Shown: positions 1 through 64,000 of the stretch, one piece after another | How the letters are laid out: each line of letters begins with the position of its first letter | How positions within the stretch are numbered: position 1 is the stretch's first letter | Assembly (NCBI GenBank): GCA_016861205.1 | Contig: BOKX01000001.1 | Coordinates: 264,539-328,538 of the forward strand | From: Patescibacteria group bacterium | Lineage (GTDB): Bacteria > Patescibacteriota > Microgenomatia > UBA1400 > PJMF01 | Direction: 5' to 3' | DNA length: 64,000 nt | Notes under the pieces: model-generated | Database searches by the model: none | The model's input: only the letters and a program-made list of their open reading frames with translations | Told to the model about the DNA's origin: nothing | Program-made: the position numbers and the translations under genes

Positions 1-1262
1 TCTGATGAATCTGAATCAGTGTGAGCCGCAAACTGAGCCAAATCAGGCTCAACACTTTGTTTGCTGGTACTCAGCTCTGGCTCAGATGCCGTTGGCAGTT
101 CTGAAAGCTTGGGCTCAGGTAGTTCGACATCACTATCGGGCGTTACATCGGCATCTGCAGTCACGGTAGGAATAGCCGGTGGTAAAAGTGGCGTATGTGG
201 CTCAGGTAGCTCGAGAGTCTCATCAGCCTCGGGAAGCTTTGCTGAGTCGCTATCAACGGCAATATCGCTATCTACATCATCACTGTCATCCTCGATAGTA
301 CTCTCGGTCTCATCCTCAACTTCGGGTTTGGCAGCTGACTCGACTTCTGAATCGATCTGAGTGTCGTTAGCTGTAGTTGCCGGAGTCGTAGCAGCAACTT
401 TGGCTAAAGCTGCATCATCAGCCGGTGGCAGCTCAAAGCTTGGAGCATGATACTCAGGGATATCAAGGGTTTTCATGCCGGCTTCGATGGTCTGTTTGAG
501 GTAAGACGGCATCTGAGTTTCATCTTCCTTAAAAGTAGCCAGCTGCTGAATTGGCAGAATGTTGCTGATCATCTGTTTCAGATTGTCAGCCACTAACTCA
601 TTGGTAAGAAGATAGACAGTTTGCAGGCTTGGTTCGCCACCTTTGAGCGTTTTAATGGTTTCTGCTAAAGTATCAAGTTCTTCGACCTTTGCCTGGTTGG
701 CTTGATCAACGCCTATGTAGTGTTGAGCTAAGTAAAGATTGCCGCCGATTTGAATGAGCGTGATCGAAGGTTCAAGGGACACGACTGACTTGATACTCCA
801 GCTTAGCGGTGAGATACCCGAGATTTTAAGATGACGGTTACTCGCAATAGCCGAAAGCGGCATGACCACTGAGTTTTCTAAAGCACTTAACTGAGTTTTT
901 GTTTTGCCCAGATGTTCTGTTAGCGCAAAAATGCTGATTTGGTACTCGTCCTTGGTGAGGTTCAACTTTGGCAGGATATTTTCTTTGACGTACGCTTGGA
1001 CCTTGGCTTCGCCACTCTCCTCTACTTCTAAAATAGTATTGGTAAACAAGAAATCAGGTAAAACCACGTGATATTCGTCAGGTTCGATCTTGCCGATGAG
1101 TTTTTCGAGGTTTTCTACGATAAACTCATCCTCATTGAGGAACTCTCCATTTATCTGGCGAAAGGCCTGAATGGAAAAAGTATGTTCTTTTTTAGTTGGC
1201 AGCAATTCTGCGACGTAGGCTACGTCTGGTAAGATGTAGAGAAGTTTGCGAGTGTTTAGCAT
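1..1262 (-). CDS. Hypothetical protein, partial (C-terminus runs off the window start). It has a globular N-terminal part and a long acidic, Ser/Asp/Glu/Pro-rich low-complexity C-terminal tail
   Basis: Minus-strand ORF starting at ATG 1262..1260 (MLNTRKLLYILPDVAYVAELL...). It stays open to position 1. The + strand Ser-rich ORF 61..360 is its antisense shadow. No motif recognised. Confidence 0.5.
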   Translation of the reverse strand, partial: MLNTRKLLYILPDVAYVAELLPTKKEHTFSIQAFRQINGEFLNEDEFIVENLEKLIGKIEPDEYHVVLPDFLFTNTILEVEESGEAKVQAYVKENILPKLNLTKDEYQISIFALTEHLGKTKTQLSALENSVVMPLSAIASNRHLKISGISPLSWSIKSVVSLEPSITLIQIGGNLYLAQHYIGVDQANQAKVEELDTLAETIKTLKGGEPSLQTVYLLTNELVADNLKQMISNILPIQQLATFKEDETQMPSYLKQTIEAGMKTLDIPEYHAPSFELPPADDAALAKVAATTPATTANDTQIDSEVESAAKPEVEDETESTIEDDSDDVDSDIAVDSDSAKLPEADETLELPEPHTPLLPPAIPTVTADADVTPDSDVELPEPKLSELPTASEPELSTSKQSVEPDLAQFAAHTDSDSS

Positions 1263-1495
1263 GGACAAAGTTTATTCTGACACATTATGGTCGGATAAGA
1301 CAAGATCGGGTTTCTGTTTACGTCGCCTAAACCGGCCAAATTGAGCCATTTTGACATAGTAACGACCGGAACTGAAATTAGCAGACAAGACACATCTCTG
1401 CTAATTTAGGACAATGGAAATATTGCCCTATCAATCAATCTATATTTGGTCATGCCGGTGGCGGGTCAAATCTGGACATTTGGACACAAAAATCG

Positions 1496-1735
1496 TATAC
1501 TATTTATAACAGCGCTTGAGACGGGAGAATGGGCCCGTCGAGCTGGTGTGTGAATCATCTCTTACGAGAAAGTAGCACATCCGGTGAGAATCCGTTACCG
1601 TATTCTGGTCCTGAGTATCAGGACGCCGAGTGCTGAACCGTAAGGCTTCAGCAGACACAAGGTGGCACCGCCGTTTAGGCCCTTGTCTTGAGTATCTGTG
1701 GGGATGCTTGAGACGAGGGCTTATTTTGTAACCAC
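1496..1735 (+). promoter_or_regulatory. Probable T-box riboswitch leader (Trp-specific) with an intrinsic terminator, upstream of trpS. Possible -10 elements TATACT/TATAAC at 1496-1510
   Basis: GGTGGCACCGCC at 1661-1672 resembles the conserved T-box sequence (GGUGGNACCGCG). It is followed by a hairpin, GCCCTTGTCTTGAG ... CTTGAGACGAGGGC, then TTATTTT at ~1678-1727. The AGAAAGTAGCAC element and UGG triplets lie in the upstream stem region. It sits directly 5' of an aminoacyl-tRNA synthetase gene. Confidence 0.55.
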
Positions 1736-1744
1736 AAGGATGGT

Positions 1745-2731
1745 ATGAAAAACCAAACCGCCAAACACACTGTCTTGTCAGGGATCCGGGCCACTGGCCG
1801 CTTGCATCTGGGAAACTACCTGGGAGCTGTCAAAGGCATGCTAGAACTGCAGGACCAACCAGAGTATCGGACTCTGTACATGGTAGCCGATTTGCACACC
1901 CTGACGACCCCGTATCAGGTGGCTGAGTTGCGGCAAAACCGCCGAGAGGTATTGATCGATTATCTAGCGGCTGGTCTCGACCCTGAAAAAAGTATCTTGT
2001 TCCTGCAAGCTGACGTCAACGAACACGCCGAACTCGCCTACTACTTCTCATCAGTGACCACGGTGGCCAAAATGCAGCACTTACCTACTTTTAAAGACAA
2101 AGTGAAGCAATACCCTGAGCATGTAACCATGGCTCTGTTGAACTATCCAGTTCTGATGGCTGCAGATATTTTGATCTATAAAGCAGACTCGGTGCCAGTT
2201 GGCGTTGATCAAGAACCACATATTGAGGTAGCTCGTGAGATAGCTCGTCGAATGAATCAAGATTACGGGACCGCTTTTCCTGAGCCGCAACGTTTTGTGA
2301 CACCTGGTGGTTATGTGCCATCGTTAACAGGCGAAGGTAAGATGAGCAAGTCGGTGGAGGGTAGTTACATTCGCTTGACGGATACCCTTGACGAGATCCG
2401 AAAGAAAGTCCGAGCTGTGCCGACAGCCACTACTGCGGGAGGGGCGATGCCCGCCGGCGTGGAAGCCTTATTCACTTTCTTGGAGTTGTTAGCACCAGAA
2501 CAAGTAGCAGCCTTCAAAACCGCCTTTGATGATGGCAGTTTGAGATTTTCTGAGCTGAAAGATGCAGTCGCCGAGGCAATTTTCGCTGAAGTTGAGCCAA
2601 TCCAGCGTCGACGGGCCGAGTTAGAGGCCAATCCTGACTATGTGAACCAAGTCATCGCTAACGGTGCCGAACAAGCTCGAGCAATCGCTCAAGCAACCAT
2701 TCGGGAAGTGCGTGAGAAGATGGGTTTCTAG
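1745..2731 (+). CDS. trpS: Tryptophanyl-tRNA synthetase
   Basis: Class I aaRS HIGH-type motif (RLHLGNYLGA) and KMSKS motif (GKMSKS). Length 328 aa, typical for bacterial TrpRS. Confidence 0.93.
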   Translation: MKNQTAKHTVLSGIRATGRLHLGNYLGAVKGMLELQDQPEYRTLYMVADLHTLTTPYQVAELRQNRREVLIDYLAAGLDPEKSILFLQADVNEHAELAYYFSSVTTVAKMQHLPTFKDKVKQYPEHVTMALLNYPVLMAADILIYKADSVPVGVDQEPHIEVAREIARRMNQDYGTAFPEPQRFVTPGGYVPSLTGEGKMSKSVEGSYIRLTDTLDEIRKKVRAVPTATTAGGAMPAGVEALFTFLELLAPEQVAAFKTAFDDGSLRFSELKDAVAEAIFAEVEPIQRRRAELEANPDYVNQVIANGAEQARAIAQATIREVREKMGF

Positions 2732-2770
2732 ATTTTTAGGTCTCTATAAGCTTGTCAAAAGGAGGCTGAC

Positions 2771-3238
2771 GTGTCTGGCATAATACAGTCAAGAATTGAA
2801 CAAATTCACCAGGGCAAGAATCCCTATTTTGTTGCTGAACTGATGACTGGCTATGTTGTATTGGGCGACCATCAGAGATTTGTAGGATACACCTTGTTTT
2901 TATCAAAATCTGAAGCCACAGAACTCCATGAACTGCCGACGCACCAACGGTTACTGTTCTTGGAAGAAATGGCATTGGTGGCGGAGTGCGTCTGGCAAGC
3001 TTTTTCACCCAATAAGCTGAACTATGAATTGTTGGGAAATGGTGACCCACACATGCATTGGCATATTTTTCCAAGGCGGGATGACGACGGGGTGACTGGT
3101 CCGGTGTGGTGGTTGCCCTACACGGAAATGAAAGTGACTGTCTCAGACGAAGAAATGAGAGCGCTAAAGCAAAAATTGAAACGAGCCATACTAAACAACT
3201 CGGCTCTGAAACCCCATATAGTCAAAGTTTGTGAGTAA
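2771..3238 (+). CDS. HIT-family (histidine triad) hydrolase/nucleotidyltransferase-like protein
   Basis: GTG start preceded by AAAGGAGG RBS (2759-2766). Histidine triad motif HMHWHIFPRR near the C-terminus. Confidence 0.75.
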   Translation: MSGIIQSRIEQIHQGKNPYFVAELMTGYVVLGDHQRFVGYTLFLSKSEATELHELPTHQRLLFLEEMALVAECVWQAFSPNKLNYELLGNGDPHMHWHIFPRRDDDGVTGPVWWLPYTEMKVTVSDEEMRALKQKLKRAILNNSALKPHIVKVCE

Positions 3239-3341
3239 ACTATGGTGTGACGCTAGATCCGCAGGTGTGTTTTTAATCTACATTGTTTTGTAACGTTGAC
3301 CTGGTATATTTTGCCCTACTACTTTTTGTGGGGACAAAATC

Positions 3342-3734
3342 ATGGCGGAAATTGTGCACGGCGGGTACGAACAGTTGCAGGTTATTGAGGCGACTGAAGT
3401 GGTCGACAATGACCAAACGACCCAGGTAGCCAGCGAAAAAACATTTCGTCTCAAAGACGCAGCGATCGCTATTTTTTGGGGTCATGAAAACCAGAGTTGC
3501 CAAACAGTGCTGATCCGATTGCTAGTGCTCGGTTACTTACCGGCATTGGCTGGTAATGTGCTTTTTTCGGAGATTTTAAACAGTCAGTATAGCCACAGTA
3601 TCGGATTCGCCGATCATGAACTAACAGTTAACCGAGACCAGCTGTTAACACTGACTGTCGCCTTCGTGGCTTTCTTTTCAATCTATGCACTCATTTTGCC
3701 GTTGGCGAAGTGGGGAGAGACTGCAAATGAGTGA
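3342..3734 (+). CDS. Hypothetical protein (hydrophobic C-terminal segment)
   Basis: ORF only; no recognisable motif. Confidence 0.3.
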   Translation: MAEIVHGGYEQLQVIEATEVVDNDQTTQVASEKTFRLKDAAIAIFWGHENQSCQTVLIRLLVLGYLPALAGNVLFSEILNSQYSHSIGFADHELTVNRDQLLTLTVAFVAFFSIYALILPLAKWGETANE

Positions 3735-3826
3735 TATTGTTTGCTACTTCGGGTCAATGGCACCTTTGTTTCGCACACAGTTTGTGTGCGTCGCTTATGC
3801 ATTTCTGACTTTGATACCATCGACCT

Positions 3827-6550
3827 ATGCTCCGCAAAAATAATGCCACCGACTTTATTTCTTTCTTGGTTGTTTCCCTGGTAGCCTTAATGGGATTTCT
3901 GGTGGTTGTCAAACCAACCCAGGCGCAAGTTGTTGGTGCCACTTACTATGTGGCCACGACTGGTAGTAACACTAATCCTGGCACAGAATCACAACCGTGG
4001 CAGACTATTCAATACGCAGCGGCTCGGTTGCAAGCTGGAGACACAGTGATTATTCGGGGTGGCACCTATCAAGAGCAAGTAACTCCAGCCAATTCAGGAA
4101 CTGAGTCAGCGCCCATTACCTATCGAGCTTACCAAGGTGAGACGCCGGTGATTGATGGTAACAATGCCATAGGTTTAAATCTGGAAATTGTGAATAGAAG
4201 TTACTTGGTGTTTGACGGCCTTAGAGTTGAAGAGCCCGCCAATTCTTGGGCTTTGGTTGAGAACAGTCATCACATTACTTTCGCTAACATGGTTTTTGCA
4301 AACCCGACTTACCCGAGTGGATTACGACGAAGTTTCCAAGGCTTGTACTTCAGATACAGTCACCATAATGTATTACGGAACTCTCTCCTTGAGTATTGGG
4401 GACGCTATCAAGAAGGTGACAATGAAGGTAATAACCTTCGGATTGTCAGTCACGCTAATGCAGATGGTGGTTACAACTTGATTGAGGGCAATACATTCCG
4501 ATACTGTGCCAACAGTTGCGCCATGATTAACTCCTCATACAACCTGATTCGAAATAACACTTTTGATAATGAGTGGCAAAAAGGGATGGAGATTTCGTGG
4601 ATGAGTAACCCAGGTGATGAACCACCTGGTACCGAGTGGCCAGCCATTGGCAACGTAGTTGAAGACAACAACTTTGTCCGGTTTGGTCAATCACAATACA
4701 ATCACGGTGGCTACGCAATGGCTGTGGTGAGTGAGGAAAACATCATTCGACGCAACATTATGCGCAATGGTGACCATCTGGGGGTGTTTTTGAATACCAT
4801 TGACCCTTATGCGACCAACCATCGTCGAAACTATCTTTACCACAACACGATTGTTAACAATGGCTTGGATAGGTTTGAGTGGTTGGGCACTGGTGTACAG
4901 GCATCGAACTTTGGAGCTGGTTTTGAACTGCGAGACGACGTGATTAAAAACAACATTATTTGGGGCAACCTGCCTGGTGCAGGCAACAATCCTTTTCAAC
5001 TCTCGATGGAGTTGTCGGGTAGTGGCAACAGCTTGCCCTATGGTGGTTTCACCATCGCGGGAAACTTGATTCAAAACTTGAGACCGGGTTCTTGCTATCC
5101 CACATCAGGTGACTGTCCTTTCATCATTATTGGTTCGTCACCAAACACAGCGAATATTCCTACCCTCAATACTTTGAACCCCAACTTTTATGGGAATCGA
5201 GAAGGAAACCCTGGTTTTGTGCAGTACAACGCAGCAGCATCTACCTTTGATCTAAACTTAACAGCGACTTCAGACGCGGTCGACACGGGTGTGGCATTAG
5301 CGCAAACAGTGTCATCGGGCAGCGGGATTGTTGTACCTGTCACTGACGTGGGTTACTTCCGAGATGGTATGGGCCACACCACCGGTGATCTTATCCAGAT
5401 CGGAACCGAAGTCGTTCAGGTCGTGAGTATTGACCGGACTGCTAACACGTTAACAGTCGATCGGGCAATCTCCTGGGGTGCGCAAGCCGTAGTGGCGTTA
5501 CCCTACAGTGGTACTGCCCCAGACATCGGTGCGCGCGAGTTTGGTGGGCCGTTGCCATCGCCGAGCCCATCACCATCACCTTCACCAAGTCCGACACCGA
5601 CTCCAACCCCGAGTCCATCACCTAGCCCGTCGCCATCGCCAAGTCCGACACCGGAGCCAACCCCGACTCCAACTCCGAGTCCGTCGCCTAGCCCATCACC
5701 TTCGCCAAGCCCAAGTGTGGAGCCAACTCCCACCCCGACACCGTCCCCTAGCCCGAGCCCAACCCCAACTCCCACACCAACCCCCACGGCCGTGGCATAC
5801 CTCTCGGTAGCTAGCAATGGCACGCTGGGTGGAGTAGCTGTTGCCGATGAAGATATCGTCCAGCTAGATACAACCACTGGTACCTATCAAATGTATTTTG
5901 ATGGTTCAGATGTCGGCTTAGCCGCCACCAACCTTGATGCATTCGATATTTTGCCGAATGGTCACATTTTGTTTTCAACGAGCACCGAAGTTGGTTTAGC
6001 TGGAATAGGCACAGCGTATCCAGAAGATGTGACTGAGTTCATACCAACTTCAACAGGTGCTAACACGGTAGGTACATTTGCGCGTTTCTTTGACGGCTCA
6101 AATGTCAACCTGTATCAGACGACTCACAACGTCGACGGTGTTGCTTACTTGCCAGATGGTCGGGTTCTGATTTCGACAACTGGTCGGTACACTGTCATGG
6201 GTTTGGCTGCAGGCGAGGATGAGGACATCATTGCTCTGGTGCCAACCAGTTTAGGCGCCCAAACTGCAGGAACTTGGACCATGTACTTCGATGGTTCAGA
6301 CGTTGGTTTAGCCAACAGTGACGCCGAAGATGTGAACGGTTTTTACGTCGATGGTCAAGGTCGTTTAAACTTCACCACCTTTGGCAACTTCAGTGTGACT
6401 GGCCTAACTGGCGCTAACGAAGACGTTGGCCAGTTTGTGCCGACCAGCCTAGGTTCAACAACGGCGGGAACGTTTACAGCCCCGCTGCTCTTTGACGGCA
6501 GCGCTTTTGGGCTGGCTAACTTCAACGTTGATGGTTTTAAGATGCACTAA
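3827..6550 (+). CDS. Secreted or surface-anchored right-handed beta-helix (pectin-lyase-fold) protein. It has a (PS/PT)n linker and four C-terminal ~60-aa repeats
   Basis: N-terminal hydrophobic anchor or signal ([16 protein letters not shown]). Beta-helix opening motif [44 protein letters not shown]. About 77-aa linker of Pro-Ser/Pro-Thr dipeptides. Four repeats of the form G-T-x-x-x-Y/F-F-D-G-S-D/N-V-G/N-L-A. Confidence 0.8.
5555..5787 (+). repeat. Imperfect tandem nucleotide repeat (period ~60-66 nt) encoding the PSPSPS...PTPTPT linker inside CDS 3827..6550
   Basis: Repeated ccgagcccatcacc / ccgacaccgactccaaccccgagtcc units visible directly in the sequence. Confidence 0.85.
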
Positions 6551-6676
6551 ATCCATGGTCCACACTGACGCTCACACCACCTTGTTCTACACGTTTGCTC
6601 ATGGTTTGCTATTCTAGCGCATTGTTTGTGCAAAGCTAGCGTAAAGCATGTCAACAAGTGTAGTTTGCGGGAAAAG

Positions 6677-6750
6677 TGAGTCCGGTGGGACTCGAACCCA
6701 CGACGCACAGCTTAAAAGGCTGTCGCTCTAACCGACTGAGCTACGGACCC
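6677..6750 (-). tRNA. tRNA-Lys (anticodon UUU)
   Basis: Cloverleaf read by eye: acceptor GGGTCCG/CGGACTC, anticodon stem ACAGC/GCTGT with loop CTTTTAA, T-arm GTGGGTTCGAGTCCCAC. CCA not encoded. TATAAT (minus strand) at 6787-6792 upstream. Confidence 0.88.
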
Positions 6751-6815
6751 GGTTAGCAGTAACCAGTTTTGGTTACAACTTGAGAATTATACCAGCCCGA
6801 GGGATTTTTGAGTAG

Positions 6816-7076
6816 TTAGTGGGTTTTGCTGTATGATTGATCGAACTGACTCAGATAGTGTACGACGGCGGTAGCTGATACCTTTTCGGTATCAGACAAC
6901 CAAAAATCTGAGGAGTACGCATCAACCGCAGCCTCATAACAATGTTTGTCAGGTGGATAGTTAGCTGGTAAAAAATAAAAAACATACCCAGAGGCCTTTG
7001 GGTCAGGAATGGGTTCTTTGTTGATGGCGTTTGCCTTCACATCTGCAACGGTATACATGATATCTTTTTCTCGCAT
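6816..7076 (-). CDS. Small hypothetical protein (~86 aa)
   Basis: Start MREKDIMYTV at 7076 preceded by a strong RBS (AAGGAGG). The longer 138-aa ORF in the track is probably an upstream over-extension. Confidence 0.5.
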   Translation of the reverse strand: MREKDIMYTVADVKANAINKEPIPDPKASGYVFYFLPANYPPDKHCYEAAVDAYSSDFWLSDTEKVSATAVVHYLSQFDQSYSKTH

Positions 7077-7234
7077 CCTGCCTCCTTGTCGCTTCAGCGG
7101 CATGAACCTAACAAGGAATAGCATACACCTGTTTGCAAATGCTGCCTGACAAACGTGATTACAGAGAAACTGACAAACTGGATATGTTGAAACGAGTGTC
7201 CGTTTTAAAATAAGCGTTAGGATACAATACAAGC

Positions 7235-8083
7235 ATGCCAGAATTACCAGAAGTTGAAACCATCGCCCACCGCCTACGACAGGTAGTGTGTGATCAACAG
7301 ATTCAAACTATCACTCCTCTGCATGACAAAAGCTTTCAGGGAAATCCTTTGGCAGTAGTCAGCACCCAAATTACTGATGTTCGCCGAAAAGGCAAGCAAT
7401 TGCGACTCCAGCTCGATAATGGGCATAGTTTAGCTATTCACCTCAAGATGACGGGACAACTGATTTATGTTGACAATGAACACCGATTTGGTGGTGGTCA
7501 TCCTACTGCTGACTGGGTGCAAGACTTGCCCAGCAGACACACCAGAGTAATTATAGAGTTTGCGAAGGGTGGAAAACTATTTTTTAACGACCAGAGGTTA
7601 TTTGGTTGGATAAAGCTTATTTCAGATGCTGAGCTAGATGCGCAGTGGCAGTCATTACCTCCAGATATAAACGAGGCAAATGCCACAGCTGAGTATCTGC
7701 AAAACAGACTCGGCAAAAGAGGGATTCCCATCAAAGTTGGATTGCTGGACTCAAGTATTGTTGGTGGCTTGGGGAATATTTATGTCTGTGACGCACTCAA
7801 CGAAGCTCAGATCCATCCTGAAAGACCTGCTAAGTCGCTAAGCTCTGCCGAGTGGCAGCGAGTGACTGCAGCAGCCAAGCGAGTGATCGAACAAGGCATT
7901 GAGCTTGGTGGTACCACTTTTGACGGCAAGTATGTCGATGTGGCTGGCTTCGCTGGTGGTTACCAAACAGTTGCCCGAGTCTACGATCGAAAAGGTGAGG
8001 CTTGTTTGCAGTGTGGTGGCTTAATCGTTAAAACCAAATTGGCTGGTCGCGGAACATACTACTGTGAGCAGTGCCAGCGTTAA
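7235..8083 (+). CDS. mutM: Formamidopyrimidine-DNA glycosylase (Fpg/MutM)
   Basis: N-terminal MPELPEVE catalytic Pro2/Glu3 signature. C-terminal CxxC...CxxC zinc finger (CLQCGG...CEQCQ). Confidence 0.9.
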   Translation: MPELPEVETIAHRLRQVVCDQQIQTITPLHDKSFQGNPLAVVSTQITDVRRKGKQLRLQLDNGHSLAIHLKMTGQLIYVDNEHRFGGGHPTADWVQDLPSRHTRVIIEFAKGGKLFFNDQRLFGWIKLISDAELDAQWQSLPPDINEANATAEYLQNRLGKRGIPIKVGLLDSSIVGGLGNIYVCDALNEAQIHPERPAKSLSSAEWQRVTAAAKRVIEQGIELGGTTFDGKYVDVAGFAGGYQTVARVYDRKGEACLQCGGLIVKTKLAGRGTYYCEQCQR

Positions 8084-9594
8084 ACACCAATCGTAACGTC
8101 CAACAGATCAAGTGTTTGCAAATCAAACAACCGAATTAGGTGATTATTTGTGTCTGCAATGTACAGGTGGTGTCCGCGAAGTTTGACGTCATTTGGTTCG
8201 TACAATGGTAAGATTTGGCACATTTTGTCGCCAATTTGACAGGTTGTCTGATCATGAGGTTTGACCAAACTAACTACGGTCTGCTTCTCCAAATCGATGA
8301 CTCGTAGGGCATGATTGTAGGTGTCAGCTACGTAGATCAAATGGTCACGCGCTGCTAAACCGAGAGGATGTTGGAACAAGGCTTCATCAAGTTTTCCATC
8401 TTGGTAACCAAACTCAAATAAGCCAGCCCCAACAATAGTCTCGACGCTTCCTTGGTTCAGTTCAATTCCCCGAATACTCGAGGTTTCACTATCTGCCACA
8501 AATAAATGATGTCCGTTCCAACTAAGGCCGCTTGGCTGGGCCAATTGGGCTTTTTCTCGAGGACCGTCAGCGATGTTTTCAATGCCACTGCCTGCCCAAG
8601 GTAGGATCTCGCGGGTGTTGAAGTCGTATCGCCAGACCTGATGACTACCAGCCATCGCAATCCATAAGTACTGATCGTAGTACAAAATATCCCAAGGTGA
8701 GTTCAATGCTGTCCGGGGGCCAGCTCCCCCTCCGTCACCCCAAGCTGCCTGGTAACCAAGGCCGGCCAAGGTTGTGACCATCGGAGCTTGACCACCTTTA
8801 TCCTGAGTTGACTCACCTACCCAAATTTGTCGCAGCGCATGATTTTTGGTGTCAGCTACATAAAGGTAGCCAGCTGAGTAGGTCAAGCCTTGAGGTTGGT
8901 TGAACTGGGCTGTTAAAAATGCTCCGTCTTTAAAACCAGGTTGGCCACTGCCAATAACAGTTGTGACTTTCAACTCAGTTTGGGTGATCAGTTGGGTTTC
9001 CAAAATCCGATGATGATTGCTATCGCTTATAAAAAGTCGTTGACCTGAGTCATCAAAACAAATTTTGCCAGGAAAACGCAAGGTTTGAGCTGGGGCCGGC
9101 TTAAGCACAGGTTTGATGGCAGGCTGGCTGGCGAGATGCTTGGTTCGCTTTGCCTCTAACAATAACTGATTGATGATGTTTTTGATCTCAGCAGTATGAC
9201 CTTCTCCAGAACCATGCCAGCGAATATACCCTTCAGCATCGATAATCACTAACGTGGGCCAGGCTCTGACAGCATATTGATTCCAAATTTCGTGGTCACT
9301 GTCGATGACAACCGGATGAGCAATCTCGTAGCGGTCGATAGCTGATTGGATATGTTGGGGATCGTTCTCGTTATCGAACTTGGCCGCGTGAACTCCAATG
9401 ACCGCAACTGGTTTATCATGAAACTCTGTTTCAAGTTGTTGAAGCTCAGGTAAGACGTGAATACAGTTGATACAACAATAAGTCCAAAAATCTAGAACAA
9501 CCACCTGGCCTTTGAGGTCGGTCAGTGCCCAAGACTGAGCCGAGTTGAGCCAAGTAAGATGAGATGGAAAAGCTGGTGCTTTGATTTTGTACAT
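8080..9594 (-). CDS. Thioredoxin-like (redoxin) domain fused to NHL-repeat beta-propeller protein
   Basis: N-terminal CxxC redoxin motif (WTYCCINCIHVLPEL). At least three NHL-type repeats (YVADTKNHALRQI, YVADTYNHALRVI, YIADTNNHLIRLF). Confidence 0.8.
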   Translation of the reverse strand: MYKIKAPAFPSHLTWLNSAQSWALTDLKGQVVVLDFWTYCCINCIHVLPELQQLETEFHDKPVAVIGVHAAKFDNENDPQHIQSAIDRYEIAHPVVIDSDHEIWNQYAVRAWPTLVIIDAEGYIRWHGSGEGHTAEIKNIINQLLLEAKRTKHLASQPAIKPVLKPAPAQTLRFPGKICFDDSGQRLFISDSNHHRILETQLITQTELKVTTVIGSGQPGFKDGAFLTAQFNQPQGLTYSAGYLYVADTKNHALRQIWVGESTQDKGGQAPMVTTLAGLGYQAAWGDGGGAGPRTALNSPWDILYYDQYLWIAMAGSHQVWRYDFNTREILPWAGSGIENIADGPREKAQLAQPSGLSWNGHHLFVADSETSSIRGIELNQGSVETIVGAGLFEFGYQDGKLDEALFQHPLGLAARDHLIYVADTYNHALRVIDLEKQTVVSLVKPHDQTTCQIGDKMCQILPLYEPNDVKLRGHHLYIADTNNHLIRLFDLQTLDLLDVTIGV

Positions 9595-9596
9595 AG

Positions 9597-10586
9597 CTAG
9601 GCTTTAACCTTTCGGTTAAAAACTTTCCAGGCAGCTTTTTGAATATCTTCGGTTGTTAAGTGATACTTGGCAAGTAGCTCTTTGCTTTGTCCAGATTCAC
9701 CAAAGGTATCTTTGACTGCCACACTTTCAACTGGTACAGGATAGTGTTGGGCGCAAGTTTGGCTAACAAGACTACTCAATCCACCATGGAGTTGATGTTC
9801 TTCGGCCGTGACAATAGCGCCTGTCTGCCGCGCCGCGGTGAGAATAGTTTTGGTATCAAAGGGCTTAAGAGTACTAGCGTTTAAGACTCGGACAGACAAA
9901 CCTTCTTGTCTTAGTCGTTGGGCTGCAGTCATGGCTGGGGCGACTAGCAAGCCACAGGCTACGATACTGAGGTCCTTGCCTGTTTCAAGTGTCGAAATTT
10001 TGCCGAGCGTAAATGAACCATTTTTACTTGTGACATCAGGGCACTTATCTCTTGCCAATCTCAAGTAGCTCGGGCCGACCTGACCAGCGATAGCAATGGT
10101 CGCTTGATAGGCCTCGTATGCGTCTGCTGGAACGACAACGGTTACGTTAGGAAGCGACAGTGTGAGCGCCAAGTCTTCTAAAGCTTGATGGGTGGCACCA
10201 TCTGGTCCAACGTTCAGTCCTGCGTGGCCGCCTACGAGTTTGACATTTAGGTTTGAGTAACAAACTGAAACCCGAAATTGGTCCCATGATCGGCCGGGAT
10301 TAAACACCGCGTAGCTAGCTGCAAAAGGGGTTTTACCTCCCAGTGCCATGCCTGCTGCCACTCCGACTAGATTTTGCTCCGCAACCCCTACTTCCACGAA
10401 GCGATCGGGATAGCGGGCGGCAAAGTCAGCCATCCGGACTGACTCTGTGACGTCAGCACATAAACCAACTAGCCCAGGATAGAGTTCAGCCGCGGCCACT
10501 AACCCAGCTCCAAAGCCGTCTCGAGTTCCACTGTCGAGAAGTTGGATGGGGAAAGCTGGTACTTTGAGTTTTTTTATTCGTTCCAT
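9597..10586 (-). CDS. Transketolase, C-terminal (pyrimidine-binding) subunit of a split enzyme
   Basis: Transketolase pyrimidine-binding and C-terminal domain motifs. Overlaps the N-terminal-subunit ORF by 13 nt. Confidence 0.88.
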   Translation of the reverse strand: MERIKKLKVPAFPIQLLDSGTRDGFGAGLVAAAELYPGLVGLCADVTESVRMADFAARYPDRFVEVGVAEQNLVGVAAGMALGGKTPFAASYAVFNPGRSWDQFRVSVCYSNLNVKLVGGHAGLNVGPDGATHQALEDLALTLSLPNVTVVVPADAYEAYQATIAIAGQVGPSYLRLARDKCPDVTSKNGSFTLGKISTLETGKDLSIVACGLLVAPAMTAAQRLRQEGLSVRVLNASTLKPFDTKTILTAARQTGAIVTAEEHQLHGGLSSLVSQTCAQHYPVPVESVAVKDTFGESGQSKELLAKYHLTTEDIQKAAWKVFNRKVKA

Positions 10587-11440
10587 GTTTGCCCCTGAAT
10601 AGTGCGCAATTGTTTGAGTGCTTGTGCAGCTTGGTCGCGATTGGGTGGTGATCCATGCCAGTGATAGTCCCCTTCCATGAAAGTGACACCTTTACCCGGA
10701 ATGGTTCGGCAAATGATGGCACTTGGGGCTGTATTGAAGCTTTGGGCTAAATAGAGGGCTGAAATGATAGCTGAGAAATCATGTCCATCTATCTCTTGAA
10801 CATGCCAGCCAAAGCTCTCTAGCTTTGGTTTGAATGGTTCCAGGGGCATGATGTCTTCAGTTGTGCCATCAATTTGGATGTTATTGCGATCAATCAGCAC
10901 AGTGAGGTTTGCCAATCGGTATTTGGCTGCGAACAAGTAAGCTTCCCAAGTTTGGCCTTCCTGATACTCAGCATCACTCATCAAGGTATAAACTTGATTA
11001 TTTCTTTTATCGAGTCTCAAGGCATATGCAAGGCCACAAGCTTGGGATAAACCTTGTGCGAGTGGTCCAGAGGTGTTCTCGATTCCTGGCAAGCTACCGA
11101 GATGGGGGTGACCCTGCAGTCTTGAGCCGAGCTGGCGGAGAGTTTTTAACTCGGCTTTCGGAAAGTAGCCGGCTTCAGCTAAGGTTGCATACCAGACCGG
11201 ACAGATGTGGCCATTTGATAAGAGGACATAGTCACGGCCAACCCAAGTGGGTTGTTTCGGGCGGTGCTTGAGCACGGAGAAGTAGAGTGCTGTGAAAACA
11301 TCAGCCATGCCAAGTGGCCCGGCACTATGGCCACTACCTGCAGCCAAGAGCATCTTGATGACGGACTGGCGGATTGCGGCTGAGGTTTCAGACAGAGTAA
11401 TCAGCTGCTGAGGTGTTGGAGGGCGGTGAGTGTCTGGCAT
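10574..11440 (-). CDS. Transketolase, N-terminal (thiamine-diphosphate-binding) subunit of a split enzyme
   Basis: GSGHSAGPLGMADVF TPP-binding region and the GHICP..Y motif typical of transketolase N-terminal sections. Confidence 0.88.
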   Translation of the reverse strand: MPDTHRPPTPQQLITLSETSAAIRQSVIKMLLAAGSGHSAGPLGMADVFTALYFSVLKHRPKQPTWVGRDYVLLSNGHICPVWYATLAEAGYFPKAELKTLRQLGSRLQGHPHLGSLPGIENTSGPLAQGLSQACGLAYALRLDKRNNQVYTLMSDAEYQEGQTWEAYLFAAKYRLANLTVLIDRNNIQIDGTTEDIMPLEPFKPKLESFGWHVQEIDGHDFSAIISALYLAQSFNTAPSAIICRTIPGKGVTFMEGDYHWHGSPPNRDQAAQALKQLRTIQGQTWNE

Positions 11441-11491
11441 GCCTTGCAGTATCAGTTATACTGTACCCTGAAGACTGAACTCAAGACTATA

Positions 11492-12202
11492 ATGTCCAGA
11501 CCCCCCGACCCACATGTTTTAGCAGCGGTGCCACCAGATGGCATTTGGTTTTTGGACAAACCGACGAGCTGGACAAGTCATGACGTGGTGGCCTGGATCA
11601 GAGGCAGAACTGGTATTCAACGAGTCGGGCATGCAGGTACTCTTGATCCGTTGGCTACCGGGTTGCTTATTGTACTTGTGGGTCGATCGGCAACGAAGCG
11701 GCAAACAGAATTTCTAAAGCTTGATAAAGAGTATTCGTGTGTGATGCGGCTAGGGTTTGTAAGTTCAACCTATGATCGTGACGGACAGCTGAGTTCAACA
11801 GCCACCTGGGACCAGTTAACTGCCATCACTCCAAAGGCGGTCCAGCACGTTTTTGAGAGCTTTATAGGTGACATTGATCAACAGGTGCCACTCTATTCAT
11901 CTGTCAAAGTGGCTGGTCGGTCATTGCATCGGATAGCACGAGCTGGTGAGCAACTGGCAACCGCACTGCCCGTCAAACGAGTTCATATTCACAGCATTCA
12001 TATCGATAGTTTTAATCGTGAGGTGAGTGACCACACGTTGGACATTCATTTCACAGTTGCCTGTGGTTCTGGGACGTATGTGCGATCGTTAGTGCATGAT
12101 GTAGGTCAAAAACTGAAGGTTGGGGCGATTGTTCAGGAACTGAGGCGAACGAAGATTGGATCTTACACTATCGAAAATGCTCAGCAATTCCCCATAGCTT
12201 GA
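11492..12202 (+). CDS. truB: tRNA pseudouridine(55) synthase TruB
   Basis: DKPxxxTSHDVV and catalytic GHAGTLDPLATGLL motifs. ORF in the track begins at 11426, but the conserved N-terminus starts near MSRPP (11492). Either start is possible. Confidence 0.88.
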   Translation: MSRPPDPHVLAAVPPDGIWFLDKPTSWTSHDVVAWIRGRTGIQRVGHAGTLDPLATGLLIVLVGRSATKRQTEFLKLDKEYSCVMRLGFVSSTYDRDGQLSSTATWDQLTAITPKAVQHVFESFIGDIDQQVPLYSSVKVAGRSLHRIARAGEQLATALPVKRVHIHSIHIDSFNREVSDHTLDIHFTVACGSGTYVRSLVHDVGQKLKVGAIVQELRRTKIGSYTIENAQQFPIA

Positions 12203-12278
12203 GTTCATACTTGTCATTAACCACAAGATGTAGGTACACTGATATGATAGCTGGCTGAGCCAGTAGTGGGTTTTATGC

Positions 12279-13514
12279 ATGAACATGCCCGGAGGTTATG
12301 ACACAGTCCTAATGATTGGATGGGAATACCCGCCTCACAACAGTGGTGGGTTAGGTGTGGCGTGCGAGGGCTTAACCCAAGCACTGGCGGATCATAATAC
12401 TCAAGTTTACTTTACCCTTCCCTATCAGCACCCAACCGCGCTTGGTCACATGCAAGTTGTACCTTGTATTGATCCAACTTGGTCGAACCCAGCTGGTGGT
12501 CCACCTTTTTCGGTGTATTCTTCAACCTTACCACTCACGCGAAACCAAGTAGATGCGGATGAGTTGCACGCGTTGCCACAGTCGGAGTTAGAGCAGCGTG
12601 TCGAAATGTACGCCCAAGTTGTTGCTCAGCAAACACAGGCAGTCCAACCCGAAGTGGGCGTGATACATGCGCATGACTGGATGTCTTTTCCAGCAGCTGC
12701 CCAGTTAAAGCAAGCGACCGGTAAGCCGGTGATTGCGCACATCCACTCGACCGAACACGATCGCATTCCCAATGGTTTGGGTAGTTCCTACATTCTTCAA
12801 ACCGAAGCTGCTGGGATGGCCATGGCAGACAAGATTATTGCTGTCAGCTACTACACGAAGAAATTATTGGTTGATAGATACGGGATTAATCCAGAAAAAA
12901 TTGAGGTAGTTCATAACGGCATTCTCCCCTTAGATCAGCACGCTGTACCACCGGCTCAGTCACAGTTTGCGCCTGGGCAACCGGTTATTGTTTTTATGGG
13001 TCGACTTACCCAGCAAAAAGGTGGTGAGTTTTTTGTGAAGCTGGCTACCCAAGTCTTGCGTCAGCGACCTGACGCTCTGTTTGTGATAGCTGGCCAAGGT
13101 GATTTGTATCATGAACTTTTGTTCAAAACCGCCTACGACAAGCTGTCAGCTTCGGTTTTGTTTAGTGGTTTCCTGAGGGATGCTCAACGTGACAAGCTCC
13201 TTAATCGAGCCGATATTTTTGTGATGCCATCATTGTCTGAACCCTTTGGTTTGGTAGCTCTCGAAGCCGCGCAACGCCGGACACCGGTGATCGTTTCAAA
13301 GCAGGCTGGTGTATCAGAAGTTTTACCGAGTGCGATCTCGGTTGATTTCTGGGACGTCGACAAAATGACTCGTACCATTCTCGAGCTGCTCTCAAACAAA
13401 GGGTATGCACGGCAAATGGTGACCAATCAGCTGCAAGAAGTCAGCAGTGTGACCTGGGATCAAGCGGCGGATAAAGTCAAACGTATTTATCGCCAAGCCT
13501 TTTTGGGCCGTTAG
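12279..13514 (+). CDS. GT4-family (GT-B) glycosyltransferase, glycogen/alpha-glucan synthase-like
   Basis: N-terminal EYPPHNSGGLGV motif. C-terminal EPFGLVALEAA...PVIVS motif of retaining GT4 enzymes. Confidence 0.8.
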   Translation: MNMPGGYDTVLMIGWEYPPHNSGGLGVACEGLTQALADHNTQVYFTLPYQHPTALGHMQVVPCIDPTWSNPAGGPPFSVYSSTLPLTRNQVDADELHALPQSELEQRVEMYAQVVAQQTQAVQPEVGVIHAHDWMSFPAAAQLKQATGKPVIAHIHSTEHDRIPNGLGSSYILQTEAAGMAMADKIIAVSYYTKKLLVDRYGINPEKIEVVHNGILPLDQHAVPPAQSQFAPGQPVIVFMGRLTQQKGGEFFVKLATQVLRQRPDALFVIAGQGDLYHELLFKTAYDKLSASVLFSGFLRDAQRDKLLNRADIFVMPSLSEPFGLVALEAAQRRTPVIVSKQAGVSEVLPSAISVDFWDVDKMTRTILELLSNKGYARQMVTNQLQEVSSVTWDQAADKVKRIYRQAFLGR

Positions 13515-13517
13515 AAA

Positions 13518-14723
13518 TTGGTTGTCAGTATGCCTCAACTGTGTTGGTATTTTCAGTTACATCAGCCCTATCGGTTGCGGGACCTCAGCATTTTTGATTT
13601 GGGATCTGAGCCAAGTTACTTTGGCCAAGTAGAGCGAGACGCTAATCGTGAAGTTTTTCAAAAAGTAGCTCAAAAATCATACATACCAATGTTGTCTTTG
13701 TTGTATCGTCTGACGCAAGCTGTTCCTGAGTTTGTGTTTGCCATATCAGGATCAGGCGTGTTTTTGGAACAAGCTGCGGAGTTTGCACCTGAAGTTATTG
13801 CTTGGTTGAAGAAGTTGACAACCACGGGTCAAATGGAGTGGTTGTCTGAAACATACCATCACTCGCTAGCTAGCCTTTACTCTCCCGCCGAGTTTCAGCG
13901 CCAGGTGGCAGCCCATGCTCAGAAACTGGATGAGTTATTTCAAGTGCGGCCCACAGTATTTCGTAACACGGAGCTAGTTTACTCTAATGACGTAGCCCAG
14001 TTGGTGGCAGAGCTGGGGTATCAAGGTATGTTGACTGAGGCTGTTGACCGATACCTGAATGGTCAGCCCAAAACAACAGTGTATCAAGACGTTTCGGGTC
14101 AGTTAAAGCTTTTGCTCAAGCATGCACAGTTGTCTGATGATATTGCGTTTCGATTTTCTGAGCGAAGCTGGCAGTGGTATCCCCTGACTGTTGATCGTTA
14201 CCTCGAGTGGCTGGAGGTGTATCCAGAGTCAGAAGTTATTAACTTATTCATGGACTTTGAAACATTTGGTGAGCACCAGTGGGAAAGTACGGGTATATTC
14301 GATTTTTTTGAGAAATTGATCCGGCGTTTTGTTGAACGTGATTGGAACAGCTACAAAACACCCAGCCAGCTCTTTGCTAGTGCCAAACTTGGCTCACTAC
14401 CGACCTACAATGTACCGCAGCCCATTTCTTGGGCAGATGTGGATCGGGATCTAACTGCCTGGGTGGATAACGCCTTTCAGCGTGATTGTCTTAGGTTGGT
14501 GTATGAGCTAGAACCGGCCATTCTGGCAAGCCGTGACGCACAACTCATCAATGACTGGCGCCGACTGCAGACGAGTGATCACTTTTACTATATGTGCACT
14601 AAGTGGTCAGCCGATGGTGACGTACATGCGTACTTTAGTCCATACGAGTCGCCGTACGAGGCGTATCGCCGTTTCTCGATTGTGTTGGCAGATGTGAAGA
14701 GACGCTTGAGTCTGGTAACTTAG
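13518..14723 (+). CDS. Glycoside hydrolase family 57-like alpha-glucan enzyme (amylopullulanase, branching enzyme or 4-alpha-glucanotransferase type)
   Basis: HQPYR motif near the N-terminus and the FMDFETFGEHQWE catalytic-region motif characteristic of GH57. Confidence 0.7.
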   Translation: MVVSMPQLCWYFQLHQPYRLRDLSIFDLGSEPSYFGQVERDANREVFQKVAQKSYIPMLSLLYRLTQAVPEFVFAISGSGVFLEQAAEFAPEVIAWLKKLTTTGQMEWLSETYHHSLASLYSPAEFQRQVAAHAQKLDELFQVRPTVFRNTELVYSNDVAQLVAELGYQGMLTEAVDRYLNGQPKTTVYQDVSGQLKLLLKHAQLSDDIAFRFSERSWQWYPLTVDRYLEWLEVYPESEVINLFMDFETFGEHQWESTGIFDFFEKLIRRFVERDWNSYKTPSQLFASAKLGSLPTYNVPQPISWADVDRDLTAWVDNAFQRDCLRLVYELEPAILASRDAQLINDWRRLQTSDHFYYMCTKWSADGDVHAYFSPYESPYEAYRRFSIVLADVKRRLSLVT

Positions 14724-14821
14724 CTATTGTTAGTCTAGTATTCGGGGATTCTATCGCAAAGAATTTCCGTCACGATTTGCTTACTTGAGCCTATACCCCA
14801 AACCTTGCTACACTGGCAGAT

Positions 14822-16837
14822 ATGCCTCGTGCTTTGGTTTTGGGTAATGGCCAGTTGTTAGTCAGTTTAGACCAGTTTGGGTTTGTCAGGGATTTTTACT
14901 ATCCGTATGTGGGACTTGAGAACCACACCATGGGCGAACGACACCGGATTGGGGTCTGGGTAAACAATCGATTTTCGTGGCTGGATGATGGCAGCTGGCA
15001 GATTTCCCTAGGTTACAAACCAGAAACCATGGTCGGCTACTTAGTCTGTAAAAATGAAGCACTCCAGATGAGTTTGGTCATGGAGGACATCGTATACAAC
15101 GAACAAACGGTGTTCATTCGCCAAGTTGATATTTACAACCATGCTGAAGAGTGTGTCGATATTCGCTTATTCTTCCATCAAATTTTCTATATTAGCGAAG
15201 CTAAAAAGCGAAATACAGCTTTCTTTGATCCAACACACACTGCCATGGTGCACTACAAAGGTCGACGGGTGTTTATTGTGAATGGTCGGACTGCTGATGG
15301 TACCACCATGGATGATTACTCGGTAGGTGCCTACCACTACGAGGGCAAAGAAGGTACTTTCAAAGACGCTGAGGACGGTCAACTGAGTCGGAACGCAGTT
15401 GAGCATGGTTCTGTTGATTCGGTGGTGCGGTTTAGTGTGAAGTGCCAAGGCAAAGAAAAGACAACGGTCTATTACTGGATTTGTGCCGGTAAGTCACTTG
15501 ACGAAGCCTACACTGCCAACGAGATGGTCATGTCGAAAACTCCAGCTGGTATGCTCCACTCGACTGAACAGTACTGGAATGCTTGGTTAAACAAACAAGA
15601 ACTACATACCGAAAAGAACTTAACCGCAATCCAAAAGAAACTTTTTGATACATCGCTATTTATTTTACGAGCTCATGTCGATAATCGTGGGAGCATTATA
15701 GCGTCGGCCGATAGCGAGATGATCGAGTATGGCAAAGACGACTACGCCTACATGTGGCCTCGTGATGCGGCATTCATTGTCTCGACACTTGATAAGGCTG
15801 GCTATCATGAAGCCACCAAGCAGTTTTTTCTATTCTGCAAAGACGTTTTACATCCAGACGGGTACTTACACCATCGCTTCCGATCTGACCAAAGCTTAGG
15901 TTCAACCTGGCATTCTACTGTTTCTCAGCAAGAGTGGTTGAAGGATAAAATTTTGCAGTTGCCGATTCAGGAAGATGAAAGTGCCAGTGTTTTGTTTGCC
16001 TTATGGAAACACTACGAGGCAACCAAAGACTTAGAGTTTATTGAGAGTTTGTATAAGCCATTTATCGAGAAGATTGCTCGTTTTTTGATGAACTATCGTC
16101 ATAAAGAAACAGGCCTCCCATTGCCCTCATATGACCTTTGGGAGGAAAAGAACGGTGTTTCAACGTATACCTGTGCGGCTGTGTATGGTGGGTTGATGGC
16201 TGCTGCCCAGTTTGCTGAACTCCTTGGCAAACGCAACCATATGCGAGAGTACAAGAACTCAGCTAAAAGTATTAAGCAGGCAGCCATTGACCATTTGTTT
16301 CATCCCAAGCTCAATAGTTTTATTCGTCACGTCACTATTGAGAATAACCAAGTCGTGCCGCATGAAGTGGTTGATGCCAGTTCTTTGTTTGGGTTGTGGT
16401 ACTTTGGCATGTTAGATCAAGATGACGAGCTACTTATGAAAACCCAAACTGAGGTAACTGCTCGCTTAACAAACCCCGATCCCGTGGGTGGTGTGATTCG
16501 CTATGAAGCCGATGAGTACTTTAAGTCTACTGACCGGTCAAACCCGTGGATTATTACTACGTTGTGGCAAGTCCAGCGACTTCTCTACCGCCATCCGGTT
16601 AAGTTGGAGGACCTAGAGTTGGTTAAGAAAACGCTCGATTGGGTGGTTCAACACATGTATCCATCTGGGGTGTTGCCCGAACAACTTAATCCGCATACTG
16701 GCGCATCACTGTCGGCGACCCCGCTCGTTTGGAGTCATGCCGTTTATGTCGAAACAGTTTTGTTATACTTGGATGCGCTGCATGAGCTTGGACTGTGCGA
16801 AAAATGCGGGCCACTTATGGTGCCTCATGAGCTTTAG
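14822..16837 (+). CDS. GH15-family glucoamylase/glucodextranase-like protein (prokaryotic type with N-terminal beta-sandwich)
   Basis: Hallmark YDLWEE motif, (alpha/alpha)6 catalytic region, 671 aa. Confidence 0.82.
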   Translation: MPRALVLGNGQLLVSLDQFGFVRDFYYPYVGLENHTMGERHRIGVWVNNRFSWLDDGSWQISLGYKPETMVGYLVCKNEALQMSLVMEDIVYNEQTVFIRQVDIYNHAEECVDIRLFFHQIFYISEAKKRNTAFFDPTHTAMVHYKGRRVFIVNGRTADGTTMDDYSVGAYHYEGKEGTFKDAEDGQLSRNAVEHGSVDSVVRFSVKCQGKEKTTVYYWICAGKSLDEAYTANEMVMSKTPAGMLHSTEQYWNAWLNKQELHTEKNLTAIQKKLFDTSLFILRAHVDNRGSIIASADSEMIEYGKDDYAYMWPRDAAFIVSTLDKAGYHEATKQFFLFCKDVLHPDGYLHHRFRSDQSLGSTWHSTVSQQEWLKDKILQLPIQEDESASVLFALWKHYEATKDLEFIESLYKPFIEKIARFLMNYRHKETGLPLPSYDLWEEKNGVSTYTCAAVYGGLMAAAQFAELLGKRNHMREYKNSAKSIKQAAIDHLFHPKLNSFIRHVTIENNQVVPHEVVDASSLFGLWYFGMLDQDDELLMKTQTEVTARLTNPDPVGGVIRYEADEYFKSTDRSNPWIITTLWQVQRLLYRHPVKLEDLELVKKTLDWVVQHMYPSGVLPEQLNPHTGASLSATPLVWSHAVYVETVLLYLDALHELGLCEKCGPLMVPHEL

Positions 16838-16846
16838 AAAGGCGAA

Positions 16847-17773
16847 ATGCCGAAGTATGTGATTGCTGTTGATGGTGGAGGAACGAAGACTCACGCATTG
16901 TGCGCTGAAGTGGGTGGCGGAGTAATTGGTGAGGGAGTATCTGGGCCAACGAGCCTGGCGGCTACAACTGTAGGCGCAGCTAGTTTTAATTTAAAAGAGG
17001 CTATCCGCCAAGCCACTGAAAAATTGCCTCCAGAGACTATCTACGAACGTTTAATAATGGGTTTGGCGGGCATGGATACAGCAGAAGAAGAAAAGCAAGC
17101 TCGGGCAGTGTTCACTGATGGCTTAGCACATGTGCAAGTAAATGAGTTTGTACTAGTTAATGACACTCTCATCGCCCTGGAAAGTGGTAGTAATGACCCC
17201 AACTCGCTAGTGGTGATTGCTGGGACTGGCTCGAACTGCATGGGTCGAAATCAAGAAGGCCAAATGGCAAAGGCTGGTGGTATGGATTATTTACTGACCG
17301 ACCAGGGGTCAGGATATGCGATTGGTCGTGCGGTTTTGCGACAAGCAGTTAAAAGTTTTGATGGTCGAGGAGCCAAAACTGAACTTGAACAGTATGTCTG
17401 CCAGCACTTTCGGATTGAGACATTGGCAGACCTTAAGACAAAGGTATACAACCCGCCCCTGAACAAAACCGAGGTGGCTGAGCTGGCTCAACTGGCACTG
17501 CGCGCCTACGACCAGGGTGATGAAGTTGCCAAGCGCATTTTTGAGCTGGCCGGTGATGAGCTCGTTTGTATGGCGAAGGCGGTTCTAACAAAGCTCAATC
17601 TGCTGTCACGACCAGCCACCTGTGTTCTGGCAGGAAGTATCACTAAAATTAGCTACTTCAATGAACGCCTGAATCGCGAGTTAACAGCCCTGAATCCACA
17701 GTTAACTATTGCGGTTCCTACTCAGGCCCCGGTTCACGGTGCTCTCGAGATGGCGCTGCGTAATCTGGTATAA
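16847..17773 (+). CDS. BadF/BadG/BcrA/BcrD-type ATPase; N-acetylglucosamine/sugar kinase-like
   Basis: N-terminal VIAVDGGGTKTH phosphate-1 motif of the ASKHA superfamily. About 308 aa. Confidence 0.78.
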   Translation: MPKYVIAVDGGGTKTHALCAEVGGGVIGEGVSGPTSLAATTVGAASFNLKEAIRQATEKLPPETIYERLIMGLAGMDTAEEEKQARAVFTDGLAHVQVNEFVLVNDTLIALESGSNDPNSLVVIAGTGSNCMGRNQEGQMAKAGGMDYLLTDQGSGYAIGRAVLRQAVKSFDGRGAKTELEQYVCQHFRIETLADLKTKVYNPPLNKTEVAELAQLALRAYDQGDEVAKRIFELAGDELVCMAKAVLTKLNLLSRPATCVLAGSITKISYFNERLNRELTALNPQLTIAVPTQAPVHGALEMALRNLV

Positions 17774-17782
17774 TGTTGCCTC

Positions 17783-18151
17783 ATGCAAGCAGAAGATGCT
17801 CGACTAGCTTTAGCCATTGGCGCTTGGGTTCACCAGCGTAGCGATGTTCCACGGAAAGTAGTGGATCGTTACCGAGGCAAGACCTATCAAGATCCGACTG
17901 CTCAGGGATCTGGCAGTCAATTTAATTTCCGGACCAAATCACCTGACCATTTAATCAAATCTGATCGAGTGTCACGACGCTACTATGTTGAGTTCGATGG
18001 TGACACATCGTCACTGCTCGTTGAAGAACAAAGTAGTGACACCTATAAACTAAGTGATCTGGACAACAAGTATACGTATCAAGCTGAAGTCCGCTCAGAC
18101 CGAGTAACGTTACGTGGTCACGGATCTAGCTATGAGTTTGAGTTGTCATGA
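17783..18151 (+). CDS. Hypothetical protein
   Basis: ORF only. Its stop overlaps the next ORF's start (ATGA). Confidence 0.4.
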   Translation: MQAEDARLALAIGAWVHQRSDVPRKVVDRYRGKTYQDPTAQGSGSQFNFRTKSPDHLIKSDRVSRRYYVEFDGDTSSLLVEEQSSDTYKLSDLDNKYTYQAEVRSDRVTLRGHGSSYEFELS

Positions 18152-18705
18152 CCGGATCACGGGAACTCAGCCAATTTTTTCATTCAGATTCTAAAGTAAA
18201 CTTCGCCATGCGCCAGTTTGCACAGATTAGCGCTCAGCACTCGGCGTCTGTAACGATGCAAGCGGCTGAGCTAGCCAAGCGTATGCAGCAAACCGAGTAC
18301 CCAATCCAAGATGTTATGAATGATTGGTACTTTCCTTTGATTTGGGCATCAGAAGTAACTCGAGAGCAACTACTGATCGCAGCCTGTCGTGCTCATAGCC
18401 ACCGGTCACGTTGGCAAAAACTACGCCACCCCATCAAAATCACACCAGAGAAAATTGCTGGCGTCATTACGCAAGTAGGCAATGTAGCCGACAACTTACG
18501 AGTACTGCCAGTTTCCAACCTTGATGAAATTATTGCTCATGGTCATGAACTGCGATCAGCCAATCATGGCCGCCACAGCAAAAAAGTTGAGCGGAGCTTG
18601 AGTCAGTTTGCCAGGGTTATGCTGGGAGTGGAAAAAACTGTCAGTTCTGCCAGTAAACCACGACGACTGATTTCACTAGCCACCTCGCTGCTTGGTTTCG
18701 AGTAA
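18148..18705 (+). CDS. Hypothetical protein
   Basis: ORF only. Translationally coupled (4-nt overlap) to 17783..18151. Confidence 0.4.
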   Translation: MTGSRELSQFFHSDSKVNFAMRQFAQISAQHSASVTMQAAELAKRMQQTEYPIQDVMNDWYFPLIWASEVTREQLLIAACRAHSHRSRWQKLRHPIKITPEKIAGVITQVGNVADNLRVLPVSNLDEIIAHGHELRSANHGRHSKKVERSLSQFARVMLGVEKTVSSASKPRRLISLATSLLGFE

Positions 18706-18750
18706 CAGCGGCCGTAACAACTCTGCTCGGGGCACTGTGTATAATGGGGC

Positions 18751-19332
18751 ATGATATCCTCACTCAAACTCCTGTTAGTAGCTAGTGTCTGTTTGGCTCT
18801 TGGTATCGGGGCAACATTAGCTTGGCAGCGTTACACTGCATTATCTGCCGAAAATGAACGCCTTAAGGCTGCCCAGAGTTCACCACTCGTTGTCGCTTCG
18901 GCATCACCAACCAGCGACGAATCAGTTGCAACTGGCAAAAAGATGGTACTGCCCTCACCTACTCCTGAAGACATAGCCACTGGGTCAATTACTGGTGCAC
19001 TTGGCTACCCGAGTGAAGGTATTCCACCTCTTGAGGTTGTCGCTTTCCAAAAGGGTGATTTAGCCGAGTATGTAAAACTAGACACGCAATCAAATCAATC
19101 AACATACACCCTCTCAGGTCTTAAACCAGGTAAGTATGTGGTGGTAGCCTATCTTAAGTCACACCCAGATTCTGCTGGTGGCTACTCTCAAATGGTGCCA
19201 TGTGGTTTGTTAGCTAGTTGTACTGATCACAGCTTGATTGAAGTTGAGGTCAAGTCTGGTGAAACCACCAAAGGTGTCGATATTAAGGACTGGTATGCTC
19301 CGGCTGGAACCTTTCCTGCTCAGCCAAAGTAG
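18751..19332 (+). CDS. Hypothetical secreted or membrane-anchored protein
   Basis: N-terminal hydrophobic signal or anchor (LLLVASVCLALGIGATLA). Ser/Pro-rich spacer, then a compact beta-rich C-terminal domain. Confidence 0.5.
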   Translation: MISSLKLLLVASVCLALGIGATLAWQRYTALSAENERLKAAQSSPLVVASASPTSDESVATGKKMVLPSPTPEDIATGSITGALGYPSEGIPPLEVVAFQKGDLAEYVKLDTQSNQSTYTLSGLKPGKYVVVAYLKSHPDSAGGYSQMVPCGLLASCTDHSLIEVEVKSGETTKGVDIKDWYAPAGTFPAQPK

Positions 19333-19339
19333 CGATTTT

Positions 19340-21283
19340 CTATCCAGCTCCACCACCACCGCCGCCACCGCCGCCGCCACCACCTCCAGATGAACTGCCG
19401 GATGAGCCGGCGCCAGTGGCGCCATAACTGGCATTAACCGATGAGCTAAGTGAGTTGAGCGCTGATGAGAGGGATCCGAGGCTGCTAGAAATGTCACCAC
19501 CACTGGCACTTGAGTAGCCAGCCCAGTACAGGGTGGCGACCTGGGTGTCTTTGGTGTTGAGTTGAATAGGCAGCTGACTCAAGGCTTTGACTGAAACACC
19601 CAGGAGTGTGCCATAGACCAAGTACTGTTCCCAAAGGATTATCGAGTCGATGGGATACTCTTTGGTTTTTTGATACTCTTGGAGATGTTTTTTGAAAGCG
19701 ATCCAGCCTGCTGCTTCGGTAGCACCTTCCAGGGTGCGTTTCTCTTTGTGTGCCATCATAAAAATTGAAACCATAAACCAAACAAAACTTGATGCGATGT
19801 TAACAAGTGCAGCTCCCAGCCCCCAGCTCCACGCATCTGAAAAATTGGATACGCTAAAGAAGGCCAAGCCACCTGCTAAGATTGCCAAAACTAAATTGCG
19901 TATGCCAATGCTTTCCTCATGAGCAGTTCTATCGAGAAATCCGTCAGACAAATTAGCTTTGAGAGCGACTTCCTCCAAAGACTGAAAGAATACCCGAGTA
20001 CTTGTGGGATGTGTTTTGCAGTACTGCGTGATTTTCTTAAGTGGAATGACTTGTTGCTTGGGATCTTCATCAAACGCCTCAGTTTTGACTCTGTCAACTA
20101 AAAATGAATAGATTTTTTGCTCGACTGGACCAACTGTCTTGAGGTTGGGCTTATCGGTTGGTGCTAAGTAGTATTCCCAGTCTTTAATCAGGAATCCTTT
20201 TCGTTCTTGGCTGCGGACAAACTTTAGGACTCGGTGGTGAACGAGGTTTAAGATACTGGCTGTAAAGCTGCGGGTCGACAACGTTTTTTGAGCGGACATC
20301 ACTTGTTCAACTTGAGCTGGCGAAAGTTCGCTCGGTGGTTCCCACAAACGTTCGCTGGGATTGACCGATGGTAATCGTGTTTCTTTGTGGTGGTGCCAAA
20401 ATCGGACCAAGAGTTGCCAGCCAACCCAAGCTTGGACTGCGATCGCCACCAAGTTGAGTACTGCCAAGCCGACCGCTGTGCGGCGGGCAGTCGCTTGTTG
20501 AAGTTTGGTCTGCGTGATGAACTCTGCCTCTTGCTGGCGAATCTCAGCCTGGCTACTGGTTCCGGGAGTTCCGTTAACAAAAGTGGTTGCTGGCAACAGC
20601 AGGCGCCCCTCGAAAAATGTCCCGGCAGTCAGATTGGGCGTTGTGAAAGTAACTTCTTGGGCAGAGGGGATGCTAACGGTTCCGTTCAGTGGCCCGTGGG
20701 CCCATGCTTGAATTTGCTCACCCGGAACACCTGCAGGCAGTTGTAACTTGACTCCCACGTGATTCTGGGCGATTTCCCAGTCACTTCCGACCCATTGCCA
20801 GTACAACTCAGCGATATCCGAGTGTCGGGTGACCGCATTTTCGACAGTGTAGCTCAAGGTAAAGGTTTGTGAGGTATCGCTTAGGTTGTAAAACCACTTT
20901 ACATAGTACTGATCAGTGTCTTCAGTCACGTAAAAACTGCCAGCACGTTGAGATATTTCTTCGTTATCTGCAGCTGGGGTTGTTGGCCGATAGCAGTTCT
21001 GCTGATCGCATAGCTGGAATTGAGTCAGTCGGTACGGGACTGTTCTACCAGGATTTTTTGATTGATCAGGATTTTTAGAAATATAAAGATATGCGAAACT
21101 AAAGCTTCCATCAAACAGATACTGACGTTTTTCACTGACGTTCATACTGCCATCAGGGTGCAGTTCAGCGTTGATCTGCACCTGATTAATGGCGTATGAC
21201 TTGGCAGCTGCTGGTTGAGGTAGAAGCAAGCTGACTCCAATGACCACAATCGTAAGTAAAAACGCCAAAAATTTTCGCTGCAT
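19340..21283 (-). CDS. DUF2207-family membrane protein with poly-glycine C-terminal tail
   Basis: Signal peptide. N-terminal YxIxxxxIxAELxPDGSMNVSE...FDGSFSF pattern typical of DUF2207. Multiple TM segments in the C-terminal third. Terminal GSSGSSSGGGGGGGGGGGGGAG. Confidence 0.7.
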   Translation of the reverse strand: MQRKFLAFLLTIVVIGVSLLLPQPAAAKSYAINQVQINAELHPDGSMNVSEKRQYLFDGSFSFAYLYISKNPDQSKNPGRTVPYRLTQFQLCDQQNCYRPTTPAADNEEISQRAGSFYVTEDTDQYYVKWFYNLSDTSQTFTLSYTVENAVTRHSDIAELYWQWVGSDWEIAQNHVGVKLQLPAGVPGEQIQAWAHGPLNGTVSIPSAQEVTFTTPNLTAGTFFEGRLLLPATTFVNGTPGTSSQAEIRQQEAEFITQTKLQQATARRTAVGLAVLNLVAIAVQAWVGWQLLVRFWHHHKETRLPSVNPSERLWEPPSELSPAQVEQVMSAQKTLSTRSFTASILNLVHHRVLKFVRSQERKGFLIKDWEYYLAPTDKPNLKTVGPVEQKIYSFLVDRVKTEAFDEDPKQQVIPLKKITQYCKTHPTSTRVFFQSLEEVALKANLSDGFLDRTAHEESIGIRNLVLAILAGGLAFFSVSNFSDAWSWGLGAALVNIASSFVWFMVSIFMMAHKEKRTLEGATEAAGWIAFKKHLQEYQKTKEYPIDSIILWEQYLVYGTLLGVSVKALSQLPIQLNTKDTQVATLYWAGYSSASGGDISSSLGSLSSALNSLSSSVNASYGATGAGSSGSSSGGGGGGGGGGGGGAG

Positions 21284-21472
21284 ATGCCTATTGTACGCCG
21301 ATCATTCGAGTGTGTTGAACAGTCACAATCGCATTTGCCAAAGTAATGCTCGAGTAGTATACTGAAGGACTATGCCTAGCAACCTATGGCTTACCTTATA
21401 TTGTAAACATAACCGCTCCACACAGCGTCAGGGGTTGCTTTTCTAGTAGTTACATACATGACAAGTATGAAC

Positions 21473-21497
21473 AGCCCCGTAGACCGGGGCTTTTTTT
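21473..21497 (+). terminator. Terminator-like hairpin (GCCCCG-tagac-CGGGGC + T7) nested inside a perfect 12-bp inverted repeat (ATGACAAGTATG ... CATACTTGTCAT, 21458..21513)
   Basis: Seen directly in sequence. It lies in the upstream region of both the DUF2207 gene and the small + ORF at 21541, so it is not placed after a + strand gene. Confidence 0.45.
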
Positions 21498-21731
21498 GAT
21501 CCATACTTGTCATTTTAACGAATCACATCATAAGGAATATATGTCGATACAGAACATTGAAAGACTGCTGGCGGTCGCTTCGGCGATTTCCTGCATTATT
21601 TCAGCGGGAATCATGTGTCAGCAGGTGTTAGCCGCACGGATAAACTCTCAGCTAAACACAAACCAGGTTTGTGTTGAAGCTGTTTAAACAGCTTTAATGA
21701 AGATTTTGCTGAGTTAGCGTACAATAGCATC

Positions 21732-21977
21732 ATGTCTGACATTAACATCAATCTCAATTTAAATGCTATCCCTGAGTGGTTTGCTCTGGTGGTTGAGAAG
21801 TTCCAAGAACTCAGAGGCGTCGAGTTCCTCTATTTGATTTTAGCGATTATTTTCCCACCACTAGCAGCATTCTTAAAAGTTGGGATCAGCACCCAATTCT
21901 GGATCAACTTGATCTTAACGATGCTCGGCGGATTGCCAGGCCAGATCCACGCTTTGTGGTTGGTGCTGTTTTGGTAA
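21732..21977 (+). CDS. Pmp3/YqaE (UPF0057) family small membrane proteolipid, with ~30-aa N-terminal extension
   Basis: LILAIIFPPLAAFLKVG...INLILTMLGGLPGQIHALWLV closely matches the Pmp3/YqaE two-helix signature. Confidence 0.75.
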   Translation: MSDININLNLNAIPEWFALVVEKFQELRGVEFLYLILAIIFPPLAAFLKVGISTQFWINLILTMLGGLPGQIHALWLVLFW

Positions 21978-22000
21978 GCTGTTTCGCGCTGTCACTCTCG

Positions 22001-24652
22001 TTAACGGTACAAATTCTGTAAGTCACCTTGGTAGATAGCGGTAGCAAACCAAGCCCAGTTTTGCAGGTAGTACTCGTCTCCTTCATACCAATACGCAGCT
22101 CCGTCTTGAGTAGTTGTGTATGTTGGTAAAAACTTCTCTTTGAGAATCACCTGAGCTCGTTCTGGATCAGTAATAAGAAAGACTGGTAAGTTCATAATGT
22201 AGGCATAGCGTTGCGACTTCGTTTGGGGCACCGCGTCATGCGAGTACACGTCGACCACACCACCCTGGGTGTGTTGCCAAACTAAAAAGTCAAGACTTTT
22301 GAGATAGTCAGCCGCCCGATAATCTTGATTCCATTGATAATCAAGATAGATTTTCCAAGGAATCCGAAAGGCATTGTACCCATAGTTTGAGTCGTCAGGT
22401 TGCGGTTTGGCAGACGCCACAAATGAACCCAAGTTCTTCTCGTATCTGCACCACTCGGGTGGCAAAGAACTGGAGTAATTTTTATCGAGCAAGGTTGCTG
22501 AGCAGCTTTTCAAAACTGCGTAGCTTGAATCCAAGACACTTGACCAGTCGTGATCTTGATCGACAACAGCAAAAATTCGATAAGCGTAAGGTGCTAGATA
22601 TGATGGGTTGAGTGTAACGTAGTCTGCCGAGTCAGCCCAGTTGCCCGCTGTTACAAAGGAAAACCGTTGATCACTGTACACGTTGTACTCCCAGATATCT
22701 TTAATTATTTGCTGGGCGTCTTCATAGTAGCGAGGCTCATTCCACCGCTTAGCCGCAAACAGCAAGGCCAACGCAATATCTTGGTCGGCGTCTGGAGCAT
22801 TGCCTTCGTCAATCAGGCGTTGAGATTTGTGTAAGTACTTCCAACCAAATAAATGCGACTTCTTTAACCGCATGTGTTTGTCTGTCCAAGCATAAACCTG
22901 ATCAAATGTTTCTCGATCATTCATCCAAACAGCTCTCAAAAGTGCGTAGGATTGGGCTTCTGAGATAACTGAATCGGATTGCTCAGGTGGTTGAATGTAC
23001 CCCTTCGGATTGAGGAACTTACGTTTGTATGTTTCCCACGAGGGCTGCAGATCTATGCGTTGCTGCTGATACATAACGACCCAATCACCATTGGGCATAG
23101 TTTGTTTCTGAAGTTGGAAATTGGCTGGGAACGTGGGATCGAGACTAAACTCAGCCACACGTTGACTGTTTCTGAGTGCTTGTTTAATCAGCGATTCCTG
23201 TCCTCGGTACGAGATTTGTCGTTGGACTTCAGCCGTAATCATCACGTAGTCAACGTTTCGAAAATCATTGCCAAGTTTTTTCTCGGTGATGTCTGGGTCA
23301 AGCTCAACTTTCCAGAACCAGTCTGCATTCTGAAATGTAGACTGGCCATCTGCCTGCCGATAGGTTAAGTCGAGATAGGCATAAAAATCGATAGCCATGT
23401 GTGAATCACTGGGCACATTTTTTTTGATCCAGTCAACTGCTTGCAACTGAGCAGTGGTCTCATCTTTGGTTAGGTACGTTGTAACTAACGGTCGATAGTA
23501 GTAACTCATGACCGCTACGGCAGCCAGCGCCACCGGCACCCCCAAAATCCAGTGCAGTTTTTGCAGCAACTGGCTGAAGTGACTAACGAGCACGCCAATA
23601 CACAAGCTTAAAAAGGGAATCAAGGCGATCACATAAAAATTGATGACCAGTTTGCCACTGGCTAAGAACAAGACTTGGGGCCAGGTCAGCATGAGTACCT
23701 GCCGACTTTTTTTGCTTTTAATGGCCAACATCACATGGGCAAAAAAGGCACTGTACCCGGCCACAATAAGCCACCAATCCTCTTTCATCCAGTAGGTCAA
23801 GTTGACACGAAAATCGCTAAACTGATGCCAGACTGGAAGGCCACTGCCTCTACCCGCTTGCATTGCCAACGTTCCCAGCAAGCTGACATGTGGATGTGGT
23901 GGGGAAAATGGAGAGCCTGGAGGAAAGAGCTCACCTTTCAACAACGCATACAGCGGATAGAACGAAATGACAGCTCCAGCCAGACAGAGCCACTTGATGA
24001 TGGCTATGGTTCGATGCTTTGGATGTGCATGGCTAGCAACCAACCAGACCATAGTGGGCAGGAAAAAAACCGCGTTCTCTTTGGTCAAACAAGCCAGGCC
24101 AAAAGTAATTGCGCTTACAAAGACACGGCGCAGACGAGATTTGGCCGTCATTACCAACCAAAAACTGAGCAGCACCCAAAAAACCATCAAGTTGTCTAGC
24201 AACAGCCGGCGTTGAAAGTACACGGCTAATGGTGAAACTGAAAACAAAGTCACCGCTACAAAGGCAGCTATTTTCGATCGGCTAATCTTCTTGGTGACCG
24301 CATAGAGAAGCAGTACATTCAAAAGGTGAATGAGTAGCATGAAAACGCGCCCAGAGTTAAGAGCAAAGCCAAAGGTAAACAGACCACCCGTCAAGGCTAC
24401 CCACGCGGCTGTGAAAATCCAACCAAACGGCGCATGGTCATACCAATATGTGTAGGGTGCCAATTTCCCTTGGGTTAAAAAACTCCAAGCCTGCGCGAGG
24501 TAGGTACCTTCATCGTTCTCAAAAAATGGGAAGTGGAACATGTTCCAACCGTGAAAAAACGCAGCTGCTCCTAAGAGGGCCAAGATAAATCCCAGCTCGC
24601 CATGCTGCCATACCCAGGTTTGTAGCTTTTTAAGCAGCTGCATACTGTCCAT
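22001..24652 (-). CDS. Multi-TM GT-C-fold glycosyltransferase (GT39/PMT_2/ArnT-like), N-terminal ~500 aa, fused to a C-terminal glycoside hydrolase family 8-like domain
   Basis: FENDEGTY (DE motif in first extracytoplasmic loop) and about 11 predicted TM helices. C-terminal domain has ISEAQSYALLRAV, DADQDIALALLFAAKRW and NPSYLAPYAY, resembling GH8 (BcsZ-type) signatures. The track ORF starts at 24847, but the likely start is MDSMQ at 24652 (or 24643), 20 nt inside the end of the upstream GT2 gene. Confidence 0.65.
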   Translation of the reverse strand: MDSMQLLKKLQTWVWQHGELGFILALLGAAAFFHGWNMFHFPFFENDEGTYLAQAWSFLTQGKLAPYTYWYDHAPFGWIFTAAWVALTGGLFTFGFALNSGRVFMLLIHLLNVLLLYAVTKKISRSKIAAFVAVTLFSVSPLAVYFQRRLLLDNLMVFWVLLSFWLVMTAKSRLRRVFVSAITFGLACLTKENAVFFLPTMVWLVASHAHPKHRTIAIIKWLCLAGAVISFYPLYALLKGELFPPGSPFSPPHPHVSLLGTLAMQAGRGSGLPVWHQFSDFRVNLTYWMKEDWWLIVAGYSAFFAHVMLAIKSKKSRQVLMLTWPQVLFLASGKLVINFYVIALIPFLSLCIGVLVSHFSQLLQKLHWILGVPVALAAVAVMSYYYRPLVTTYLTKDETTAQLQAVDWIKKNVPSDSHMAIDFYAYLDLTYRQADGQSTFQNADWFWKVELDPDITEKKLGNDFRNVDYVMITAEVQRQISYRGQESLIKQALRNSQRVAEFSLDPTFPANFQLQKQTMPNGDWVVMYQQQRIDLQPSWETYKRKFLNPKGYIQPPEQSDSVISEAQSYALLRAVWMNDRETFDQVYAWTDKHMRLKKSHLFGWKYLHKSQRLIDEGNAPDADQDIALALLFAAKRWNEPRYYEDAQQIIKDIWEYNVYSDQRFSFVTAGNWADSADYVTLNPSYLAPYAYRIFAVVDQDHDWSSVLDSSYAVLKSCSATLLDKNYSSSLPPEWCRYEKNLGSFVASAKPQPDDSNYGYNAFRIPWKIYLDYQWNQDYRAADYLKSLDFLVWQHTQGGVVDVYSHDAVPQTKSQRYAYIMNLPVFLITDPERAQVILKEKFLPTYTTTQDGAAYWYEGDEYYLQNWAWFATAIYQGDLQNLYR

Positions 24653-26024
24653 TTGTGGTAGGTGTACGGTGGAGATTGAGATGGGTGGTTTTTTCCCAGT
24701 TGGTTTTCTGTTGGGTGTGGCGCAAGACAGCGCGTAGAGCACTAAATGCGAGCACCATTTGATATGGTACAAAAGTAAGGACGATGGTGAGGATAACGAG
24801 AACAGACATTCTTTGGTGAAAGTCCTTCGAAAACTCGGTATAGCCAAGTATCTGCACCACCAGTTGGAGTACTAATAAGTAAAATGGATACATGACTAGC
24901 AAAGTTGCAATCACGGGTAAATCAATAAAAAACGTAGCTAAAGAAATCATCACTAACACAAAGTTCAATGCGTTCAACTGTGCCAATACTAAAAAGTATA
25001 AGGCAAACAGTCGCTTTTTGGGATTGTGAAAGGCTTGCCACTTCCGCTCAAGCAAGATTTGCAAGAAACCCTGATTCCAACGCGTGCGTTGTTTGACAAG
25101 ACTTGCGAGTGTGCCAGGACTCTCCTCCCGCGTCACTAAATCCGGGTCATACACGATTTGGATCGGGTAGTTTTGACTCGACAGTCGCAATCCCATCTCC
25201 GCATCTTCAGTAAGACAGGTATTCCAACCACCGAGTTTTGTTAGCACCTGCTTTTTAATAAACACCGTGTTCCCACCGAGAGGAACAACGCCCATTCGGC
25301 TAAATAAGTGCAGGGCAGATTTGTACCAGAAGTAGTACTCCAGCACATTCAGGGCTGAAAACCAGGTCGTTCGTAAGTTTGTAAGTTGCACGCCACCTTG
25401 CACTGCGCTGGGCTGCTTTGTTAAAAAGACTGTGTTAACCACTTGGAGTATCGCTGTTTGTGGCTCGTCTTCAGCGTCAAAGACACCGATCACGTCATAC
25501 TTGGCTGCTTTTAAGCCAAAGTTTAAAGCACTTGGCTTGTTTGATTCCAAGCTCGTGAAACTCAAGACTTTAAAATTTTTGACCCTAAGCTGGGCAATTG
25601 CGGCTCTAGCACTACGAAGTGTCTCTTTATCATCAGATTTGCACACCACTAACACCTCCCAAAGGTGGGCAGGATACTCAATGTTAGCGATAGATGCCAG
25701 GGTAGTACCAATGACTTCGCTCTCAAATCGAGCCGGAATTATGATCGAAAACGTGGTTTGAGGTGGTAAAGCAATCTTTGGCGGAGCATCTGCAGCAAGC
25801 TTGTTGGGATCTTCCCAACCATACAGCATCCAGAACAAGGTAAAAATACCTTGAAAACTGAGCGCAAACGCCGTTATGAGCAGACCTATTTTTATCGGAA
25901 GCAGCCAGTAATCCCCTTGCAGGATCACGCTTACTAAGGCTGTACAAAACAAGGTGACTAACACTGCTGTAATAGTCACCAAAAAGATAGTTATCTTAGT
26001 TTGTTTCCTGGGCAGGACTTTCAA
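24630..26024 (-). CDS. Processive family-2 glycosyltransferase (cellulose/chitin/PNAG-synthase-like)
   Basis: Two N-terminal TM helices. DAEDEP (DxD-like), TED motif (LTEDAEMGLRL) and QxxRW motif (QRTRWNQG). Further C-terminal TM helices. Confidence 0.85.
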   Translation of the reverse strand: MKVLPRKQTKITIFLVTITAVLVTLFCTALVSVILQGDYWLLPIKIGLLITAFALSFQGIFTLFWMLYGWEDPNKLAADAPPKIALPPQTTFSIIIPARFESEVIGTTLASIANIEYPAHLWEVLVVCKSDDKETLRSARAAIAQLRVKNFKVLSFTSLESNKPSALNFGLKAAKYDVIGVFDAEDEPQTAILQVVNTVFLTKQPSAVQGGVQLTNLRTTWFSALNVLEYYFWYKSALHLFSRMGVVPLGGNTVFIKKQVLTKLGGWNTCLTEDAEMGLRLSSQNYPIQIVYDPDLVTREESPGTLASLVKQRTRWNQGFLQILLERKWQAFHNPKKRLFALYFLVLAQLNALNFVLVMISLATFFIDLPVIATLLVMYPFYLLVLQLVVQILGYTEFSKDFHQRMSVLVILTIVLTFVPYQMVLAFSALRAVLRHTQQKTNWEKTTHLNLHRTPTTNGQYAAA

Positions 26025-26255
26025 AGACAGACCCCGAATTAAAATTATAGGATATTATAGCACTGTAGCCTTCAAAATTGAACCAGAATTACATTTCGAT
26101 TACAAGGCTAAGATGCTGAGAAATGATGTCATTTGATATATATAAATATTGGCAGTCACGGACTAAGACTGCTAATTCCGCTTTTCAGCAATAAGGAATG
26201 ATAGATCAATCTAAATTGTTATAGCATCGAACTGGTATAATATGCATCAAATTCT

Positions 26256-28568
26256 ATGCCCAAACCAGAAAAAGCTCCACAACCTGTTAATCGTAGTGAT
26301 GCAATTGAAAGTTGGTTGCAAAGATGTGAAGCAGGTAAGCCTGGATTCATAGAAATGCATCAGTACACGGAAGAAACGTTTCGTGCGATCAGTCCGGATC
26401 TTTTGCAACGTCTGTACGCAATGATTGAGCGGCTGATTGCTTATGAGCACTTCACTTGGCAGTTACCAACGGGTTGGCTTGAGTGGGCCAACCAGCGCGC
26501 TCAGTTACCCACCGAATCTGGCTTCAAAGCAGCAAGCGAGGTGCTCCTTTGGGCGGCAGAAATGGGGACGATGTGCGGTGTATATCTGGCGGCTATGCGC
26601 CAACTAGAAACTATTTTTCGTGATGCATCTGAACTGACACAAAAGCAGTCCCGTAGACTGCGATCATCCGAAGAGATACTTGCTTTGCAGATTAGATATG
26701 CAGAAGTGATTCTGTATGAGAGGCAACCCTGGTCACTACTCCGGTTGACTCCTCACTGGATCGGTTTATTTTTACCTGAGGTAGCTGATCAAGGTTTCGA
26801 TATTAAAGGCTATGATAAGTGTTTTTCGGTCGGGCAGATTTTAAGAGCTCATGCCAGTCGTATTCAAGATGGCAAGAGACGCTTGAATGTAAATGAGCTC
26901 AAAGAGCTCTATGGATTGGTACTCAGCATGCTAAAGGTCGAACAGTCGAGGCTGGGCACGATTTATCCAAACTACAATTTTACGGCCGGCTTGTTAAGTA
27001 CGGCCAGCGGCAGCTATGCCTACCCATTAATTGAAAAAGATCGTTCATGGATGGCACATGTCAAAAATGCAGATCAGCGTGAGTACCTACTAGCAGGTGG
27101 TCAGTTAATGAAGTTGATCAGACTGTTTCATACAGATTGGTACCTATCACTTCTCAATGAAGACGCTCGATTTCACACTGAGGCAGTAGCCATCTTTGAC
27201 TATGTCTACGCTGCCAATGAAGAGAGCGCAAAAATGCTCGTCGAAGAGGCAACAACTGCTCTTGCTCTTTATCCAGAGAAATTTGGGTTCAAAAAAACCA
27301 GCGATGCTGTAGTTTCAATTGCCCAGTGGTTTCTGAACACCCATGTGAATGACCTGGATAGAGAGTCTGCAGACGCTGAAGTACTGTACAAGTCTGACAA
27401 GCTTAATTCGCTGCAGGAACAGGTGATTTCACTTTTGATAAGTTATCACTTAAGCCTATACAACGAGCGTTTGTTGATCGGAGCTACAGGTATCACTGCG
27501 CTCAACTACATTGAGGAAGGTGTTACGCTGCCCGACGCTCAAAAATCACTGGAGTCCATTGCCAGTGCCTGTCAGCAAATACACTTGTTACACCAAAAAC
27601 AACGTAAAGCTCAAGGTACATATCAGCGCAGCGGGCATGTCAACATAGAGGATGGTCGTGATCAAGATGCAATGATGCATCATTTAGTGCCGAATCAGGC
27701 GGATATCGAGTTAACATATCAAGTCAGACAGAACTATGTGATGGCGAAAGTTTCACTTTCTGATTATGAAATTAATAGGCAAAGTATTCCTGATGCTGAT
27801 AACGCGTTATCAATTGAAGAGCTGGAGGCACAAAAGTTAATTGTGCAGTTTGCGGTCGACTTATCAACTTCTCCGGCTGAGTTTGTTTTTGAAGTGTATG
27901 ATCCTGAAGATGTCTTGCCTGAAAGTCAGGCTATTTGGGCAGCTCTACTAGCAGCTCAGCTGGAAGGATGGCTGGCTGAGTTGAAGACAGAGATCGCAGA
28001 AAACCCCATTACCGATGAGGTTGTTTTGCTTGATAAAGGTACACTTGCAAAAAAAACTGGGCAGATTCCGACTAAACCTGCTCCTGCTACTGAAAAGCGC
28101 AAAGCGTCAGGCAATGGTGCGAATGGCACAGGCTCAAGTAACGGCAACGAAGCAGATGCCTTACCAGCATTTATTGAAGCTGGTCGCCGGTTGATGTACC
28201 CGACCAGCATGATGCTGGCACCGGCTTTGGAAACTGAGGTAACAAAAAGTCGTGGTAAAGGTAGCCGAGCAGATGAGCTAGCGATTTTGTCGGATTTCGT
28301 GACTGAGTTCAATGCGAATCCTGCCAAGTTTCACTCTGAAAAAGTTACTAAAGCTGTTCGAAGTGCCAAAGCGGTTGGCCCAAATGGTGAGTTGATCTGG
28401 CGCATAAAACGAGGTGATTACCGGATTTTTGCCGTCTCACTCAATCGGTCGCAAGGCATCATCGTAGAGGTTGATCGCAAAAGTGATGAAACGTACGAGG
28501 ACATGTCTGGGCTCAAAGACAAAGCACACAAAGCTGTGACAGCACTACAAGTAACGGCGCAAAACTAA
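26256..28568 (+). CDS. Large hypothetical protein (770 aa) with a C-terminal RelE/ParE-like toxin-fold domain
   Basis: The last ~95 aa (ANPAKFHSEKVTKAVRSAKAVGPNGELIWRIKRGDYRIFAVSLNRSQGIIVEVDRKSDETYED) fit the RelE/ParE pattern. That pattern is the R-x-GDYRI-[IF]-[YA] core followed by I-x-I-x-[RH]-[RK]-x-D. No P-loop and no other recognisable domain in the first ~670 aa. A Gly/Asn/Ser-rich linker precedes the C-terminal domain. Confidence 0.6.
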   Translation: MPKPEKAPQPVNRSDAIESWLQRCEAGKPGFIEMHQYTEETFRAISPDLLQRLYAMIERLIAYEHFTWQLPTGWLEWANQRAQLPTESGFKAASEVLLWAAEMGTMCGVYLAAMRQLETIFRDASELTQKQSRRLRSSEEILALQIRYAEVILYERQPWSLLRLTPHWIGLFLPEVADQGFDIKGYDKCFSVGQILRAHASRIQDGKRRLNVNELKELYGLVLSMLKVEQSRLGTIYPNYNFTAGLLSTASGSYAYPLIEKDRSWMAHVKNADQREYLLAGGQLMKLIRLFHTDWYLSLLNEDARFHTEAVAIFDYVYAANEESAKMLVEEATTALALYPEKFGFKKTSDAVVSIAQWFLNTHVNDLDRESADAEVLYKSDKLNSLQEQVISLLISYHLSLYNERLLIGATGITALNYIEEGVTLPDAQKSLESIASACQQIHLLHQKQRKAQGTYQRSGHVNIEDGRDQDAMMHHLVPNQADIELTYQVRQNYVMAKVSLSDYEINRQSIPDADNALSIEELEAQKLIVQFAVDLSTSPAEFVFEVYDPEDVLPESQAIWAALLAAQLEGWLAELKTEIAENPITDEVVLLDKGTLAKKTGQIPTKPAPATEKRKASGNGANGTGSSNGNEADALPAFIEAGRRLMYPTSMMLAPALETEVTKSRGKGSRADELAILSDFVTEFNANPAKFHSEKVTKAVRSAKAVGPNGELIWRIKRGDYRIFAVSLNRSQGIIVEVDRKSDETYEDMSGLKDKAHKAVTALQVTAQN

Positions 28569-29200
28569 GACGTTTTGTAACTAAAGGCCACTTGGATGGC
28601 CTTGTACAGGAGCTGAAAGATGTGGACACCATTGGGCATCCGAAGTGTCCCGAGGAATGTTTTTACTTCGGCGTGGTAGCCTTCATTTCGGTAAAACTCA
28701 CGATCCAAGTCCCCTACCACCATCACCGTAGCTTCTAGTGCGATCAGTAACTGAATGTTTTCCCAGGTTGGAGTTTTGTACCTTTCTTCATCCACATATA
28801 CAATTAAACCGGATACATCAGCTAGACTAACTCCCGGATGGATGTCATCCTGGCTTGGTGGCCGACCGTGAGTAAACTGCAGAACTGCGGAATGGCGAGA
28901 AAAATGAGTACATAATTTATCAAAAGTGTCAGTTCTGACTTCTTCCGAATCGGCTGTTTGAGACAGTCGGACGTAGTTCTCAATCATGTCAGATAGCTCG
29001 ATGATGACCTTTTTGGCACGCTCAACGCTCAAGGTACTATCTTGCGGGTCAAGCTTAAGAGCTTGTTCTGAGGTAATAACCGCCTGACCAATATATCGTG
29101 GGTCAAAAGGATTTTCGGGCTGATCGTAAAAAGAGTTTGGTAGGGGTGGCAAAGGCCGTCGAGGATGAAATGGTTTGTTTGCTTTATCGGGGTTGTTCAT
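28565..29200 (-). CDS. Hypothetical protein
   Basis: Start MNNPDK at 29200 preceded by an AGGAG RBS. The track ORF extends to 29227. Pro-rich N-terminus, several His. No known motif. Confidence 0.45.
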   Translation of the reverse strand: MNNPDKANKPFHPRRPLPPLPNSFYDQPENPFDPRYIGQAVITSEQALKLDPQDSTLSVERAKKVIIELSDMIENYVRLSQTADSEEVRTDTFDKLCTHFSRHSAVLQFTHGRPPSQDDIHPGVSLADVSGLIVYVDEERYKTPTWENIQLLIALEATVMVVGDLDREFYRNEGYHAEVKTFLGTLRMPNGVHIFQLLYKAIQVAFSYKTS

Positions 29201-29366
29201 ACAGTAACTCCTGCTACTAGCTAGCACGATCCTACTGTGTTTGAGTCAAGTTTGCTACTGGCTAGTTTAAGCCACGTAGCGCTACCTTAGGTATGTGAAA
29301 ATTTGAGTTCTAATCCGAGTCGGAAGGATCTCATTCAAAAAAAACTATGTTGCGATAATAGTTAAT

Positions 29367-30557
29367 TTAACTAGATATGAGCAGTCCCTCGATAATCCCA
29401 AGCAATTTTCTCTGTACATCAACTATATGAGCTCTGGCCTCTGCATTGAGCTCACTTTGACGATCTTTAATTGTGTGAAATTGTCCGTCTGTAGCGCCAA
29501 TTTGATTGGAAGCTACGAATGTGCGGGGTGCAACTCTGAGGGTGCTTTTTTGCTCTGTAAAATCATGCGTGTAACCAAGTGAACCAAAAATACCTTTGTG
29601 TGTTAGGTTCCATGTTGGTTCATTTGCGGAACGAGCTGGCCGAGCATTTTGGGCTATTTGAAGTAACAAAGCTTGTGATGCCGGGGTAATTTCGCGATGT
29701 TTTTGCAAATATTTAGATACGTTTCTAACCCGTTCTTCCTGATCTAAAGGCAAGTAGCGATTGTAATTATCCAACTCAAAATTAGTCATACAGCTGGCAA
29801 TTTCTTGCCAACTCATTTTCCAAAAGCTCATGATCTCACTGAGTAGTTGCTGGTCATCTCTGTCAATAGTTGGGTTCAGGTCAGTTTGCTTGAGAATAAT
29901 TGAAGAGGTTGTTTTATCAAGCCCCACATGTGGGTAGACGCCCTTTAATATATCAAAAGAAATCAGAATGGTTGGGTCCCACAGCACATGTTTGAAGCTT
30001 GGCTGGCGTTGTAACTCATGTGACAGATAACCAGTGCTCTGCATTGATTCTGGTATGCCATAAACGTGCCAGTGCATCTGTGGATAGGTGGTGGCGTACG
30101 GCTGATGATGATCAGCTTCACCTGGGCCAATATGCTGGATAACATAGAGCTTTTTAAGCGGATCTTGTTGTTCAGCTGCTGCACATATATTGGCTGAGAT
30201 AGCTGCATTAATCGCATCAAACATTAGTGTGCGAGCATCATATGGTAACTCATCCAAACTATGCACTAAACAATTGGAACCTTTTGGGAAACAGTTCAAC
30301 AGTAAATCATACGCGGAATTAACTGCATTTTTTAAGTAAAAAAAGAGGCCATACTGCTCTGTTCCAGGCAAAAGTAAGGCTGTTCCATTCTCAACCATGT
30401 CCCTTAAACCAAGTTCTAGTATGTCTTCATAGGAAGCATTCCGCAACATATCTAGGGTGGCGTGTTCAAAGTTCTTAATTAAACCTGTGTGGTGGAGACG
30501 TGGTACGGCAACCTCCCGTCGATGACTAGCTAGAACTTCAAATGATCCAAAACTCAT
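29367..30557 (-). CDS. Hypothetical protein (His-rich; possible HIT-like/GalT-like MHWH motif)
   Basis: Likely start MSFGSF at 30557 (the track ORF from 30605 would overlap the ChbG gene). Contains DHHQPY...QMHWHVYG. Function unknown. Confidence 0.45.
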   Translation of the reverse strand: MSFGSFEVLASHRREVAVPRLHHTGLIKNFEHATLDMLRNASYEDILELGLRDMVENGTALLLPGTEQYGLFFYLKNAVNSAYDLLLNCFPKGSNCLVHSLDELPYDARTLMFDAINAAISANICAAAEQQDPLKKLYVIQHIGPGEADHHQPYATTYPQMHWHVYGIPESMQSTGYLSHELQRQPSFKHVLWDPTILISFDILKGVYPHVGLDKTTSSIILKQTDLNPTIDRDDQQLLSEIMSFWKMSWQEIASCMTNFELDNYNRYLPLDQEERVRNVSKYLQKHREITPASQALLLQIAQNARPARSANEPTWNLTHKGIFGSLGYTHDFTEQKSTLRVAPRTFVASNQIGATDGQFHTIKDRQSELNAEARAHIVDVQRKLLGIIEGLLISS

Positions 30558-30595
30558 GGAGCATATCCTACAAAATCTTCTCAATAAGACAAGGG

Positions 30596-31408
30596 TCAAA
30601 TACACAATAGATGTGTATACGTGGTCAGGTGGATATTATTAGACCTAACGAGCTCTAGGATAAGATTAGAAGTTAGAATTGCTAGCTCTGTCTCGCGTGC
30701 TTCACGATAACTACTTAGCAAAGCTAAAGAAGCATCATTGTAACCGGGATGCACCATAAGTTCAGTGACAGCCTCGGTTAATGACGTCAAAATTTCCTGA
30801 AGTACTTCAAGGCTTGCCTTACCAGCAAAAAATTTAGTTAGTAAGGCGTCTGTCGTGCGAACGAAAAGTTCCTCTGAGTGATGCTGTTTTTGAAAGGTCT
30901 GGCTTGTTGTGGACATTGTAGGTGTGTAGACACTGGCACTTCGAATTGGTAAATCATGTTCACTAGCCAGGTACTGCATAACCTGAAAAAGGGTCGGATG
31001 TTTATATGAAATATGATGATGTGAGTCCAAATGATCGGGATATACATTGCAGGCAATCATGGCTGCAATTTGGGCTGACCACTCATCGTAGACTTGGTTA
31101 GGGTCTAGAAATTCAGCCTTACTTCTGATTTCAGCTAGACTGTGAAAATGACCATTGGTGTTAACAAGAGATGGAACCTTGTCAGGCGATAGCAGAGGTT
31201 GTCCAGTTGTGAGATTAAGATGGGTACCTATAGCTAGTTTAGGCGTTTGAGCTTTGGCTAGAGTAAGATCACTTTCAACACCCGGTACATTCATCATGGC
31301 TGTTGTTGATGTGACAATACCTTGCCTGTGAGCAACTCGAATTCCTTCAGAAACTTTTCTAGTTAATCCATAGTCATCGGCATTTACGATTAAGCATTTT
31401 TCTGGCAT
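30596..31408 (-). CDS. ChbG/YdjC-family carbohydrate deacetylase
   Basis: N-terminal NADDYGLT motif and the HLDSHHH metal-binding motif of YdjC/ChbG. Confidence 0.8.
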   Translation of the reverse strand: MPEKCLIVNADDYGLTRKVSEGIRVAHRQGIVTSTTAMMNVPGVESDLTLAKAQTPKLAIGTHLNLTTGQPLLSPDKVPSLVNTNGHFHSLAEIRSKAEFLDPNQVYDEWSAQIAAMIACNVYPDHLDSHHHISYKHPTLFQVMQYLASEHDLPIRSASVYTPTMSTTSQTFQKQHHSEELFVRTTDALLTKFFAGKASLEVLQEILTSLTEAVTELMVHPGYNDASLALLSSYREARETELAILTSNLILELVRSNNIHLTTYTHLLCI

Positions 31409-31419
31409 AAGTGAAACGT

Positions 31420-32163
31420 TTATATTTTGAACACCGTCAAAATTGGCAGGTGATCAGAGAATGGAATTGAAAGAATTTGTGTAGATACAACCTCTAAATC
31501 TCGAGTGGCTAAAATGTAATCGAGCCGCCAATCCAAAGTTTCTGCATTAAAACCGTGATAGCTAAAAGGTTTTGTGGTCCACGTTTTCTGATCAAATGAT
31601 GGGCCAGCGTTTTGATAGGTGCGAAGCAATCTCTCAACAAGGCTTGAGTGTTCTGTCAGGTTAAAGTCTCCGGTCACTATGGTTTTCTGTGTACATGGAG
31701 TGAGCGTTTCTAAGAAAAGGTTGCTCTCACGATTTTTTTCTGATGTTTCTCGAAAACCATCAGAAAAGGAGAGGTGGGTTGTGACAACCGTTACCTCATG
31801 GTCGGGTAGCTGAACATCGCACAAACAGGCTATTCGCCTCTCAAGTCCTTGTGTGTTAGCTGTTTTGGGTTCTGCTTCTTGGATGACCTGGTATCTGAGG
31901 TTTTTTAAAGGAAATTTGCTCAAAATGCAGTTGCCTTGAGTGCGAGGTGGCACTTGATCTGTCCAAGTATGTGCGACAGCGTGGTGCACGTGATAGTTCA
32001 GATTTGTGGCCAAAAACTGGGGCACATCTTTGCCTATATTGGGAAAGTCCTGTGTAACTTCCTGAAGACAAATGATATCTGGCTGATACTTTTCAAGTAC
32101 TTGAAGGATATTCTGTGGTTGCTCATTAACCCAAACATTCCACTGCAAAACACTAAACTGCAT
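31420..32163 (-). CDS. Endonuclease/exonuclease/phosphatase (EEP) family protein
   Basis: N-terminal LQWNVWV...IICLQEV and C-terminal SDHLPI motifs typical of the EEP superfamily. Confidence 0.78.
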   Translation of the reverse strand: MQFSVLQWNVWVNEQPQNILQVLEKYQPDIICLQEVTQDFPNIGKDVPQFLATNLNYHVHHAVAHTWTDQVPPRTQGNCILSKFPLKNLRYQVIQEAEPKTANTQGLERRIACLCDVQLPDHEVTVVTTHLSFSDGFRETSEKNRESNLFLETLTPCTQKTIVTGDFNLTEHSSLVERLLRTYQNAGPSFDQKTWTTKPFSYHGFNAETLDWRLDYILATRDLEVVSTQILSIPFSDHLPILTVFKI

Positions 32164-32176
32164 ATTGTTTATTATA

Positions 32177-33124
32177 CTAGACGATAGTTGAGGAATAATA
32201 CTGCTCAGTTGCGACTCCAGCCAAGACGAGCCCTGTTTCTAAGACGTCATCTAACTGCATCGAGCGTTGTGTCCACCCAACTGAGACTCGAATTGCATTG
32301 ATAAAAAATAGTTCTTTTGCCAACGATGTAGAACCACTAACATTTTTTACCTTTTCATCCAGTTCTAAGATTAATGGTCTCAGGCAAGCTTCGGCCGGCG
32401 CAAAGTTTGGATCGAGCTGATACTCAACATTAAACGTATCGCCACAACTAAAGGTTCCTTGATACCGGTACTCGAATAAATAGAGGGCGCCAGCAAGATT
32501 ATTTAAGGCAGATGATGCCATGTTGTACCCAGTGTAGTTTCCAGGATCAATAGCGTAGTAGTTGTCCTCTTCGCACAAAACATTTCCAGGATGTTCGTCG
32601 CCATGACATAGAACCATGTGTTTTTCTATCTTGTTCTCAAGGGCAATCTGGCATTGTGTTAGTGTCTCATGCAAACATGGGTAAGTAACCCCATTCACAA
32701 TAGTAGGCATATGTGCAAAATTCATGATTTTTTCATTGTGTCGAAGTCGATACAGTGTGTTTAGGGTTTCTAGACGCCAATTCCTAGAAACAACTGTTTC
32801 ATCCATTGATTTGGTAGTTGTATGCCACATAGCATACATGTCGTTAAGAAAGCGTTGCAGGGAATCTTTTGCAAGGTGTGGTTTGTCTTTTAATATGGTG
32901 TTAACTGCTTGGGCTTCTACGCCACGAACAACCAAAAGATGTCCCTCTGAGGTATTGGCTAATCTAGCCTTAGGCATACGTAAATATGGGGCAAGAAGAT
33001 GATAGCCACTAATTTCACGGGCTGGTCTACGTATGAAATGACCTTCGGTTCCCTTCTTTATGTAAAACTGATAAGGACCGCGATCATCGCGATACAGAAA
33101 ATTCGTCAGTTGTTCTCTTGACAT
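32177..33124 (-). CDS. Aminoglycoside-phosphotransferase-like (APH/CotS/choline-kinase-fold) small-molecule kinase
   Basis: Catalytic loop HGDEHPGNVL and downstream YAIDPG (Brenner motif HxDxxxxN ... D). Confidence 0.6.
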   Translation of the reverse strand: MSREQLTNFLYRDDRGPYQFYIKKGTEGHFIRRPAREISGYHLLAPYLRMPKARLANTSEGHLLVVRGVEAQAVNTILKDKPHLAKDSLQRFLNDMYAMWHTTTKSMDETVVSRNWRLETLNTLYRLRHNEKIMNFAHMPTIVNGVTYPCLHETLTQCQIALENKIEKHMVLCHGDEHPGNVLCEEDNYYAIDPGNYTGYNMASSALNNLAGALYLFEYRYQGTFSCGDTFNVEYQLDPNFAPAEACLRPLILELDEKVKNVSGSTSLAKELFFINAIRVSVGWTQRSMQLDDVLETGLVLAGVATEQYYSSTIV

Positions 33125-33137
33125 ACAAAAGTTCGCC

Positions 33138-34358
33138 CTAAAGCTTAGGTGGTTCTGTTTTAGTCGCTAAGATCCAAATTTTATCCAAAAGATCGCGATA
33201 CGTTTCCATAGATAGGTTACGAGCCAGCTCAACGGTGAACTCTTGGTCTTTATCTTTTATTAACTCAATCGCGCCTTTGATTGCAAGCAAGGTTGAATCA
33301 TCATCCCCGACTACCCGAGCTAGCTGATCGAGATTTAATTCCCCTTCAAAGGCTGGCAAAATAATAGTTCTAAACATAAATCGGCTGGCTCTTTCTTCAC
33401 GATGCCTAAGAAGATCTTGGGCATCTAAGTCTGCCACTATTGATTCTAGTAACTCAATGTCACTTATTCGGCAATCCACCCAACCTTGCATAGATGAAAA
33501 CTTGTTTTGGGGTGCTTTTTGAGACAAAGCAAATATTTCGCGTCGTGCGCTTGGAATTGTTTGTGTCGGAATGAAGGCAACAGAACCACCCAGTGCCCTG
33601 ACCGCATGCCCAAAGCGCAGATCATTTCCTTTGATCTGATTACCAGCAGCATCTCTAGGTTGCTGGCTACCGCCTATGGCAGCGTATGGTTCAACCTCAA
33701 TAGCAAAGTTTGCTCCGCATGTGTGAATGAATGCTACCCCAGTGTCACTTAGATAGTAGGCAACTTCTCCCAAATAACGAAAAAAATTGCTGACTCCTTT
33801 TGCCTGTTCGATAATGTCATCAAGCTCATATGGGTAATGGTATTTGCCTCCCAGTGCTTCGGCACGAGTTTCTGTAGCTACTGAAACAATAGACGCGGCC
33901 CAATCAGGTGGAACCAGAGTATCCGCATCTGTTAAAGCCATGTATCTAGGTGTGGTAATGTTTCCACGCTTAAGATATTGAGCTACAGTTTCATCCATGC
34001 CACGCTTTCGGGCATGAACAGGTCCTTTTTGAGTGGCTTGTAGAACTGTTACAGGAAAAGGAATATCTTTGCCAGCAGAAATGGCTGCAGCTGTAGTTTT
34101 ATCTGTACTGTTGTTATCAACAACAACAATTTCGATCGGAACGGTACTTTTGCCAAGCTGTTCAAGGCACAAGGGGATGAAGTCTTGCTCATTAAAAGCG
34201 GGAACAACAACAGTTAAAGCTGTGTCTGGATCGCAGAGTGCTACACCTGGTGTTGTTTCAACACCATAATCTCGACAGTATCTTTCCAGAGTTTGTTTTC
34301 TTTTTTCATCAGGTTCTTCGGCTTTCCTTAATTGGTCAGGACTTTTGGGCATAGTCAC
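33138..34358 (-). CDS. Family-2 glycosyltransferase (GT-A), soluble
   Basis: VVVPAFNEQDFI...VVVDNNSTDKT N-terminal Rossmann-like GT2 pattern. DAD motif. Confidence 0.78.
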   Translation of the reverse strand: MTMPKSPDQLRKAEEPDEKRKQTLERYCRDYGVETTPGVALCDPDTALTVVVPAFNEQDFIPLCLEQLGKSTVPIEIVVVDNNSTDKTTAAAISAGKDIPFPVTVLQATQKGPVHARKRGMDETVAQYLKRGNITTPRYMALTDADTLVPPDWAASIVSVATETRAEALGGKYHYPYELDDIIEQAKGVSNFFRYLGEVAYYLSDTGVAFIHTCGANFAIEVEPYAAIGGSQQPRDAAGNQIKGNDLRFGHAVRALGGSVAFIPTQTIPSARREIFALSQKAPQNKFSSMQGWVDCRISDIELLESIVADLDAQDLLRHREERASRFMFRTIILPAFEGELNLDQLARVVGDDDSTLLAIKGAIELIKDKDQEFTVELARNLSMETYRDLLDKIWILATKTEPPKL

Positions 34359-34412
34359 GTACTATATCAATAATGATCGGAAACGCAAGAGACATGGCAG
34401 CTACACGATAGT

Positions 34413-35438
34413 TTATTGATTGCTTAACTCAGTTAAGATTTCCTTGAACACCATGGCCAATGCGGGGACATCATGGCGAATCATGCTCCGTTTGAGAATG
34501 TCACCTGGTTGTCGGGGAACTAACTGATCTGAAACAATGGGTCTCCTCATGACAGGCGGCATGTTTGGCATGCTTGTTTCATCCAAATCATCGAGGACTG
34601 GAATTGCCTGCTCTGCCTGATATAAAGACAGCACATCTTCCGGATAGACAGTTTCACTGTTAATTAATATTCTGTTGACTCGTTCCAGGGGGAAAAAACG
34701 ACTAAGATCCAGAACATAATCAGATGCACGGTAGTTATACGCATCACCATACTTTGTCATGAGATTAATGATAAATAAGATAAATGCCTTTGAGTCAATC
34801 AAGGCTTCCACTATGCCATCAACAATGAGATTTGTTAAGGTATTGGTGTACAAATCACCAGGCCCAAGTACGATAAGGTCTGAAGCTTGAATAGCAGCCA
34901 TAGCTTCAGCATCAATACTGACAGTTGGTTCAGTTCGAATTTTGGTGATTCTTAACTTTCCATCGTGCTTGGGTTCATCAATTGCGTGTTCACCATGAAC
35001 TTCACTACCATCCTCATACGTGGCAACCAGCCGGGCATCTTCATAGGTGATGGGCAGGATGTGACCCTGTACAGATAATAACTCGGCAGTCTTTTTTATC
35101 GCCTGTCGAGGTGAACCACAAATATCAGAAGCAGCAGCTAAGAATAAATTGCCAAAGGTCATGCCACTTAAACCCTGACCACGGTGGTAGCGATAGCTAA
35201 ACAGCTCCTTAAGCAGGCTTTCTTGCGAGGACAAAGCTACCATGGCTTGTCGAATACCTGATGTTGGTGGTAAACCAAAATCATCGCGCATTACTTGATT
35301 GGAACCACCATCATCAAATGTGTTGAGTACTGCTGAAATATCAAGACCTGGAATCTCAGTTAGAGCACGCAGCACTGTGTATGTACCTGTCCCACCACCC
35401 AAGGCTGTTACATGTACTGGGTTTTCTTGGTTTAACAT
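34413..35438 (-). CDS. YvcK/CofD-family protein (UPF0052; gluconeogenesis-factor / 2-phospho-L-lactate-transferase-like)
   Basis: N-terminal VTALGGGTGTYTVLRAL...NTFDDGGS signature of the CofD/YvcK family. Confidence 0.85.
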   Translation of the reverse strand: MLNQENPVHVTALGGGTGTYTVLRALTEIPGLDISAVLNTFDDGGSNQVMRDDFGLPPTSGIRQAMVALSSQESLLKELFSYRYHRGQGLSGMTFGNLFLAAASDICGSPRQAIKKTAELLSVQGHILPITYEDARLVATYEDGSEVHGEHAIDEPKHDGKLRITKIRTEPTVSIDAEAMAAIQASDLIVLGPGDLYTNTLTNLIVDGIVEALIDSKAFILFIINLMTKYGDAYNYRASDYVLDLSRFFPLERVNRILINSETVYPEDVLSLYQAEQAIPVLDDLDETSMPNMPPVMRRPIVSDQLVPRQPGDILKRSMIRHDVPALAMVFKEILTELSNQ

Positions 35439-35508
35439 GGGGGTTAATCTACAGTTCTTGGCAGAAAATGTCCAGGAATAAAACGTGTTTTTGTTGTGAA
35501 TGATAGGC

Positions 35509-35583
35509 TGGTGACCCCACGGGGAATCGAACCCCGGTTACCGGGATGAAAACCCGATGTCCTAACCGCTAGACGATGGGGCC
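35509..35583 (-). tRNA. tRNA-Glu (anticodon UUC), CCA encoded
   Basis: Cloverleaf read by eye: acceptor GGCCCCA/TGGGGTC, anticodon stem TCGGG/CCCGG with loop TTTTCAT, T-arm CGGGGTTCGATTCCCCG, 3' ACCA. Confidence 0.88.
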
Positions 35584-35649
35584 AGTTTCGGGGCGAGTGA
35601 CTCGCCGCCGAGTTTGGCTGACGCTACTGAGAGCGACTTAAAGAGCGTG

Positions 35650-36018
35650 TTACCTGGTCCAGCTGACATTTTTAAAATGCTCTACTCGACCTGGCAAGAC
35701 TGATATTATATCGAATCGAAAGGCATTCTCCAAGTCGGACTCGGCTAAGTAGGCTAAAGCCGCCTGATACCACGCTCGCCGCTTGCGCCAGTTCACGGCT
35801 TGCGTTGGGTGGCCGAATTGGTCAGCTGATCGAGTTTTGACTTCGACAAACACCAGTTCTTGGGTGGTTGGGTCAATGACTACCAGATCAAGCTCAAGAT
35901 TACCGGAGCGCCAGTTATGGTGGCGAATCGCATAACCGTGAGCCACTAAAAACCGAGCGGCGATGGTTTCACCAGCTCTACCGAGTTGTTGATGTGTGGA
36001 ATTACTTGGCAGCTTCAC
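35650..36018 (-). CDS. yraN: YraN/UPF0102-family endonuclease-like protein
   Basis: [12 protein letters not shown]...DLVV...[10 protein letters not shown] pattern of UPF0102. Conserved position next to rplS. Confidence 0.78.
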
Positions 36019-36355
36019 CGGCGATTAAGGCAGTTTTTTCCTTAATGCGAGTGGCAGCTTTACCAATTCGACCGCGCAGGTAGTACAGTTTACTACGGCG
36101 GACTTGACCTTGACGCTTCAGCTCAATTTTCTTGATTGATGGCAACAGTACTGGAAAAATTTTCTCAACACCAATGCCATTGGTTGCGACCTTACGAACG
36201 GTCATTGACTTACCACTTCCTGCATTTTTGATAGCAATGATAATGCCCTCAAAAATCTGGATGCGTTTCTTCTCACCCTCAACAATTTCCTGGTGAACCT
36301 TGATGGTGTCACCGACTGAGAGGTTCTGGTCTTGATAAACAATATGCTGTGCCAT
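36002..36355 (-). CDS. rplS: 50S ribosomal protein L19
   Basis: Characteristic L19 sequence ([23 protein letters not shown]...RRSKLYYLR). Confidence 0.9.
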
Positions 36356-36367
36356 AGACGAAGTATT

Positions 36368-36964
36368 TTAGTCGAGATTCGCAAATAATGCAACCTCCGC
36401 TTGGGGAAAGCCAATTTCCAGCAGTTGTTGGCGAATTTGCTGGCTCGAATCACCGGCCTCCCGCCAGTTTTTAGTCAAGATCTCGATGGTTTCTCTTGAC
36501 TCATTCGGAAAAATAACCCAGGCAACACTCTCAGTGGCGGCAAAATCGACTTTAAAGTCAGCCCACGGCTTACTGACCAACGCAGCGGTGGTCAGGCTTT
36601 TTACGCCATGAAACTGGAGATACTGGCTGACCACTTTCATGGTGTCACCTTTATCCACAATGTCATCAAAAACTAACACTCGCTCATCTCGGACTGAAAC
36701 CGGCAAGCTTTGGGTAATAACTGGTGCAGCTGCGGTGGCGTTGATACCGGTATAGAACTCAACTTTGAGCGTACTCACATCTGGCACGTTGAGGTAATCA
36801 ACCAAGGATCGAGAAAAGGTTAAGCCGCCTTTAGCCAAAGCAATTACGCGATCAAACTGCTGCTCACTAGTGATCACCTTTTGGGCCAAGCTAAAAATCA
36901 GGTCACCTAACTCTTGCCAAGAGAAGTAGTGATAGCTAATGTCATGGACAGTGACTGGCTGCAT
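36368..36964 (-). CDS. Phosphoribosyltransferase (purine/xanthine PRTase-like)
   Basis: PRPP-binding motif VLVFDDIVDKGDTM. Confidence 0.72.
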   Translation of the reverse strand: MQPVTVHDISYHYFSWQELGDLIFSLAQKVITSEQQFDRVIALAKGGLTFSRSLVDYLNVPDVSTLKVEFYTGINATAAAPVITQSLPVSVRDERVLVFDDIVDKGDTMKVVSQYLQFHGVKSLTTAALVSKPWADFKVDFAATESVAWVIFPNESRETIEILTKNWREAGDSSQQIRQQLLEIGFPQAEVALFANLD

Positions 36965-36985
36965 AGATTGCGTTTCTAGCCCAAG

Positions 36986-38692
36986 TTATTTGCCTTTTCG
37001 ACGCTCACTGAGGGCTGCTCGCAAGTACTCAATGAAAATTGGGTGTGGAGCCAATGGGCGCGACTTATACTCTGGATGAGCTTGGGTACCGACAAAAAAC
37101 GGGTGGAGTTTGCGATCCAACTCGATCATTTCGACAAAGAAATCATCGGGAGACGTACCTGAGAAAATCATGCCTTCTGCCGACAGTGCCTCGCGGTACT
37201 CATTGTTAAACTCAAAACGATGGCGGTGTCGCTCGGAAATAAGGTGTTGTTTTTTATTTTTGTAGGCATGATGTTTGTCGTAAATCTTATCCATCAGAGA
37301 GCCTGGCTTCAGCACGCAGTCATAGGCACCTAGCCGCATACTCGCACCTTGGCCTTTGATGCGTTGGTACTTTTCTTCAAACGGAATGTCGTGAATGAGT
37401 GGGTACTTAGTATCTGGGTCAACTTCGGTGGTGTGAGCACCTTTGAGGCCAACGACGTTGCGAGCAAACTCGACTGTAGCCAGCTGCATACCGTAACACA
37501 AACCTAAGTACGGTACTTTGTGCTCGCGGGCGTACGTAATAGCTTTGATTTTGCCCTCTACTCCACGTTCTCCCCATCCGATCGGCACAATGATGCCGTC
37601 AGCTGACTCAAGTTGTTGGCGAGCTTCAGCTTTATTTTTCTCAAGGTCTTCAGCATTGATGAACTGGAGATTAACCCCAATTTCCTGTTGCCAGCTTGCG
37701 TGCCGCAAAGCTTCGATCAGCGACACATAGGAATCAGTCAATTCATAGTCACCTGTGGCGATGTACTTGGCGATAATGGCAATTTTGAGCTGATCTTTTT
37801 TGTCGGCGTTAATAGTTGAAACCAGTTTTTTCCAGGGTTCAAGCTTGATCGATTTTTGCTCGAGGCCTAATTTCTCTAGCACCATCGTGTCAAAGTTTTG
37901 ATCTCGGAACAACAATGGTAACTCATACACTGATTTGCAATCTGGGTTTGAAATTACAGCTTCTTTCTCAAGGTTGCAGTAGAAAGCCACCTTTTCTTTT
38001 CGCTTGTCATCAATCGGGAACTCAGCGCGACCGACAATAAAATCTGGTTGAATACCCATCGAGTTGAGCAACTTAACAGATAGTTGTGTCGGTTTTGACT
38101 TGAGCTCGTTGATATGTGCAGGACGTGGGAAGTAGGTGACGTGAACGTGAATGACATCATCTGGGTAACGCAGCTTCATCACCCGATAACTCTCATAAAA
38201 AACCACGTTCTGGTACTCGCCAGCAGTACCACCCAGTTCAACTAAAATAATGTCGTAACCTTGGGCAGCCTCGTGAATTCGGCGAATCACTTCTTCAGGA
38301 ATGTAGGGAATAGCATCTACAGTAGCCCCATTAAACTGTAAGTTACGGGTGTCATCGATCACTTTGGTGTAGATCTGACCAATGGTGGTAAAATTGCGAT
38401 TGCCAACTTCCTCATCTAAGAAACGTTCATAGGAGCCAAGATCCAGGTCTGCCTCGAGGCCATCCTCACATAAAAACACGTCGCCGTGTTCCACAGGATT
38501 AATGTTACCTGAGTCCAAGTTGAGGTAGTTCTCACACTTAATGTTAGTGACTTTGTAGCCGCGTGCTTTGAGCAGTACCCCGAGTGAAGCCGCGGTGATA
38601 CCTTTGCCTAAACCCGACAACACACCGCCGGAGACGAAGACAAACTTAGTTTTACTACCAGATTTGGTTGGAGAAGTGCCATGGATACCCAT
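36986..38692 (-). CDS. pyrG: CTP synthase
   Basis: N-terminal KFVFVSGGVLSGLGKGI synthetase motif and C-terminal class-I glutamine amidotransferase domain (GLCYGMQ, HPE). Confidence 0.95.
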   Translation of the reverse strand: MGIHGTSPTKSGSKTKFVFVSGGVLSGLGKGITAASLGVLLKARGYKVTNIKCENYLNLDSGNINPVEHGDVFLCEDGLEADLDLGSYERFLDEEVGNRNFTTIGQIYTKVIDDTRNLQFNGATVDAIPYIPEEVIRRIHEAAQGYDIILVELGGTAGEYQNVVFYESYRVMKLRYPDDVIHVHVTYFPRPAHINELKSKPTQLSVKLLNSMGIQPDFIVGRAEFPIDDKRKEKVAFYCNLEKEAVISNPDCKSVYELPLLFRDQNFDTMVLEKLGLEQKSIKLEPWKKLVSTINADKKDQLKIAIIAKYIATGDYELTDSYVSLIEALRHASWQQEIGVNLQFINAEDLEKNKAEARQQLESADGIIVPIGWGERGVEGKIKAITYAREHKVPYLGLCYGMQLATVEFARNVVGLKGAHTTEVDPDTKYPLIHDIPFEEKYQRIKGQGASMRLGAYDCVLKPGSLMDKIYDKHHAYKNKKQHLISERHRHRFEFNNEYREALSAEGMIFSGTSPDDFFVEMIELDRKLHPFFVGTQAHPEYKSRPLAPHPIFIEYLRAALSERRKGK

Positions 38693-38737
38693 GGAAGGTT
38701 ATTATAAACAGCAAGTGAAGATAAAGCAAACTCAGAG

Positions 38738-39139
38738 TTACTTGGCTTGTTGTAGGTATTGCTTGGCTCGGGCAATAGCCTCATCGATTCGGTCAGGCAG
38801 CATCCGGCCATTTTGAGGAATGAACGATTTAAAGTGGTGTGTATCCAGCTGAGGGTCATCAAAACCAATTGTGTTAAATACGTCATATACTTTTTTTGTT
38901 GCTACCACTACAGCCATTTGCGGGACAGTCTCTGCGACACTAATCAAGTAACGCAGCCAAAGCGTAGACAAGTGTCTATCGAGCTTCATGACTAGAAGTA
39001 CCCCTGCCATATCTTGTCGGTCAAGACTATTCATGACACGCATGAACTCCTCAGCAAACCCCGATGTACCATCACCAGTCACTGTGATGGTATGCAGGCC
39101 AGCTTCACTACTAATATCGATGGGTGATTGTTCCGTCAT
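38738..39139 (-). CDS. Hypothetical protein (possibly STAS-like)
   Basis: ORF only. Weak resemblance to anti-sigma-antagonist/STAS topology. Not supported by a clear motif. Confidence 0.35.
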   Translation of the reverse strand: MTEQSPIDISSEAGLHTITVTGDGTSGFAEEFMRVMNSLDRQDMAGVLLVMKLDRHLSTLWLRYLISVAETVPQMAVVVATKKVYDVFNTIGFDDPQLDTHHFKSFIPQNGRMLPDRIDEAIARAKQYLQQAK

Positions 39140-39199
39140 GCTCTGACTTTACTGTACAGCTTAGTAAGCTGTAAAGCTGTAGTTTGAGATGGATATAAC

Positions 39200-42100
39200 T
39201 TAGGCTAACAGTTCCTTAATCTTGGCTTCTAGCTGCTCACTCCAGGCCACACCATATGGCAACAACATACGCTGAGGCTCTCCACCGTTGGGAATTAGGA
39301 CCACCACACTCTCATCACCCGGATGGCCTTTCAGTAATGTTCCCAGCGCTTGCAAAGTTTCTTTGGTGGTTTTGCGAGGGATAAAAACCTGACGATGATG
39401 TGAAGCAGCTTCATGATCGAGCAGGCTTTCGTTCGGAGCACTCACCTTTTCGACCATCAGATTCAACTCTTCTTCTCGCAGATCTACTTTTGCTTTCAGC
39501 AACACAACGTTATCAACCCGCAGTAAGTTGTTAAACTCCTCATAAGCTTTCGGGAAAGCTACAAACTCGATGCTGCCACTCTCATCTTCTAGCGTGCCAA
39601 ACGCCATGTCAGCGTTACTCTTTTTGGTTTTGACGACGCGCAGCTTAGTAATCACTCCCCCAAAGGTAAAGATGTGATTGGCGTGTATCTCTTGATCGAG
39701 CTCGCCAATTTGTTTGCTAGCTTGGGCACTAACTGCTTGCAGGGCTTTGGCCATCGGGTGTTCGGTTAAGTACAAACCAAGCAACTCCTTCTCAAATGAC
39801 AACAGTTCTTGGCGTGGATACTCAGCCATCTGGGGAAAAGTATCCTGAATCTGCTTTGTCTCTGTGGCCACATCGGCAAACAAGTGATCTTGACCTTCTA
39901 CTGCCGAGGTAAATTGAGCGGCAGTCTGACGAATCGTGTCCAAGTTTTCAAGCATACTGGAGCGAGTCCCAAACTTATCCATACACCCGACTTTAATCAA
40001 GCATTCCAAAGTCTTTTTGTTGACTTTTCTACCATCTACTTCTTGGATAAACTGGGTGAGAGACGTGAACTCACCAATGCGAGCACGCGTCTCCAAAATA
40101 GTTTCAATAGCAGCGGTACCAACGTGTTTGATGGCCGAGAAACCAAACCGAATAGCTAACCCCTCCAGTGACTCAGGCCTTGCTTCAATCACAAAGTCGT
40201 CCGATGATTTATTAATGTCTGGTGGCAGAATGTGAATTCCCATTTTGCGACAGGTCTCGGTACCGACAGCAACTTTAATGTCGCGGTTCATGTTGTGTGA
40301 AGCTGACTCGACACTCAACAGCGCAGCCATGTACTCGACAGGGTAGTTTGCTTTGAGATAAGCGGTTTCGTAGGCGATCATCGCGTAACTAGCCGCATGC
40401 GCTTTGTTAAAGCCATAGTTTGCAAACGCCTCAATAAAGCCCCAGACTTTGGTAGCCACTTCCTCCGTGTAACCTTTGGCAATGGATTGTTCGGTAAACC
40501 GTTTTTTGTTTTCGTCGAGAAGCTTCTTTTTCTTTTTACCGATCGCCCGGCGCAAAATGTCAGCCTCACCCAAAGTGTAGCCAGCCATCACGTTCGCAAT
40601 TTGCAAAATCTGCTCCTGGTACACCATTACCCCATACGTCTCTTTTAAAACTGGCTCGAGTGAAGGATGTGGATAGACAATGCTTTCCGGATTATGTTTG
40701 CCTTCGATAAACTGCGGGATCAGATCCATAGGGCCCGGGCGGTAAAGCGCCACCATAGCAGTGATATCGGAAAACTGGTTGGGCCGAAGGGTGCGGGCGA
40801 CCCGTTTCATGCCAGAAGACTCGAGCTGGAACACGCCCATAGTTTCACCGTTTGATAGCAACTCAAACGTTTTTTCATCATCAAGTGGGAGTGTCTCCAG
40901 ATTAATGGTTTTGCCTTTATGAACTTTAATCAGCTCCACAGCTTTTTGCAAAATCGACAAGTTGCGCAAACCCAAAAAGTCGAACTTCAACAAACCGATT
41001 GCGTCGTCAGAAACATTACAGTCCAAGACGTACATGTCATATTGAGTAACTGTCTTCCCACTTTTACTGTCGCGCTGTATCGGGGTGTAAATTGGCAGTG
41101 GTTTGTCAGCGATCACTACTGCGGCGGCGTGAACTGAACTATGCCGGACCACACCCTCGACTTTTTTAGCTAAATCAATCAGTTTTTTATATTTCGGTTG
41201 TTTGTAGTACTCAGCTAGTTCTGGCACTGTGCTTAGTGCTGTGTCGAGTGATGTTTTGTGTCCAGGTACATTAGGAATCAACTTTGCAATTTTATCTGGG
41301 TCTTCATAGGGCAAGCCCAACACCCGGCCAATGTCACGAATGGCTACCCGAGCTTCCATCCGACCAAAAGTGATAACTTGCGCCACGTGGTCTTTGCCGT
41401 ACTTTTCAGCCACGTAGTTTAAAACTTCATCACGTCGATCATCAGCGAAGTCCATATCGATATCAGGTGGCGTCGGCCGTTGGGGATTAAGGAACCGCTC
41501 AAACGGTAACCCATGTTGGAGGGGATTGATGGTGGTAATGCCAAGTGAGTAAGAAACTAAGGAACCAGCGGCTGAGCCACGACCAGGCCCTACCCCAACA
41601 CCATGAGTCTTGGCCCAGTTCACAAAGTCTTGAGTAATTAAAAAGTAGGCTGCATAGCCTTTTTGTTTGATAACTCCCATCTCATACTCTAGCCGCTCGT
41701 TGAGCTGAGGGGTGATCTCTTTAAACCGTTTTTGGAGGCCCTCACGGGCTAGCTTTTCGAAGTAGGTTTCGACCGTTTCACCTTTGGGCAATGGGAACTT
41801 GGGAAAGATTAAGTTACCCGTCGGAATAACGATATTTGACCGCTCTGCAATTGCCAACGTGTTTTTAATTGCTTCAGGTGTTTCGCGGAACAAATCAGCC
41901 ATTTCTTGACTAGATCGCACATAGTAGTCAGGTGAGCTCATCATGCTCATCCGATTCTCATCGGCAATCTGGCGACGGGTTTGCACACACAAAAGTGCAT
42001 CCTGGGCAGTGGCATCATCTGGTCCTAAGTAGTGAACATCGTTCGTAGCTACCAGCGGCAAGTCAAATTCACGAGCTAGCTTAATCAGTTCAGCCGTTAA

Positions 42101-42661
42101 CTCAGTTAGTTCAGGTATGCCAGCGTGTGACTGAATCTCAATGTAAAAGCGATCTTTGAAAATTTCGGCGTACTTTTTAATCTTCGCAACTGCTGCCTCA
42201 CGTTTACCATTCAATAAACAACGGTTAATGTAACTAGCCATACACCCGCTGGTGGCCATCACACCTTGACTGTACTTGGCTAAAAGTTCGTCATCCACAC
42301 GAGGTTTGTAAGAAAATCCTTCGATATTTGCGAGGGATACCAACTGCATCAGGTTTTGGTAGCCTGCGTGATCTTCCGCTAACAAGGTCAAGTGATACTG
42401 GTCACTTCCCATCTTCAGCTGCTTATCAAGCCGGGACTTTTCAGCCACGTACATTTCAACTCCAATAATTGGTTTCAACTCGGCTTTTTTGCAGGCATTG
42501 TAAAAATGGACGGCCCCATACATCCCACCATGATCTGTGATCGCTACAGCTGTTTGGCCCAGTTCTTTGACTCGAGCAGTTAGCTGAGGAATCCGCGTCA
42601 AACCATCGAGCATTGAGTACTCAGTATGAACGTGGAGATGGACAAATTCAGGATTAGCCAT
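39200..42661 (-). CDS. dnaE: DNA polymerase III alpha subunit
   Basis: N-terminal PHP domain (HLHVHTEYSMLDG). Pol IIIalpha palm/fingers motifs, OB fold. 1153 aa. Confidence 0.95.
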   Translation of the reverse strand: MANPEFVHLHVHTEYSMLDGLTRIPQLTARVKELGQTAVAITDHGGMYGAVHFYNACKKAELKPIIGVEMYVAEKSRLDKQLKMGSDQYHLTLLAEDHAGYQNLMQLVSLANIEGFSYKPRVDDELLAKYSQGVMATSGCMASYINRCLLNGKREAAVAKIKKYAEIFKDRFYIEIQSHAGIPELTELTAELIKLAREFDLPLVATNDVHYLGPDDATAQDALLCVQTRRQIADENRMSMMSSPDYYVRSSQEMADLFRETPEAIKNTLAIAERSNIVIPTGNLIFPKFPLPKGETVETYFEKLAREGLQKRFKEITPQLNERLEYEMGVIKQKGYAAYFLITQDFVNWAKTHGVGVGPGRGSAAGSLVSYSLGITTINPLQHGLPFERFLNPQRPTPPDIDMDFADDRRDEVLNYVAEKYGKDHVAQVITFGRMEARVAIRDIGRVLGLPYEDPDKIAKLIPNVPGHKTSLDTALSTVPELAEYYKQPKYKKLIDLAKKVEGVVRHSSVHAAAVVIADKPLPIYTPIQRDSKSGKTVTQYDMYVLDCNVSDDAIGLLKFDFLGLRNLSILQKAVELIKVHKGKTINLETLPLDDEKTFELLSNGETMGVFQLESSGMKRVARTLRPNQFSDITAMVALYRPGPMDLIPQFIEGKHNPESIVYPHPSLEPVLKETYGVMVYQEQILQIANVMAGYTLGEADILRRAIGKKKKKLLDENKKRFTEQSIAKGYTEEVATKVWGFIEAFANYGFNKAHAASYAMIAYETAYLKANYPVEYMAALLSVESASHNMNRDIKVAVGTETCRKMGIHILPPDINKSSDDFVIEARPESLEGLAIRFGFSAIKHVGTAAIETILETRARIGEFTSLTQFIQEVDGRKVNKKTLECLIKVGCMDKFGTRSSMLENLDTIRQTAAQFTSAVEGQDHLFADVATETKQIQDTFPQMAEYPRQELLSFEKELLGLYLTEHPMAKALQAVSAQASKQIGELDQEIHANHIFTFGGVITKLRVVKTKKSNADMAFGTLEDESGSIEFVAFPKAYEEFNNLLRVDNVVLLKAKVDLREEELNLMVEKVSAPNESLLDHEAASHHRQVFIPRKTTKETLQALGTLLKGHPGDESVVVLIPNGGEPQRMLLPYGVAWSEQLEAKIKELLA

Positions 42662-42719
42662 AAGGGTAGTAAACCGGTTCGGGATTACTTAGTCAAGTAA
42701 CACCAGCAGAAATGCGTAT

Positions 42720-43217
42720 TTATGGTGACAAAAATGCCTGAACAAAGCCAAGAAAAACCTCGTTGGTTCTAGTGGCCACAGTCACAATGTCCGGCGTATC
42801 ATGTTGGTTCCGATACGCGTTGATGTCTCTGATTTTAGTATGGGAGGTTGTTCCGTTGGGTTTTAGTTCAACAACTTTCGCAGCCTGAGCGAGAGCAGCT
42901 ACGTTTAAACTGATTATCTCGTGGCTATTGCCTTCATATAACGCTGTGAAACCAAGCCCAGGCACTAACGATATAACTACCAGTCCTAAAATGTGTGGAT
43001 CCAGAAAGGCACCATCGAGTTCAGATATTTGTTTAAAGTATGCCTGCTGTTTTTCATCTGCTGACCAAGTGATGTCAGTTACACTCGAAAAACCATATAA
43101 CCTTGGGCTCAACAAAGCCCGTTTAATGTTGGTAAGGCTACTAACCAACTTGGGTGAAAGTAGTTTTTGATCAGTGATACCGAAGACGGTTTGCTGCTCT
43201 TGAATCGAGATAACCAT
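42720..43217 (-). CDS. Hypothetical protein
   Basis: ORF only. Confidence 0.4.
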   Translation of the reverse strand: MVISIQEQQTVFGITDQKLLSPKLVSSLTNIKRALLSPRLYGFSSVTDITWSADEKQQAYFKQISELDGAFLDPHILGLVVISLVPGLGFTALYEGNSHEIISLNVAALAQAAKVVELKPNGTTSHTKIRDINAYRNQHDTPDIVTVATRTNEVFLGFVQAFLSP

Positions 43218-43218
43218 A

Positions 43219-44556
43219 CTACAGTTGTCGCTCCAGTGCGCTACGGATCAGCTGTACATCAATCTTTTTGCCAAGTTTGCGCATAACCTGACCAACAAAA
43301 AAGTTCAAGAGCGTTACTTTACCAGATCGGTAGCTGGTAACCTCAGCTGGGAACTCAGCGATGACTTCTGAAACCAAACTTGTCAGCTCAGCTTCATCGA
43401 TAATTTCCACGCTGGTGGTAGCAGCAAAGGTGGCGACAACTTCAGCCGGTGCAGTAACACCCAGCTCGACCTTGAGCTTTTTATTGACGATAGCTGCTGC
43501 CAACTTAGAAACGTCAAGTTTGGCATCGACAGCTGCTGTCCAAACCGACTCAGCCCAAGCGGTTTGGGCCGGCGACTCAATTAGTAACTCGGCAAAGCGG
43601 GGCTCAACTGCGTAGGTTTTTTGCCACTTGGCAACTACTGTCTCAGGTAAAGCAGGCAACTGATTTTTGAGCTCAGCTACCCAGGCAGAAGTAAATCTCA
43701 TTGGTGGCAAATCTGGATCTGGGAAGTAGCGGTAATCTTCCGCATCTTCTTTCGTTCGCTGAGGGAAGGTGACATTGTCGTGACTATTCCAACCACGAGT
43801 TTCTTGTGCTGGAGTTTGGCCATCCATCAACACCAAAGCCTGGCGCTGCATCTCAAAGTTAACAGCCTGTTCCAAAAAGCGGAAGGAGTTAATATTTTTA
43901 ACCTCAACTTTATATGCTGGTAGTTCCTTGGCATCTGGTTTGGCCAATGAAATGTTAGCTTCGAGCCGCATCCCACCCTGTTCCATGTCACAGTCGGCAA
44001 TATCAAGATATCGCAGGATACTGCGTAACTTTTTACCATACTCTCGAGCCTGGGCGGGTGAGTGAATATCTGGTTCAGTCACAATTTCGATCAGCGGGAC
44101 TCCACAACGATTGAAGTCAACCAAACTTACTTTTTCACCATTCACAGTCGTGTGAAGGAGTTTTCCCGTGTCTTCCTCCAGATGAATGCGACGAATTCTG
44201 ACTTTGCCCTGACTAGTCTCAATGTACCCATTGAAACAGAACGGAATATCATACTGACTGATCTGATAGCCTTTAGCTAGGTCGGGGTAAAAGTAGTGTT
44301 TACGGTCAAACTTTGAAAACAAGTTAATTTCACAGTTCAGTGCTAAACCAAGTTTAATGGTCCACTCGATAGCTTTTTTATTGGCGACTGGTAAACCACC
44401 AGGCATACCCAAACAAACTGGACAGGTGTGACAGTTAGGCTCAGGGGCATGAAATGGGTCATTTTGGCAGGCACAGAACATCTTGGATGCCGTCTTGAGC
44501 TCCGCATGAACTTCCATGCCACAAATCAACTGGTAGTTTGATGAAGTGTCTGTCAT
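43219..44556 (-). CDS. gatB: Asp-tRNA(Asn)/Glu-tRNA(Gln) amidotransferase subunit B
   Basis: N-terminal GMEVHAELKT...CxxC...CPVCLGMPG motifs of GatB. Confidence 0.9.
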   Translation of the reverse strand: MTDTSSNYQLICGMEVHAELKTASKMFCACQNDPFHAPEPNCHTCPVCLGMPGGLPVANKKAIEWTIKLGLALNCEINLFSKFDRKHYFYPDLAKGYQISQYDIPFCFNGYIETSQGKVRIRRIHLEEDTGKLLHTTVNGEKVSLVDFNRCGVPLIEIVTEPDIHSPAQAREYGKKLRSILRYLDIADCDMEQGGMRLEANISLAKPDAKELPAYKVEVKNINSFRFLEQAVNFEMQRQALVLMDGQTPAQETRGWNSHDNVTFPQRTKEDAEDYRYFPDPDLPPMRFTSAWVAELKNQLPALPETVVAKWQKTYAVEPRFAELLIESPAQTAWAESVWTAAVDAKLDVSKLAAAIVNKKLKVELGVTAPAEVVATFAATTSVEIIDEAELTSLVSEVIAEFPAEVTSYRSGKVTLLNFFVGQVMRKLGKKIDVQLIRSALERQL

Positions 44557-45065
44557 GTAAAACTATACTTTGGAGCGTTGTCTACTCCGCTAATAACTAC
44601 CGCTGGCTTAGTTTTGTGATCGATAAAGAGTTGAATGTCTTTTTTAATGCCTTCAATCTCAACCAGCTCAATTGCTTCCAAGGGTGTAACCCAACGATAC
44701 TCTGAGTGCTCACTACTGAGCTGCACCATAGTTTCTGTGGTCCGACAGTGAAAGGTTAAGCCATACAGCTCATTTTCGGGCTTTTCTTCACCACGGAACA
44801 TGTGCCAAACTCGACCCAACCGCTCAATAGTGATGTCCGTTAAACCTGTTTCTTCCAAAACCTCTCTTTTCAAAGCCACATCAAGATCCTCAAACTGGTC
44901 TATCCGACCGTAGACAACTTCCCAAGTATCTTTGTGAAACTCATCTCTTCGTTTGGTAACTAAAATCTCGCCGGCTGGATTTTCAATAATAGCTCCAATA
45001 GCGATCATAAATCGGCCGATTTTGTTATCTGACACATGGGTCATGCCGACCTCCAAGTATTCCAA
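44553..45065 (-). CDS. NUDIX hydrolase
   Basis: Nudix box GRIDQFEDLDVALKREVLEETGL. Confidence 0.8.
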   Translation of the reverse strand: MEYLEVGMTHVSDNKIGRFMIAIGAIIENPAGEILVTKRRDEFHKDTWEVVYGRIDQFEDLDVALKREVLEETGLTDITIERLGRVWHMFRGEEKPENELYGLTFHCRTTETMVQLSSEHSEYRWVTPLEAIELVEIEGIKKDIQLFIDHKTKPAVVISGVDNAPKYSFT

Positions 45066-46420
45066 GTTGTAGCCCGCTCAAAGGCATCAGCCACTTGAAT
45101 CATTTTGGCTTCTTGCCACATGGGTGCCATGATGTTCATGCCCAAAAACAAGTTGGTTTTGGCATCGCGGTAACAAGGCACATTAATACCTGGCAAGCCA
45201 GTAATCGAGCTGGGTTCAAGTAGCATGTCTTCAAGCTCACCAAACATGGCTGAGTCCTCTGAAGCGCCAATTTTTTTGGCAAAACCAGGTGATGAGAGTG
45301 ACACTAAAACATCATACTTGGCAAAAAGCTGCTCGAAATCTTGCATAAACAAGGTTCGGACTTTCTGTGCCAAGTTGTAGTACTGGTCGGCGTAGCCTTT
45401 ACTCAACGTGTAGGTCCCGAGCATAATGCGTCGCTTGGCCTCATCACCAAAGAAAGATCGGTCGTTGGCGTATCGAATACCGTCATATCGAGCTAAGTTA
45501 CTACTTACTTCACCCCGCTGAACGATCGTGTAGACACTGATTGCTAGCCGTGGATCCATAGCTGTAACTGATTCAACCTCTGCTCCAAGGTCAGATAGCA
45601 CTTTCATAGCGGCTTCGAAGTGTGGTCGAGAAGCTTCTAGACCAGGAAGATCTAAGTACAGTACGCCGACTTTTAGTCCTTTAATTTCTTTACCTAATGT
45701 CTGAGTGAAATCAGGAACAGGCTGAGCTGAGGTGGTACCGTCCCGATCATCGTGACCTGCTAAGTGATTAAGTACTATGGCTGCGTCTTCCACAGTCTTA
45801 GCGATAGGACCTGGAGAATCCGTTGAAGAAGCCATGGCGACTGCCCCAAACCGACTGACCCGACCATAGGTGGGCTTGAGACCGACCGTACCACACCAAG
45901 CAGATGGCTGCCGAATTGAGCCAGCAGTTTCTGAGCCGATAGCAGCAATACACATATTCGCTGCAACCGCAGCGGCGCTTCCACCAGATGAACCACCGGG
46001 GAGATAATCAGTGTTACGTGGGTTGAGTGTGCGTCCGTACTGAGATGTTTCAGTTGATGATCCATGTGCCCAGGCGTCGAGGTTCGTTTTGCCAACAATT
46101 ACGCCGCCTGCTGCTTTTAAGCGAGCGGTCACAGTCGACTCAAACTCTGGCACAAATGTGTCGAGTACTGTCGACGAAGCGGTTGTTCGTAACCCTTTGG
46201 TAGCGAAGTTATCTTTGACAGCAATTGGCACGCCAGCTAAGGGCAACTGTGCTGCCGCCTGCCTCTCATTTTCTGCTGCTGTATTGAGCGTTAAATAAGC
46301 ATTCAGCTTGGTGTTTTGCTGATCTATGCTGCTCTGCACATCAGCCCAAATGTCACCCAAGGAAATTTCTTTACGTTTGAGTTTCTCGAGAGCCTGAGCT
46401 AGTGTTAGTGTGTGTAACAT
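45041..46420 (-). CDS. gatA: Glu-tRNA(Gln) amidotransferase subunit A (amidase)
   Basis: Amidase signature GGSSGGSAAAVAA and Ser-cisSer-Lys triad context. Confidence 0.9.
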   Translation of the reverse strand: MLHTLTLAQALEKLKRKEISLGDIWADVQSSIDQQNTKLNAYLTLNTAAENERQAAAQLPLAGVPIAVKDNFATKGLRTTASSTVLDTFVPEFESTVTARLKAAGGVIVGKTNLDAWAHGSSTETSQYGRTLNPRNTDYLPGGSSGGSAAAVAANMCIAAIGSETAGSIRQPSAWCGTVGLKPTYGRVSRFGAVAMASSTDSPGPIAKTVEDAAIVLNHLAGHDDRDGTTSAQPVPDFTQTLGKEIKGLKVGVLYLDLPGLEASRPHFEAAMKVLSDLGAEVESVTAMDPRLAISVYTIVQRGEVSSNLARYDGIRYANDRSFFGDEAKRRIMLGTYTLSKGYADQYYNLAQKVRTLFMQDFEQLFAKYDVLVSLSSPGFAKKIGASEDSAMFGELEDMLLEPSSITGLPGINVPCYRDAKTNLFLGMNIMAPMWQEAKMIQVADAFERATTWNTWRSA

Positions 46421-46421
46421 A

Positions 46422-46775
46422 TTAGTCGCCTTGGTCGATTATCTGTGGCACAACAAAATAACCTTCATGTTGACGTTTCGCATTGGCGACGGCTTGAGAT
46501 TGCGTGAACGACAGTTCTGGACGTACCACATCTTCTCGCCAGACGTTTTCCAAGCCAGTCACCTGATGAGTAGGTTCAACTGCACTGACATCAACTTGCT
46601 GCAAGTTGGTTACTACTCCCAACGTTTCAACAAAAGCATCTTTCAGAGACTCTAGCTGTGACTGGGCTACAGGAATGCTCGCTAACTTGGCCACTTTAGC
46701 CACCTGCTCAATCGTAATTGGCTGAGCTGCTTTTGAGGCTGGCGATGAAATCTGTCTTGACGCTTTTTTTGCCAT
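46422..46775 (-). CDS. gatC: Glu-tRNA(Gln) amidotransferase subunit C (with Ser/Ala-rich N-terminal extension)
   Basis: ITIEQVAKVAKLA...L pattern typical of GatC. Immediately upstream of gatA. Start taken at MAKKAS (46775). Confidence 0.65.
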   Translation of the reverse strand: MAKKASRQISSPASKAAQPITIEQVAKVAKLASIPVAQSQLESLKDAFVETLGVVTNLQQVDVSAVEPTHQVTGLENVWREDVVRPELSFTQSQAVANAKRQHEGYFVVPQIIDQGD

Positions 46776-46844
46776 ATGTTGCGGCTGTAAATATATCACA
46801 GTTCGTCGAGAATCGGGATGGGAATTTGGGTAAAAAGTGAGCAG

Positions 46845-47750
46845 TTACAATGAACGCAAAATGGTAATGCGCTCTGCCACCGGCGGATGGGTAGCAAACA
46901 GGCCGGCAAACCAGCCTACCGAGCCATGAATATTTCGAAGTGGATCGGCAAAATACAAATGTGCAGTCGCTTTGTTCGCAGCCTCGAGTGGTTCTTGGTC
47001 ATGACTTATTTTCTCCAGTGCTCTGGCCAAACCTTCAGGGTTTTTGGTCATACCAGCGCCAGTCGCATCTGCTAAAAACTCTCGCCGGCGTGAGATCGCC
47101 AGCTTAATGAGCTCGGCAGCAATCGGTGCCAACAGCGCCAGAACCAAACCAGCCACAAACAAGGCCACTTGCAACTGACCACCTTCTCTATCATTTCGTT
47201 TGCGGGTGCCACCCCAACTGGTCATCCGCAAAAACCAGTCCGAAAGCAAGGCTACCAAGCCAACCAACACCGTCACAATCGACATGAGTCGAATATCATA
47301 GTTCTGAACATGAGATAGCTCATGGGCAACCACTCCTTCAACTTCGCTGCGGTTTAATCGGCTGAGCAAACCAGTTGTGGCACACACGACCGCATGTTGT
47401 GGGTCCCGGCCAGTGGCAAAAGCATTCATGGCAGTGTCATCGATTACGTACAACCGAGGCGTAGGTAGTCGTTGCCCAAGGCACAAGTTCTCAGTCACCG
47501 TATAAAAATCAAAGAACTCTTCACGAGTGGCTTCTCTAGCTCCAGACAATGTCAAAATGATTTTGTCTGACCACCAATAGGAAGCAAACGACATCAGGCC
47601 CGAAATAATCAGGGCAATGCCAACCACGTCCAGGCCGTAACCCAAGCCGCGGGCCATTACATATGCAGCTCCAGTGATAAAGGTGATAAACAAAACAATG
47701 ATCAGACCGGAGCGGCGTTTATTGCTCGCAATAACGTCGTAGTGCGTCAT
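46845..47750 (-). CDS. htpX: Zinc metalloprotease HtpX (M48)
   Basis: HELSHV HExxH motif. Four TM segments. 301 aa. Confidence 0.88.
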   Translation of the reverse strand: MTHYDVIASNKRRSGLIIVLFITFITGAAYVMARGLGYGLDVVGIALIISGLMSFASYWWSDKIILTLSGAREATREEFFDFYTVTENLCLGQRLPTPRLYVIDDTAMNAFATGRDPQHAVVCATTGLLSRLNRSEVEGVVAHELSHVQNYDIRLMSIVTVLVGLVALLSDWFLRMTSWGGTRKRNDREGGQLQVALFVAGLVLALLAPIAAELIKLAISRRREFLADATGAGMTKNPEGLARALEKISHDQEPLEAANKATAHLYFADPLRNIHGSVGWFAGLFATHPPVAERITILRSL

Positions 47751-48355
47751 AGAGACACTTTGTGATCGTGCATTTCGGTCTCACTGACACTCAAGTGAGC
47801 ACCAGAAGTTGGGGTTTCCAGACCCTTTTCAGGTTTGAAACCAAACATACCAGCGATGATGTTGGATGGGAACGTGACCAATTGCTCATTGAAGCGAGCA
47901 GTTAAGTCAATCACGCTGCGTCGAGCATATGACAACTTGTCTGCGGTGTCTGTGAGTTCGTTCATAAACTTGGTGACGGTTTGATCGCCCTTCAGCTCAG
48001 GATTATCCTCCACAGCCACGCTCAACTTGGGAACCACGGCTTGCATCTTGGCGATCGCATCATCTAAATCCTTAATGGAGCCTGAACTTTGAGCTTTGAC
48101 GGCACTGGTTCGTGCATCAGTCAGCATTTGGAAAATACCCTTTTCGTGCTTGAGGTACCCTTTGACAGCTGACTCCAAGTTTGGGATCAAAGATGCTTGG
48201 CGCTTAAGCTGATTGCCAATCTCTTGGATGCTGGCGGTAATTTGCGTTTTCAAGCGTTGGAGTGAGTTATAGACGCCCATGGCATAGAGAGCGATAGCAA
48301 TCACGACTGCTCCGATAATATAAAGTGGCAACATAGAAACTCCTTTTACGATCAA
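47747..48355 (-). CDS. lemA: LemA-family membrane protein
   Basis: N-terminal TM then YNSLQRLK...LemA pattern. Overlaps htpX start by 4 nt (the common lemA-htpX pair). Confidence 0.78.
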   Translation of the reverse strand: MIVKGVSMLPLYIIGAVVIAIALYAMGVYNSLQRLKTQITASIQEIGNQLKRQASLIPNLESAVKGYLKHEKGIFQMLTDARTSAVKAQSSGSIKDLDDAIAKMQAVVPKLSVAVEDNPELKGDQTVTKFMNELTDTADKLSYARRSVIDLTARFNEQLVTFPSNIIAGMFGFKPEKGLETPTSGAHLSVSETEMHDHKVSL

Positions 48356-48418
48356 TGTTCACAGCTCACGCTGGAATAAACTAAGTATAGCACTTTCAGT
48401 CCATTTTTTTATGAATTG

Positions 48419-49453
48419 TTACAGCTTAGCTTTGGTGATTTCATCGCGGCCAACTCGATCTTCTGGCTTGATCCAGTTCAGACCGAGGGCCAGATAGAAG
48501 CTCTCCTCGTCAGGATACTTTTCTTGGTGCGTGGCACCCTCTTTATCTGTAACCTTGATCCCATGCTCCGAGAGTGACTTGCCCTGCTTGAGAGCAAACT
48601 CACGCAGTCGGATGTTATGTTCTTTCGAACCGGTGAAGTGTTGCAAGAAAGCGCCCCACTCCTCTGGAGTTGCGACCTTAATATCCACCTGATGATTATC
48701 ATGCAACATGACTCTGATCATCTGGTCCCCTGCCACCAACACTTTTTTGACGTGGGGCAGTTGTTTAATGTAGTTTTTGACAATCTCAATATCTGAAACT
48801 GCGATGCCGAGATCGATATCACCGACTGTCTCGAGCTGACGACGCAGACTACCCAATGCCTCAGCCCGAGTCACCGCAGGACATTGACGCAACTCAGCTA
48901 GCAGTTCAGTGGCCACCGCCATGGCTTCGACCAAAGGCAAGCGTTTCTTGTCAATTCGAAACTTCAAGGCTTCAATAATATCGGCTTCGCTTTTCTCACC
49001 AAAACCTTCGATATCGCGAATTTTGCCAGCTTTCGCCACTTCGAGTAAATCTGCCAACGCCGTGTCAGCCTTATCAAGGTGAAATAAAGTAGCAAGCTTG
49101 TAAGCTTTTTTGACACCCAGACCAGGTACTTTGTCGAGGACATAGGTACCGGCGGGAATGTCACTGACGTATTCTTGAAAGGCTTTGATGTTGCCTGTGG
49201 TAAAGAGCTCAGTTAATTTGGTCTGCAAGGTATCACCGATGCCGGGAATCTTGTCAAAGTCAGGATCGGTCAAAAACATTTCGTGCAGTTGGCGATCATA
49301 CTGCTCGATGACGGCCGCCGCATTTTGGTAGGCACGAACTCGAAATGGATTTGCCTTTCGCAAGGCTAGCACCCCGGAAATGAAGTTCAGCACCTCTGAT
49401 AACTCTTGATTGGACATTTTTTTATGAAGGGCTAACTGCATATCTTCCATCAT
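48419..49453 (-). CDS. polX: Family-X DNA polymerase (Pol beta-like), polymerase core only with no PHP domain
   Basis: 8-kDa and HhH N-terminus (MQLALHKKMSNQELSEVLNFISGVLALRKANPFRVRAYQNAA) and the GIGDTLQTKL HhH. Nucleotidyltransferase motif GSLRRQLETVGDIDL. The first ~100 aa of the track ORF (to 49750) look like a spurious extension. Confidence 0.72.
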   Translation of the reverse strand: MMEDMQLALHKKMSNQELSEVLNFISGVLALRKANPFRVRAYQNAAAVIEQYDRQLHEMFLTDPDFDKIPGIGDTLQTKLTELFTTGNIKAFQEYVSDIPAGTYVLDKVPGLGVKKAYKLATLFHLDKADTALADLLEVAKAGKIRDIEGFGEKSEADIIEALKFRIDKKRLPLVEAMAVATELLAELRQCPAVTRAEALGSLRRQLETVGDIDLGIAVSDIEIVKNYIKQLPHVKKVLVAGDQMIRVMLHDNHQVDIKVATPEEWGAFLQHFTGSKEHNIRLREFALKQGKSLSEHGIKVTDKEGATHQEKYPDEESFYLALGLNWIKPEDRVGRDEITKAKL

Positions 49454-49593
49454 ATCACCTTGGACCTTGTAACTTGAGGCAACGGGGCGGATAATGCGCG
49501 TAATGCTACACCACAGCTCCATCAGTTTCTTTTTTACCCACCAACTGATGGAGGGTAGTTTGTAGCGTCTCAATATTTTTTTTACAACCACAG

Positions 49594-49616
49594 CCCTCCA
49601 TCCGGAGGGTTTTTTT
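49594..49616. promoter_or_regulatory. GC hairpin (CCCTCC-atcc-GGAGGG) flanked by T8 upstream and T7 downstream. A bidirectional terminator-like or attenuator element in the polX / 49634-ORF intergenic region. A second 11-bp perfect inverted repeat lies at 49517-49553
   Basis: Seen directly in sequence. Confidence 0.4.
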
Positions 49617-49633
49617 GTGGTGGAAAGGAACAT

Positions 49634-50092
49634 ATGGCAGAAATACTCTGTCGTATTGTCAAAACCCCAGACGGCGAATACCTGGTCGACGTCAATGGCG
49701 GGTTGGTAGCAGCCGGTGAGGACCGTGAGATTTTTCATGAGCTGCATCAACGAGAGTCACAAGTTCGAAAAGATCAGGAAACTACAAGGGTGCTGTCGCG
49801 GATTAACACCCTGTTAAGCTGGGCCCCAACCGAGCTAAAACTCACTGAGTACCAAGTGGTGCTAACGCTGCTGTTTGAGAATGCCAGCAACTGGGTGACG
49901 CGGTATGTGTTAACAGATGGCCAACAGGAAATTTCCTATGACGATACGGGAACAGACGACAATGTTGTGTTGTTTGAACTACTCCAACTTTTAGCTAAAA
50001 ACCCTGATTCGCTATCCGTTGAAGTTCTGGGGGCTAAATTAGACGCACATCAAAGTTGGCAAGCGCGAGGTGAAACTGGTAACGCAATTTAA
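49634..50092 (+). CDS. Hypothetical protein (152 aa)
   Basis: ORF with GGAAAGGAAC RBS-like sequence upstream. No motif recognised. Confidence 0.5.
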   Translation: MAEILCRIVKTPDGEYLVDVNGGLVAAGEDREIFHELHQRESQVRKDQETTRVLSRINTLLSWAPTELKLTEYQVVLTLLFENASNWVTRYVLTDGQQEISYDDTGTDDNVVLFELLQLLAKNPDSLSVEVLGAKLDAHQSWQARGETGNAI

Positions 50093-50099
50093 CTCGAGC

Positions 50100-50128
50100 T
50101 TGGAAAACTGAAAAGCTTTAGGTATAAT
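50100..50128 (+). promoter_or_regulatory. Sigma70-like promoter for tRNA-Asp (TTGGAA - 17 nt - TATAAT)
   Basis: -35 TTGGAA 50100-50105. -10 TATAAT 50123-50128. tRNA starts 50139. Confidence 0.5.
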
Positions 50129-50138
50129 CCTAAGGCTT

Positions 50139-50214
50139 GGCCTCGTGGTGTAGTGGTTAACATGCCTCCCTGTCACGGAGGAGATCGCCGGTTCGACTCC
50201 GGTCGAGGTCGCCA
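50139..50214 (+). tRNA. tRNA-Asp (anticodon GUC), CCA encoded
   Basis: Acceptor GGCCTCG/CGAGGTC, anticodon stem CCTCC/GGAGG with loop CTGTCAC, T-arm GCCGGTTCGACTCCGGT, 3' GCCA. Confidence 0.88.
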
Positions 50215-50237
50215 AAAGTTCACCTTCCCAGAAACAG

Positions 50238-50879
50238 TTACCGCTTCAATTTTTTGAGTAGCAACAAGTTCACCAGCCCAGCCACTATGGTACCGGCTCC
50301 AGCGATGACGAGCATTTGGCGAAAGCCGAGCTGCAGAATCAAGTAACCACCAAGTCCAGCACCCAAGGCTGCCGATAAGTTGACCAGTGACTCATCGAAA
50401 CCCCACAAGGTGGCACTCGGTTTATGCTGAAGGAACTTGGCATAGAGAACTTTTTCAGCTGGTCCAGCCAAAGCACGGAACAATCCCAAAAAGAAGTGAA
50501 ACATGTACAAGTCCCAAGCGTTGCTAGCCATTGAGAAAGCAATAAATAAGACGCCTCGAGCCACATACCCTGTAATGATCAAAAATGCTTCATCTTTAAA
50601 GCCTTTGATGTAATCCGCCAGGTACCCAACCACTGGCTCGGACAAACCAAACGCCAAGTAGAAAATGAGCGATGAGATCCCAACTTCTGCTAAAGTCACA
50701 TCTTTCAGATCAGTAACAAAAAAGATACTCAGGAAAGGATTAATGAGATCAGCAGCTAACCAAAAAATCGCGTGCGAAAGTAGTAAAACTTGGGTCCCAA
50801 ACGGAATAAACGAACCAACGGGCAGATGTGGGCGGAACAACCGACTAAACAGCGGTGGCTTGCGTCGATGCAAGGACAT
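50238..50879 (-). CDS. Six-TM protein resembling the C-terminal half of an MFS transporter (possible truncated gene or remnant)
   Basis: Begins with a basic loop (MSLHRRKPPLFSRLF) like the MFS central cytoplasmic loop, followed by six hydrophobic helices. No N-terminal six-helix half upstream (a tRNA lies there instead). Confidence 0.45.
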   Translation of the reverse strand: MSLHRRKPPLFSRLFRPHLPVGSFIPFGTQVLLLSHAIFWLAADLINPFLSIFFVTDLKDVTLAEVGISSLIFYLAFGLSEPVVGYLADYIKGFKDEAFLIITGYVARGVLFIAFSMASNAWDLYMFHFFLGLFRALAGPAEKVLYAKFLQHKPSATLWGFDESLVNLSAALGAGLGGYLILQLGFRQMLVIAGAGTIVAGLVNLLLLKKLKR

Positions 50880-50985
50880 TGTCCCTTTTACTGTGACATG
50901 TTGAACGGACTGCCGTCAAGCTTGGTCTATCGGCCAAAGGCTGGGTTTGTTACAATAAGTGCTAGGCGATCTTCGTCGCACCAGT

Positions 50986-51056
50986 GCGGGATTAGTTCAC
51001 TGGTAGAATGCGTCCTTCCCAAGGATGAGAAGCGGGTTCGATTCCCGTATCCCGCT
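50986..51056 (+). tRNA. tRNA-Gly (anticodon CCC)
   Basis: Acceptor GCGGGAT/ATCCCGC, anticodon stem CGTCC/GGATG with loop TTCCCAA, T-arm GCGGGTTCGATTCCCGT. CCA not encoded. Confidence 0.82.
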
Positions 51057-51129
51057 CCCCTCGCCAAACCTCAAATTTACACAAACGTTGACCACCGCTA
51101 TGCTAGCTCATACGTGGGGGGGGGCATCT

Positions 51130-51372
51130 ATGGCTAACGAACAGTTACTTAACCTAGCAGATTTTGAAGCTTCCAAGCAAAAGCCAGAGTTTACCTTCAA
51201 GGGCTGGGTCGGCTCAACAAACGTGACCACGCAAGTCATGTACATGTTCTTTGACCAAGTTAAACAGTATGGTGAAAGTCAACCTGCACAACTTAGCCCT
51301 GATAAAGCAACTGCTTACATAGATGCACTCGTCCAAAAGTTTGAGCAAGCAATTCAAACAACGTTCGGCTAG
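51130..51372 (+). CDS. Small hypothetical protein (~80 aa)
   Basis: Start MANEQLL at 51130. The track ORF from 51025 overlaps tRNA-Gly and is an over-extension. A G9 homopolymer (51116-51124) sits in the RBS position. Confidence 0.4.
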   Translation: MANEQLLNLADFEASKQKPEFTFKGWVGSTNVTTQVMYMFFDQVKQYGESQPAQLSPDKATAYIDALVQKFEQAIQTTFG

Positions 51373-51419
51373 ATATTCAGGATTTGCATCTTCAAAAATC
51401 ATGGCATACTAGTTGGACC

Positions 51420-52040
51420 ATGATCGAAAACGTCATCTTTGACTACAACGGCGTCATCTCCAATGATTTCGAACTGGTGTACCAAACGGCTATGCAGTTA
51501 CTGCAGAAGTATGGTCATGAAACACTGCCGTTCGCTGAGTTCAAAGATAGGTTCCGCCTGCCGGCTGCTGTGTATTGGCATGAAATACTGCCTGATGCCA
51601 ACTTTGATGAACTCAATGCTTCGTTCTTTGAGATTTACTCCAGTCTAGGCTCACCTCAGCCTTACCCCAACGCCAAAGCAACTCTGGAATCACTGGCTGA
51701 CCAGGGTTACAAACTCGTCATCTTGAGCGCCCACCATCAAGAAAACCTTCTGCGTGAGCTAGCCACTTTTGGTATCGATAGCCGGTTGTTCGCTGCCATT
51801 TACACCGATGTCAAAAACAAACTGGAAGTCATCGAGCATGTCCTGGCTGAAAATCAGATGCTACCCGAACAAACCGCCTACATTGGTGACACCGAACACG
51901 ATATTGAGACTGCCCACAAAGCTGGATTGCTCGCTATCGCTTCCACCTTTGGCTATCGGACTCGTGAACAACTGGCCACCCAACAACCTGACTATTTTGT
52001 CGATGATATTAGTGAGTTGACAGGAGTGATCAATCCCTGA
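51420..52040 (+). CDS. HAD-superfamily hydrolase (phosphatase-like)
   Basis: Motif I variant VIFDYNGV. Motif [19 protein letters not shown]. Start taken at MIENV (51420). Confidence 0.72.
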
Positions 52041-52130
52041 CCAACCCTCTACCAAACTTCGTCACATCAAACGCCAGTACGACCCCACCAACCTATTCCG
52101 ACTGAACTTTAACGTGCCTCCGGCTGAGAC

Positions 52131-53429
52131 TTAGTTTTTGAGTGAGAGCGCCTCAAATGTTGGTTCTGCGCCTGGTTCTTGACTGTGCAAGTTCAAGATG
52201 ATGAGTTGGCCATCATTGAGCTTGGCAAAGGTAGGCTTAAAGTCCATCTCAAACTCACGACTGGCCACCGCCTCCTTGAGCACCTGAACATGTTGCTGAC
52301 TATCGCAAACCATAATTAACCGCTGCAAATCGGCAAAATTCTGGTTACCACCATGAGGATGCACTTTGTGTACAACTGCATAAAATGCCTCCGCCAAAGC
52401 ACACATCACCGTTGGGACAGATGGAATTGAAGCAGCCGAACGAAACACATTATCAGGTCGCGCTTCGCTACCCGCTACATGAGGCAGTAGCACACCATTG
52501 TGCAGACAAATCGCATTCTCTCCAAATGACACGATAACATTCTCTGGACTTTGGATACGGTCAGACCGCGCCGGCAGCGCGAGTGGGACAGTCAAATTTT
52601 GAGTTCGCAAACTAGCGTACTCCGAAGGAAAAATCAGTTCCTTACGTTGATGGTCATAATTGGCGGCGGCCACTACACAGCTGGCAAAAATAGCTTTGAA
52701 CTCATCTGCCAGTAAATAGTTGCCGACTCTATCCCAAGTATCAAGCAAATTTGCATGCATCTCGAAAGAGGTGTTTCGATATGCAGCCCGAACAATAAGC
52801 CGACGCGGCAGACCTGTCTGTCGGCTCAACTCGGTAACTAAGCTCATTATGTGGGGAATCTTCTGGTCCAAAAATTCGAGCGACACTCGATCTGGCGCTG
52901 CCTTGGGATTGTTCGTTTTACGTTTGTACTCTCTCGTCCACCAAAGCAACTCTTCACGAATCTGACTCAGCTCTGTCTTGTACTCTGAAAAAAACTTTCG
53001 CAGGCCACAGGAAACGCAACTCGCCTCATGACTGTGAGAACTCTTAATCTCCTCTGTATCCCCATGTTGTGTGACTAGAATTTTTAGTTTGCCAGGATTA
53101 ACTCCCCACTTCTCGAGAGTTTTCATTACACCTCGCAAACGCGATCGACTTGGGACTCCGCCACCAATTGTGGGTATACCTACATACATTACCCGCTGCT
53201 TACTACCATCAACCATGGTGTGCAGTTGCACACCACTTGGCAAAACCACTCGACTGTCTGAACACACCAGCGTGATCACCACGCTGTCAGCTTCCAGTAG
53301 CTGTTGTTTGTAGCGTTCAATCCGAGAAAGCATCCCTTCAATTTCTAAATCAAGATGTGAGTGTTCAGCAACAGCGACCATGGGCATGTCTCCGCTATGA
53401 TATGACGCAGGTACTATATCTCTACACAA
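52131..53429 (-). CDS. Hypothetical protein; N-terminal region has a beta-carbonic-anhydrase-like CSDSR motif
   Basis: [12 protein letters not shown] resembles the beta-CA CxDxR active-site motif. At 432 aa the protein is twice beta-CA length and the rest is unassigned. Confidence 0.4.
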
Positions 53430-53537
53430 TCAATGCGTATGTAATTTTCATTACAGTTGAGCAGACGAGCTCTAAAAGTGGTAGGATGACTGCACTAAGT
53501 GCTACCTAGGATACAACTCGCCTAGAGAAAGGATACT

Positions 53538-54134
53538 GTGATTTCAGTTCGCACTACAGCTGTGCTTGGCTTAGTAGCAACGCTACTTCTGATCTCCAAC
53601 ACCTCGGCTATTGCCGCTACTGCTAGTCCAGCCATGCGTTACCAAGAACGTCGGGACACAGTAATTGAAAGGGCTGAGACCCGTCAAGAGAATCGCCTCG
53701 AGCGTCGCGAAGAGGTTGAGGAAAACATGCTTGAACGACAAGGTGAGCGTCAAGAGCGCCGCCAAGAACGACGAGACGACTTCGCCGAGCGACATGCAGA
53801 ACGACTCACGAACCGTTTTACCTTTTACTATGAGCGACTGAGCACTGTCATGAGCAAGCTCAAAACTCGATTTGAGGCAATGGCTAAAGAAGGCAAAAAC
53901 GTGGCTGCAGCTCAAGCAAAATTGACCGAAGCTCAAACAGCCTTGACTAAAGCCAAATCTTTATCCGATCAAGCTATAGCTGCATTTAAGAGTATTGATC
54001 CCGCCCAGTACGAGTCACAACGCGAAGTGGCACTCAAAGCTAGAGACTTAGCGATGCAGGCGCGCGAGCAGTTTAAAACTGCTGTTGAGCTGCTTCGAGA
54101 ATCAGTAAAACTAGCTAAGGAAGCAAGCATTTAA
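53538..54134 (+). CDS. Secreted Glu/Arg/Gln-rich coiled-coil protein
   Basis: GTG start with AGGA RBS and signal peptide (VLGLVATLLLISNTSAIAA). Then a repetitive ERRxE / ERQxERRQ region and an Ala/Lys-rich helical C-terminus. Confidence 0.55.
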   Translation: MISVRTTAVLGLVATLLLISNTSAIAATASPAMRYQERRDTVIERAETRQENRLERREEVEENMLERQGERQERRQERRDDFAERHAERLTNRFTFYYERLSTVMSKLKTRFEAMAKEGKNVAAAQAKLTEAQTALTKAKSLSDQAIAAFKSIDPAQYESQREVALKARDLAMQAREQFKTAVELLRESVKLAKEASI

Positions 54135-54160
54135 TAACAATCACTTCCATAAGGATACCT

Positions 54161-54454
54161 ATGCAAAAATCTGGCTATTTACTCTTAGGTGGTTTAGTTG
54201 TGATCTTAGCTCTAGCTGCGGCCGTGTTTTATCAATACCGGCCAGTCACACAGCCAGCGAATACCGAGTCGCTTATGCAGAAAGAAACAGTATCCAGCTC
54301 ACCTGCCGCGACTGTGGTGGATCAGCAATCCGGTGAGGTAGATCAAACAGCTTTTGAGAAAGAGCAGCAAGTTAGCAAGGATACGTCTTTGACGACCATT
54401 GATACAGAACTCAACAACACCGTTATCTTACAAGAAGACTTTTCAGACTTGTAA
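54161..54454 (+). CDS. Small membrane-anchored hypothetical protein
   Basis: N-terminal TM (YLLLGGLVVILALAAAVF) then an acidic/polar tail. Confidence 0.4.
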   Translation: MQKSGYLLLGGLVVILALAAAVFYQYRPVTQPANTESLMQKETVSSSPAATVVDQQSGEVDQTAFEKEQQVSKDTSLTTIDTELNNTVILQEDFSDL

Positions 54455-54504
54455 ACTGAGTTTTGTTTCGCAACAGCGGGGGTGCTGATTTTAGCTTTCC
54501 CAGG

Positions 54505-54510
54505 TATAAT
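54505..54510 (+). promoter_or_regulatory. TATAAT -10 element 12 nt upstream of tRNA-Thr
   Basis: Seen directly in sequence. Confidence 0.4.
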
Positions 54511-54522
54511 AGGCTCAACTGT

Positions 54523-54596
54523 GCCTGTGTAGCTCAGATGGCCAGAGCAGCGGTATCGTAAACCGCGGGTCGTCGGTTCGATTCCGACCACAGGCT
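54523..54596 (+). tRNA. tRNA-Thr (anticodon CGU)
   Basis: Acceptor GCCTGTG/CACAGGC, D-arm GCTCAGATGGCCAGAGC, anticodon stem GCGGT/ACCGC with loop ATCGTAA, T-arm GTCGGTTCGATTCCGAC. Confidence 0.88.
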
Positions 54597-54647
54597 CTTA
54601 TGACGCGTGATACACTGTATCCATCATCTATCAACGAGCAAACGACT

Positions 54648-55355
54648 ATGGTAACTTCTCGCTTGGCAAAACGTGAACAAAAACAACTCATTGTCCAAAC
54701 TGTCGCCTTGTTTGTAGGCACAATTGTTTTACTTCTCGCTTTCATTTTTGTAATCCTACCTGGTGTTGCTCGAGTCTGGAGCCAAATTACCGGAACTGGC
54801 TTGAGTGGCATTGATAATGAAGATACTTTTGCTCCACAGGTGCCTATTCTGGCCGCTCCAGTTTCAGCCACAAAAAGTGCTGAGCTTAAGTTATCAGGCT
54901 ATGGTGAGGCAGACAGCCAGCTCAAAGTTGTGGTGAATGGTGAAGCTAAAACTGAAGACAAGATCAAAAATGATGGAACCTTTGAAGTATCTCTGACTCT
55001 GACAACAGGTGAGAATGTCATCACTGCCTACGCGGTTGACACGGCAGGTAATGAATCGGAAGCCAGTCGTAGTTACACTGTGGTGTTTGACAATGAGGCT
55101 CCAAAACTTGAGATTAGCGAACCCCAAAATGGTCAAAGCATTGAACTACGTAAAAATCAGCAGCTGAGCATCAAAGGCACAACTGAACCTCACGCTCGGG
55201 TGTCAGTTAACGGTCGAACCGTGCTCGCCAATAGCGAAGGTGCTTTCAGCACCACCTATCTCTTGCAAGAGGGAGAAAACAAGTTCCAGCTCAAAGCTGA
55301 AGACCAGGCCGGAAACGTCACTGAACAAGAGTTAATCGTTAACTACCGTTTTTAA
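54648..55355 (+). CDS. Membrane-anchored protein with extracellular Ig-like (bacterial Ig / invasin-like) beta domains
   Basis: Start taken at MVTSRLAKREQ (the track ORF begins at 54600, abutting the tRNA). TM anchor. Repeated beta-strand-rich segments (..SVNGRTVLANSEGAFSTTYLLQEGENKFQLKAEDQAGN..) like Ig-fold adhesin domains. Confidence 0.45.
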   Translation: MVTSRLAKREQKQLIVQTVALFVGTIVLLLAFIFVILPGVARVWSQITGTGLSGIDNEDTFAPQVPILAAPVSATKSAELKLSGYGEADSQLKVVVNGEAKTEDKIKNDGTFEVSLTLTTGENVITAYAVDTAGNESEASRSYTVVFDNEAPKLEISEPQNGQSIELRKNQQLSIKGTTEPHARVSVNGRTVLANSEGAFSTTYLLQEGENKFQLKAEDQAGNVTEQELIVNYRF

Positions 55356-56559
55356 CCGATTGCTGCTCAAGCCTGTAGTGACTCAATAGCAATCCCCCCA
55401 AACTGAGGAATGTAAAGGGTTGCCACAAACTGTTGCTAAATAAACTGTGCAGCAACCACATTGCCCCAATAACACTCCCTACTTTGTCACGGTGCCACCA
55501 GAACCACCCGAGTTGGGCAAGCATCACCCACCAAACTGCTGCCCCCACCCAACCAAAACTCATAATCGAAAACAACAAACTATTGTCCGCCTGTCGACCG
55601 TGATCGGCAACAGCGTTACTCTCTGTACCTGGAACTACAGGCAAAGGCACAAAGACACCTCGACCGACCACATTCTGCAATCCAACTAAACTAGTAAGGC
55701 TCTGTTCCCAAATTCCTTGCCGAGCCACGATGGTTGAAGTTCGAGTTAAAACCACGCCTTCCCCAGTTGGTTTGGGAGCCCACCAGACACTGGCAGCCCA
55801 AATCACAGCTGTCACTATCCACATTTTTCGCTCTGCTTTTGGTAACCACCACCAGGTTCCCACCCAGCCGACAGCCAGAGCCAAGTAACTAGACCTGGAA
55901 AAGGTCAAGGCTACCACACTGCCAAGTAAGATAACTATCACATCACGCGCTTGCCTCCACTGCTTCCGGTTTGGTTGCCAGGCCGTTAAACTAATCGCAC
56001 TCGCAGCAACCACGAGACCTGTAAACGTCGGATCCAGCCAAGTACTAACCAAGCGATAATAGTGGTCGTCCCAACCCAAAATGCTTAAAAAGCGTGTGTC
56101 TGGTATGAGCACGTACTGCCAGACACCCAGGTACGCTACCCCGATGCCCACTGTGACCCACCCCAGCCAAAGCCAAAGTGGCTTTAAACCTACATACCAC
56201 GTGCTGAGTCCCAAACAAATTGCGTACACCACAATCCTGCTAAGATACAAACTTGCCGTCAAAATCGAGTGCCCACTCAGTACTGCCAGGTTTAGTCCCA
56301 GCAGCACAATTCCCAACCAAATCAAAGCCACCGGATAGTGCTTCGGTGAAAGCTGCCTGACAACTCGCCACCAATCACGCCGATGGCACCAGCCCAACCA
56401 AACTAGGAGCATCACGGCCAGTAAATCATGAGGGTAGACTGCAATGTTGCTGCTCACCTGCCAACGCAACAGTTGTCCCAAGATCAACGTCACCCAAATC
56501 GCCACCATCATGCCTTGAATCAATTGAGATAACTGGAGTTGGTGCTTACTTTTTGCCAC
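55339..56559 (-). CDS. O-antigen ligase/polymerase-like (Wzy/WaaL-family) polytopic membrane protein
   Basis: About 10-12 TM helices with a central larger loop (..TFSRSSYLALAVGWVG..). Assignment by topology and operon context only. Confidence 0.45.
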   Translation of the reverse strand: MAKSKHQLQLSQLIQGMMVAIWVTLILGQLLRWQVSSNIAVYPHDLLAVMLLVWLGWCHRRDWWRVVRQLSPKHYPVALIWLGIVLLGLNLAVLSGHSILTASLYLSRIVVYAICLGLSTWYVGLKPLWLWLGWVTVGIGVAYLGVWQYVLIPDTRFLSILGWDDHYYRLVSTWLDPTFTGLVVAASAISLTAWQPNRKQWRQARDVIVILLGSVVALTFSRSSYLALAVGWVGTWWWLPKAERKMWIVTAVIWAASVWWAPKPTGEGVVLTRTSTIVARQGIWEQSLTSLVGLQNVVGRGVFVPLPVVPGTESNAVADHGRQADNSLLFSIMSFGWVGAAVWWVMLAQLGWFWWHRDKVGSVIGAMWLLHSLFSNSLWQPFTFLSLGGLLLSHYRLEQQSVKNGS

Positions 56560-57304
56560 GTTGCATCTCCCACCAATACACCCTCACTGCTAGAGAATGG
56601 ACACTCATCAGTGTCGCATACACCACCCCTCGCCAGCCATCGCGCCAACCAGAATTGATGAGCATATTGGCCAACCACTTACCTGGCGGGAAGAGCAACG
56701 TTTGGATCATTGACCATCGTTGGTTGTTTCGAACCCGTTCTTTGGCCTCAATCCAGGCGTACTCGCTTATTTTTGTCCAAAACCCAGCAATACTCTGGTG
56801 GGCAGAGTGTTGAATGACTATCGAACTCCGATGACTTGGGCCATTTACAGCGGCTACTTCATGGACAACACCAAACCACCGCAGAAACTGTTTTTGGCCG
56901 AATCTCGTCAGCCATTGATGACGAAGTTCTCCCCATTGGACAGTTTGACCATGAAAAATATCCACTCGTTTAAAAGACCACCCAACCGCCGCTGTGTCTG
57001 TCATCATTTTTTGGAAAACTTTTTCGGAGTTCTTGGCCAATACCTCATCGCTATCAAGCCATAAAACCCACGCCTGTGTTGCCTGTCGCTGGGCTCGGTT
57101 TCGCACAGCCGAAAAGTTATGCACTTTGCCTGGCTGAGGAATGACTTTCAGCTGAGGAAAACGGAGCTTTAATCGACTCCAGTTACCACCTTGTGTTGTG
57201 TCGATCACGATCAATTCGCTGCACCACGATATCGAATCCAGAGCCGATTGAAGCGCATCATCAATCCGATGGGTCAAAATCATGCCAGTAATTGGTAACG
57301 TCAT
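56546..57304 (-). CDS. Family-2 glycosyltransferase (GT-A)
   Basis: ILTHRIDDALQSALDSI...LIVIDT and WLDSDE (DxD) motifs. Confidence 0.78.
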   Translation of the reverse strand: MTLPITGMILTHRIDDALQSALDSISWCSELIVIDTTQGGNWSRLKLRFPQLKVIPQPGKVHNFSAVRNRAQRQATQAWVLWLDSDEVLAKNSEKVFQKMMTDTAAVGWSFKRVDIFHGQTVQWGELRHQWLTRFGQKQFLRWFGVVHEVAAVNGPSHRSSIVIQHSAHQSIAGFWTKISEYAWIEAKERVRNNQRWSMIQTLLFPPGKWLANMLINSGWRDGWRGVVYATLMSVHSLAVRVYWWEMQRGKK

Positions 57305-58806
57305 AGATCAGGAATAATAACTAATTGCACTGTATCTAAGATTAATCGTGTCGCATTGGGATAGGTGCTCAGCTGACTGTCTAAGGGCTCCACAAACACA
57401 ACTGGTTCCGGGAAAGCTGCGTTCCTTTCTGCACTGATCCGTAAATCAGTATTTTGTGCCAACCATGTCCAGTTTTGAAAGTGGCTTGGGTACATGCTGC
57501 CCGGACCAGTAGTTCTTAAAACTACTCGAGAGTAACCTGCATCAAGTAACATTTGTATGCCTGCCTTAATCTCTCCATTGCCAGCCCCATAACTAAAACT
57601 TTGCTGTGGCAAACTAACAAAGAACTGCGCGCGGGTAATCATGATCACTGTATAGGCACTCCATCCTAGTAAACCTAACCAACTCATGAACCTAAATCGG
57701 CGAGGAACTTGAGTGACTCCCCAACCCAACCAAATTGCCAACAAGGTTAAGAATGGCGGAAAGTGCGCTTCAGATGGTGAACCATGCATTAAGAATGCCA
57801 ACCAGAGGGATGCACTCGCCACCAGCACAATCTCCATAAGCTCAGGCAGTTTTTGTCGCTGTGCTAGTTGCCAGGCGTGCCACCCAGACCATATTCCAAA
57901 CATCAGCCACAACACCCCCAGCCACAGTTCATCAACACTAACCATTCGCAAACTATAGGTTCCCGTGTTCGTCAAAAATGTGGTAATTTTGTGCCAACTA
58001 AAACTATGTGCAGTGCTGCCAACCCCAACAGATCCAGCTGTCCTGTACAACACCCAAGCCGCAAATCCACCTAGCTGAGCTAAACGATGTGTGAGGTCAT
58101 ACCAAAGTTGCGGCCACAGGCCTACCACGACACCTGCCATCAGCTGCACCAGCGTCTGTGGCAACTGTCGGCGAGCTGCCACTCGATGAGTTTGCCATTC
58201 TCGCCGCCACCAGATATACAACATGACCAATAGGAGTGGTGCAGTTGCCAGTTCAAACTGAAAAACAATTGCCCAACTCAAACTCAGCCACCACCACCGC
58301 CACTTACCTCGCCGCTGCCAAGCCCTCACAGCCAAGTAAAGAAATATCACCATGACTAGTGGCAAAGGAGTAATGTGGTAAGGAACTCGACCATGAGCCA
58401 CCGCCAATGGCGATACAGCTAGCCACAAACTAGCTGCATAGGCAGTTTGCTTGTTGAGCTGGGTGACGCAAAGTTCATACACACCAACTACCGCCGCCAG
58501 ACTAATCGCCGCAAACACCAACGAAAAAGGTAGCAGCTGCGGACCAAATCCAGCGTACACCACCATCTCGATCCAAACCGTCAGGGGTCCTTGTTTAAAT
58601 CGAGGCACACTCGACGCGATTCCCAGCAGCGGTAGTTCACGATGCTCAACAGCCTGTTTAGCTGACCATAAGTCATGGGCTGCATCACCAAAAAAAATAC
58701 TATTCTCGGTCAACTGCCAAGTTCGCAACCATGTTGCCAACACCACAATCGCCACGATTGGCCAGTGCTCTTTCAACAAAACAAACCCCGTGTGCCACTT
58801 TTTCAT
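57301..58806 (-). CDS. GT-C-fold membrane glycosyltransferase (ArnT/PMT/GT83-39-like)
   Basis: About 12 TM helices. N-terminal loop with FFGDAAHD (Asp-containing motif in the first periplasmic loop). 501 aa. Confidence 0.55.
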   Translation of the reverse strand: MKKWHTGFVLLKEHWPIVAIVVLATWLRTWQLTENSIFFGDAAHDLWSAKQAVEHRELPLLGIASSVPRFKQGPLTVWIEMVVYAGFGPQLLPFSLVFAAISLAAVVGVYELCVTQLNKQTAYAASLWLAVSPLAVAHGRVPYHITPLPLVMVIFLYLAVRAWQRRGKWRWWWLSLSWAIVFQFELATAPLLLVMLYIWWRREWQTHRVAARRQLPQTLVQLMAGVVVGLWPQLWYDLTHRLAQLGGFAAWVLYRTAGSVGVGSTAHSFSWHKITTFLTNTGTYSLRMVSVDELWLGVLWLMFGIWSGWHAWQLAQRQKLPELMEIVLVASASLWLAFLMHGSPSEAHFPPFLTLLAIWLGWGVTQVPRRFRFMSWLGLLGWSAYTVIMITRAQFFVSLPQQSFSYGAGNGEIKAGIQMLLDAGYSRVVLRTTGPGSMYPSHFQNWTWLAQNTDLRISAERNAAFPEPVVFVEPLDSQLSTYPNATRLILDTVQLVIIPDL

Positions 58807-58807
58807 C

Positions 58808-60031
58808 TTACACTTTATCCAGTAATTGTTTTACTCGCCACGCTAAATACGGCATCGGCACAGCCCGGGACACGACAAGTGCCCAAACTGCACCAACCAA
58901 ACCCCAATGCTGACTCCACCACGGCATTAAAGTAACCAGCAACATGAGACTTAAAGCTTGATGCCAATTGAGCGTCTTCAAACTATTCTTGGCATACAAC
59001 ACAGTGTAGCTGAGCATGGTAATGCTCTGTAGCCAACCAGCCAGCAACATCACCCGAATTGTGGGAATAGATTCCAACCACTGGTCGCCAAACACCAACA
59101 GGACTAGTTCTCGAGGGAACGCGAACAAGGGCAGAGAGGCTACCATCGCAAGTGCCAATCCAAAAACCATAGTTTTCATCACCGCCCGTCGCCACCGCAC
59201 TGGTTCCGAAACCAGTCGGGTGTAAACCGGTAAGGTGCCATGATGCAGTGACTTACTAATTTCATAGTTCAACTCGTGTGACACTGCATAGCTATTCTGA
59301 TATAGACCTAAACTAAACGTACCCAATATCTTGCCAATTATTAAGTTATCTAAGTTCTCATTTAAGTATGAAAGAATACTCGACAAACTTAGCCAGGTTG
59401 CATTCTTAAAAATAATCTCGGCTCGGCTACTCAAGTACTCAAATCGTGGCCGAAGTTTGAAAAACAAAAATGAGATAATGACTTCGAACACAGCCACCCC
59501 TACTAAACTCAGCACCCACACTGACACCGAGCGACCCCACCAAACCAGTCCAATAGCTAAAACAGTCTCCATGGCTGTCAAGCTGAACCGGTACGCTGCA
59601 TCAGACCAAAATGACAAGCTTTTGTGTAAATCAATAATGGCTGGATTAATAAATCCTTTAATAGCAGGAACTAAAGAGGCGATGGTGATGAGGAAAAACA
59701 GCTCGGATTGTTTGAAGTAGATCTGCATCCCCCATCCTAATGCAATCATCAACAAACTAATTAAAAATCCTCGACAGATCGCAATCACCCAAGCCGTATT
59801 GAGAAAGTAACTGACTGAGTGCTTGGACTGCAAAATGGTTAAGTTGACTCCTGTTTGGGTGACTGACTCACTGATGCCTAAGGCAATCATAACCAGAGAG
59901 TAAATGCCAAACTCAGTGGGACCAAGAAGTCGCGCCAAAACCATCATTTTCACCAGCACCAAAGCATTCCCCACCAACTTCAACAGTGTCTGTGAACTAA
60001 AACCAGCTAGTACCTTTTCCAGGTAACCCAT
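58808..60031 (-). CDS. Wzx-like polysaccharide flippase (MOP/polysaccharide biosynthesis protein family)
   Basis: Start taken at MGYLEKVLAG (60031). VLARLLGPTEFGIY motif and ~12 TM helices typical of Wzx/MOP exporters. Confidence 0.68.
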   Translation of the reverse strand: MGYLEKVLAGFSSQTLLKLVGNALVLVKMMVLARLLGPTEFGIYSLVMIALGISESVTQTGVNLTILQSKHSVSYFLNTAWVIAICRGFLISLLMIALGWGMQIYFKQSELFFLITIASLVPAIKGFINPAIIDLHKSLSFWSDAAYRFSLTAMETVLAIGLVWWGRSVSVWVLSLVGVAVFEVIISFLFFKLRPRFEYLSSRAEIIFKNATWLSLSSILSYLNENLDNLIIGKILGTFSLGLYQNSYAVSHELNYEISKSLHHGTLPVYTRLVSEPVRWRRAVMKTMVFGLALAMVASLPLFAFPRELVLLVFGDQWLESIPTIRVMLLAGWLQSITMLSYTVLYAKNSLKTLNWHQALSLMLLVTLMPWWSQHWGLVGAVWALVVSRAVPMPYLAWRVKQLLDKV

Positions 60032-60086
60032 ACCTGTATTATTACGGTTTACCCGTTGCACCGCTACTGGAGAAAATAGATAATCA

Positions 60087-60668
60087 TTGGGTATGTCTTT
60101 TGTCCTACGATCACTTGGTGAACTTTTTCTTGATATTGTCGAAACAGTAGTGATAGCGTTATCGATTTTTTTGGTGGTGTATCTGTTTTTTATGCAACCA
60201 CACCAGGTTAACGGCCAATCAATGGTTCCCAACTTTCAAAGTGGTGAGTATGTTTTGACGGATAAAATTAGCTATCGGCTGGGAGATCCCAAACCAGGTC
60301 AAATTATTGTTTTCCACGCTCCAGAGGCAGCTAAGTGCCCTAAGGGCACCGGCTGTGACTTCATTAAACGGATTTTGGCAGGGCCAGGTGACACGGTTGA
60401 GGTCAAAAATGACCAGATTATCGTGAACGGCACTCCACGCAACGAACCATACATCCCGGCTGACTTTGAAACACTCCCTGGCGCATTCACCAAAGGCCGG
60501 GTTATTACCCTGAATGAAAACGAGTACTTTGTGGTAGGCGATAATCGTCCCTACTCGAGTGACTCTCGTGCTTGGGGACCCATCACCCGTGACGAGATTG
60601 TCGGTCGCGCGTTCTTCCGCTACTGGCCACTCGATAAAGCCGGCCCAATTGTGCCTTCAGTGTACTAG
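60087..60668 (+). CDS. lepB: Signal peptidase I
   Basis: GQSMVPNF (catalytic Ser box) and VGDNRPYSSDSRAWG (box E) motifs. Confidence 0.9.
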   Translation: MGMSFVLRSLGELFLDIVETVVIALSIFLVVYLFFMQPHQVNGQSMVPNFQSGEYVLTDKISYRLGDPKPGQIIVFHAPEAAKCPKGTGCDFIKRILAGPGDTVEVKNDQIIVNGTPRNEPYIPADFETLPGAFTKGRVITLNENEYFVVGDNRPYSSDSRAWGPITRDEIVGRAFFRYWPLDKAGPIVPSVY

Positions 60669-60735
60669 GACCTTCAATGACACAAACCACCACCGTTAGA
60701 TGCGATGGTTGTGTACGATGAGGGTTGCGCTCAAA

Positions 60736-61569
60736 CTAACTCTCTTCAGGGGTCAAATCTGCAAACGACAAGACTTTCTCGATGTCTTTTTGGGTGGCTT
60801 CTGGCGGCCCTCGGAAGGTAAATGTTACTCGAGTCTGTCGTTCCGAGCGAACAAGTTTAAATTGGGTGCGGCAGTGAAACATTGACTGGAACTGCTTTTC
60901 CCACTTGTTAAGCAAGTCATCATCGATTGGTTTTGGTCTACCCGGCCAGCTGCGGCGCTCCGGCTGACTTTCACGATAACGACGAGCCAACTCTTCAGCT
61001 CGTCGCACCGAGGCCCCTTCTTTGAGGATGGTTTTGAAACACTCAACCATCTGTTTTTCGTCTTTGATGCTGCCGATTGCCCGTGCATGACCTTCTGTAA
61101 TGGCTCCGCTGACTAAACCATCTTTAATTGCATCCGGTAAATCTAAAAGTTGGATGGTGTTGGTAACGTATGACTTCGACTTACCAATTTTTTCAGACAA
61201 ATCTGCAATCGTGTGCCGGAACTGGGTCATAAGCTGCTGAAATGCTTGTGCTCGCTCGAGTGGTGACAAGTCAACCCGTTGCACATTCTCGACAAGTGCC
61301 ATCTCTAGCATTCCTTTAGGGCTCGTCTTTTTGATCACGACTGGCACTTCGGTCACGCCAGCTTCTTTAGCAGCGCGCCAGCGCCGCTCCCCGGCTACTA
61401 TCTGGTAACCAGCTGGTGTCTCAGCGACCACCAAAGGCTCCAAAACGCCAAAGATTTTGATAGATTGCACCAACTCATCCAAATCATCCTTTTGCATTAA
61501 ACTGCGCGGCTGAAAGGGGTTGGGCTGTAACTGATTAATCGGGAGGGTTTGCATTTTGTGATCTGCCAT
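60736..61569 (-). CDS. parB: ParB/Spo0J-family chromosome partitioning protein
   Basis: LPINQLQPNPFQPR...LVQSIKIFGVLEPLVV...GERRWRAAKEAG ParB box motifs. HTH. Start taken at MADHKMQ. Confidence 0.85.
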   Translation of the reverse strand: MADHKMQTLPINQLQPNPFQPRSLMQKDDLDELVQSIKIFGVLEPLVVAETPAGYQIVAGERRWRAAKEAGVTEVPVVIKKTSPKGMLEMALVENVQRVDLSPLERAQAFQQLMTQFRHTIADLSEKIGKSKSYVTNTIQLLDLPDAIKDGLVSGAITEGHARAIGSIKDEKQMVECFKTILKEGASVRRAEELARRYRESQPERRSWPGRPKPIDDDLLNKWEKQFQSMFHCRTQFKLVRSERQTRVTFTFRGPPEATQKDIEKVLSFADLTPEES

Positions 61570-61653
61570 ACCCATAGGTATAGCACATCTTAGACAGCAA
61601 GACACTCACCAAAATAGAGGGTCTACCATTATAGACAGGGACACACGCGTGAA

Positions 61654-61911
61654 TTAAGCGGAGACGACGTTGACCACTGTCCGGCCAAAACGTTGTGAGA
61701 ACTTGACGATGCCACTCATCATGGCAAAAATTGTATGATCTTTACCCATAGACACACCGGTACCAGCTTTGTACTTAGCACCGCGCTGGCGCAAAATGAT
61801 GTGACCTGGCTGAACAGCTTGACCACCACTTTTCTTCAAACCTAAGCGCTTGCCGTGGCGACGGCTTTGCGGATGTTGACGAACACTTCCACCAGCTTTG
61901 ACGTGTGACAT
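61654..61911 (-). CDS. rpmA: 50S ribosomal protein L27
   Basis: MSHVKAGGS...RLGLKKSGGQ...RQRGAKYKAG pattern of L27. Confidence 0.9.
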   Translation of the reverse strand: MSHVKAGGSVRQHPQSRRHGKRLGLKKSGGQAVQPGHIILRQRGAKYKAGTGVSMGKDHTIFAMMSGIVKFSQRFGRTVVNVVSA

Positions 61912-61918
61912 ATGTGTA

Positions 61919-63082
61919 CTACTTTCCTAAAAACTTAAATGTCCAGACCTCTCGTTCGACTACGGCTTGTGGTCGATAGTATAAAGTCGGCCCAGATAGT
62001 GTAGTGTACCGGAGGTCGGGCAACTTGTCAATTAAAGTTTGACACCGATAGGTCTGTTTCGGGGTAACAACACGTGGCAAGATCATAACCACTACCGCAC
62101 CTGGCTTCAAAACTGATTGCCAGTGCTTAAAGGCACCTAAGTACATTTTTTCCAAACCTTTAAAAATCGATGGCAGCTGTTCTGTGCGAGGAGTTTGTTT
62201 ACCCAAAAATGGCTCTGTCACAATCAAATCAATTGGTTTTCGAGGCTGAGCATGAGCGACATCACCAAGCACCCACTCTTCAGCTGCTTGCAACTCATAG
62301 GTATGTTGTAACCAAGCCAAGTTTTTCTGAGAACCGGTGACGGAATCAGGATCGCTATCAGAGCCCACGACACTGCAACCTTGCACTGCCGCTTCCATCA
62401 GCACCGTGCCCGTCCCACAAAATGGATCATAAACCCGGATACTTGCCCGATCTACATCTGGTGTGGCAGCGGAAACACCCAGCTGGCCTAAGCCAATGTT
62501 CAACAACATGCGAGCAACTTTGGGAGGCAACATGCCTTTTTTGCGATCTGCGTAGGGCTTCGAGCGATCGCGACGCGTCCAGTTATCAATATCCTGAACT
62601 CCTCGAGTCTCAGCCATGATTACGCCGTTGTCAGTTGAAACCAGCAACATCTCGATGACATTGCGGTGATGCAATAACACAGAAGCAGATAAGCCCGTTC
62701 TTGGGCCATCAATGTATCGAGCAGTCACGTCTTTTTGCTTGAGAAGAGCCTTCAGTTCTGCCAAATCGAAGAGTGGTAGGTGGTCTCGACCGAGCTCAGC
62801 TAGGCCAAAAGTGACCTTACCACCATACTGGCTCAATTCTGAAACGAGGGCTTCTTTAACAGAGTCAGGTTCGGAAGCTTCCCCTGTCAAGATCTGGAGT
62901 GGTTTGAAGTACTTGATGATGCCGCCTGACCGCTCGAAAAACACCTCAGGTGTTAGACCAGCTGGTAAAGTAACCTCGACAAGTTGTGGATGCAATAATA
63001 CGGCTTCAGTCCCAGTTAGGGCCTGAATTTCAGCCATTGATAGTTCTGGCGTGGAGCCGAGCAGGCAGTAAATTGTGGTCAT
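61919..63082 (-). CDS. Trm11/TrmN-like RNA (guanine-N2) methyltransferase with N-terminal THUMP-like region
   Basis: LPPKVARMLLNIG (Trm11-family motif). SAM motif I VYDPFCGTGTVLMEAA. Motif IV DLIVTEPFLG. Confidence 0.62.
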   Translation of the reverse strand: MTTIYCLLGSTPELSMAEIQALTGTEAVLLHPQLVEVTLPAGLTPEVFFERSGGIIKYFKPLQILTGEASEPDSVKEALVSELSQYGGKVTFGLAELGRDHLPLFDLAELKALLKQKDVTARYIDGPRTGLSASVLLHHRNVIEMLLVSTDNGVIMAETRGVQDIDNWTRRDRSKPYADRKKGMLPPKVARMLLNIGLGQLGVSAATPDVDRASIRVYDPFCGTGTVLMEAAVQGCSVVGSDSDPDSVTGSQKNLAWLQHTYELQAAEEWVLGDVAHAQPRKPIDLIVTEPFLGKQTPRTEQLPSIFKGLEKMYLGAFKHWQSVLKPGAVVVMILPRVVTPKQTYRCQTLIDKLPDLRYTTLSGPTLYYRPQAVVEREVWTFKFLGK

Positions 63083-63399
63083 TAGGCTTGAATGCTGACC
63101 ACTTCAAGAGTTGTCTGACGTTGACGGTGGCCGCGCACTCGACGATAGCGAGACTTGGCTTTGTAGGTGGCCACTCGCAATTTTTCACCAAGCTCATGGT
63201 TAACTACTTTCAGCACGACACTTGCCCCTTTGACCAGAGGTGCACCGATGGACACAGACTTGCCATCATTGACTAACAAAACATCAGTCACAGTTACAGT
63301 TTCATTGGCTGGGGTAGCTAAACGATCAACCACTAAAGTCTCACCTTCAGTGATTTTGTGTTGTTTGCCGGCTACTTGAATAATCGCATATTTTGACAT
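63082..63399 (-). CDS. rplU: 50S ribosomal protein L21
   Basis: MSKYAIIQVAGKQHKITEGETL... pattern of L21. Confidence 0.9.
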   Translation of the reverse strand: MSKYAIIQVAGKQHKITEGETLVVDRLATPANETVTVTDVLLVNDGKSVSIGAPLVKGASVVLKVVNHELGEKLRVATYKAKSRYRRVRGHRQRQTTLEVVSIQA

Positions 63400-63427
63400 G
63401 GGAGGGATTATAGCACGTCTGTCTGGA

Positions 63428-64000
63428 TTACGTTAGATGCAACTCTTTGAGTTGTTGGTGCCAACGACTGATAGCTTGAACTATACCAAAGCTCAAACAA
63501 ACTGCCAAAAATGAACTGCCACCATACGATACAAATGGCAAGGTAATACCAGTAATGGGAACTAAACCCATGTTCATACCGATGTTAATCATGACTTGAA
63601 CCATCAACATGCCGCTAATGGCATAACAGTAATAGCTGGCGGCTACATCAGTACTTTGATCAGCAATTCGATGGAGCGACCAGAGAAGCAGACCGTAACC
63701 ACTAAGCACCACAGCTGCTCCTAAAAAGCCGAGTTCTTCGGCCAAGGACGCAAAAATAAAGTCCGTTTGTCGTTCAGGCAAAAAACGCAAATGTGACTGA
63801 ATTCCCTGCCCCAAACCACGACCCAACAATTGTCCTGAGCCAACTGCAATGAGCGCCTGGCGAGCATTGTAACTGGCGTCTTGATTGCTACTAGTGTTGA
63901 GAAATGAGGTGATGCGGGCTTTCTGGTAGGGTGCTAACCACCAATGCCAGCTGGTCACTGCCACCACAATTGCTATGGCGCCAACCCCGACGATCCACCG
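63428..64000 (-). CDS. SEDS-family peptidoglycan glycosyltransferase (FtsW/RodA), C-terminal part. The gene continues beyond the window end
   Basis: FIFASLAEELGFLGA and PLPFVSYGGSS motifs of FtsW/RodA. The ORF is open to position 64000. Confidence 0.75.
   Translation of the reverse strand, partial: RWIVGVGAIAIVVAVTSWHWWLAPYQKARITSFLNTSSNQDASYNARQALIAVGSGQLLGRGLGQGIQSHLRFLPERQTDFIFASLAEELGFLGAAVVLSGYGLLLWSLHRIADQSTDVAASYYCYAISGMLMVQVMINIGMNMGLVPITGITLPFVSYGGSSFLAVCLSFGIVQAISRWHQQLKELHLT

Follow-up and report, generated by a model that had tools for sequence, protein, structure and literature searches.

The window, the 64-kb stretch of DNA that was analysed, carries two overlapping genes on its minus strand, one for a GT2 synthase (24630..26024) and one for a GT-C::GH8 fusion protein (22001..24652). 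Both open reading frames were found as noted earlier, and the observation of the pair is confirmed. The synthase counts 464 amino acids from the TTG at 26024, and 449 in the public gene call, which starts 15 codons downstream; the fusion protein counts 883. The TAA stop codon of the synthase gene (24630-24632) is located inside the fusion ORF, giving an overlap (24630..24652) of 23 nt when counted from the ATG at 24652 and of 14 nt from the second ATG at 24643, which is the fusion start in public gene calls. The coupling of the genes that the earlier note had read from this arrangement holds, and the overlap is typical, with the GT-C frame already open ahead of the GT2 stop in 59 of 72 related loci. 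A frameshift, against which the earlier note had cautioned, or an assembly artefact behind the fusion was ruled out: the ORF is continuous, the same 880-aa product is encoded on contigs of two independent sequencing runs, assembled independently, and more than 100 homologues (40-62% identity) are colinear across both domains. The genome is small, as had been supposed: a contig of 1.15 Mb carries an identical DnaE. Among named organisms, its nearest relatives are Woesebacteria, Pacebacteria and further Patescibacteria.

The assignment of the synthase to the BcsA/PgaC class was supported by Pfam (Glyco_tranf_2_3, E 4e-39; Glyco_trans_2_3, E 2e-21), by its motifs and by its predicted fold. Its cytoplasmic GT-A catalytic domain (residues 89-318; 25071..25760) contains, as confirmed by translation, the sequences DAED (25467-25478), TED (25203-25211) and QRTRW (25077-25091), which align with D246/D248, T341-E-D343 and Q379-R-G-R-W383 of BcsA. 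Across 52 homologues the residues D183, E185, D186, T272-E-D274, Q312, R313, R315 and W316 are invariant, and so are W443, K445, T446 and H448 of a C-terminal WEKTxH motif (24681-24698). Hydropathy and the AF2 model (pLDDT 92.9) place two TM helices before the catalytic domain (residues 10-71, model helices 10-36 and 42-71; 25812..25997) and three behind it (residues 335-437, model helices 335-366, 371-401 and 408-437), the latter followed by WEKTxH (together 24681..25022). This motif is possibly the equivalent of the FxVTxK/WGTR gating loop of the BcsA and hyaluronan synthase families. The best matching folds were those of BcsA (4p00, E 6e-16) and hyaluronan synthases, and GtrB-like polyprenyl-phosphate-sugar synthases were absent from the top fold matches. 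A PilZ domain is lacking in the protein, and therefore also c-di-GMP control.

The fusion protein contains all four motifs from which its composition had been deduced (FENDEGTY, SEAQSY, DADQD and NPSY), and both of its domains were recovered above the Pfam cut-offs: PMT_2 covers residues 80-233 (43 bits versus 26.1), Glyco_hydro_8 residues 517-795 (147 bits versus 24). The GT-C membrane domain (residues 1-395; 23468..24652) is of the 11-TM PMT_2 type that had been proposed; hydropathy and the model (pLDDT 88.3) both give 11 TM helices with the C-terminus, and thus the GH8 domain, outside. Its first outside loop comprises FENDEGTY (24500-24523), with a PMT-like DE motif, and YTYWYDHAP (24428-24454); further motifs are RRLLLDN (24191-24211) and K191-E192 (24077-24082). 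The nearest folds are the protein O-mannosyltransferases Pmt4 and Pmt2. According to the secondary structure of the model, a small alpha/beta extracytoplasmic domain follows (residues 396-533; 23054..23467), which is kept in GT-C-only relatives (77/80 loci).

The GH8 domain proper has an (alpha/alpha)6 fold (residues 534-883; 22004..23053), with BcsZ and CelA as closest structures. It possesses the catalytic acid Glu565 (22958-22960) and Asp623 (22784-22786), but the canonical base Asp is missing, its position in BcsZ being taken by Asn760 (22373-22375). This Asn covaries with Glu733 (22454-22456), present in 29 of the 31 sequences with Asn760, and on the basis of this covariation Glu733 may be a relocated base. 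Of 47 GH8 domains compared at species level, about 10 have lost the acid itself. Given the loss of the base in the window protein and of the acid in about a quarter of the species-level relatives, trimming, the role the earlier note had in mind, is not the conserved function of the domain. In contrast to the variable acid and base of GH8, the GT-C domain has nine residues, putatively catalytic or phosphate-binding, that are invariant in all 121 members, the window protein included.

The earlier note knew of no described fusion of this kind, and indeed no paper describing the pair or the fusion was found; public databases name the family only 'glycosyl hydrolase family 8'. Nevertheless, the fusion is no rarity. 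We found matching fusions at no fewer than 597 loci in species-representative genomes, and in at least 716 protein clusters, in Patescibacteria, Chloroflexota, Dormiibacterota and Actinomycetota; the pair is conserved across hundreds of genomes of single-membrane bacteria. Culturable organisms with an orthologous pair include Frigoribacterium, Plantibacter flavus, Marisediminicola senii, Nocardioides mangrovicus and Streptomyces sp. NBC_01506. In about 74 of 80 loci, which represent at least four phyla, the gene directly upstream codes for a GT2, and, approached from the GT2 side, the fusion lies directly downstream in all three loci sampled. The survey of related loci revealed no further conserved neighbour. 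This adjacency, together with the existence of a single-chain GT2::GT-C::GH8 protein (in which QxxRW is degenerate, QRTDR), bears out the idea of a single glycan-making unit formed by both genes. The description as a 'compact synthesis/trimming/export unit' stands in that respect and falls short in overlooking a lipid-sugar step: a Dpm1/ArnC-like GT2 domain, typical of polyprenyl-phosphate-sugar synthases, is fused or adjacent in 44 of the 80 loci, so that the unit is often three-part, and a Dpm1/ArnC/AglJ/PpgS-like domain is fused to 47 of the best 120 GT2 homologues. A GtrA-family gene occurs in 11 loci, and 36 have no Dpm1-like or GtrA gene nearby. Many loci contain the GT-C and the GT2 without any GH8, and in some relatives GH3 takes its place. 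The pair is flanked by GH6 in 6, by GH5 in 9 and by a CBM4_9-GlxA-like gene in 7 of the 80 loci. Dpm1-like, GtrA, GH5, GH6 and GlxA genes are all absent from the 64-kb window, whose module is the minimal two-gene form. The Dpm1-like domain, the GH3 swap with the GH5, GH6 and GlxA-like flanks, and the contrast in conservation between GT-C and GH8 are new relative to the earlier note.

We consider it somewhat better than an even bet (around 55%) that the pair is the core of a conserved, self-contained synthase-partner-hydrolase module that produces a beta-glycan, probably one resembling cellulose, and includes a step with a lipid-linked sugar. Such a module would make a surface glycan of single-membrane bacteria via a synthase-dependent route. 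The GT2, with the fold and motifs of the membrane-embedded inverting synthases of the BcsA/hyaluronan-synthase/PgaC class, would take up nucleotide-sugar from the cytoplasm and move the growing beta-linked chain across the membrane. The co-translated partner, by topology and conservation a complete GT-C of the PMT/ArnT class with its Asp-Glu loop outside, is likely a working lipid-sugar transferase and more than an anchor, because of the Dpm1/ArnC-like synthase at 44 of 80 loci. At its C-terminus the BcsZ/CelA-like GH8 cleft would grip the emerging beta-1,4-type chain, and in most family members could also cut it, while the GT-C site might add sugars from polyprenyl-phosphate-sugar to the held chain, conceivably as branches or a cap. 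Their linkage would be alpha, given that the lipid donor is beta-linked and that GT-C enzymes are inverting. For the donor, many relatives would rely on the Dpm1/ArnC-like domain that their synthase carries. The 11-TM domain probably doubles as a 'second partner' (compare BcsB, CcsB and GlxA), as all cellulose synthases characterised so far need a non-homologous one in the membrane (PMC11022532, PMC8892547).

The polymer would most likely be beta-1,4-glucan-based and cellulose-like, since the closeness of the GH8 to BcsZ/CelA, the GH3 swap and the GH5, GH6 and GlxA-like flanks parallel bcsA-B-Z, in some operons of which the GH3 enzyme BglX is said to have a role similar to that of BcsZ (PMC8892547), and cslA-glxA-cslZ, which makes cellulose in vitro (PMC11022532). 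The earlier note had proposed a beta-glucan or related polymer. Cellulose is made plausible by the neighbouring genes, but the GT2 reaches the cut-off of neither curated family: its highest score is with PgaC/IcaA (92 bits, cut-off 422), that with CelA being weak, so that a GlcNAc polymer is a possible alternative. The polymer may also differ among lineages, as a GH113 gene (a mannanase family) adjoins the pair in one relative.

In favour of the synthase-partner-hydrolase module are the BcsA and hyaluronan synthase folds, the 121/121 GT-C residues, the linkage in about 74 of 80 loci, the typical overlap and the triple fusion; the missing base of the window GH8, the degenerate QRTDR of that fusion and the GH113 neighbour count against it. 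So does the fact that non-processive enzymes occur among the QxxRW-type GT2s: PcManGT, a good fold match, is non-processive and has a minimal fold of the cellulose-synthase type. The GT2 might accordingly be a lipid glycosyltransferase (like cyanobacterial MgdA, glucosylceramide synthase or PcManGT) that makes a membrane glycolipid anchor, with the GT-C as the real polymerase or elongase outside, using polyprenyl-phosphate-sugar like MptA/MptB and the Emb enzymes of Actinobacteria, and the GH8-like domain measuring or trimming the chain. A weak match to Glyco_transf_21 (21.3 bits, below the cut-off of 21.7), the precomputed PF13506 on many homologues, the mere five predicted TM helices, the strong linkage to the polyprenyl-phosphate-sugar synthase domain and GtrA, and the monoderm lineages of the carriers, in which lipoglycans are common, fit such a route. 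We regard it as unlikely, given that processive enzymes are the best folds, that the invariant WEKTxH resembles a gating loop, and that a chain built by the GT-C would, by inversion of the beta donor, be alpha-linked and hence not the beta-1,4 chain on which GH8, GH6, GH5 and GH3 should act.

The module reading also leaves the lipid donor of the window organism unaccounted for, as the window lacks a Dpm1-like or GtrA gene. This absence, shared with 36 of the 80 loci, and the need of cellulose synthases for a second partner would suit a GT-C that, in this organism, stabilises the synthase channel like BcsB or GlxA and tethers the GH8 at the exit, transferring no lipid-linked sugar. That reading seems rather improbable: GT-C residues that stay invariant while those of GH8 drift are the reverse of the pattern that a mere anchor should show, and a donor synthase could lie elsewhere in the genome of roughly 1.15 Mb. 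The Pmt4 and Pmt2 folds and the DE motif of loop 1 recall PMT-like glycosylation of a wall polymer or of secreted proteins. The Dpm1-like enzyme would then act as Ppm1, in keeping with the known cooperation of Ppm1 and Pmt in Actinobacteria, the GH8 would be a lectin-like targeting module, and the GT2 product would be unrelated. This is decidedly improbable, as neither the triple fusion nor the near-obligate pairing and overlap with a QxxRW synthase would follow from it; moreover, a MIR domain is absent (Pfam, AF2 model), and a GH8 that can be swapped for GH3 suggests that a glycan is the substrate. That the fusion is a membrane-anchored endoglucanase with which the cell feeds on cellulose or chitosan from outside, next to the GT2 by chance, is already disfavoured and can nearly be dismissed: GH8, GH5 and GH6 are classical degradative families and Patescibacteria ferment scavenged sugars, but the genes overlap and stay adjacent across phyla, many loci have GT-C and GT2 but no GH8, the acid is frequently lost and the GT-C residues are invariant.

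Among known systems, the proteobacterial BcsA-BcsB-BcsZ (with BglX in some operons) has in common with the present pair that the GT2 is a membrane protein of BcsA-like fold carrying D, DxD, TED and QxxRW, that a second membrane partner is obligatory and encoded alongside, and that the GH8 is extracytoplasmic and can be replaced by GH3. It differs in that the present pair has no BcsB homologue, PilZ/c-di-GMP module or outer-membrane BcsC, that the GT2 reaches half the size of BcsA and stays below the CelA family cut-off, that the partner is a catalytic-looking GT-C with the hydrolase fused on, and that the synthase is often fused to a polyprenyl-phosphate-sugar synthase domain. The apical cellulose system of Streptomyces, CslA-GlxA-CslZ (with LpmP), likewise belongs to a monoderm host and combines its synthase with both a glucanase and a non-homologous membrane partner, and GlxA-like copper-oxidase genes (CBM4_9) and GH6 flank some relatives of the present cassette. 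However, the window has neither GlxA nor GH6, the partner here is a GT-C and not a copper oxidase, and the Streptomyces relative (L076) is a separate locus of GT2, GT-C, Dpm1-like and GlxA-like genes, not cslA. The poly-beta-1,6-GlcNAc synthases PgaC/IcaA are similar in size and topology (2 + 3 TM) and agree in TED and QxxRW and in needing a small membrane partner (PgaD/IcaD), and are the best-scoring curated family, albeit far under the cut-off; unlike them, the present module has no PgaB/IcaB deacetylase or PgaD/IcaD, and its hydrolases belong to beta-1,4-glycan families. Cellulose models with a lipid-linked intermediate, or with a primer plus endoglucanase, as set out for Agrobacterium CelABCDE (Matthysse 1995) and for sitosterol-glucoside with KORRIGAN (Peng 2002), both as cited in a review (PMC8892547), are unproven; they bring together, within a single pathway, a GT2 synthase, an endoglucanase of family 8/9 and a lipid-linked sugar. 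They involve other proteins and are not known to propose a GT-C; the likeness is conceptual only. Finally, in the extracytoplasmic glycosylation trios (GtrA/GtrB/GtrC, ArnC/ArnT, Ppm1/Pmt, CsbB/GtcA/YfhO, PpgS/Rv3779) a Dpm1/ArnC-like GT2 makes polyprenyl-phosphate-sugar that, alongside a GtrA-family protein, a GT-C transfers outside. The window has the GT-C part only and many relatives have all three; unlike the known trios, the present one has a BcsA-class synthase and also a glycoside hydrolase attached.

The GT2 gene and the GT-C::GH8 fusion gene together make up a minimal version of a module, widespread and seemingly not described before, in which a synthase is combined with a GT-C::hydrolase. 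Both ORFs lie on the minus strand, that of the GT2 at 24630..26024 (464 aa) and that of the fusion at 22001..24652 (883 aa; maximal ORF up to 24847). As the earlier note had described, the GT2 stop (TAA, 24630-24632) falls within the start of the fusion ORF, the overlap being 23 nt with ATG 24652 as start codon and 14 nt with ATG 24643, the start in public gene calls. Upstream of the pair lies a divergent ORF (26256, + strand) and beyond its other end a convergent Pmp3-family gene (21732..21977), an arrangement that suggests a two-gene operon. The fusion itself is real, because the identical locus, with identical gene calls, was found on contigs from two independent sequencing runs; a frameshift or assembly artefact joining two separate genes is excluded by this identity between independent assemblies and by hundreds of colinear homologues. 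The organism is a Patescibacterium, and its DnaE has its closest named relatives, at 68-70% identity, in Woesebacteria, Pacebacteria and other Patescibacteria.

The region adjoining the GT2 gene (26256..30605) holds ORFs of 770 aa (+), 220 aa (-) and 412 aa (-) that gave no Pfam or NCBIfam match, and just downstream of the cassette region (19340..21283, -) a DUF2207 membrane protein is encoded, with a long Ser/Gly tail that includes a run of 15 Gly. An alpha-glucan (glycogen-type) cluster at 12279..17773 consists of a GT4/GT5 synthase-like gene, GH57, GH15 and a BadF/BcrA-family ATPase. The run at 30596..35438 (-), with CofD/YvcK-like, soluble GT2 (406 aa), Exo_endo_phos and YdjC-like genes and a 315-aa gene without known function, may be another carbohydrate-related operon.

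The assignment of the upstream gene to the membrane-integrated BcsA/HAS/PgaC class of synthases is supported by both motifs and fold. Pfam matches were obtained with Glyco_tranf_2_3 (E 4e-39) and Glyco_trans_2_3 (E 2e-21), and the motifs D132, D183-A-E-D186, T272-E-D274 and Q312-R-T-R-W316 are invariant across 52 homologues; DAED, TED and QRTRW align to D246/D248, TED and QRGRW of BcsA, which is also the best sequence match among solved structures (E 2e-9). The AlphaFold model (pLDDT 92.9, pTM 0.91) places two N-terminal TM helices before the GT-A domain, which is followed by interface helices and then, at the C-terminus, by three further TM helices, so that the DxD-like, TED and QxxRW motifs with TM helices on both sides, as read initially, are borne out. 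Foldseek ranks BcsA 4p00 first (E 6e-16, TM 0.65 on the query), followed by the hyaluronan synthases CvHAS (Chlorella virus) and XlHAS1 (Xenopus) and the minimal archaeal PcManGT, a non-processive enzyme with the same fold. The protein stays below the cut-offs of all curated families considered: the best is PgaC/IcaA (TIGR03937; 92 bits against 422, aligned over nearly the full length), and the BcsA/CelA models score 49 bits against 699 (TIGR03030) and 31 against 992 (PRK11498), the CelA models matching solely around the TED-QxxRW region. No PilZ domain was found in the GT2 by Pfam or in the model, and the chain ends 27 residues past the last TM helix. After this helix an invariant WEKTxH (52 homologues) may, by analogy with FxVTxK/WGTR, represent the equivalent of the gating loop. 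In the Chloroflexota loci L040, L051 and L056 one or two FHA domains are fused to the N-terminus of the GT2, which suggests control by Ser/Thr phosphorylation in place of c-di-GMP. At another locus (L060:16-1419) it has an N-terminal multi-TM extension of ~460 aa with a DQPP-type motif and no Pfam match, which may be a second GT-C-like domain.

Both domains proposed for the downstream gene were recovered in a single chain above their Pfam gathering scores, PMT_2 at residues 80-233 and GH8 (PF01270) at residues 517-795 (E 1e-42). In the model (pLDDT 88.3), 11 TM helices are followed by a small alpha/beta domain (396-533) and by the (alpha/alpha)6 barrel characteristic of GH8 (534-883); the PMT_2 score and the multi-TM GT-C fold together identify the N-terminal part as a GT-C of the PMT/ArnT type. 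The K/R-rich loops 121-127, 169-174, 209-214 and 310-314 share one side of the membrane and the first loop, containing FENDEGTY, lies on the opposite one, which gives an N-in/C-out orientation in which the GH8 domain is predicted to be extracytoplasmic. This first extracytoplasmic loop bears the acidic motif E45-N-D47-E48 directly after TM1, with D47 and E48 invariant in 121/121 sequences. The GH8 domain is closest to BcsZ and CelA, and the BcsZ equivalog NF008305 scores 101.7 bits, below its cut-off of 299. One homologue, P0378, has a C-terminal LysM domain behind the GT-C::GH8, which implies contact with peptidoglycan.

Uniqueness of the fusion can be dismissed, given the hundreds of homologues and loci recovered. 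A word-indexed search yielded at least 781 full-length homologues at 40-62% identity, and an exhaustive search 716 clusters (50% identity) at E <= 1e-30, of which ~100 of the best 150 were colinear fusions. The survey of other genomes that had been proposed for fusion and adjacency returned at least 597 loci among species-representative genomes; the carriers are many classes of Patescibacteria, Chloroflexota, Dormiibacterota and some Actinomycetota. The databases name the protein 'glycosyl hydrolase family 8', and full-text literature searches turned up no publication that deals with a fused GT-C::GH8 protein or with a synthase cassette of GT2 + GT-C. Many MAG records with the Patescibacteria-type gene (L001, L007, L009, L011, L014 and L016 among them) are titled 'uncultured Gammaproteobacteria', 'Pseudomonadales' or 'Bdellovibrionales', and these organism labels look unreliable.

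The linkage between the two genes is conserved. A close GT2 homologue (E 1e-65 to 1e-170) was found directly upstream on the same strand in ~74 of the 80 loci fetched, those without it being mostly truncated contigs, and in 59/72 loci the GT-C reading frame is open ahead of the GT2 stop. Sampling from the GT2 side gave the fusion gene directly downstream in 3/3 cases, amid unrelated housekeeping contexts. Apart from the pair, and with the exception of a Dpm1-like domain, no neighbour was conserved in more than 13 of the 80 loci. In P0421 (1331 aa; L083:5001-8996), present on two contigs, GT2, GT-C and GH8 are joined in a single chain, of which the GT2 part is degenerate (QRTDR for QRTRW, AED for TED); its neighbours are an ECF sigma/anti-sigma pair, a Ser/Thr kinase and an FHA protein. 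A GT-C that lacks GH8 and retains the GT2 partner occurs in Streptomyces, Nocardioides, Solirubrobacteraceae, Anaerolineae and others, and a separate GH8-like ORF lies downstream in Frigoribacterium, Plantibacter and Nocardioides. By these sequence comparisons, the fusion in the window is a Rosetta-stone form of a cassette that, more widely, consists of GT2 + GT-C (+ hydrolase).

The two catalytic parts of the fusion differ in their conservation. In the GT-C, residues D47, E48, D72, H73, R148, D153, K191, E192 and E241 are invariant in 121 fusion proteins. Of the GH8 residues, D623 (CelA D152, the Asp of the DxD signature) is invariant in 121/121; the acid E565, aligned to CelA E95 and BcsZ E55, is kept in 111, the other 10 having R, K or Q; and the base position (CelA D278, BcsZ D242(243), D-x-x-R motif) is occupied by D in 86, N in 31 and E in 3 of the 121. 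The window protein lacks the base Asp and has Asn760 at this position (YGYNAFR). Since Asn760 is tightly coupled to Glu733 (29 of 31 Asn760 sequences; Asp760 sequences carry Asn or Asp at 733), the covariation points to relocation of the base and not to mere decay of the site. A relocated base is a feature of the GH8b subfamily, and the GH8 lichenase 5xd0 has Asn at the aligned position; GH8 subfamilies with a displaced base were reportedly described by Adachi et al. in 2004. In a species-level set of greater divergence, ~10/47 fused GH8 domains lack the acid, and at half of these loci a further glucanase or an intact paralogue is encoded alongside. Tandem GT-C::GH8 paralogues behind one GT2 were seen at L015, L020 and L038; at L020 the GH8 acid is lost in one copy and intact in the other. 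From the invariant GT-C residues and the drifting GH8 residues we conclude that GT-C catalysis and glycan binding by GH8 are likely the constant functions and cutting by GH8 an optional one. Of the unit for synthesis, trimming and export envisaged in the earlier note, the linkage is conserved and the trimming would be optional; the observation is confirmed and its interpretation supported in part. The drifting GH8 site beside the invariant GT-C site would illustrate well how a hydrolase fold can be retained in nature mainly for binding, and the apparent relocation of the base (Asn733/Asp760 versus Glu733/Asn760) is a testable point in GH8 enzymology.

Clues to the substrate of the GT-C come from the relatives. 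Around 39% (47/120) of the best GT2 homologues, with lengths of 620-900 aa, carry a second, N-terminally fused GT2 domain (PF00535) whose alignments to the polyprenyl-phosphate-sugar synthases ArnC, AglJ, dolichyl-phosphate hexose transferase and PpgS run end to end, in all cases under the family cut-offs. Such a Dpm1-like domain, fused or as a separate adjacent gene, is present in 44/80 loci, GtrA-family genes in 11/80 and an amine-oxidase-type flavoenzyme in 13/80. A polyprenyl-phosphate-sugar synthase and GtrA form the usual supply line for GT-C enzymes, and the genes in relatives indirectly support a polyprenyl-phosphate-sugar as the putative donor. GtrA and the FAD oxidoreductase, colinear, precede the Dpm1-like::GT2 gene in 11-13/80 loci (upstream of the cassette in L021, L022, L025, L036 and L038; also L035, L044, L050 and L061). 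By analogy with Rv3789/DprE1 beside AftA, this flavoenzyme might alter the lipid-linked sugar ahead of its transfer. In the 64-kb window no Dpm1-like, GtrA, FAD oxidoreductase, GlxA, GH5 or GH6 gene was found, and the sole other GT2 nearby (33138..34358, 406 aa) is soluble and not Dpm1-like.

In the mechanism that we consider most likely, the GT2 would polymerise a beta-glycan and export it, the GH8 cleft would hold the exported chain and sometimes cut it, and the GT-C would modify it with a lipid-borne sugar, probably doubling as the membrane partner of the synthase. In a further, bolder reading, a cellulose-synthase-class enzyme would need a lipid-linked sugar, in that the GT-C::GH8 protein primes, branches or caps a beta-1,4-glycan, held in the BcsZ-like cleft, with polyprenyl-phosphate-sugar on synthase exit; we give this a probability of around 0.2. 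GT-C enzymes invert beta-linked lipid donors. The GT2 is therefore the likelier source of the beta-1,4 chain implied by the hydrolases, and the GT-C would add sugars in alpha linkage. The polymer may instead be GlcNAc-based or contain mannan, judging from the PgaC-like best match of the GT2 and the GH113 gene that neighbours the cassette in one relative.

Much less likely than this mechanism, and on a par with each other, are a lipoglycan route, favoured by the lipid-sugar genes of the relatives and opposed by the beta-1,4-glycan hydrolases, and a GT-C acting as partner only, against which the nine invariant GT-C residues speak. Protein glycosylation of the PMT type seems improbable. The GT-C is of the PMT/ArnT type, PF02366 reaches 22.7 bits, at threshold, over residues 98-208 only, short of a PMT (GT39) proper, and a Pfam search detected no MIR domain in the fusion. 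A purely nutritional cellulase is disfavoured: the GH8 acid is at times lost, and the GT2 lies beside the GT-C gene in nearly all loci.

Were the need for a lipid-linked sugar true, the long-debated notion that synthesis of the cellulose type involves a 'lipid intermediate plus endoglucanase' would gain its first concrete molecular form, and Patescibacteria and other monoderm phyla would prove to have a major surface polymer not known so far. Patescibacteria represent a large share of bacterial diversity and are mostly uncultured episymbionts, and to our knowledge their envelope is almost unknown. Its retention in genomes of ~1 Mb makes the two-gene glycan module a strong candidate for the source of a key polymer on the surface of these organisms. 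Several culturable Actinomycetota (Frigoribacterium, Plantibacter, Marisediminicola, Nocardioides, Streptomyces) carry orthologous cassettes, which makes the hypothesis testable by ordinary genetics.

With respect to known systems, the cassette is flanked by GH6 in 6/80, by GH5 in 9/80 and by CBM4_9-GlxA-like genes in 7/80 loci, which recalls the cslA-glxA-cslZ locus of Streptomyces, shown to make cellulose in vitro (PMC11022532); the combination of GlxA and GH6 beside the synthase is absent from the 64-kb window. In several relatives a GH3 domain replaces GH8 behind the same upstream GT2. A GH3 N-terminal-type domain on the same GT-C was seen in P0467, P0470, P0473, P0485, P0490 and at locus L084, which has the orthologous GT2 upstream and a GH5 cellulase nearby. 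Cellulose systems share a common grammar of synthase, non-homologous membrane partner and hydrolase (PMC11022532, PMC8892547), into which the cassette fits, with partner and hydrolase fused. If the proposed reading is true, it would constitute a fourth 'synthase–partner–hydrolase' design, after BcsAB-Z, CcsAB-Z and CslA-GlxA-CslZ, and the first in which a glycosyltransferase supplied with a lipid-linked sugar takes the role of partner.

Follow-up and report, generated by a model that had tools for sequence, protein, structure and literature searches.

A RelE-like module at the end of a 770-residue orphan protein of Patescibacteria, possibly a one-gene translation shut-off device

RelE toxins are normally stand-alone proteins of ~90 residues that cut mRNA on the ribosome and are accompanied by an antitoxin. 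RelE-type nucleases are textbook parts of two-gene toxin-antitoxin (TA) pairs, and lately they have turned up as effector domains joined to sensors, as in Cami1, or fused to antitoxins. What, then, is a RelE-like domain doing at the end of a 770-residue protein of an ultra-small patescibacterial (CPR) bacterium that resembles almost nothing else? The question touches a poorly known subject, the defence and growth-control repertoire of CPR bacteria. Below, the window is the whole stretch of DNA that was analysed, 64,000 nucleotides, and its features are collected in Table 1.

Table 1. Features of the 770-residue protein gene and its surroundings (positions in the window)
Feature	Residues	Position	Strand	Description
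Whole gene	1-770	26256..28568	+	from the ORF list; ATG start; 770 aa; stop codon included in the coordinates
N-terminal region	1-470	26256..27665	+	all-helical in the low-confidence model; pI 5.8, mildly acidic
Middle domain	471-585	27666..28010	+	beta-beta-alpha-beta-beta-alpha in the low-confidence model
Linker	586-644	28011..28187	+	low-complexity, Ala/Gly/Thr/Lys-rich (composition and charge)
RelE-like (BECR-fold) module	645-750	28188..28505	+	beta-alpha-alpha-beta4
C-terminal helix	751-770	28506..28565	+	follows the conserved Tyr; AF2 module positions 121-137
Divergent intergenic region		26025..26255	.	AT-rich; sequence read directly
Variable chromosomal segment		21985..35509	.	between Pmp3 (21732-21977) and tRNA-Glu (35509-35583)
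RelE-like family				~700-770 aa, rare; seen so far only in Patescibacteria-type assemblies

A genuine gene in a very small family

The first point to settle is whether such a protein exists at all. The gene is no chance ORF: seven strains, each assembled independently, carry it undamaged in identical or nearly identical copies, and the comparison with the most distant of these strains gives 18 synonymous and 6 nonsynonymous differences. The resulting within-species pN/pS of ~0.10 denotes purifying selection. The setting described in the sequence-only reading, with this ATG-initiated frame between two oppositely oriented neighbors, also holds: the GT2 gene is divergent (24630..26024, minus strand), and the convergent gene downstream (28565..29227, minus strand) overlaps the stop codon of the 770-residue protein gene by 4 nt. 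The gap reported on the GT2 side measures 231 bp, with 32.9% GC against 47.0% for the window. When this region was read directly, no Shine-Dalgarno motif was found before the ATG, and a consensus scan called no full -35/-10 promoter. An extended -10-like element, TGGTATAAT, occurs at 26233-26241, 14 nt upstream of the ATG, and may act as a promoter element.

The protein had been called an orphan, which is essentially correct: relatives are very few, and Pfam, NCBIfam and PADLOC return no match at E<=1. A search of 5.8 billion clusters retrieved only the protein itself and one relative with 57% identity (the orthologue, P0002). Exhaustive HMMER searching of 1.84 billion representatives added only five further distant relatives (P0003-P0007), and a profile search of metagenome contigs contributed one new member, L094, likewise a distant relative. 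Word-index homologue searches with the 7-member A3 and the 4-member A5 alignments returned only close members already known; the distant relatives were evidently missed because of the word-index step, since the exhaustive HMMER search had found them. A profile search of genome contigs with the family alignment gave no match.

Annotation resources were equally silent. Sequence searches of Pfam, NCBIfam, PADLOC, PHROGs and the PDB gave nothing meaningful for the whole protein, the module or any member, and the same is true of the full-length proteins in PADLOC-DB 2.0. Weak matches of single members, to the methyltransferase 9dg7 (E 0.046), KH_TffA, DUF6930, Cas6f (E=0.019) and phrog_20802, were judged to be noise. 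The BFVD viral fold library returned weak matches only, to small uncharacterised proteins, and a phage or mobile origin was rejected, with no relatives in IMG/VR. Perhaps this silence has a simple cause: it is proposed that the family is invisible to the TA and defence catalogues because both of its halves have diverged beyond HMM detection. Fast-evolving genes fixed in position escape such catalogues, and in this case it was a seven-sequence alignment together with structure prediction that exposed the domain.

Domain layout and the RelE-like module

The full-length AlphaFold2 model, built on a two-sequence alignment, has a pLDDT of 39 and served for rough secondary structure alone. The N-terminal region is the fastest-evolving part of the protein, with regional identities to the orthologue of 46-61%. 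It has no Pfam, PDB, PADLOC or PHROGs match in any family member scanned and no internal repeats were found in it; the absence of a recognisable motif from the first ~670 residues, as originally read, extends to all seven members scanned. Its homology to the distant clade is weak and collinear (hhalign P=1.8e-4; reversed control 0.41). All eight members have a strongly acidic middle domain (pI 4.1-5.3), which in alignment A3 carries a conserved block, KFR..V....V.FPV.D. Sequence comparison reveals no recognisable antitoxin domain within the polypeptide; the acidic domain directly precedes the basic linker and the module, and it might be regarded as a candidate antitoxin-like element that neutralises in cis. 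The linker is basic in most members and is predicted to be disordered (583-634 lack secondary structure in the low-confidence model).

Fold and profile place the C-terminal ~105 residues within the RelE/ParE (BECR) superfamily, as a highly divergent member of its RelE branch. The sequence-only reading was thus right about a RelE-like C-terminus, which both structure and profile bear out, and needs a small correction as to its extent: it is not simply the last ~95 residues but a module spanning ~645-750, followed by a helix of ~20 residues, with GELIWRIKRGDYRIFAVSLNRSQGIIVEVDRKSDETYED corresponding to residues 711-749. The AF2 model of the module shows the BECR arrangement of an N-terminal strand, two helices, an antiparallel sheet and a C-terminal helix, the last of which may correspond to RelE helix alpha3. 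Its best structural matches are RelE, HigB and YafQ structures, with moderate scores. Against the RelE profile, hhalign gives a probability of 80.1% and P=1.4e-5 over 84 columns, covering RelE 2-91 end to end. As a yardstick, the RelE and ParE reference profiles match one another with P=0.016. Curated HMMs for RelE/ParE, namely 13 Pfam BECR toxin families and NCBIfam RelE/StbE, YoeB and others, match neither the whole protein at E<=1 nor the isolated module at E<=10. The modules of seven members likewise have no RelE/ParE match at E<=10, and a PDB sequence search with the module profile yields nothing at that threshold.

Are the residues of a nuclease there? The module is the slowest-evolving part of the protein (75% identity to the orthologue), and its invariants are R723, D740, Y747, R/K716 and a basic residue at 741/742. 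In E. coli RelE, the catalytic residues are K52, K54, R61, R81 and Y87, in a numbering that matches the PDB sequences. By a remote alignment, which makes the equivalences provisional, four of these five positions are kept in all eight members: R723 for R61, Y747 for Y87, K742 for R81 (Arg in six members) and R716 for K54 (R or K). The K52 equivalent is not kept; in the same alignment, and provisionally, its place is taken by the hydrophobic I/V714, and that of R56 by the variable K718. The module ends in VD[DN]R..VY, which resembles VDHRADIY of Rv2866. Its pI is ~9-9.6 in five of the eight members and 8.0 in one, a basic charge consistent with rRNA binding.

A conserved position and no partner gene

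In both clades the chromosomal position of the family gene is conserved; it lies beside translation and replication genes, with one copy per locus. In the distant clade the order is aaRS - 109 aa - family gene - AspRS-type - S11 - GluRS - YbeY - DnaX. In the window, it resides in the variable segment, which blastn, tblastx and a tRNA scan size at 13.5 kb here versus 4.3 kb in the sister genome L001; the 770-residue protein gene is the only one common to both versions. The gene tables list glycan-metabolism or housekeeping genes as neighbors, no defence or mobile-element genes immediately around the family gene, and no cas genes in seven contexts. A single context has an EcoRI-type R-M pair, at a distance of ~2 kb.

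A conserved partner gene was looked for by all-against-all comparison of the unannotated neighbors and by Pfam scans, and was rejected; the scans found no RHH, HTH, Phd or RelB domain in the neighbors. The locus does not have the makeup of a type II TA system, as the module is part of a 770-residue protein and the convergent and divergent neighbors differ between contexts.

In all comparisons made, no other gene at the locus evolves as fast as the family gene. Between the window and L001, synonymous sites are saturated (pS ~0.8), so that dN/dS is not estimable for that pair. How quickly the N-terminal part diverges relative to the genome suggests that this part recognises a partner which itself changes fast; a component of a phage or of the host cell is the most plausible candidate.

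A restrained nuclease and its rivals

How might the parts work together? The best explanation is that of a cytoplasmic multidomain protein, and the reading we prefer, to which we give a probability of roughly 45%, is a RelE nuclease restrained in cis. The module would be an active, ribosome-dependent mRNA endonuclease, entering the ribosomal A site on its basic, flexible tether of ~60 residues. The acidic alpha/beta domain and the helical region of ~470 residues would stand in for the absent antitoxin and hold the nuclease inactive until some signal frees it. One gene would thus encode a self-restrained translation shut-off device. The likeness to CARF-RelE (Cami1) or to fused toxin-antitoxins is drawn as an analogy for such a sensor-effector design. 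If the scheme is true, the N-terminal region has a fold new among regulators or sensors, and the whole is a compact, antitoxin-free translation switch that could become a tool. A bolder extension, tentative and on balance rather unlikely, is that these proteins offer a first glimpse of one-protein immune or conflict sensors specific to Patescibacteria: on recognising some molecule of a phage or of the host cell, the large helical domain, new in fold and quick to diversify, would let the tethered RelE nuclease into the ribosomal A site, and the sensor gene would hold a fixed place in the chromosome, off the mobile islands. All told, the protein probably extends the known RelE theme to CPR bacteria and introduces no new principle; what the family does bring is a ~630-residue partner region without a detectable relative anywhere.

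Other readings of the same data deserve weighing. Housekeeping ribosome-dependent endonucleases exist, and by comparable logic the RelE fold may have been domesticated into a non-toxic, lineage-specific ribosome-associated factor, for example in A-site mRNA surveillance or decay or in translational control, and the protein would then be no conflict system. This is an unlikely alternative to which we nonetheless attach real weight: the fixed place by translation and replication genes, the single copy, the intact reading frame in all seven strains under purifying selection, and the lack of nearby defence or mobile genes and of any PADLOC match all suit it. It sits less well with a gene that evolves faster than everything around it, unusual for a core translation factor, that lies in a segment of variable content by a tRNA gene within the window's clade, and whose family has very few members among 1.84 billion representatives, though rapid divergence could hide relatives. 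If it were correct, minimal genomes would here have domesticated a toxin fold. Quite improbable is a catalytically inert RelE-like scaffold or a protein- or RNA-binding domain in which the conserved Arg and Tyr are structural or, for a smaller share, a falsely assigned fold; the silence of the curated HMMs, the lost K52 position, the moderate structural scores and D740, invariant beside a basic residue and without a counterpart in E. coli RelE, speak for it.

The interpretation offered in the sequence-only reading is supported in part, but its polymorphic-toxin-like effector fares poorly. Its N-terminus would serve trafficking and deliver the module into competitors or into the host bacterium of a presumed episymbiont, yet signal peptides and hydrophobic segments are absent from every member (max KD19 <1.6), and trafficking domains, adjacent secretion-system genes and a conserved downstream immunity gene are all missing. 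Its conserved C-terminus and variable N-terminus are the reverse of what polymorphic toxins show, and we consider it very unlikely. We see hardly more than a slight chance for an ordinary two-gene TA pair with an unrecognised antitoxin. The 220-aa convergent gene, with its 4-nt overlap, and the divergent 305-359-aa gene, adjacent in three of four distinct contexts of the distant clade, could play that part; however, the former is not matched by any gene beside the 57% orthologue, neither L091/L095 nor the window's clade has the latter, no neighbor has an antitoxin-type domain, and genes arranged convergently or divergently do not form an operon. Extremely doubtful, finally, is a ParE-type module that poisons DNA gyrase rather than cleaving mRNA. 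All ParE structures rank below those of RelE, HigB and YafQ; the hhalign match to a 5-sequence ParE profile (P=0.26) is indistinguishable from reversed controls (0.07 and 0.23); and the family keeps an Arg...Tyr C-terminal motif, while the ParE sequences compared end in LHxxMD. RNase catalytic residues are described as lacking in ParE toxins (PMC11980606).

Where does a restrained RelE nuclease stand among known systems? Cami1 is a CARF-RelE protein, a cA4-activated ancillary effector of type III CRISPR systems. The 770-residue protein has no CARF or other known sensor domain and no CRISPR-cas neighbors, and its N-terminal part, of no known fold, is about three times larger. In the proteins catalogued by Gerdes in 2025, too, a BECR-fold toxin domain lies within a larger polypeptide: the fused TA mono-genes (ParD-ParE, YefM-YoeB, RelE-YiaG), PtuZ and ToxM (PMC11980606). 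That catalogue was drawn from Pfam membership or BLAST searches with known toxins, and neither route retrieves the present family. The paper says outright that it left aside many multidomain BECR proteins that have few members or for which no antitoxin could be identified (PMC11980606). The partner region here is no known antitoxin (RHH, HTH, Phd/YefM), PIN-like domain or transmembrane segment, and the gene is not part of a PtuA-like ATPase or nuclease operon.

CapRel(SJ46) is a fused toxin-antitoxin immune sensor, one part of which is proposed to restrain a translation-targeting toxin until a trigger binds (PMC9712102). It parallels the restraint within a single polypeptide proposed here, and rapid divergence would befit a recognition domain. 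CapRel is a toxSAS enzyme and not a RelE nuclease fold; the domain order differs, the sequences are unrelated, and the present gene is at a conserved chromosomal position, not prophage-borne. The nearest relations of the module itself are the RelE-branch mRNA interferases (E. coli RelE, M. tuberculosis RelE1, Rv2866/RelG, archaeal aRelE, HigB and YafQ), with which it shares the order of the fold, conserved residues at what are provisionally the positions of K54, R61, R81 and Y87, and the Rv2866-like ending. It differs from them in forming the last seventh of a 770-residue protein with no adjacent antitoxin gene, in the fixed chromosomal position of its gene, and in an extra strand, a family-specific GPNGE loop and a K-G motif.

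The gene and its C-terminal module

The 770-codon ORF is a real gene. Its position and length are exactly those of the sequence-only reading, it starts with ATG, and its intact frame and the identical gene order recur in seven independently sequenced contigs. Relative to the most distant strain, it carries 18 synonymous changes at 517 sites and 6 nonsynonymous changes at 1793 sites (pN/pS ∼0.10), compared with 0.03-0.06 for the adjoining glycan genes. The AT-rich spacer of ∼230 bp and the divergent GT2 gene first reported are both there (231 bp; GC 32.9% vs 47.0% for the window), as is the convergent downstream gene, an ORF of 220 aa that overlaps the stop codon by 4 nt. The spacer holds no Shine-Dalgarno motif upstream of the ATG, and an extended −10-like element, TGGTATAAT, ends 14 nt before it (element through start codon, window 26233-26258); consequently, one can expect a very short leader or initiation of the leaderless type. 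This element was not flagged by a generic promoter scan.

Features of the window, of the 770-aa protein (by residue) and of distant-clade contigs carrying the family gene (L-numbers)
Feature	Position	Strand	Remark
Pmp3	21732-21977		left anchor of variable segment
GH8/PMT_2 gene	22001-24847	-	PMT_2 membrane glycosyltransferase-like N-terminus, GH8 glycoside hydrolase C-terminus
GT2 glycosyltransferase	24630-26024	-	processive type; Pfam Glyco_tranf_2_3, E 4e-39
770-aa protein	26256-28568	+	ends ...GELIWRIKRGDYRIFAVSLNRSQGIIVEVDRKSDETYED...TAQN
helical region	residues 1-470		all-helical, mildly acidic, without repeats (rough secondary structure, charge/composition)
acidic domain	residues 471-585		beta-beta-alpha-beta-beta-alpha; strongly acidic in 8/8 members, pI 4.1-5.3 (predicted structure, charge)
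linker	residues 586-644		low-complexity, mostly basic, disordered (predicted structure, charge/composition)
module	residues 645-750		basic alpha/beta (C-terminal model)
terminal helix	residues 751-770		C-terminal model
orphan	28565-29227	-	220 aa by ORF, 211 aa as called; no Pfam, NCBIfam or PADLOC match
orphan	29367-30605	-	412 aa by ORF, 396 aa as called; no Pfam, NCBIfam or PADLOC match
tRNA-Glu	35509-35583		right anchor of variable segment
UPF0102	35650-36018	-	YraN-like, weak NERD match
305-359-aa protein	L088 6795-7874	-	no family assignment
305-359-aa protein	L089 6929-7876	-	no family assignment
305-359-aa protein	L096 4922-5839	-	no family assignment
EcoRI-type enzyme and D12-class methyltransferase	L091/L092 4074-5899		NCBI MAG contig JACFOE010000001.1
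AspRS-type synthetase	L094 5365-7236	+	623 aa
AspRS-type synthetase	L096 8403-10274	+	623 aa

The RelE/ParE-type fold proposed for the C-terminus withstood modeling, and the assignment is sound. AlphaFold2, with a 7-sequence alignment, gave a strand-helix-helix-four strands-helix module (pLDDT 80.4, pTM 0.80), for which Foldseek ranks 1-11 in the PDB are all RelE/ParE-superfamily toxins: archaeal RelE 1wmi at the top (probability 1.00, target-normalized TM 0.60), with pneumococcal HigB, PfiT, HigB2, ParE2 and ParE1 among the others; E-values are modest (best 7e-3). Curated sequence models are blind to the module, with no match even at E≤10, so small RelE-branch and ParE reference profiles were built from PDB-verified sequences. 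An 8-member module profile aligns end to end with the RelE-branch profile (probability 80%, P 1.4e-5, RelE residues 2-91) and finds no match in the ParE profile (P 0.26). Reversed controls gave P 0.07 and 0.23. As a yardstick, the RelE-branch and ParE references match each other at only P 0.016.

This alignment pairs R716 with RelE K54, Y722-R723 with Y60-R61, K742 with R81, and Y747 with Y87. Position 742 is Arg in the six distant members, position 716 is always R or K (8/8), and R723, D740 and Y747 are invariant. The alignment is remote and its residue equivalences are provisional; by them, an Arg and a Tyr near the C-terminus, as asked about in the sequence-only reading, are kept (at 723 and 747), and a hydrophobic residue occupies the place of RelE K52. 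The family's VD[DN]R..VY ending is much like VDHRADIY of M. tuberculosis Rv2866/RelG. The module evolves more slowly than any other part of the protein (identity to the orthologue 75%, vs 46-61% elsewhere). We place it on the RelE (mRNA interferase) side, as a new, very divergent family with putative activity.

The layout of the whole protein (see the table) combines this good C-terminal model with charge and composition analyses and a poor full-length model (pLDDT 39, rough secondary structure). Hydrophobic segments are absent from all members, whose 19-residue Kyte-Doolittle means stay below 1.6 throughout; the protein is therefore expected to be cytoplasmic. As first noted, nothing recognizable precedes the module: the N-terminal ∼630 residues of every member match nothing in Pfam, PADLOC, PHROGs or PDB sequences, and contain no P-loop, HTH, CARF or known antitoxin domain.

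A small family that keeps its place

The label of orphan is largely apt. No Pfam, NCBIfam or PADLOC model matches the protein at E≤1, and no well-characterized family claims it; a small family of eight members does exist. A word-indexed search of 5.8 billion clusters returned only the protein itself and a 57%-identical orthologue (P0002). Exhaustive HMMER with a 2-sequence profile over 1.84 billion representatives found five more (P0003-P0007; E 9e-6 to 4e-4), all matching via the C-terminus, four of 705-742 aa and the fifth cut by a contig end, and a metagenome scan yielded one further distinct member of 736 aa. The reference genomes and viral contigs searched encode no relative. The indexed search missed P0003-P0007 even with those sequences in the query alignment; orphan calls resting only on such a search would overstate isolation. 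The architecture is common to all eight members. Between the two clades, the C-terminal modules are clearly homologous (hhalign probability 99%, P 9e-18), and their N-terminal regions are collinear with a weak match (P 1.8e-4 vs 0.41 for the reversed control).

The window is ordinary chromosome, with five tRNAs, CTP synthase and DnaE; by the best DnaE matches (∼70% identity, to Paceibacterota, Microgenomates and 'Patescibacteria group' MAGs), its host is a Patescibacteria/CPR bacterium. The sister-genome contig with the orthologue (L001) is collinear at 83-85% nucleotide identity on both sides of a variable segment, the right flank running tRNA-Glu, UPF0102, L19, PRT, CTP synthase, DnaE. Between the anchors (window 21985-35509) lie 13.5 kb in the window (GH8/PMT, GT2, the 770-aa gene, two orphans, YdjC, EEP, a kinase-like gene, GT2, CofD); L001 has 4.3 kb there, with the family gene and two unrelated orphans. 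The two versions have just the family gene in common, and its product is 56.7% identical, vs 79.5-99.3% for the proteins of eight other shared genes. In the distant clade the order is class-II aaRS, family gene, AspRS-type synthetase, peptidase S11, GluRS, YbeY, DnaX; between genomes the synthetases are 82-91% identical and the family protein 28-45%. The gene thus stays in place yet outpaces all its surroundings in divergence, and this accounts for its look of an orphan.

Across the contexts compared, the family gene has no conserved partner, its 220-aa downstream neighbor lacks a counterpart in L001, and no neighbor carries an antitoxin-type domain; the claim that no immunity or antitoxin gene occupies the usual position stands.

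A nuclease restrained in cis?

How might such a protein work? The best reading, to which we give a probability of about 0.45, is a RelE-type nuclease that comes from a single gene and restrains itself. Carried on a flexible basic tether, the basic module would reach into the ribosomal A site and cut mRNA there. The acidic domain and the helical region would stand in for the absent antitoxin and hold the module off in cis; a signal received by the fast-evolving N-terminal part would lift this restraint. The principle has precedents: Cami1, a CARF sensor fused to RelE, cleaves mRNA in the A site once activated (PMC11229360), and a survey has cataloged many BECR-fold toxins that are fused or multidomain, while explicitly setting aside multidomain cases with few members or without an identifiable antitoxin (PMC11980606). 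Against the self-restrained nuclease speak the fixed, housekeeping-like chromosomal position, the lack of any defense-family match, and purifying selection within the species.

The fixed position would suit a domesticated housekeeping ribosome factor, an unlikely reading though the likeliest of the alternatives, which fits poorly with the extreme evolutionary rate and the variable surrounding segment. That the module is an inert RelE-like scaffold, or the fold a false positive, seems doubtful. Three features make a delivered, polymorphic-toxin-like effector improbable: there is no signal peptide, the pattern of conservation is inverted, and an immunity gene is lacking. We consider an ordinary TA pair with an unrecognized antitoxin more improbable still, and a ParE-type gyrase poison, disfavored by profile and motif tests, the least probable of all.

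In its working, the self-restrained nuclease would most resemble a sensor-RelE fusion. The protein is, however, a member neither of Cami1 nor of any Pfam BECR family, and belongs neither to type II TA modules in the strict sense nor to polymorphic toxins. It fits best as a lineage-restricted variant within the known kind 'multidomain RelE/BECR-fold effector', putative in function; it combines a new, divergent RelE-branch family at the C-terminus with an uncharacterized ∼630-residue partner region. We regard the domain finding as solid, and the gene's evolution is unusual.

Other genes around the family gene

The window genes absent from L001 include a glycan/lipid-modification set (GH8-PMT, GT2, YdjC, EEP, kinase-like, GT2, CofD). 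Its adjoining GH8/PMT_2 and GT2 genes suggest a cellulose-like synthase/hydrolase pair, here encoded by a CPR genome; their mechanical ORFs overlap by 218 nt, reduced to 14-23 nt by the gene callers' later GH8/PMT_2 start (880-883 aa). The two window orphans are kept in seven strains and absent from the sister genome. UPF0102 is the next fastest-evolving shared gene (79.5% vs 86-99% for other neighbors).

In three of four distinct distant-clade contexts, a divergent gene for a 305-359-aa protein is present (39-47% mutual identity; absent in L091/L095 and the window's clade); this protein could act as an accessory partner or simply be a neighbor by synteny. In L091/L092, the restriction-modification pair is inserted next to the class-II aaRS, and the family gene follows ∼2 kb downstream. 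By ORF sizes alone, it is apparently missing from L095, a 1.2-Mb contig with a nearly identical family protein; if so, this flank is also an insertion site. Finally, the AspRS-type ORF downstream of the family gene is longer in L094 and L096 (623 aa) than in L088/L091 (467-471 aa): either the protein is extended at its N-terminus there, or the ORF call took an alternative start further upstream.

Follow-up and report, generated by a model that had tools for sequence, protein, structure and literature searches.

A cluster of seven genes on the minus strand of the 64,000-nucleotide stretch of DNA analysed here (the window) raises the question of whether its members form one functional unit and, if so, what that unit makes. 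Seven closely packed genes had been predicted at 28565-35438, and all seven open reading frames were found with unchanged coordinates and short gaps between them, while an independent gene caller also recovered them from this organism on two metagenome contigs. In the direction of transcription, the features of the locus are the following.

35509-35583, minus strand: tRNA-Glu(UUC) (ARAGORN; Rfam tRNA, 61.4 bits)
35446-35474, minus strand: promoter-like site TGGACA-17-TAGATT between tRNA-Glu and gene 1 (consensus match only)
34413-35438, minus strand: gene 1, 341 aa, CofD fold, YvcK/GlmR subfamily (PF01933, 230 bits; TIGR01826)
33138-34352, minus strand: gene 2, 404 aa, soluble GT2 (GT-A) glycosyltransferase (PF00535, 64 bits, E=1.5e-17)
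32177-33124, minus strand: gene 3, 315 aa, protein-kinase-like small-molecule kinase of the APH/choline-kinase/fructosamine-kinase type (weak Pfam matches, motifs)
31420-32163, minus strand: gene 4, 247 aa, cytosolic EEP-family phosphoesterase (PF03372, 96 bits)
30596-31408, minus strand: gene 5, 270 aa, YdjC/ChbG-type carbohydrate de-N-acetylase (PF04794, 200 bits)
29367-30557, minus strand: gene 6, 396 aa, HIT superfamily, unannotated family, 38 nt after gene 5
29201-29366, minus strand: gene 6-gene 7 spacer, 166 nt (T-run following the gene 6 stop codon; AGGAG ahead of gene 7)
28565-29200, minus strand: gene 7, 211 aa, no family match (ATG at 29200)

With the called ATG starts, the intergenic gaps from gene 1 to gene 7 are 60, 13, 13, 11, 38 and 166 nt. 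Two overlaps had been described, which appear only when gene 6 is given its longest-ORF GTG start (30605) or when the tail of gene 7 is counted, as this overlaps a convergent 770-aa gene by 4 nt. The extra 140 nt placed ahead of gene 7 was an underestimate, the distance to its ATG being the 166 nt listed above. Consensus scanning revealed no minus-strand terminator-like site inside the cluster, and the spacer yielded neither a terminator-like match in such a scan nor an Rfam family. The promoter-like site is weak evidence of a start upstream of gene 1, with 21 such sites observed in the region against 14.9 ± 3.4 in shuffles. Genes 1-6 differ in GC content (0.417-0.438) from the window's other genes (0.481 ± 0.016), with gene 6, at 0.423, resembling genes 1-5. 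The low-GC island that they form lies directly downstream of tRNA-Glu, its upstream boundary, which lies 70 nt before gene 1. Gene 7, at 0.461, falls outside the island and has no match in Pfam, NCBIfam, PADLOC, PHROGs or plasmids. Its membership is doubtful because it has no relative in related loci, its GC is near background and it stands behind the 166-nt gap; it is probably a separate neighbour, outside the unit.

Linkage of the remaining genes can be judged from related loci, of which four are full, namely the window, L005/L008, a Gottesmanbacteria locus (L003/L009) and a Woesebacteria locus (L010/L016), with a 1.2-kb fragment (L017) in addition, a sample that leaves the linkage statistics thin. 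GT2, kinase and YdjC occur together in all four full loci; in the three outside the window these proteins share 30-47% identity with their window counterparts and the flanks are different. The GT2 gene is followed directly by the kinase gene in three of the four (overlapping by 8 nt in L003), and the kinase gene directly by that for EEP in the window, L005 and L017. CofD is present in two of the three other full loci, as an orthologue with 52% identity in L005 and a relative with 30% in L010. EEP is present in one (L005) and on the fragment, and both loci without it (L003 and L010) carry a sugar-phosphate nucleotidyltransferase. In L010, YdjC also shows 30% identity to the window, compared with 45-47% for GT2 and kinase, so that these families stay linked there although the CofD and YdjC copies are far more divergent. 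Genes 6 and 7 were found in none of the other cassette loci. The proposed seven-gene unit therefore stands as a GT2, kinase and YdjC core, to which CofD and EEP are usually added, but not with respect to genes 6 and 7.

This comparison also bears on chance adjacency, whereby a housekeeping yvcK would simply lie beside unrelated genes. YvcK is a widespread housekeeping gene, and short gaps alone mean little in densely packed genomes of ~1 Mb. However, synteny of three to five core genes is preserved at 30-52% protein identity in differing flanks, and the canonical yvcJ-glmR-whiA context (PMC10128056) is absent at the window locus. Random adjacency is contradicted for the core by its linkage in all three other full loci, and as an account of the cluster chance is scarcely credible. 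Genes 1-5 very probably constitute a conserved, functionally linked cassette.

Judging from the sequences, the most likely product of this cassette is an intracellular sugar conjugate of glucosamine type. None of the seven cluster proteins has a predicted membrane segment, which is consistent with a soluble, cytosolic sugar-modifying pathway. All five family assignments of the original prediction for genes 1-5 (CofD/YvcK, GT2, APH-like kinase, EEP and YdjC) were confirmed by domain searches and motifs. Gene 1 reaches 242.6 bits against TIGR01826 (YvcK type; cutoff 196) and merely 27.7 against 257 for the F420 CofD equivalog. Its residues 9-285 align with B. halodurans YvcK (2O2Z/2HZB, E=1e-48), and the alignment with 2O2Z shows that the DDGGS and GPGxLYT..NL motifs are retained, including the Asn of the latter. 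The proposed role for gene 1 is binding or formation of UDP-GlcNAc. Purified GlmR/YvcK forms UDP-GlcNAc from GlcNAc-1-P and UTP (PMC10128056), with the in vivo uridyltransferase activity of GlmR being disputed (bioRxiv 10.64898/2026.06.23.733835). Two of the three residues that were mutated together in an inactive Listeria GlmR are not kept in the cassette's other CofD proteins, which have DS in place of DD and S or H in place of N. Each of the four full loci nevertheless encodes one or more candidate suppliers of UDP-sugar: CofD/YvcK in the window, L005 and L010, and an NTP_transferase in L003 and L010, that of L010 being a GlmU-like protein with NTP_transferase and hexapeptide parts.

Each of the other three full loci has an orthologue of gene 2 at 45-47% identity, and the PA(Y/F)NE, VVVDNxS, GPVxARKRGMDE and TD(A/S)DT (DxD) motifs are invariant. 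Gene 2 carries a helical C-terminal extension of ~120 aa. Its best solved relatives (5tze/5tz8, GalT1, DPMS, ArnC and GpgS) match the N-terminal 70 aa only; as this likeness is limited to the nucleotide-binding N-terminus, donor and acceptor are not fixed by homology. Weak matches of the GT2 family to DPMS, ArnC, TagF and chondroitin or heparosan synthases are consistent with envelope decoration, in which the GT2, working at the inner membrane face, would place HexNAc on polyprenyl phosphate or on a polymer of the wall or of an exopolysaccharide. Deacetylation would then precede export, as in ArnC/ArnD or PNAG-type systems, and the product would be used by a PgaC/BcsA-like membrane GT2 (24630-26024) and a PMT_2-GH8 fusion (22001-24847), which lie 2.5 kb from the cassette. 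The CE4 deacetylase of L010, of NodB/ArnD fold, would fit such a route. Nevertheless, the GT2, like the other cassette proteins, is devoid of a membrane segment (maximum 19-residue Kyte-Doolittle hydropathy of 1.17 in gene 2), the conserved cassettes all lack a flippase or polyprenyl-phosphate enzyme, and the exopolysaccharide genes are outside the low-GC island and not beside the cassette in L003, L005 or L010. Envelope decoration is accordingly unlikely.

For gene 3, Pfam matches remain below threshold (18.5 bits for APH, whose cutoff is 23.2; E=1.4e-3 for Choline_kinase), although the catalytic motifs HGDxxxxN (MVLCHGDEHxxN) and IDPGN (IDPGNYTGYN) are invariant in its family. Weak PDB matches to fructosamine-3-kinase, spectinomycin phosphotransferase, maltokinase and 2pyw, with a best E of 0.02 or worse, cover the catalytic loop only, and the substrate is not assignable by sequence. 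The family is rare, with 7 clusters among 5.8 billion sequences and only 3 loci per genome or metagenome scan.

Gene 4 conserves all canonical EEP motifs (WN, LQE, GN, THL, GDFN, DYI and SDH), and the solved proteins closest to it are uncharacterised EEPs, TDP2, ExoIII and Nocturnin. Orthologues of gene 5 keep NADDYG, GxHLNLT, HLDSHHH and ELMxHPG. Against the HpnK model gene 5 scores 122 (cutoff 232.6), and against the ChbG equivalog NF002559 it scores 201.1 bits, just below the cutoff of 227. The latter value would fit catabolism or recycling of chito-oligosaccharides or wall amino sugars, with ChbG-like deacetylation followed by phosphorylation towards glycolysis and with YvcK as a UDP-GlcNAc-sensing regulator, a role in keeping with the description of YvcK/GlmR as a metabolic checkpoint protein in Firmicutes (PMC6171935). 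Yet the tightest conserved partner is the GT2, a biosynthetic enzyme type, the nucleotidyltransferases of two cassettes suggest anabolism, and the cassettes are without a transporter, glycoside hydrolase, GlcN-6-P deaminase or GlcNAc-6-P deacetylase. Such a breakdown route is decidedly unlikely.

For biosynthesis of a glucosamine-type conjugate, family chemistry and conserved linkage suggest an order of steps that is plausible but tentative. The YvcK/GlmR-type CofD of gene 1 would supply or hold a UDP-N-acetylhexosamine donor, being replaced or supplemented in other lineages by a classical sugar-1-phosphate nucleotidyltransferase. The APH-like kinase would phosphorylate an acceptor, onto which the soluble GT2 would move HexNAc; the EEP phosphoesterase would then take off the phosphate, and YdjC would de-N-acetylate the sugar, freeing the amine to give a GlcN-glycoside (GlcN-X). 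An N-acetyl sugar is proposed because a YdjC deacetylase is found in all four full loci and L010 additionally has the CE4 deacetylase. The phosphatase logic is supported by L010, where EEP is missing and a Cof/S6PP-type HAD phosphatase abuts the cassette, but phosphate removal would not be universal, since no EEP or other phosphatase can be recognised in the Gottesmanbacteria locus. Successive action of the glycosyltransferase HpnI and the YdjC-type HpnK has been proven to lead from GlcNAc-R to GlcN-R (PMC12583986). Both HpnI/HpnK and MshA/MshA2/MshB share the logic of the proposed route, although their enzymes are non-orthologous. As originally noted, the cassette matches no described pathway in NCBIfam, PADLOC, PHROGs or literature searches.

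Gene 6, apparently a lineage-specific addition in the window, codes for a two-domain HIT-superfamily enzyme with its nucleophile histidine kept, which most likely acts on a nucleotide or NDP-sugar. It has no Pfam or NCBIfam match, and exhaustive HMMER searching recovered a family of about 50 clusters (52 representatives) with invariant Q141-H142, H162-x-H164, G325 and P344. An HMHWH string had been said to be common to gene 6 and the HIT gene at 2771. Gene 6 in fact has QMHWH, but the remark is essentially right, as profile-profile comparison (hhalign) with the window HIT protein (2771-3238) places QMHWH on HMHWH, with a probability of 86.6%, E=4.5e-6 and motifs in register. In the AF2 model (pLDDT 88.6, pTM 0.89), all Foldseek matches with probability >0.4 are to the HIT superfamily (GALT, DcpS, HIT). 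Sequence and model together indicate that gene 6 founds a new enzyme family of this superfamily, with H-x-H on a predicted HIT-like fold, and the chemistry is most likely nucleotidyl transfer or hydrolysis. Five representatives are fused to a C-terminal kinase-like domain with no detectable relation to gene 3, and relatives in L021/L022 overlap an MGS-type soluble GT. Elsewhere, they adjoin PRPP synthetase/PRTase_3, pur genes, NUDIX or LigT.

CPR bacteria rely heavily on salvage, and the cassette may also be read as salvaging a sugar before decorating a product with it. Gene 3 would then be an anomeric N-acetylhexosamine 1-kinase like AmgK or NahK, the GT2 would transfer, YdjC would deacetylate and EEP would have an unrelated or trimming role, while the sugar-1-phosphate would be turned into UDP-HexNAc by one of three enzymes: gene 1 in the role of a GlmR-type uridyltransferase, gene 6 in that of a GalT-like HIT transferase or, in other lineages, the NTP_transferase. 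Maltokinase and 2pyw, both kinases acting on C1 of a sugar, are among the weak profile matches of the kinase family, and gene 6 is HIT/GalT-like with relatives fused to kinase-like domains. In L010 the kinase is followed directly by the GlmU-like nucleotidyltransferase and in L003 the NTP_transferase is first in the cassette, arrangements for which AmgK-MurU, an adjacent pair of anomeric kinase and uridylyltransferase, provides a precedent (PMC5371407). However, gene 3 has no detected specific similarity to AmgK or NahK, the other cassettes are without gene 6, and EEP is left unexplained, despite following the kinase in three loci. A route to an essential precursor would also be expected to be widespread, but the kinase family is extremely rare. 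Salvage is thus possible, though not probable.

The low-GC island beside tRNA-Glu and the rare, patchy distribution are also compatible with an island for processing nucleic-acid ends or for conflict (defence), gained beside a tRNA gene, in which EEP would be a nuclease and the HIT protein would be aprataxin/DcpS-like, with nucleotides being modified by the kinase and GT. TDP2 and ExoIII among the EEP profile matches, the HIT fold of gene 6 and the PRTase_3, NUDIX and LigT genes near its relatives would agree with this. Defence is nonetheless very improbable: no protein has a PADLOC match, no relative of the kinase was found on viral contigs, there is neither an integrase nor an att-like repeat of tRNA-Glu at the island's other end, CofD/YvcK and YdjC are enzymes of sugar nucleotides and sugars, and the GC of the cassette matches that of the host in the other genomes. 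Genes 1-5 apparently form a rare cassette that has undergone horizontal transfer and is kept together in several ultra-small (CPR-type) bacteria; in other genomes, on lower-GC CPR contigs, its GC content is host-like.

The cluster consists of seven open reading frames on the minus strand of the window at 28565-35438, and the same seven genes, with products of 341, 404, 315, 247, 270, 396 and 211 amino acids for genes 1 to 7, were recovered by an independent gene caller on two contigs of this organism from metagenome data. In transcription order, and headed by the tRNA gene that precedes them, the features are:

35509-35583, minus strand: tRNA-Glu gene, 70 nt upstream of the cluster and on the same strand
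34413-35438, minus strand: gene 1, CofD/YvcK family
33138-34352, minus strand: gene 2, GT2
32177-33124, minus strand: gene 3, APH-like kinase
31420-32163, minus strand: gene 4, EEP
30596-31408, minus strand: gene 5, YdjC
29367-30557, minus strand: gene 6, HIT-like
28565-29200, minus strand: gene 7

With ATG starts the gaps between successive genes are 60, 13, 13, 11, 38 and 166 nt. The tight packing described in the original prediction therefore stands, at 11-60 nt between genes 1 to 6 and 166 nt before gene 7, but the two overlaps reported there arise when each gene is given the start of its longest ORF. The seven-gene cluster contains no terminator-like site on the minus strand. Membrane segments are predicted in none of the seven proteins and the products of genes 1 to 7 are cytosolic.

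Related loci were located through the family of the kinase, gene 3, which is very rare, forming only seven clusters at 90% identity among 5.8 billion sequences. Scanned with the kinase profile, genomes yielded only three loci, the window's own genome not being among those returned, and metagenomes likewise only three, while the viral contigs of IMG/VR held no kinase relatives. Linkage of the genes is seen at every readable kinase locus, with the following arrangements:

Window: CofD-GT2-kinase-EEP-YdjC, then genes 6 and 7
L005/L008 (7.6-kb MAG contig): CofD-GT2-kinase-EEP-YdjC, then opposite-strand genes
L003/L009 (Gottesmanbacteria): NTP_transferase-YdjC-GT2-kinase, the GT2 and kinase genes overlapping by 8 nt
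L010/L016 (Woesebacteria): YdjC-CofD-GT2-CE4 deacetylase-kinase-(NTP_transferase + hexapeptide), abutted by a Cof/S6PP-type HAD phosphatase
L017 (1.2-kb fragment): kinase-EEP

The invariant core is composed of GT2, kinase and YdjC, present in all four full loci, to which CofD is added in three of the four, EEP in three of five loci (the fragment included) and a nucleotidyltransferase in two of four. GT2 and kinase are 45-47% identical to the window proteins in all three other full loci. Identity to gene 1 is 52% for the CofD protein of L005 and 30% for that of L010, and identity to gene 5 is 43-44% for YdjC of L005 and L003 and 30% in L010; the same families thus stay linked in L010 despite two much more divergent copies. 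Flanking genes are unrelated from locus to locus. The seven genes had originally been proposed to form one pathway; of these, GT2, kinase and YdjC stay together throughout and CofD does so in three of four loci, while none of the related cassette loci has an equivalent of gene 6 or gene 7.

The related loci belong to Microgenomates-type bacteria of the candidate phyla radiation (CPR), whose genomes are of ca. 1 Mb and in which very little specialised metabolism is known. The contig with the best-conserved cassette copy (L008, CAYNMS010000044.1, 7.6 kb) was placed by binning in a MAG that carries the label 'uncultured Pseudomonadales'; it has a GC content of 39% and its cassette relatives lie in CPR genomes, and it may be mis-binned.

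Base composition sets most of the cluster apart from its surroundings. Genes 1 to 6 have a GC content of 0.417-0.438 and a GC3 of 0.32-0.41, against a mean of 0.481 (sd 0.016) for the remaining genes of the window, with gene 7 at 0.461, while in other genomes the GC content of the cassette equals that of the host (38-44%). Together with the position of the tRNA-Glu gene, this suggests that genes 1 to 6 were gained from a lower-GC donor of CPR type; neither an att-type repeat of the tRNA nor an integrase was found for the island. A five-gene cassette kept across Microgenomates-type lineages and apparently gained horizontally here points to a product under selection. This is a genuine cassette, rare and maintained by selection, and the chemistry inferred for it is conventional.

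Family assignments for genes 1 to 5 largely agree with the original prediction, CofD, GT2, EEP and YdjC scoring well above the cutoffs of Pfam and NCBIfam and the kinase being called from sub-threshold matches and invariant motifs. Gene 1 scores 230.1 bits against PF01933 (cutoff 30) and 242.6 bits against the YvcK-type model TIGR01826 (cutoff 196), with a match to the YvcK structure 2O2Z at E=1e-48 that leaves its C-terminal 55 residues unaligned. Its score against the F420 CofD equivalog TIGR01819 is 27.7 bits, below the cutoff of 257.45, and no F420 genes occur in the cassette, which confirms the earlier exclusion of F420 biosynthesis. At positions equivalent to D40, D41 and N198 of Listeria GlmR, the residues mutated in an inactive protein (PMC10128056), gene 1 carries D42-D43 (DDGGS) and, within LYTNTLTNL, the Asn. 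In the CofD proteins of the L005 and L010 cassettes D-D is replaced by D-S and the Asn by S or H, so that two of the three residues are not kept in them.

Gene 2 is a predicted GT2 (GT-A) glycosyltransferase, with 64.4 bits against PF00535 (cutoff 23.3) and a DxD motif, TDADT, that is invariant as TD(A/S)DT. The C-terminal membrane helices or membrane association typical of polyprenyl-phosphate GT2s (DPMS, GtrB, ArnC) are not seen in this gene, the maximum 19-residue hydropathy being 1.17, and the similarity to them is confined to the N-terminal 60-80 residues. Gene 3 falls below the Pfam gathering cutoffs for both APH (18.5 bits, cutoff 23.2) and Choline_kinase (18.5 bits, cutoff 29), and its PDB matches, to fructosamine-3-kinase and relatives, are weak. 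The catalytic loop CHGDEHPGN and the metal-binding IDPGN are, however, invariant in seven family members and align on fructosamine-3-kinase 3f7w, and the kinase call draws on these invariant motifs (HGDEHxxN, IDPGN) along with the sub-threshold and weak matches. Gene 3 (window 32177-33124, minus strand) also weakly matches the central part of phrog_4098 (E=2.5e-5).

Gene 4 is assigned from its sequence to the EEP phosphoesterase family (96.3 bits against PF03372, cutoff 24.5), its catalytic Asn, Glu, Asp and His motifs being invariant in three orthologues. Gene 5 is a predicted YdjC-family protein (200.5 bits against PF04794, cutoff 29.7) with conserved NADDYG, HLNLT and HLDSHHH; a closer identification as the ChbG equivalog was rejected, with 201.1 bits against NF002559 (cutoff 227) and no chb or PTS genes nearby. 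The linkage of the cassette genes is conserved and the catalytic motifs of their enzymes are intact.

The constant pairing of GT2 with YdjC matches the HpnI/HpnK pair of the hopanoid system, a proven route from GlcNAc-R to GlcN-R in which HpnI, a GT2, puts GlcNAc on a hydroxyl acceptor and the YdjC-family HpnK deacetylates it to a glucosamine conjugate (PMC12583986). Gene 2 matches HpnB (E=5.7e-10) and gene 5 matches HpnK (E=2.7e-35), but both stay far below the equivalog cutoffs (38.8 vs 379 and 122 vs 232.6), and the cassette lacks shc, hpnH and hpnJ, adds kinase, EEP and CofD-like genes, and resides in CPR-type genomes. A candidate donor supplier is found in each full cassette, either a YvcK/GlmR-type CofD, a classical nucleotidyltransferase or both. 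In vitro, UDP-GlcNAc is formed by GlmR from Listeria, B. subtilis and S. aureus (PMC10128056), although the activity of GlmR in vivo is contested (bioRxiv 10.64898/2026.06.23.733835). In three loci the kinase has GT2 on one side and EEP on the other, and in L010 a HAD sugar-phosphate-type phosphatase stands in the place of EEP; no phosphatase can be recognised in the cassette of L003.

Taken together, the GT2/YdjC pair, the donor suppliers, the position of the kinase and the phosphatases favour a step order of kinase, GT2, EEP and YdjC. Judging from family chemistry, the gene 3 kinase would make a phospho-acceptor to which the gene 2 GT2 would add a HexNAc, after which EEP (gene 4) would take off the phosphate and YdjC (gene 5) the acetyl group. 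Similarity of gene 2 to solved enzymes does not fix donor or acceptor. In the main rival the kinase would act on the anomeric position of HexNAc and pass its product to a nucleotidyltransferase, after the example of AmgK-MurU, where an APH-fold sugar kinase and a nucleotidyltransferase yield a UDP-amino-sugar (PMC5371407). This would account for the gene order of L010 but gives EEP no role; the nucleotidyltransferase, within the cassette in two of the four full loci, adjoins the kinase in one. The cassette does resemble AmgK-MurU and NahK-GalT (LNB/GNB) in pairing an APH-like kinase with an NTP_transferase, GlmR-like or HIT-like protein, yet gene 3 showed no specific sequence similarity to AmgK or NahK, neither of which is among the PDB matches of its sequence or profile, and these salvage routes are without the GT2 and deacetylase that the cassette always has.

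The favoured order, from kinase to YdjC, can be likened, in its chemical logic alone, to the mycothiol and bacillithiol pathways (MshA-MshA2-MshB; BshA-BshB) and to GpgS-GpgP, in which a UDP-sugar and a (phospho)acceptor give, through dephosphorylation and de-N-acetylation, a cytosolic GlcN-X. The enzymes are non-orthologous, GpgS being a weak match of gene 2. Where these known systems have GT4 enzymes (MshA/BshA), LmbE-type deacetylases and HAD-type phosphatases, the cassette has GT2, YdjC and EEP, lacks the cysteine ligase and includes a dedicated kinase, in line with the early dismissal of both thiols. That the original prediction could not place the genes in a known pathway is likewise upheld, since no curated family or system in NCBIfam, PADLOC or PHROGs covers the gene combination and searches of the literature brought up no account of it. 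All enzyme families of the cassette are known and their chemical logic has precedents.

A tentative and rather doubtful reading is that the cassette gives CPR-type bacteria a cytosolic glucosamine-glycoside metabolite not known before, with all enzymes (CofD-like protein, GT2, APH-like kinase, EEP and YdjC) non-orthologous and with an extension here by a HIT-family nucleotidyl enzyme. Within this reading, the product could be a functional counterpart of the GlcN-inositol (mycothiol) or GlcN-malate (bacillithiol) cores, of a compatible solute of the glycoside kind, or even of a pseudo-disaccharide resembling aminoglycosides, whose phosphorylated state would be maintained by a dedicated kinase/phosphatase pair. 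Were it a soluble glucosamine glycoside, it would represent a new class of small metabolite for CPR bacteria and a second, non-orthologous way to such cores. The cassette also provides YvcK/GlmR-type CofD with a concrete enzymatic context outside the yvcJ-glmR(yvcK)-whiA operon of Firmicutes and Actinobacteria. Gene 1 falls in the same YvcK/GlmR subfamily but has no RapZ/YvcJ or WhiA neighbour, being flanked instead by tRNA-Glu and GT2, and this context bears on the dispute as to whether GlmR is an enzyme or a regulator only.

Word-indexed homologue searches with the single sequence of gene 6 and with a 33-sequence profile returned only gene 6 itself, and the sole search to find the family was an exhaustive HMMER search, which gave 52 representatives, mostly of 350-440 aa. 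Sequences of the family diverge too far for their alignments to serve as the start of a genome scan; its invariants are Q141-H142, H162-x-H164, G325 and P344. With the family alignment AlphaFold2 reached a pLDDT of 88.6 and a pTM of 0.89 (from the single sequence the pLDDT was an unusable 38.8), the model of the ca. 390-aa protein showing two alpha/beta halves, helical inserts, and the H-x-H on a strand after a long helix.

The HIT-like motif noted at the outset is in register with that of the small HIT protein of the window (2771-3238), to which gene 6 aligns by hhalign with a probability of 86.6% (E=4.5e-6); contrary to the original prediction the string is not the same in both, QMHWH of gene 6 falling exactly on HMHWH. 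That HIT gene (window 2771-3238, plus strand; Pfam HIT E=1.3e-5) directly follows a class-I aminoacyl-tRNA synthetase gene (1745-2731). Members of the HIT superfamily (Hint/Fhit, the GalT branch, DcpS) carry an H-phi-H-phi-H-phi-phi triad. Gene 6 shares the H-phi-H on a beta-strand after a long helix, but its family conserves only the second and third His of the triad, the first being Q in the window, and some relatives are kinase-fused. Among the two His retained is the middle one of the triad, the nucleotidyl-accepting residue in Hint, Fhit and GalT, and the gene 6 motif reads xMHWH vs HPH-G-Q (HPHGQ) of the GalT type.

Foldseek against the PDB gave no strong match for the gene 6 model, human GALT, DcpS and small HIT proteins appearing at probabilities of 0.44-0.80 (E >0.06), but all matches with a probability above 0.4 belong to the HIT superfamily. 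Gene 6 has no Pfam HIT or GalT match, its profile retrieved nothing from PDB sequences, and hhalign detected no internal HIT duplication. Alignments to approximate HINT1, FHIT and GalT sequences were weak (E about 0.04), with the motif in register, and serve as a lead only; that to the approximate E. coli GalT gave E=0.039.

Five family representatives are fusions of ca. 690 aa with a C-terminal kinase-like domain, recognised as Pfam APH in P0063 and by a D-x-x-P-x-N ... IDY motif in the other fusions. As hhalign detected no relation between the fused domains and the gene 3 family, the fusion does not tie gene 6 to gene 3 specifically. Relatives of gene 6 have the following neighbours:

P0026 (fusion): between PRTase_3 and PRPP synthetase
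P0063 (fusion): beside purM, purB, purC, purK and purE
P0034 (fusion): divergent from a NUDIX gene
P0024: overlaps an MGS-type soluble GT
P0025, P0023: among genes without assigned function, or after a tRNA synthetase

Motif, profile, Foldseek, fusion and neighbour evidence combined place gene 6, by sequence and structural model, as the putative representative of a novel family within the HIT superfamily, with ties to the metabolism of nucleotides and NDP-sugars; gene 6 was added to the cassette in this lineage only. The family is unannotated, with about 50 sequence clusters, and new within a known superfamily. Fusion to kinases and proximity to nucleotide-metabolism genes render it tractable for function discovery. 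On contig L014 (1496-5655) a 699-aa fusion of this family with a kinase-like domain lies between genes for PRTase_3 (a ComF-like phosphoribosyltransferase) and PRPP synthetase, a setting that suggests a role of the family in making or salvaging a nucleotide-like compound. On L021 (1240-3733) and L022 (76-2569) a family gene overlaps a 396-aa soluble GT of the mannosylglycerate-synthase type (PF21969) by 20 nt, a second case of the HIT-like family adjoining a soluble GT-A enzyme.

Gene 7 has no matches on plasmids. Convergent with it is a 770-aa ORF (window 26256-28568, plus strand), the tails overlapping by 4 nt, for which Pfam, NCBIfam, PADLOC and PHROGs gave no match; a RelE/ParE-like character of its last ca. 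90 residues, seen by eye, was not borne out by a PDB sequence search, which gave spurious matches only. Beyond it lie a membrane GT2 resembling processive synthases of the PgaC/BcsA type (window 24630-26024, minus strand) and then a 948-aa protein in which a PMT_2 glycosyltransferase domain is fused to a GH8 hydrolase domain; the two genes together (22001-26024, minus strand) look like an exopolysaccharide synthase module. This module is 2.5 kb from the cassette and is not linked to it in other genomes. Elsewhere in the window, a glucan-metabolism run (12279-17773, plus strand) comprises GT4/GT5 glycogen-synthase-like, GH57 and GH15 genes and a BadF/BcrA-type ATPase, from a family that includes GlcNAc kinases, and a split transketolase (9597-11440, minus strand) is encoded as N- and C-terminal halves by two overlapping genes.
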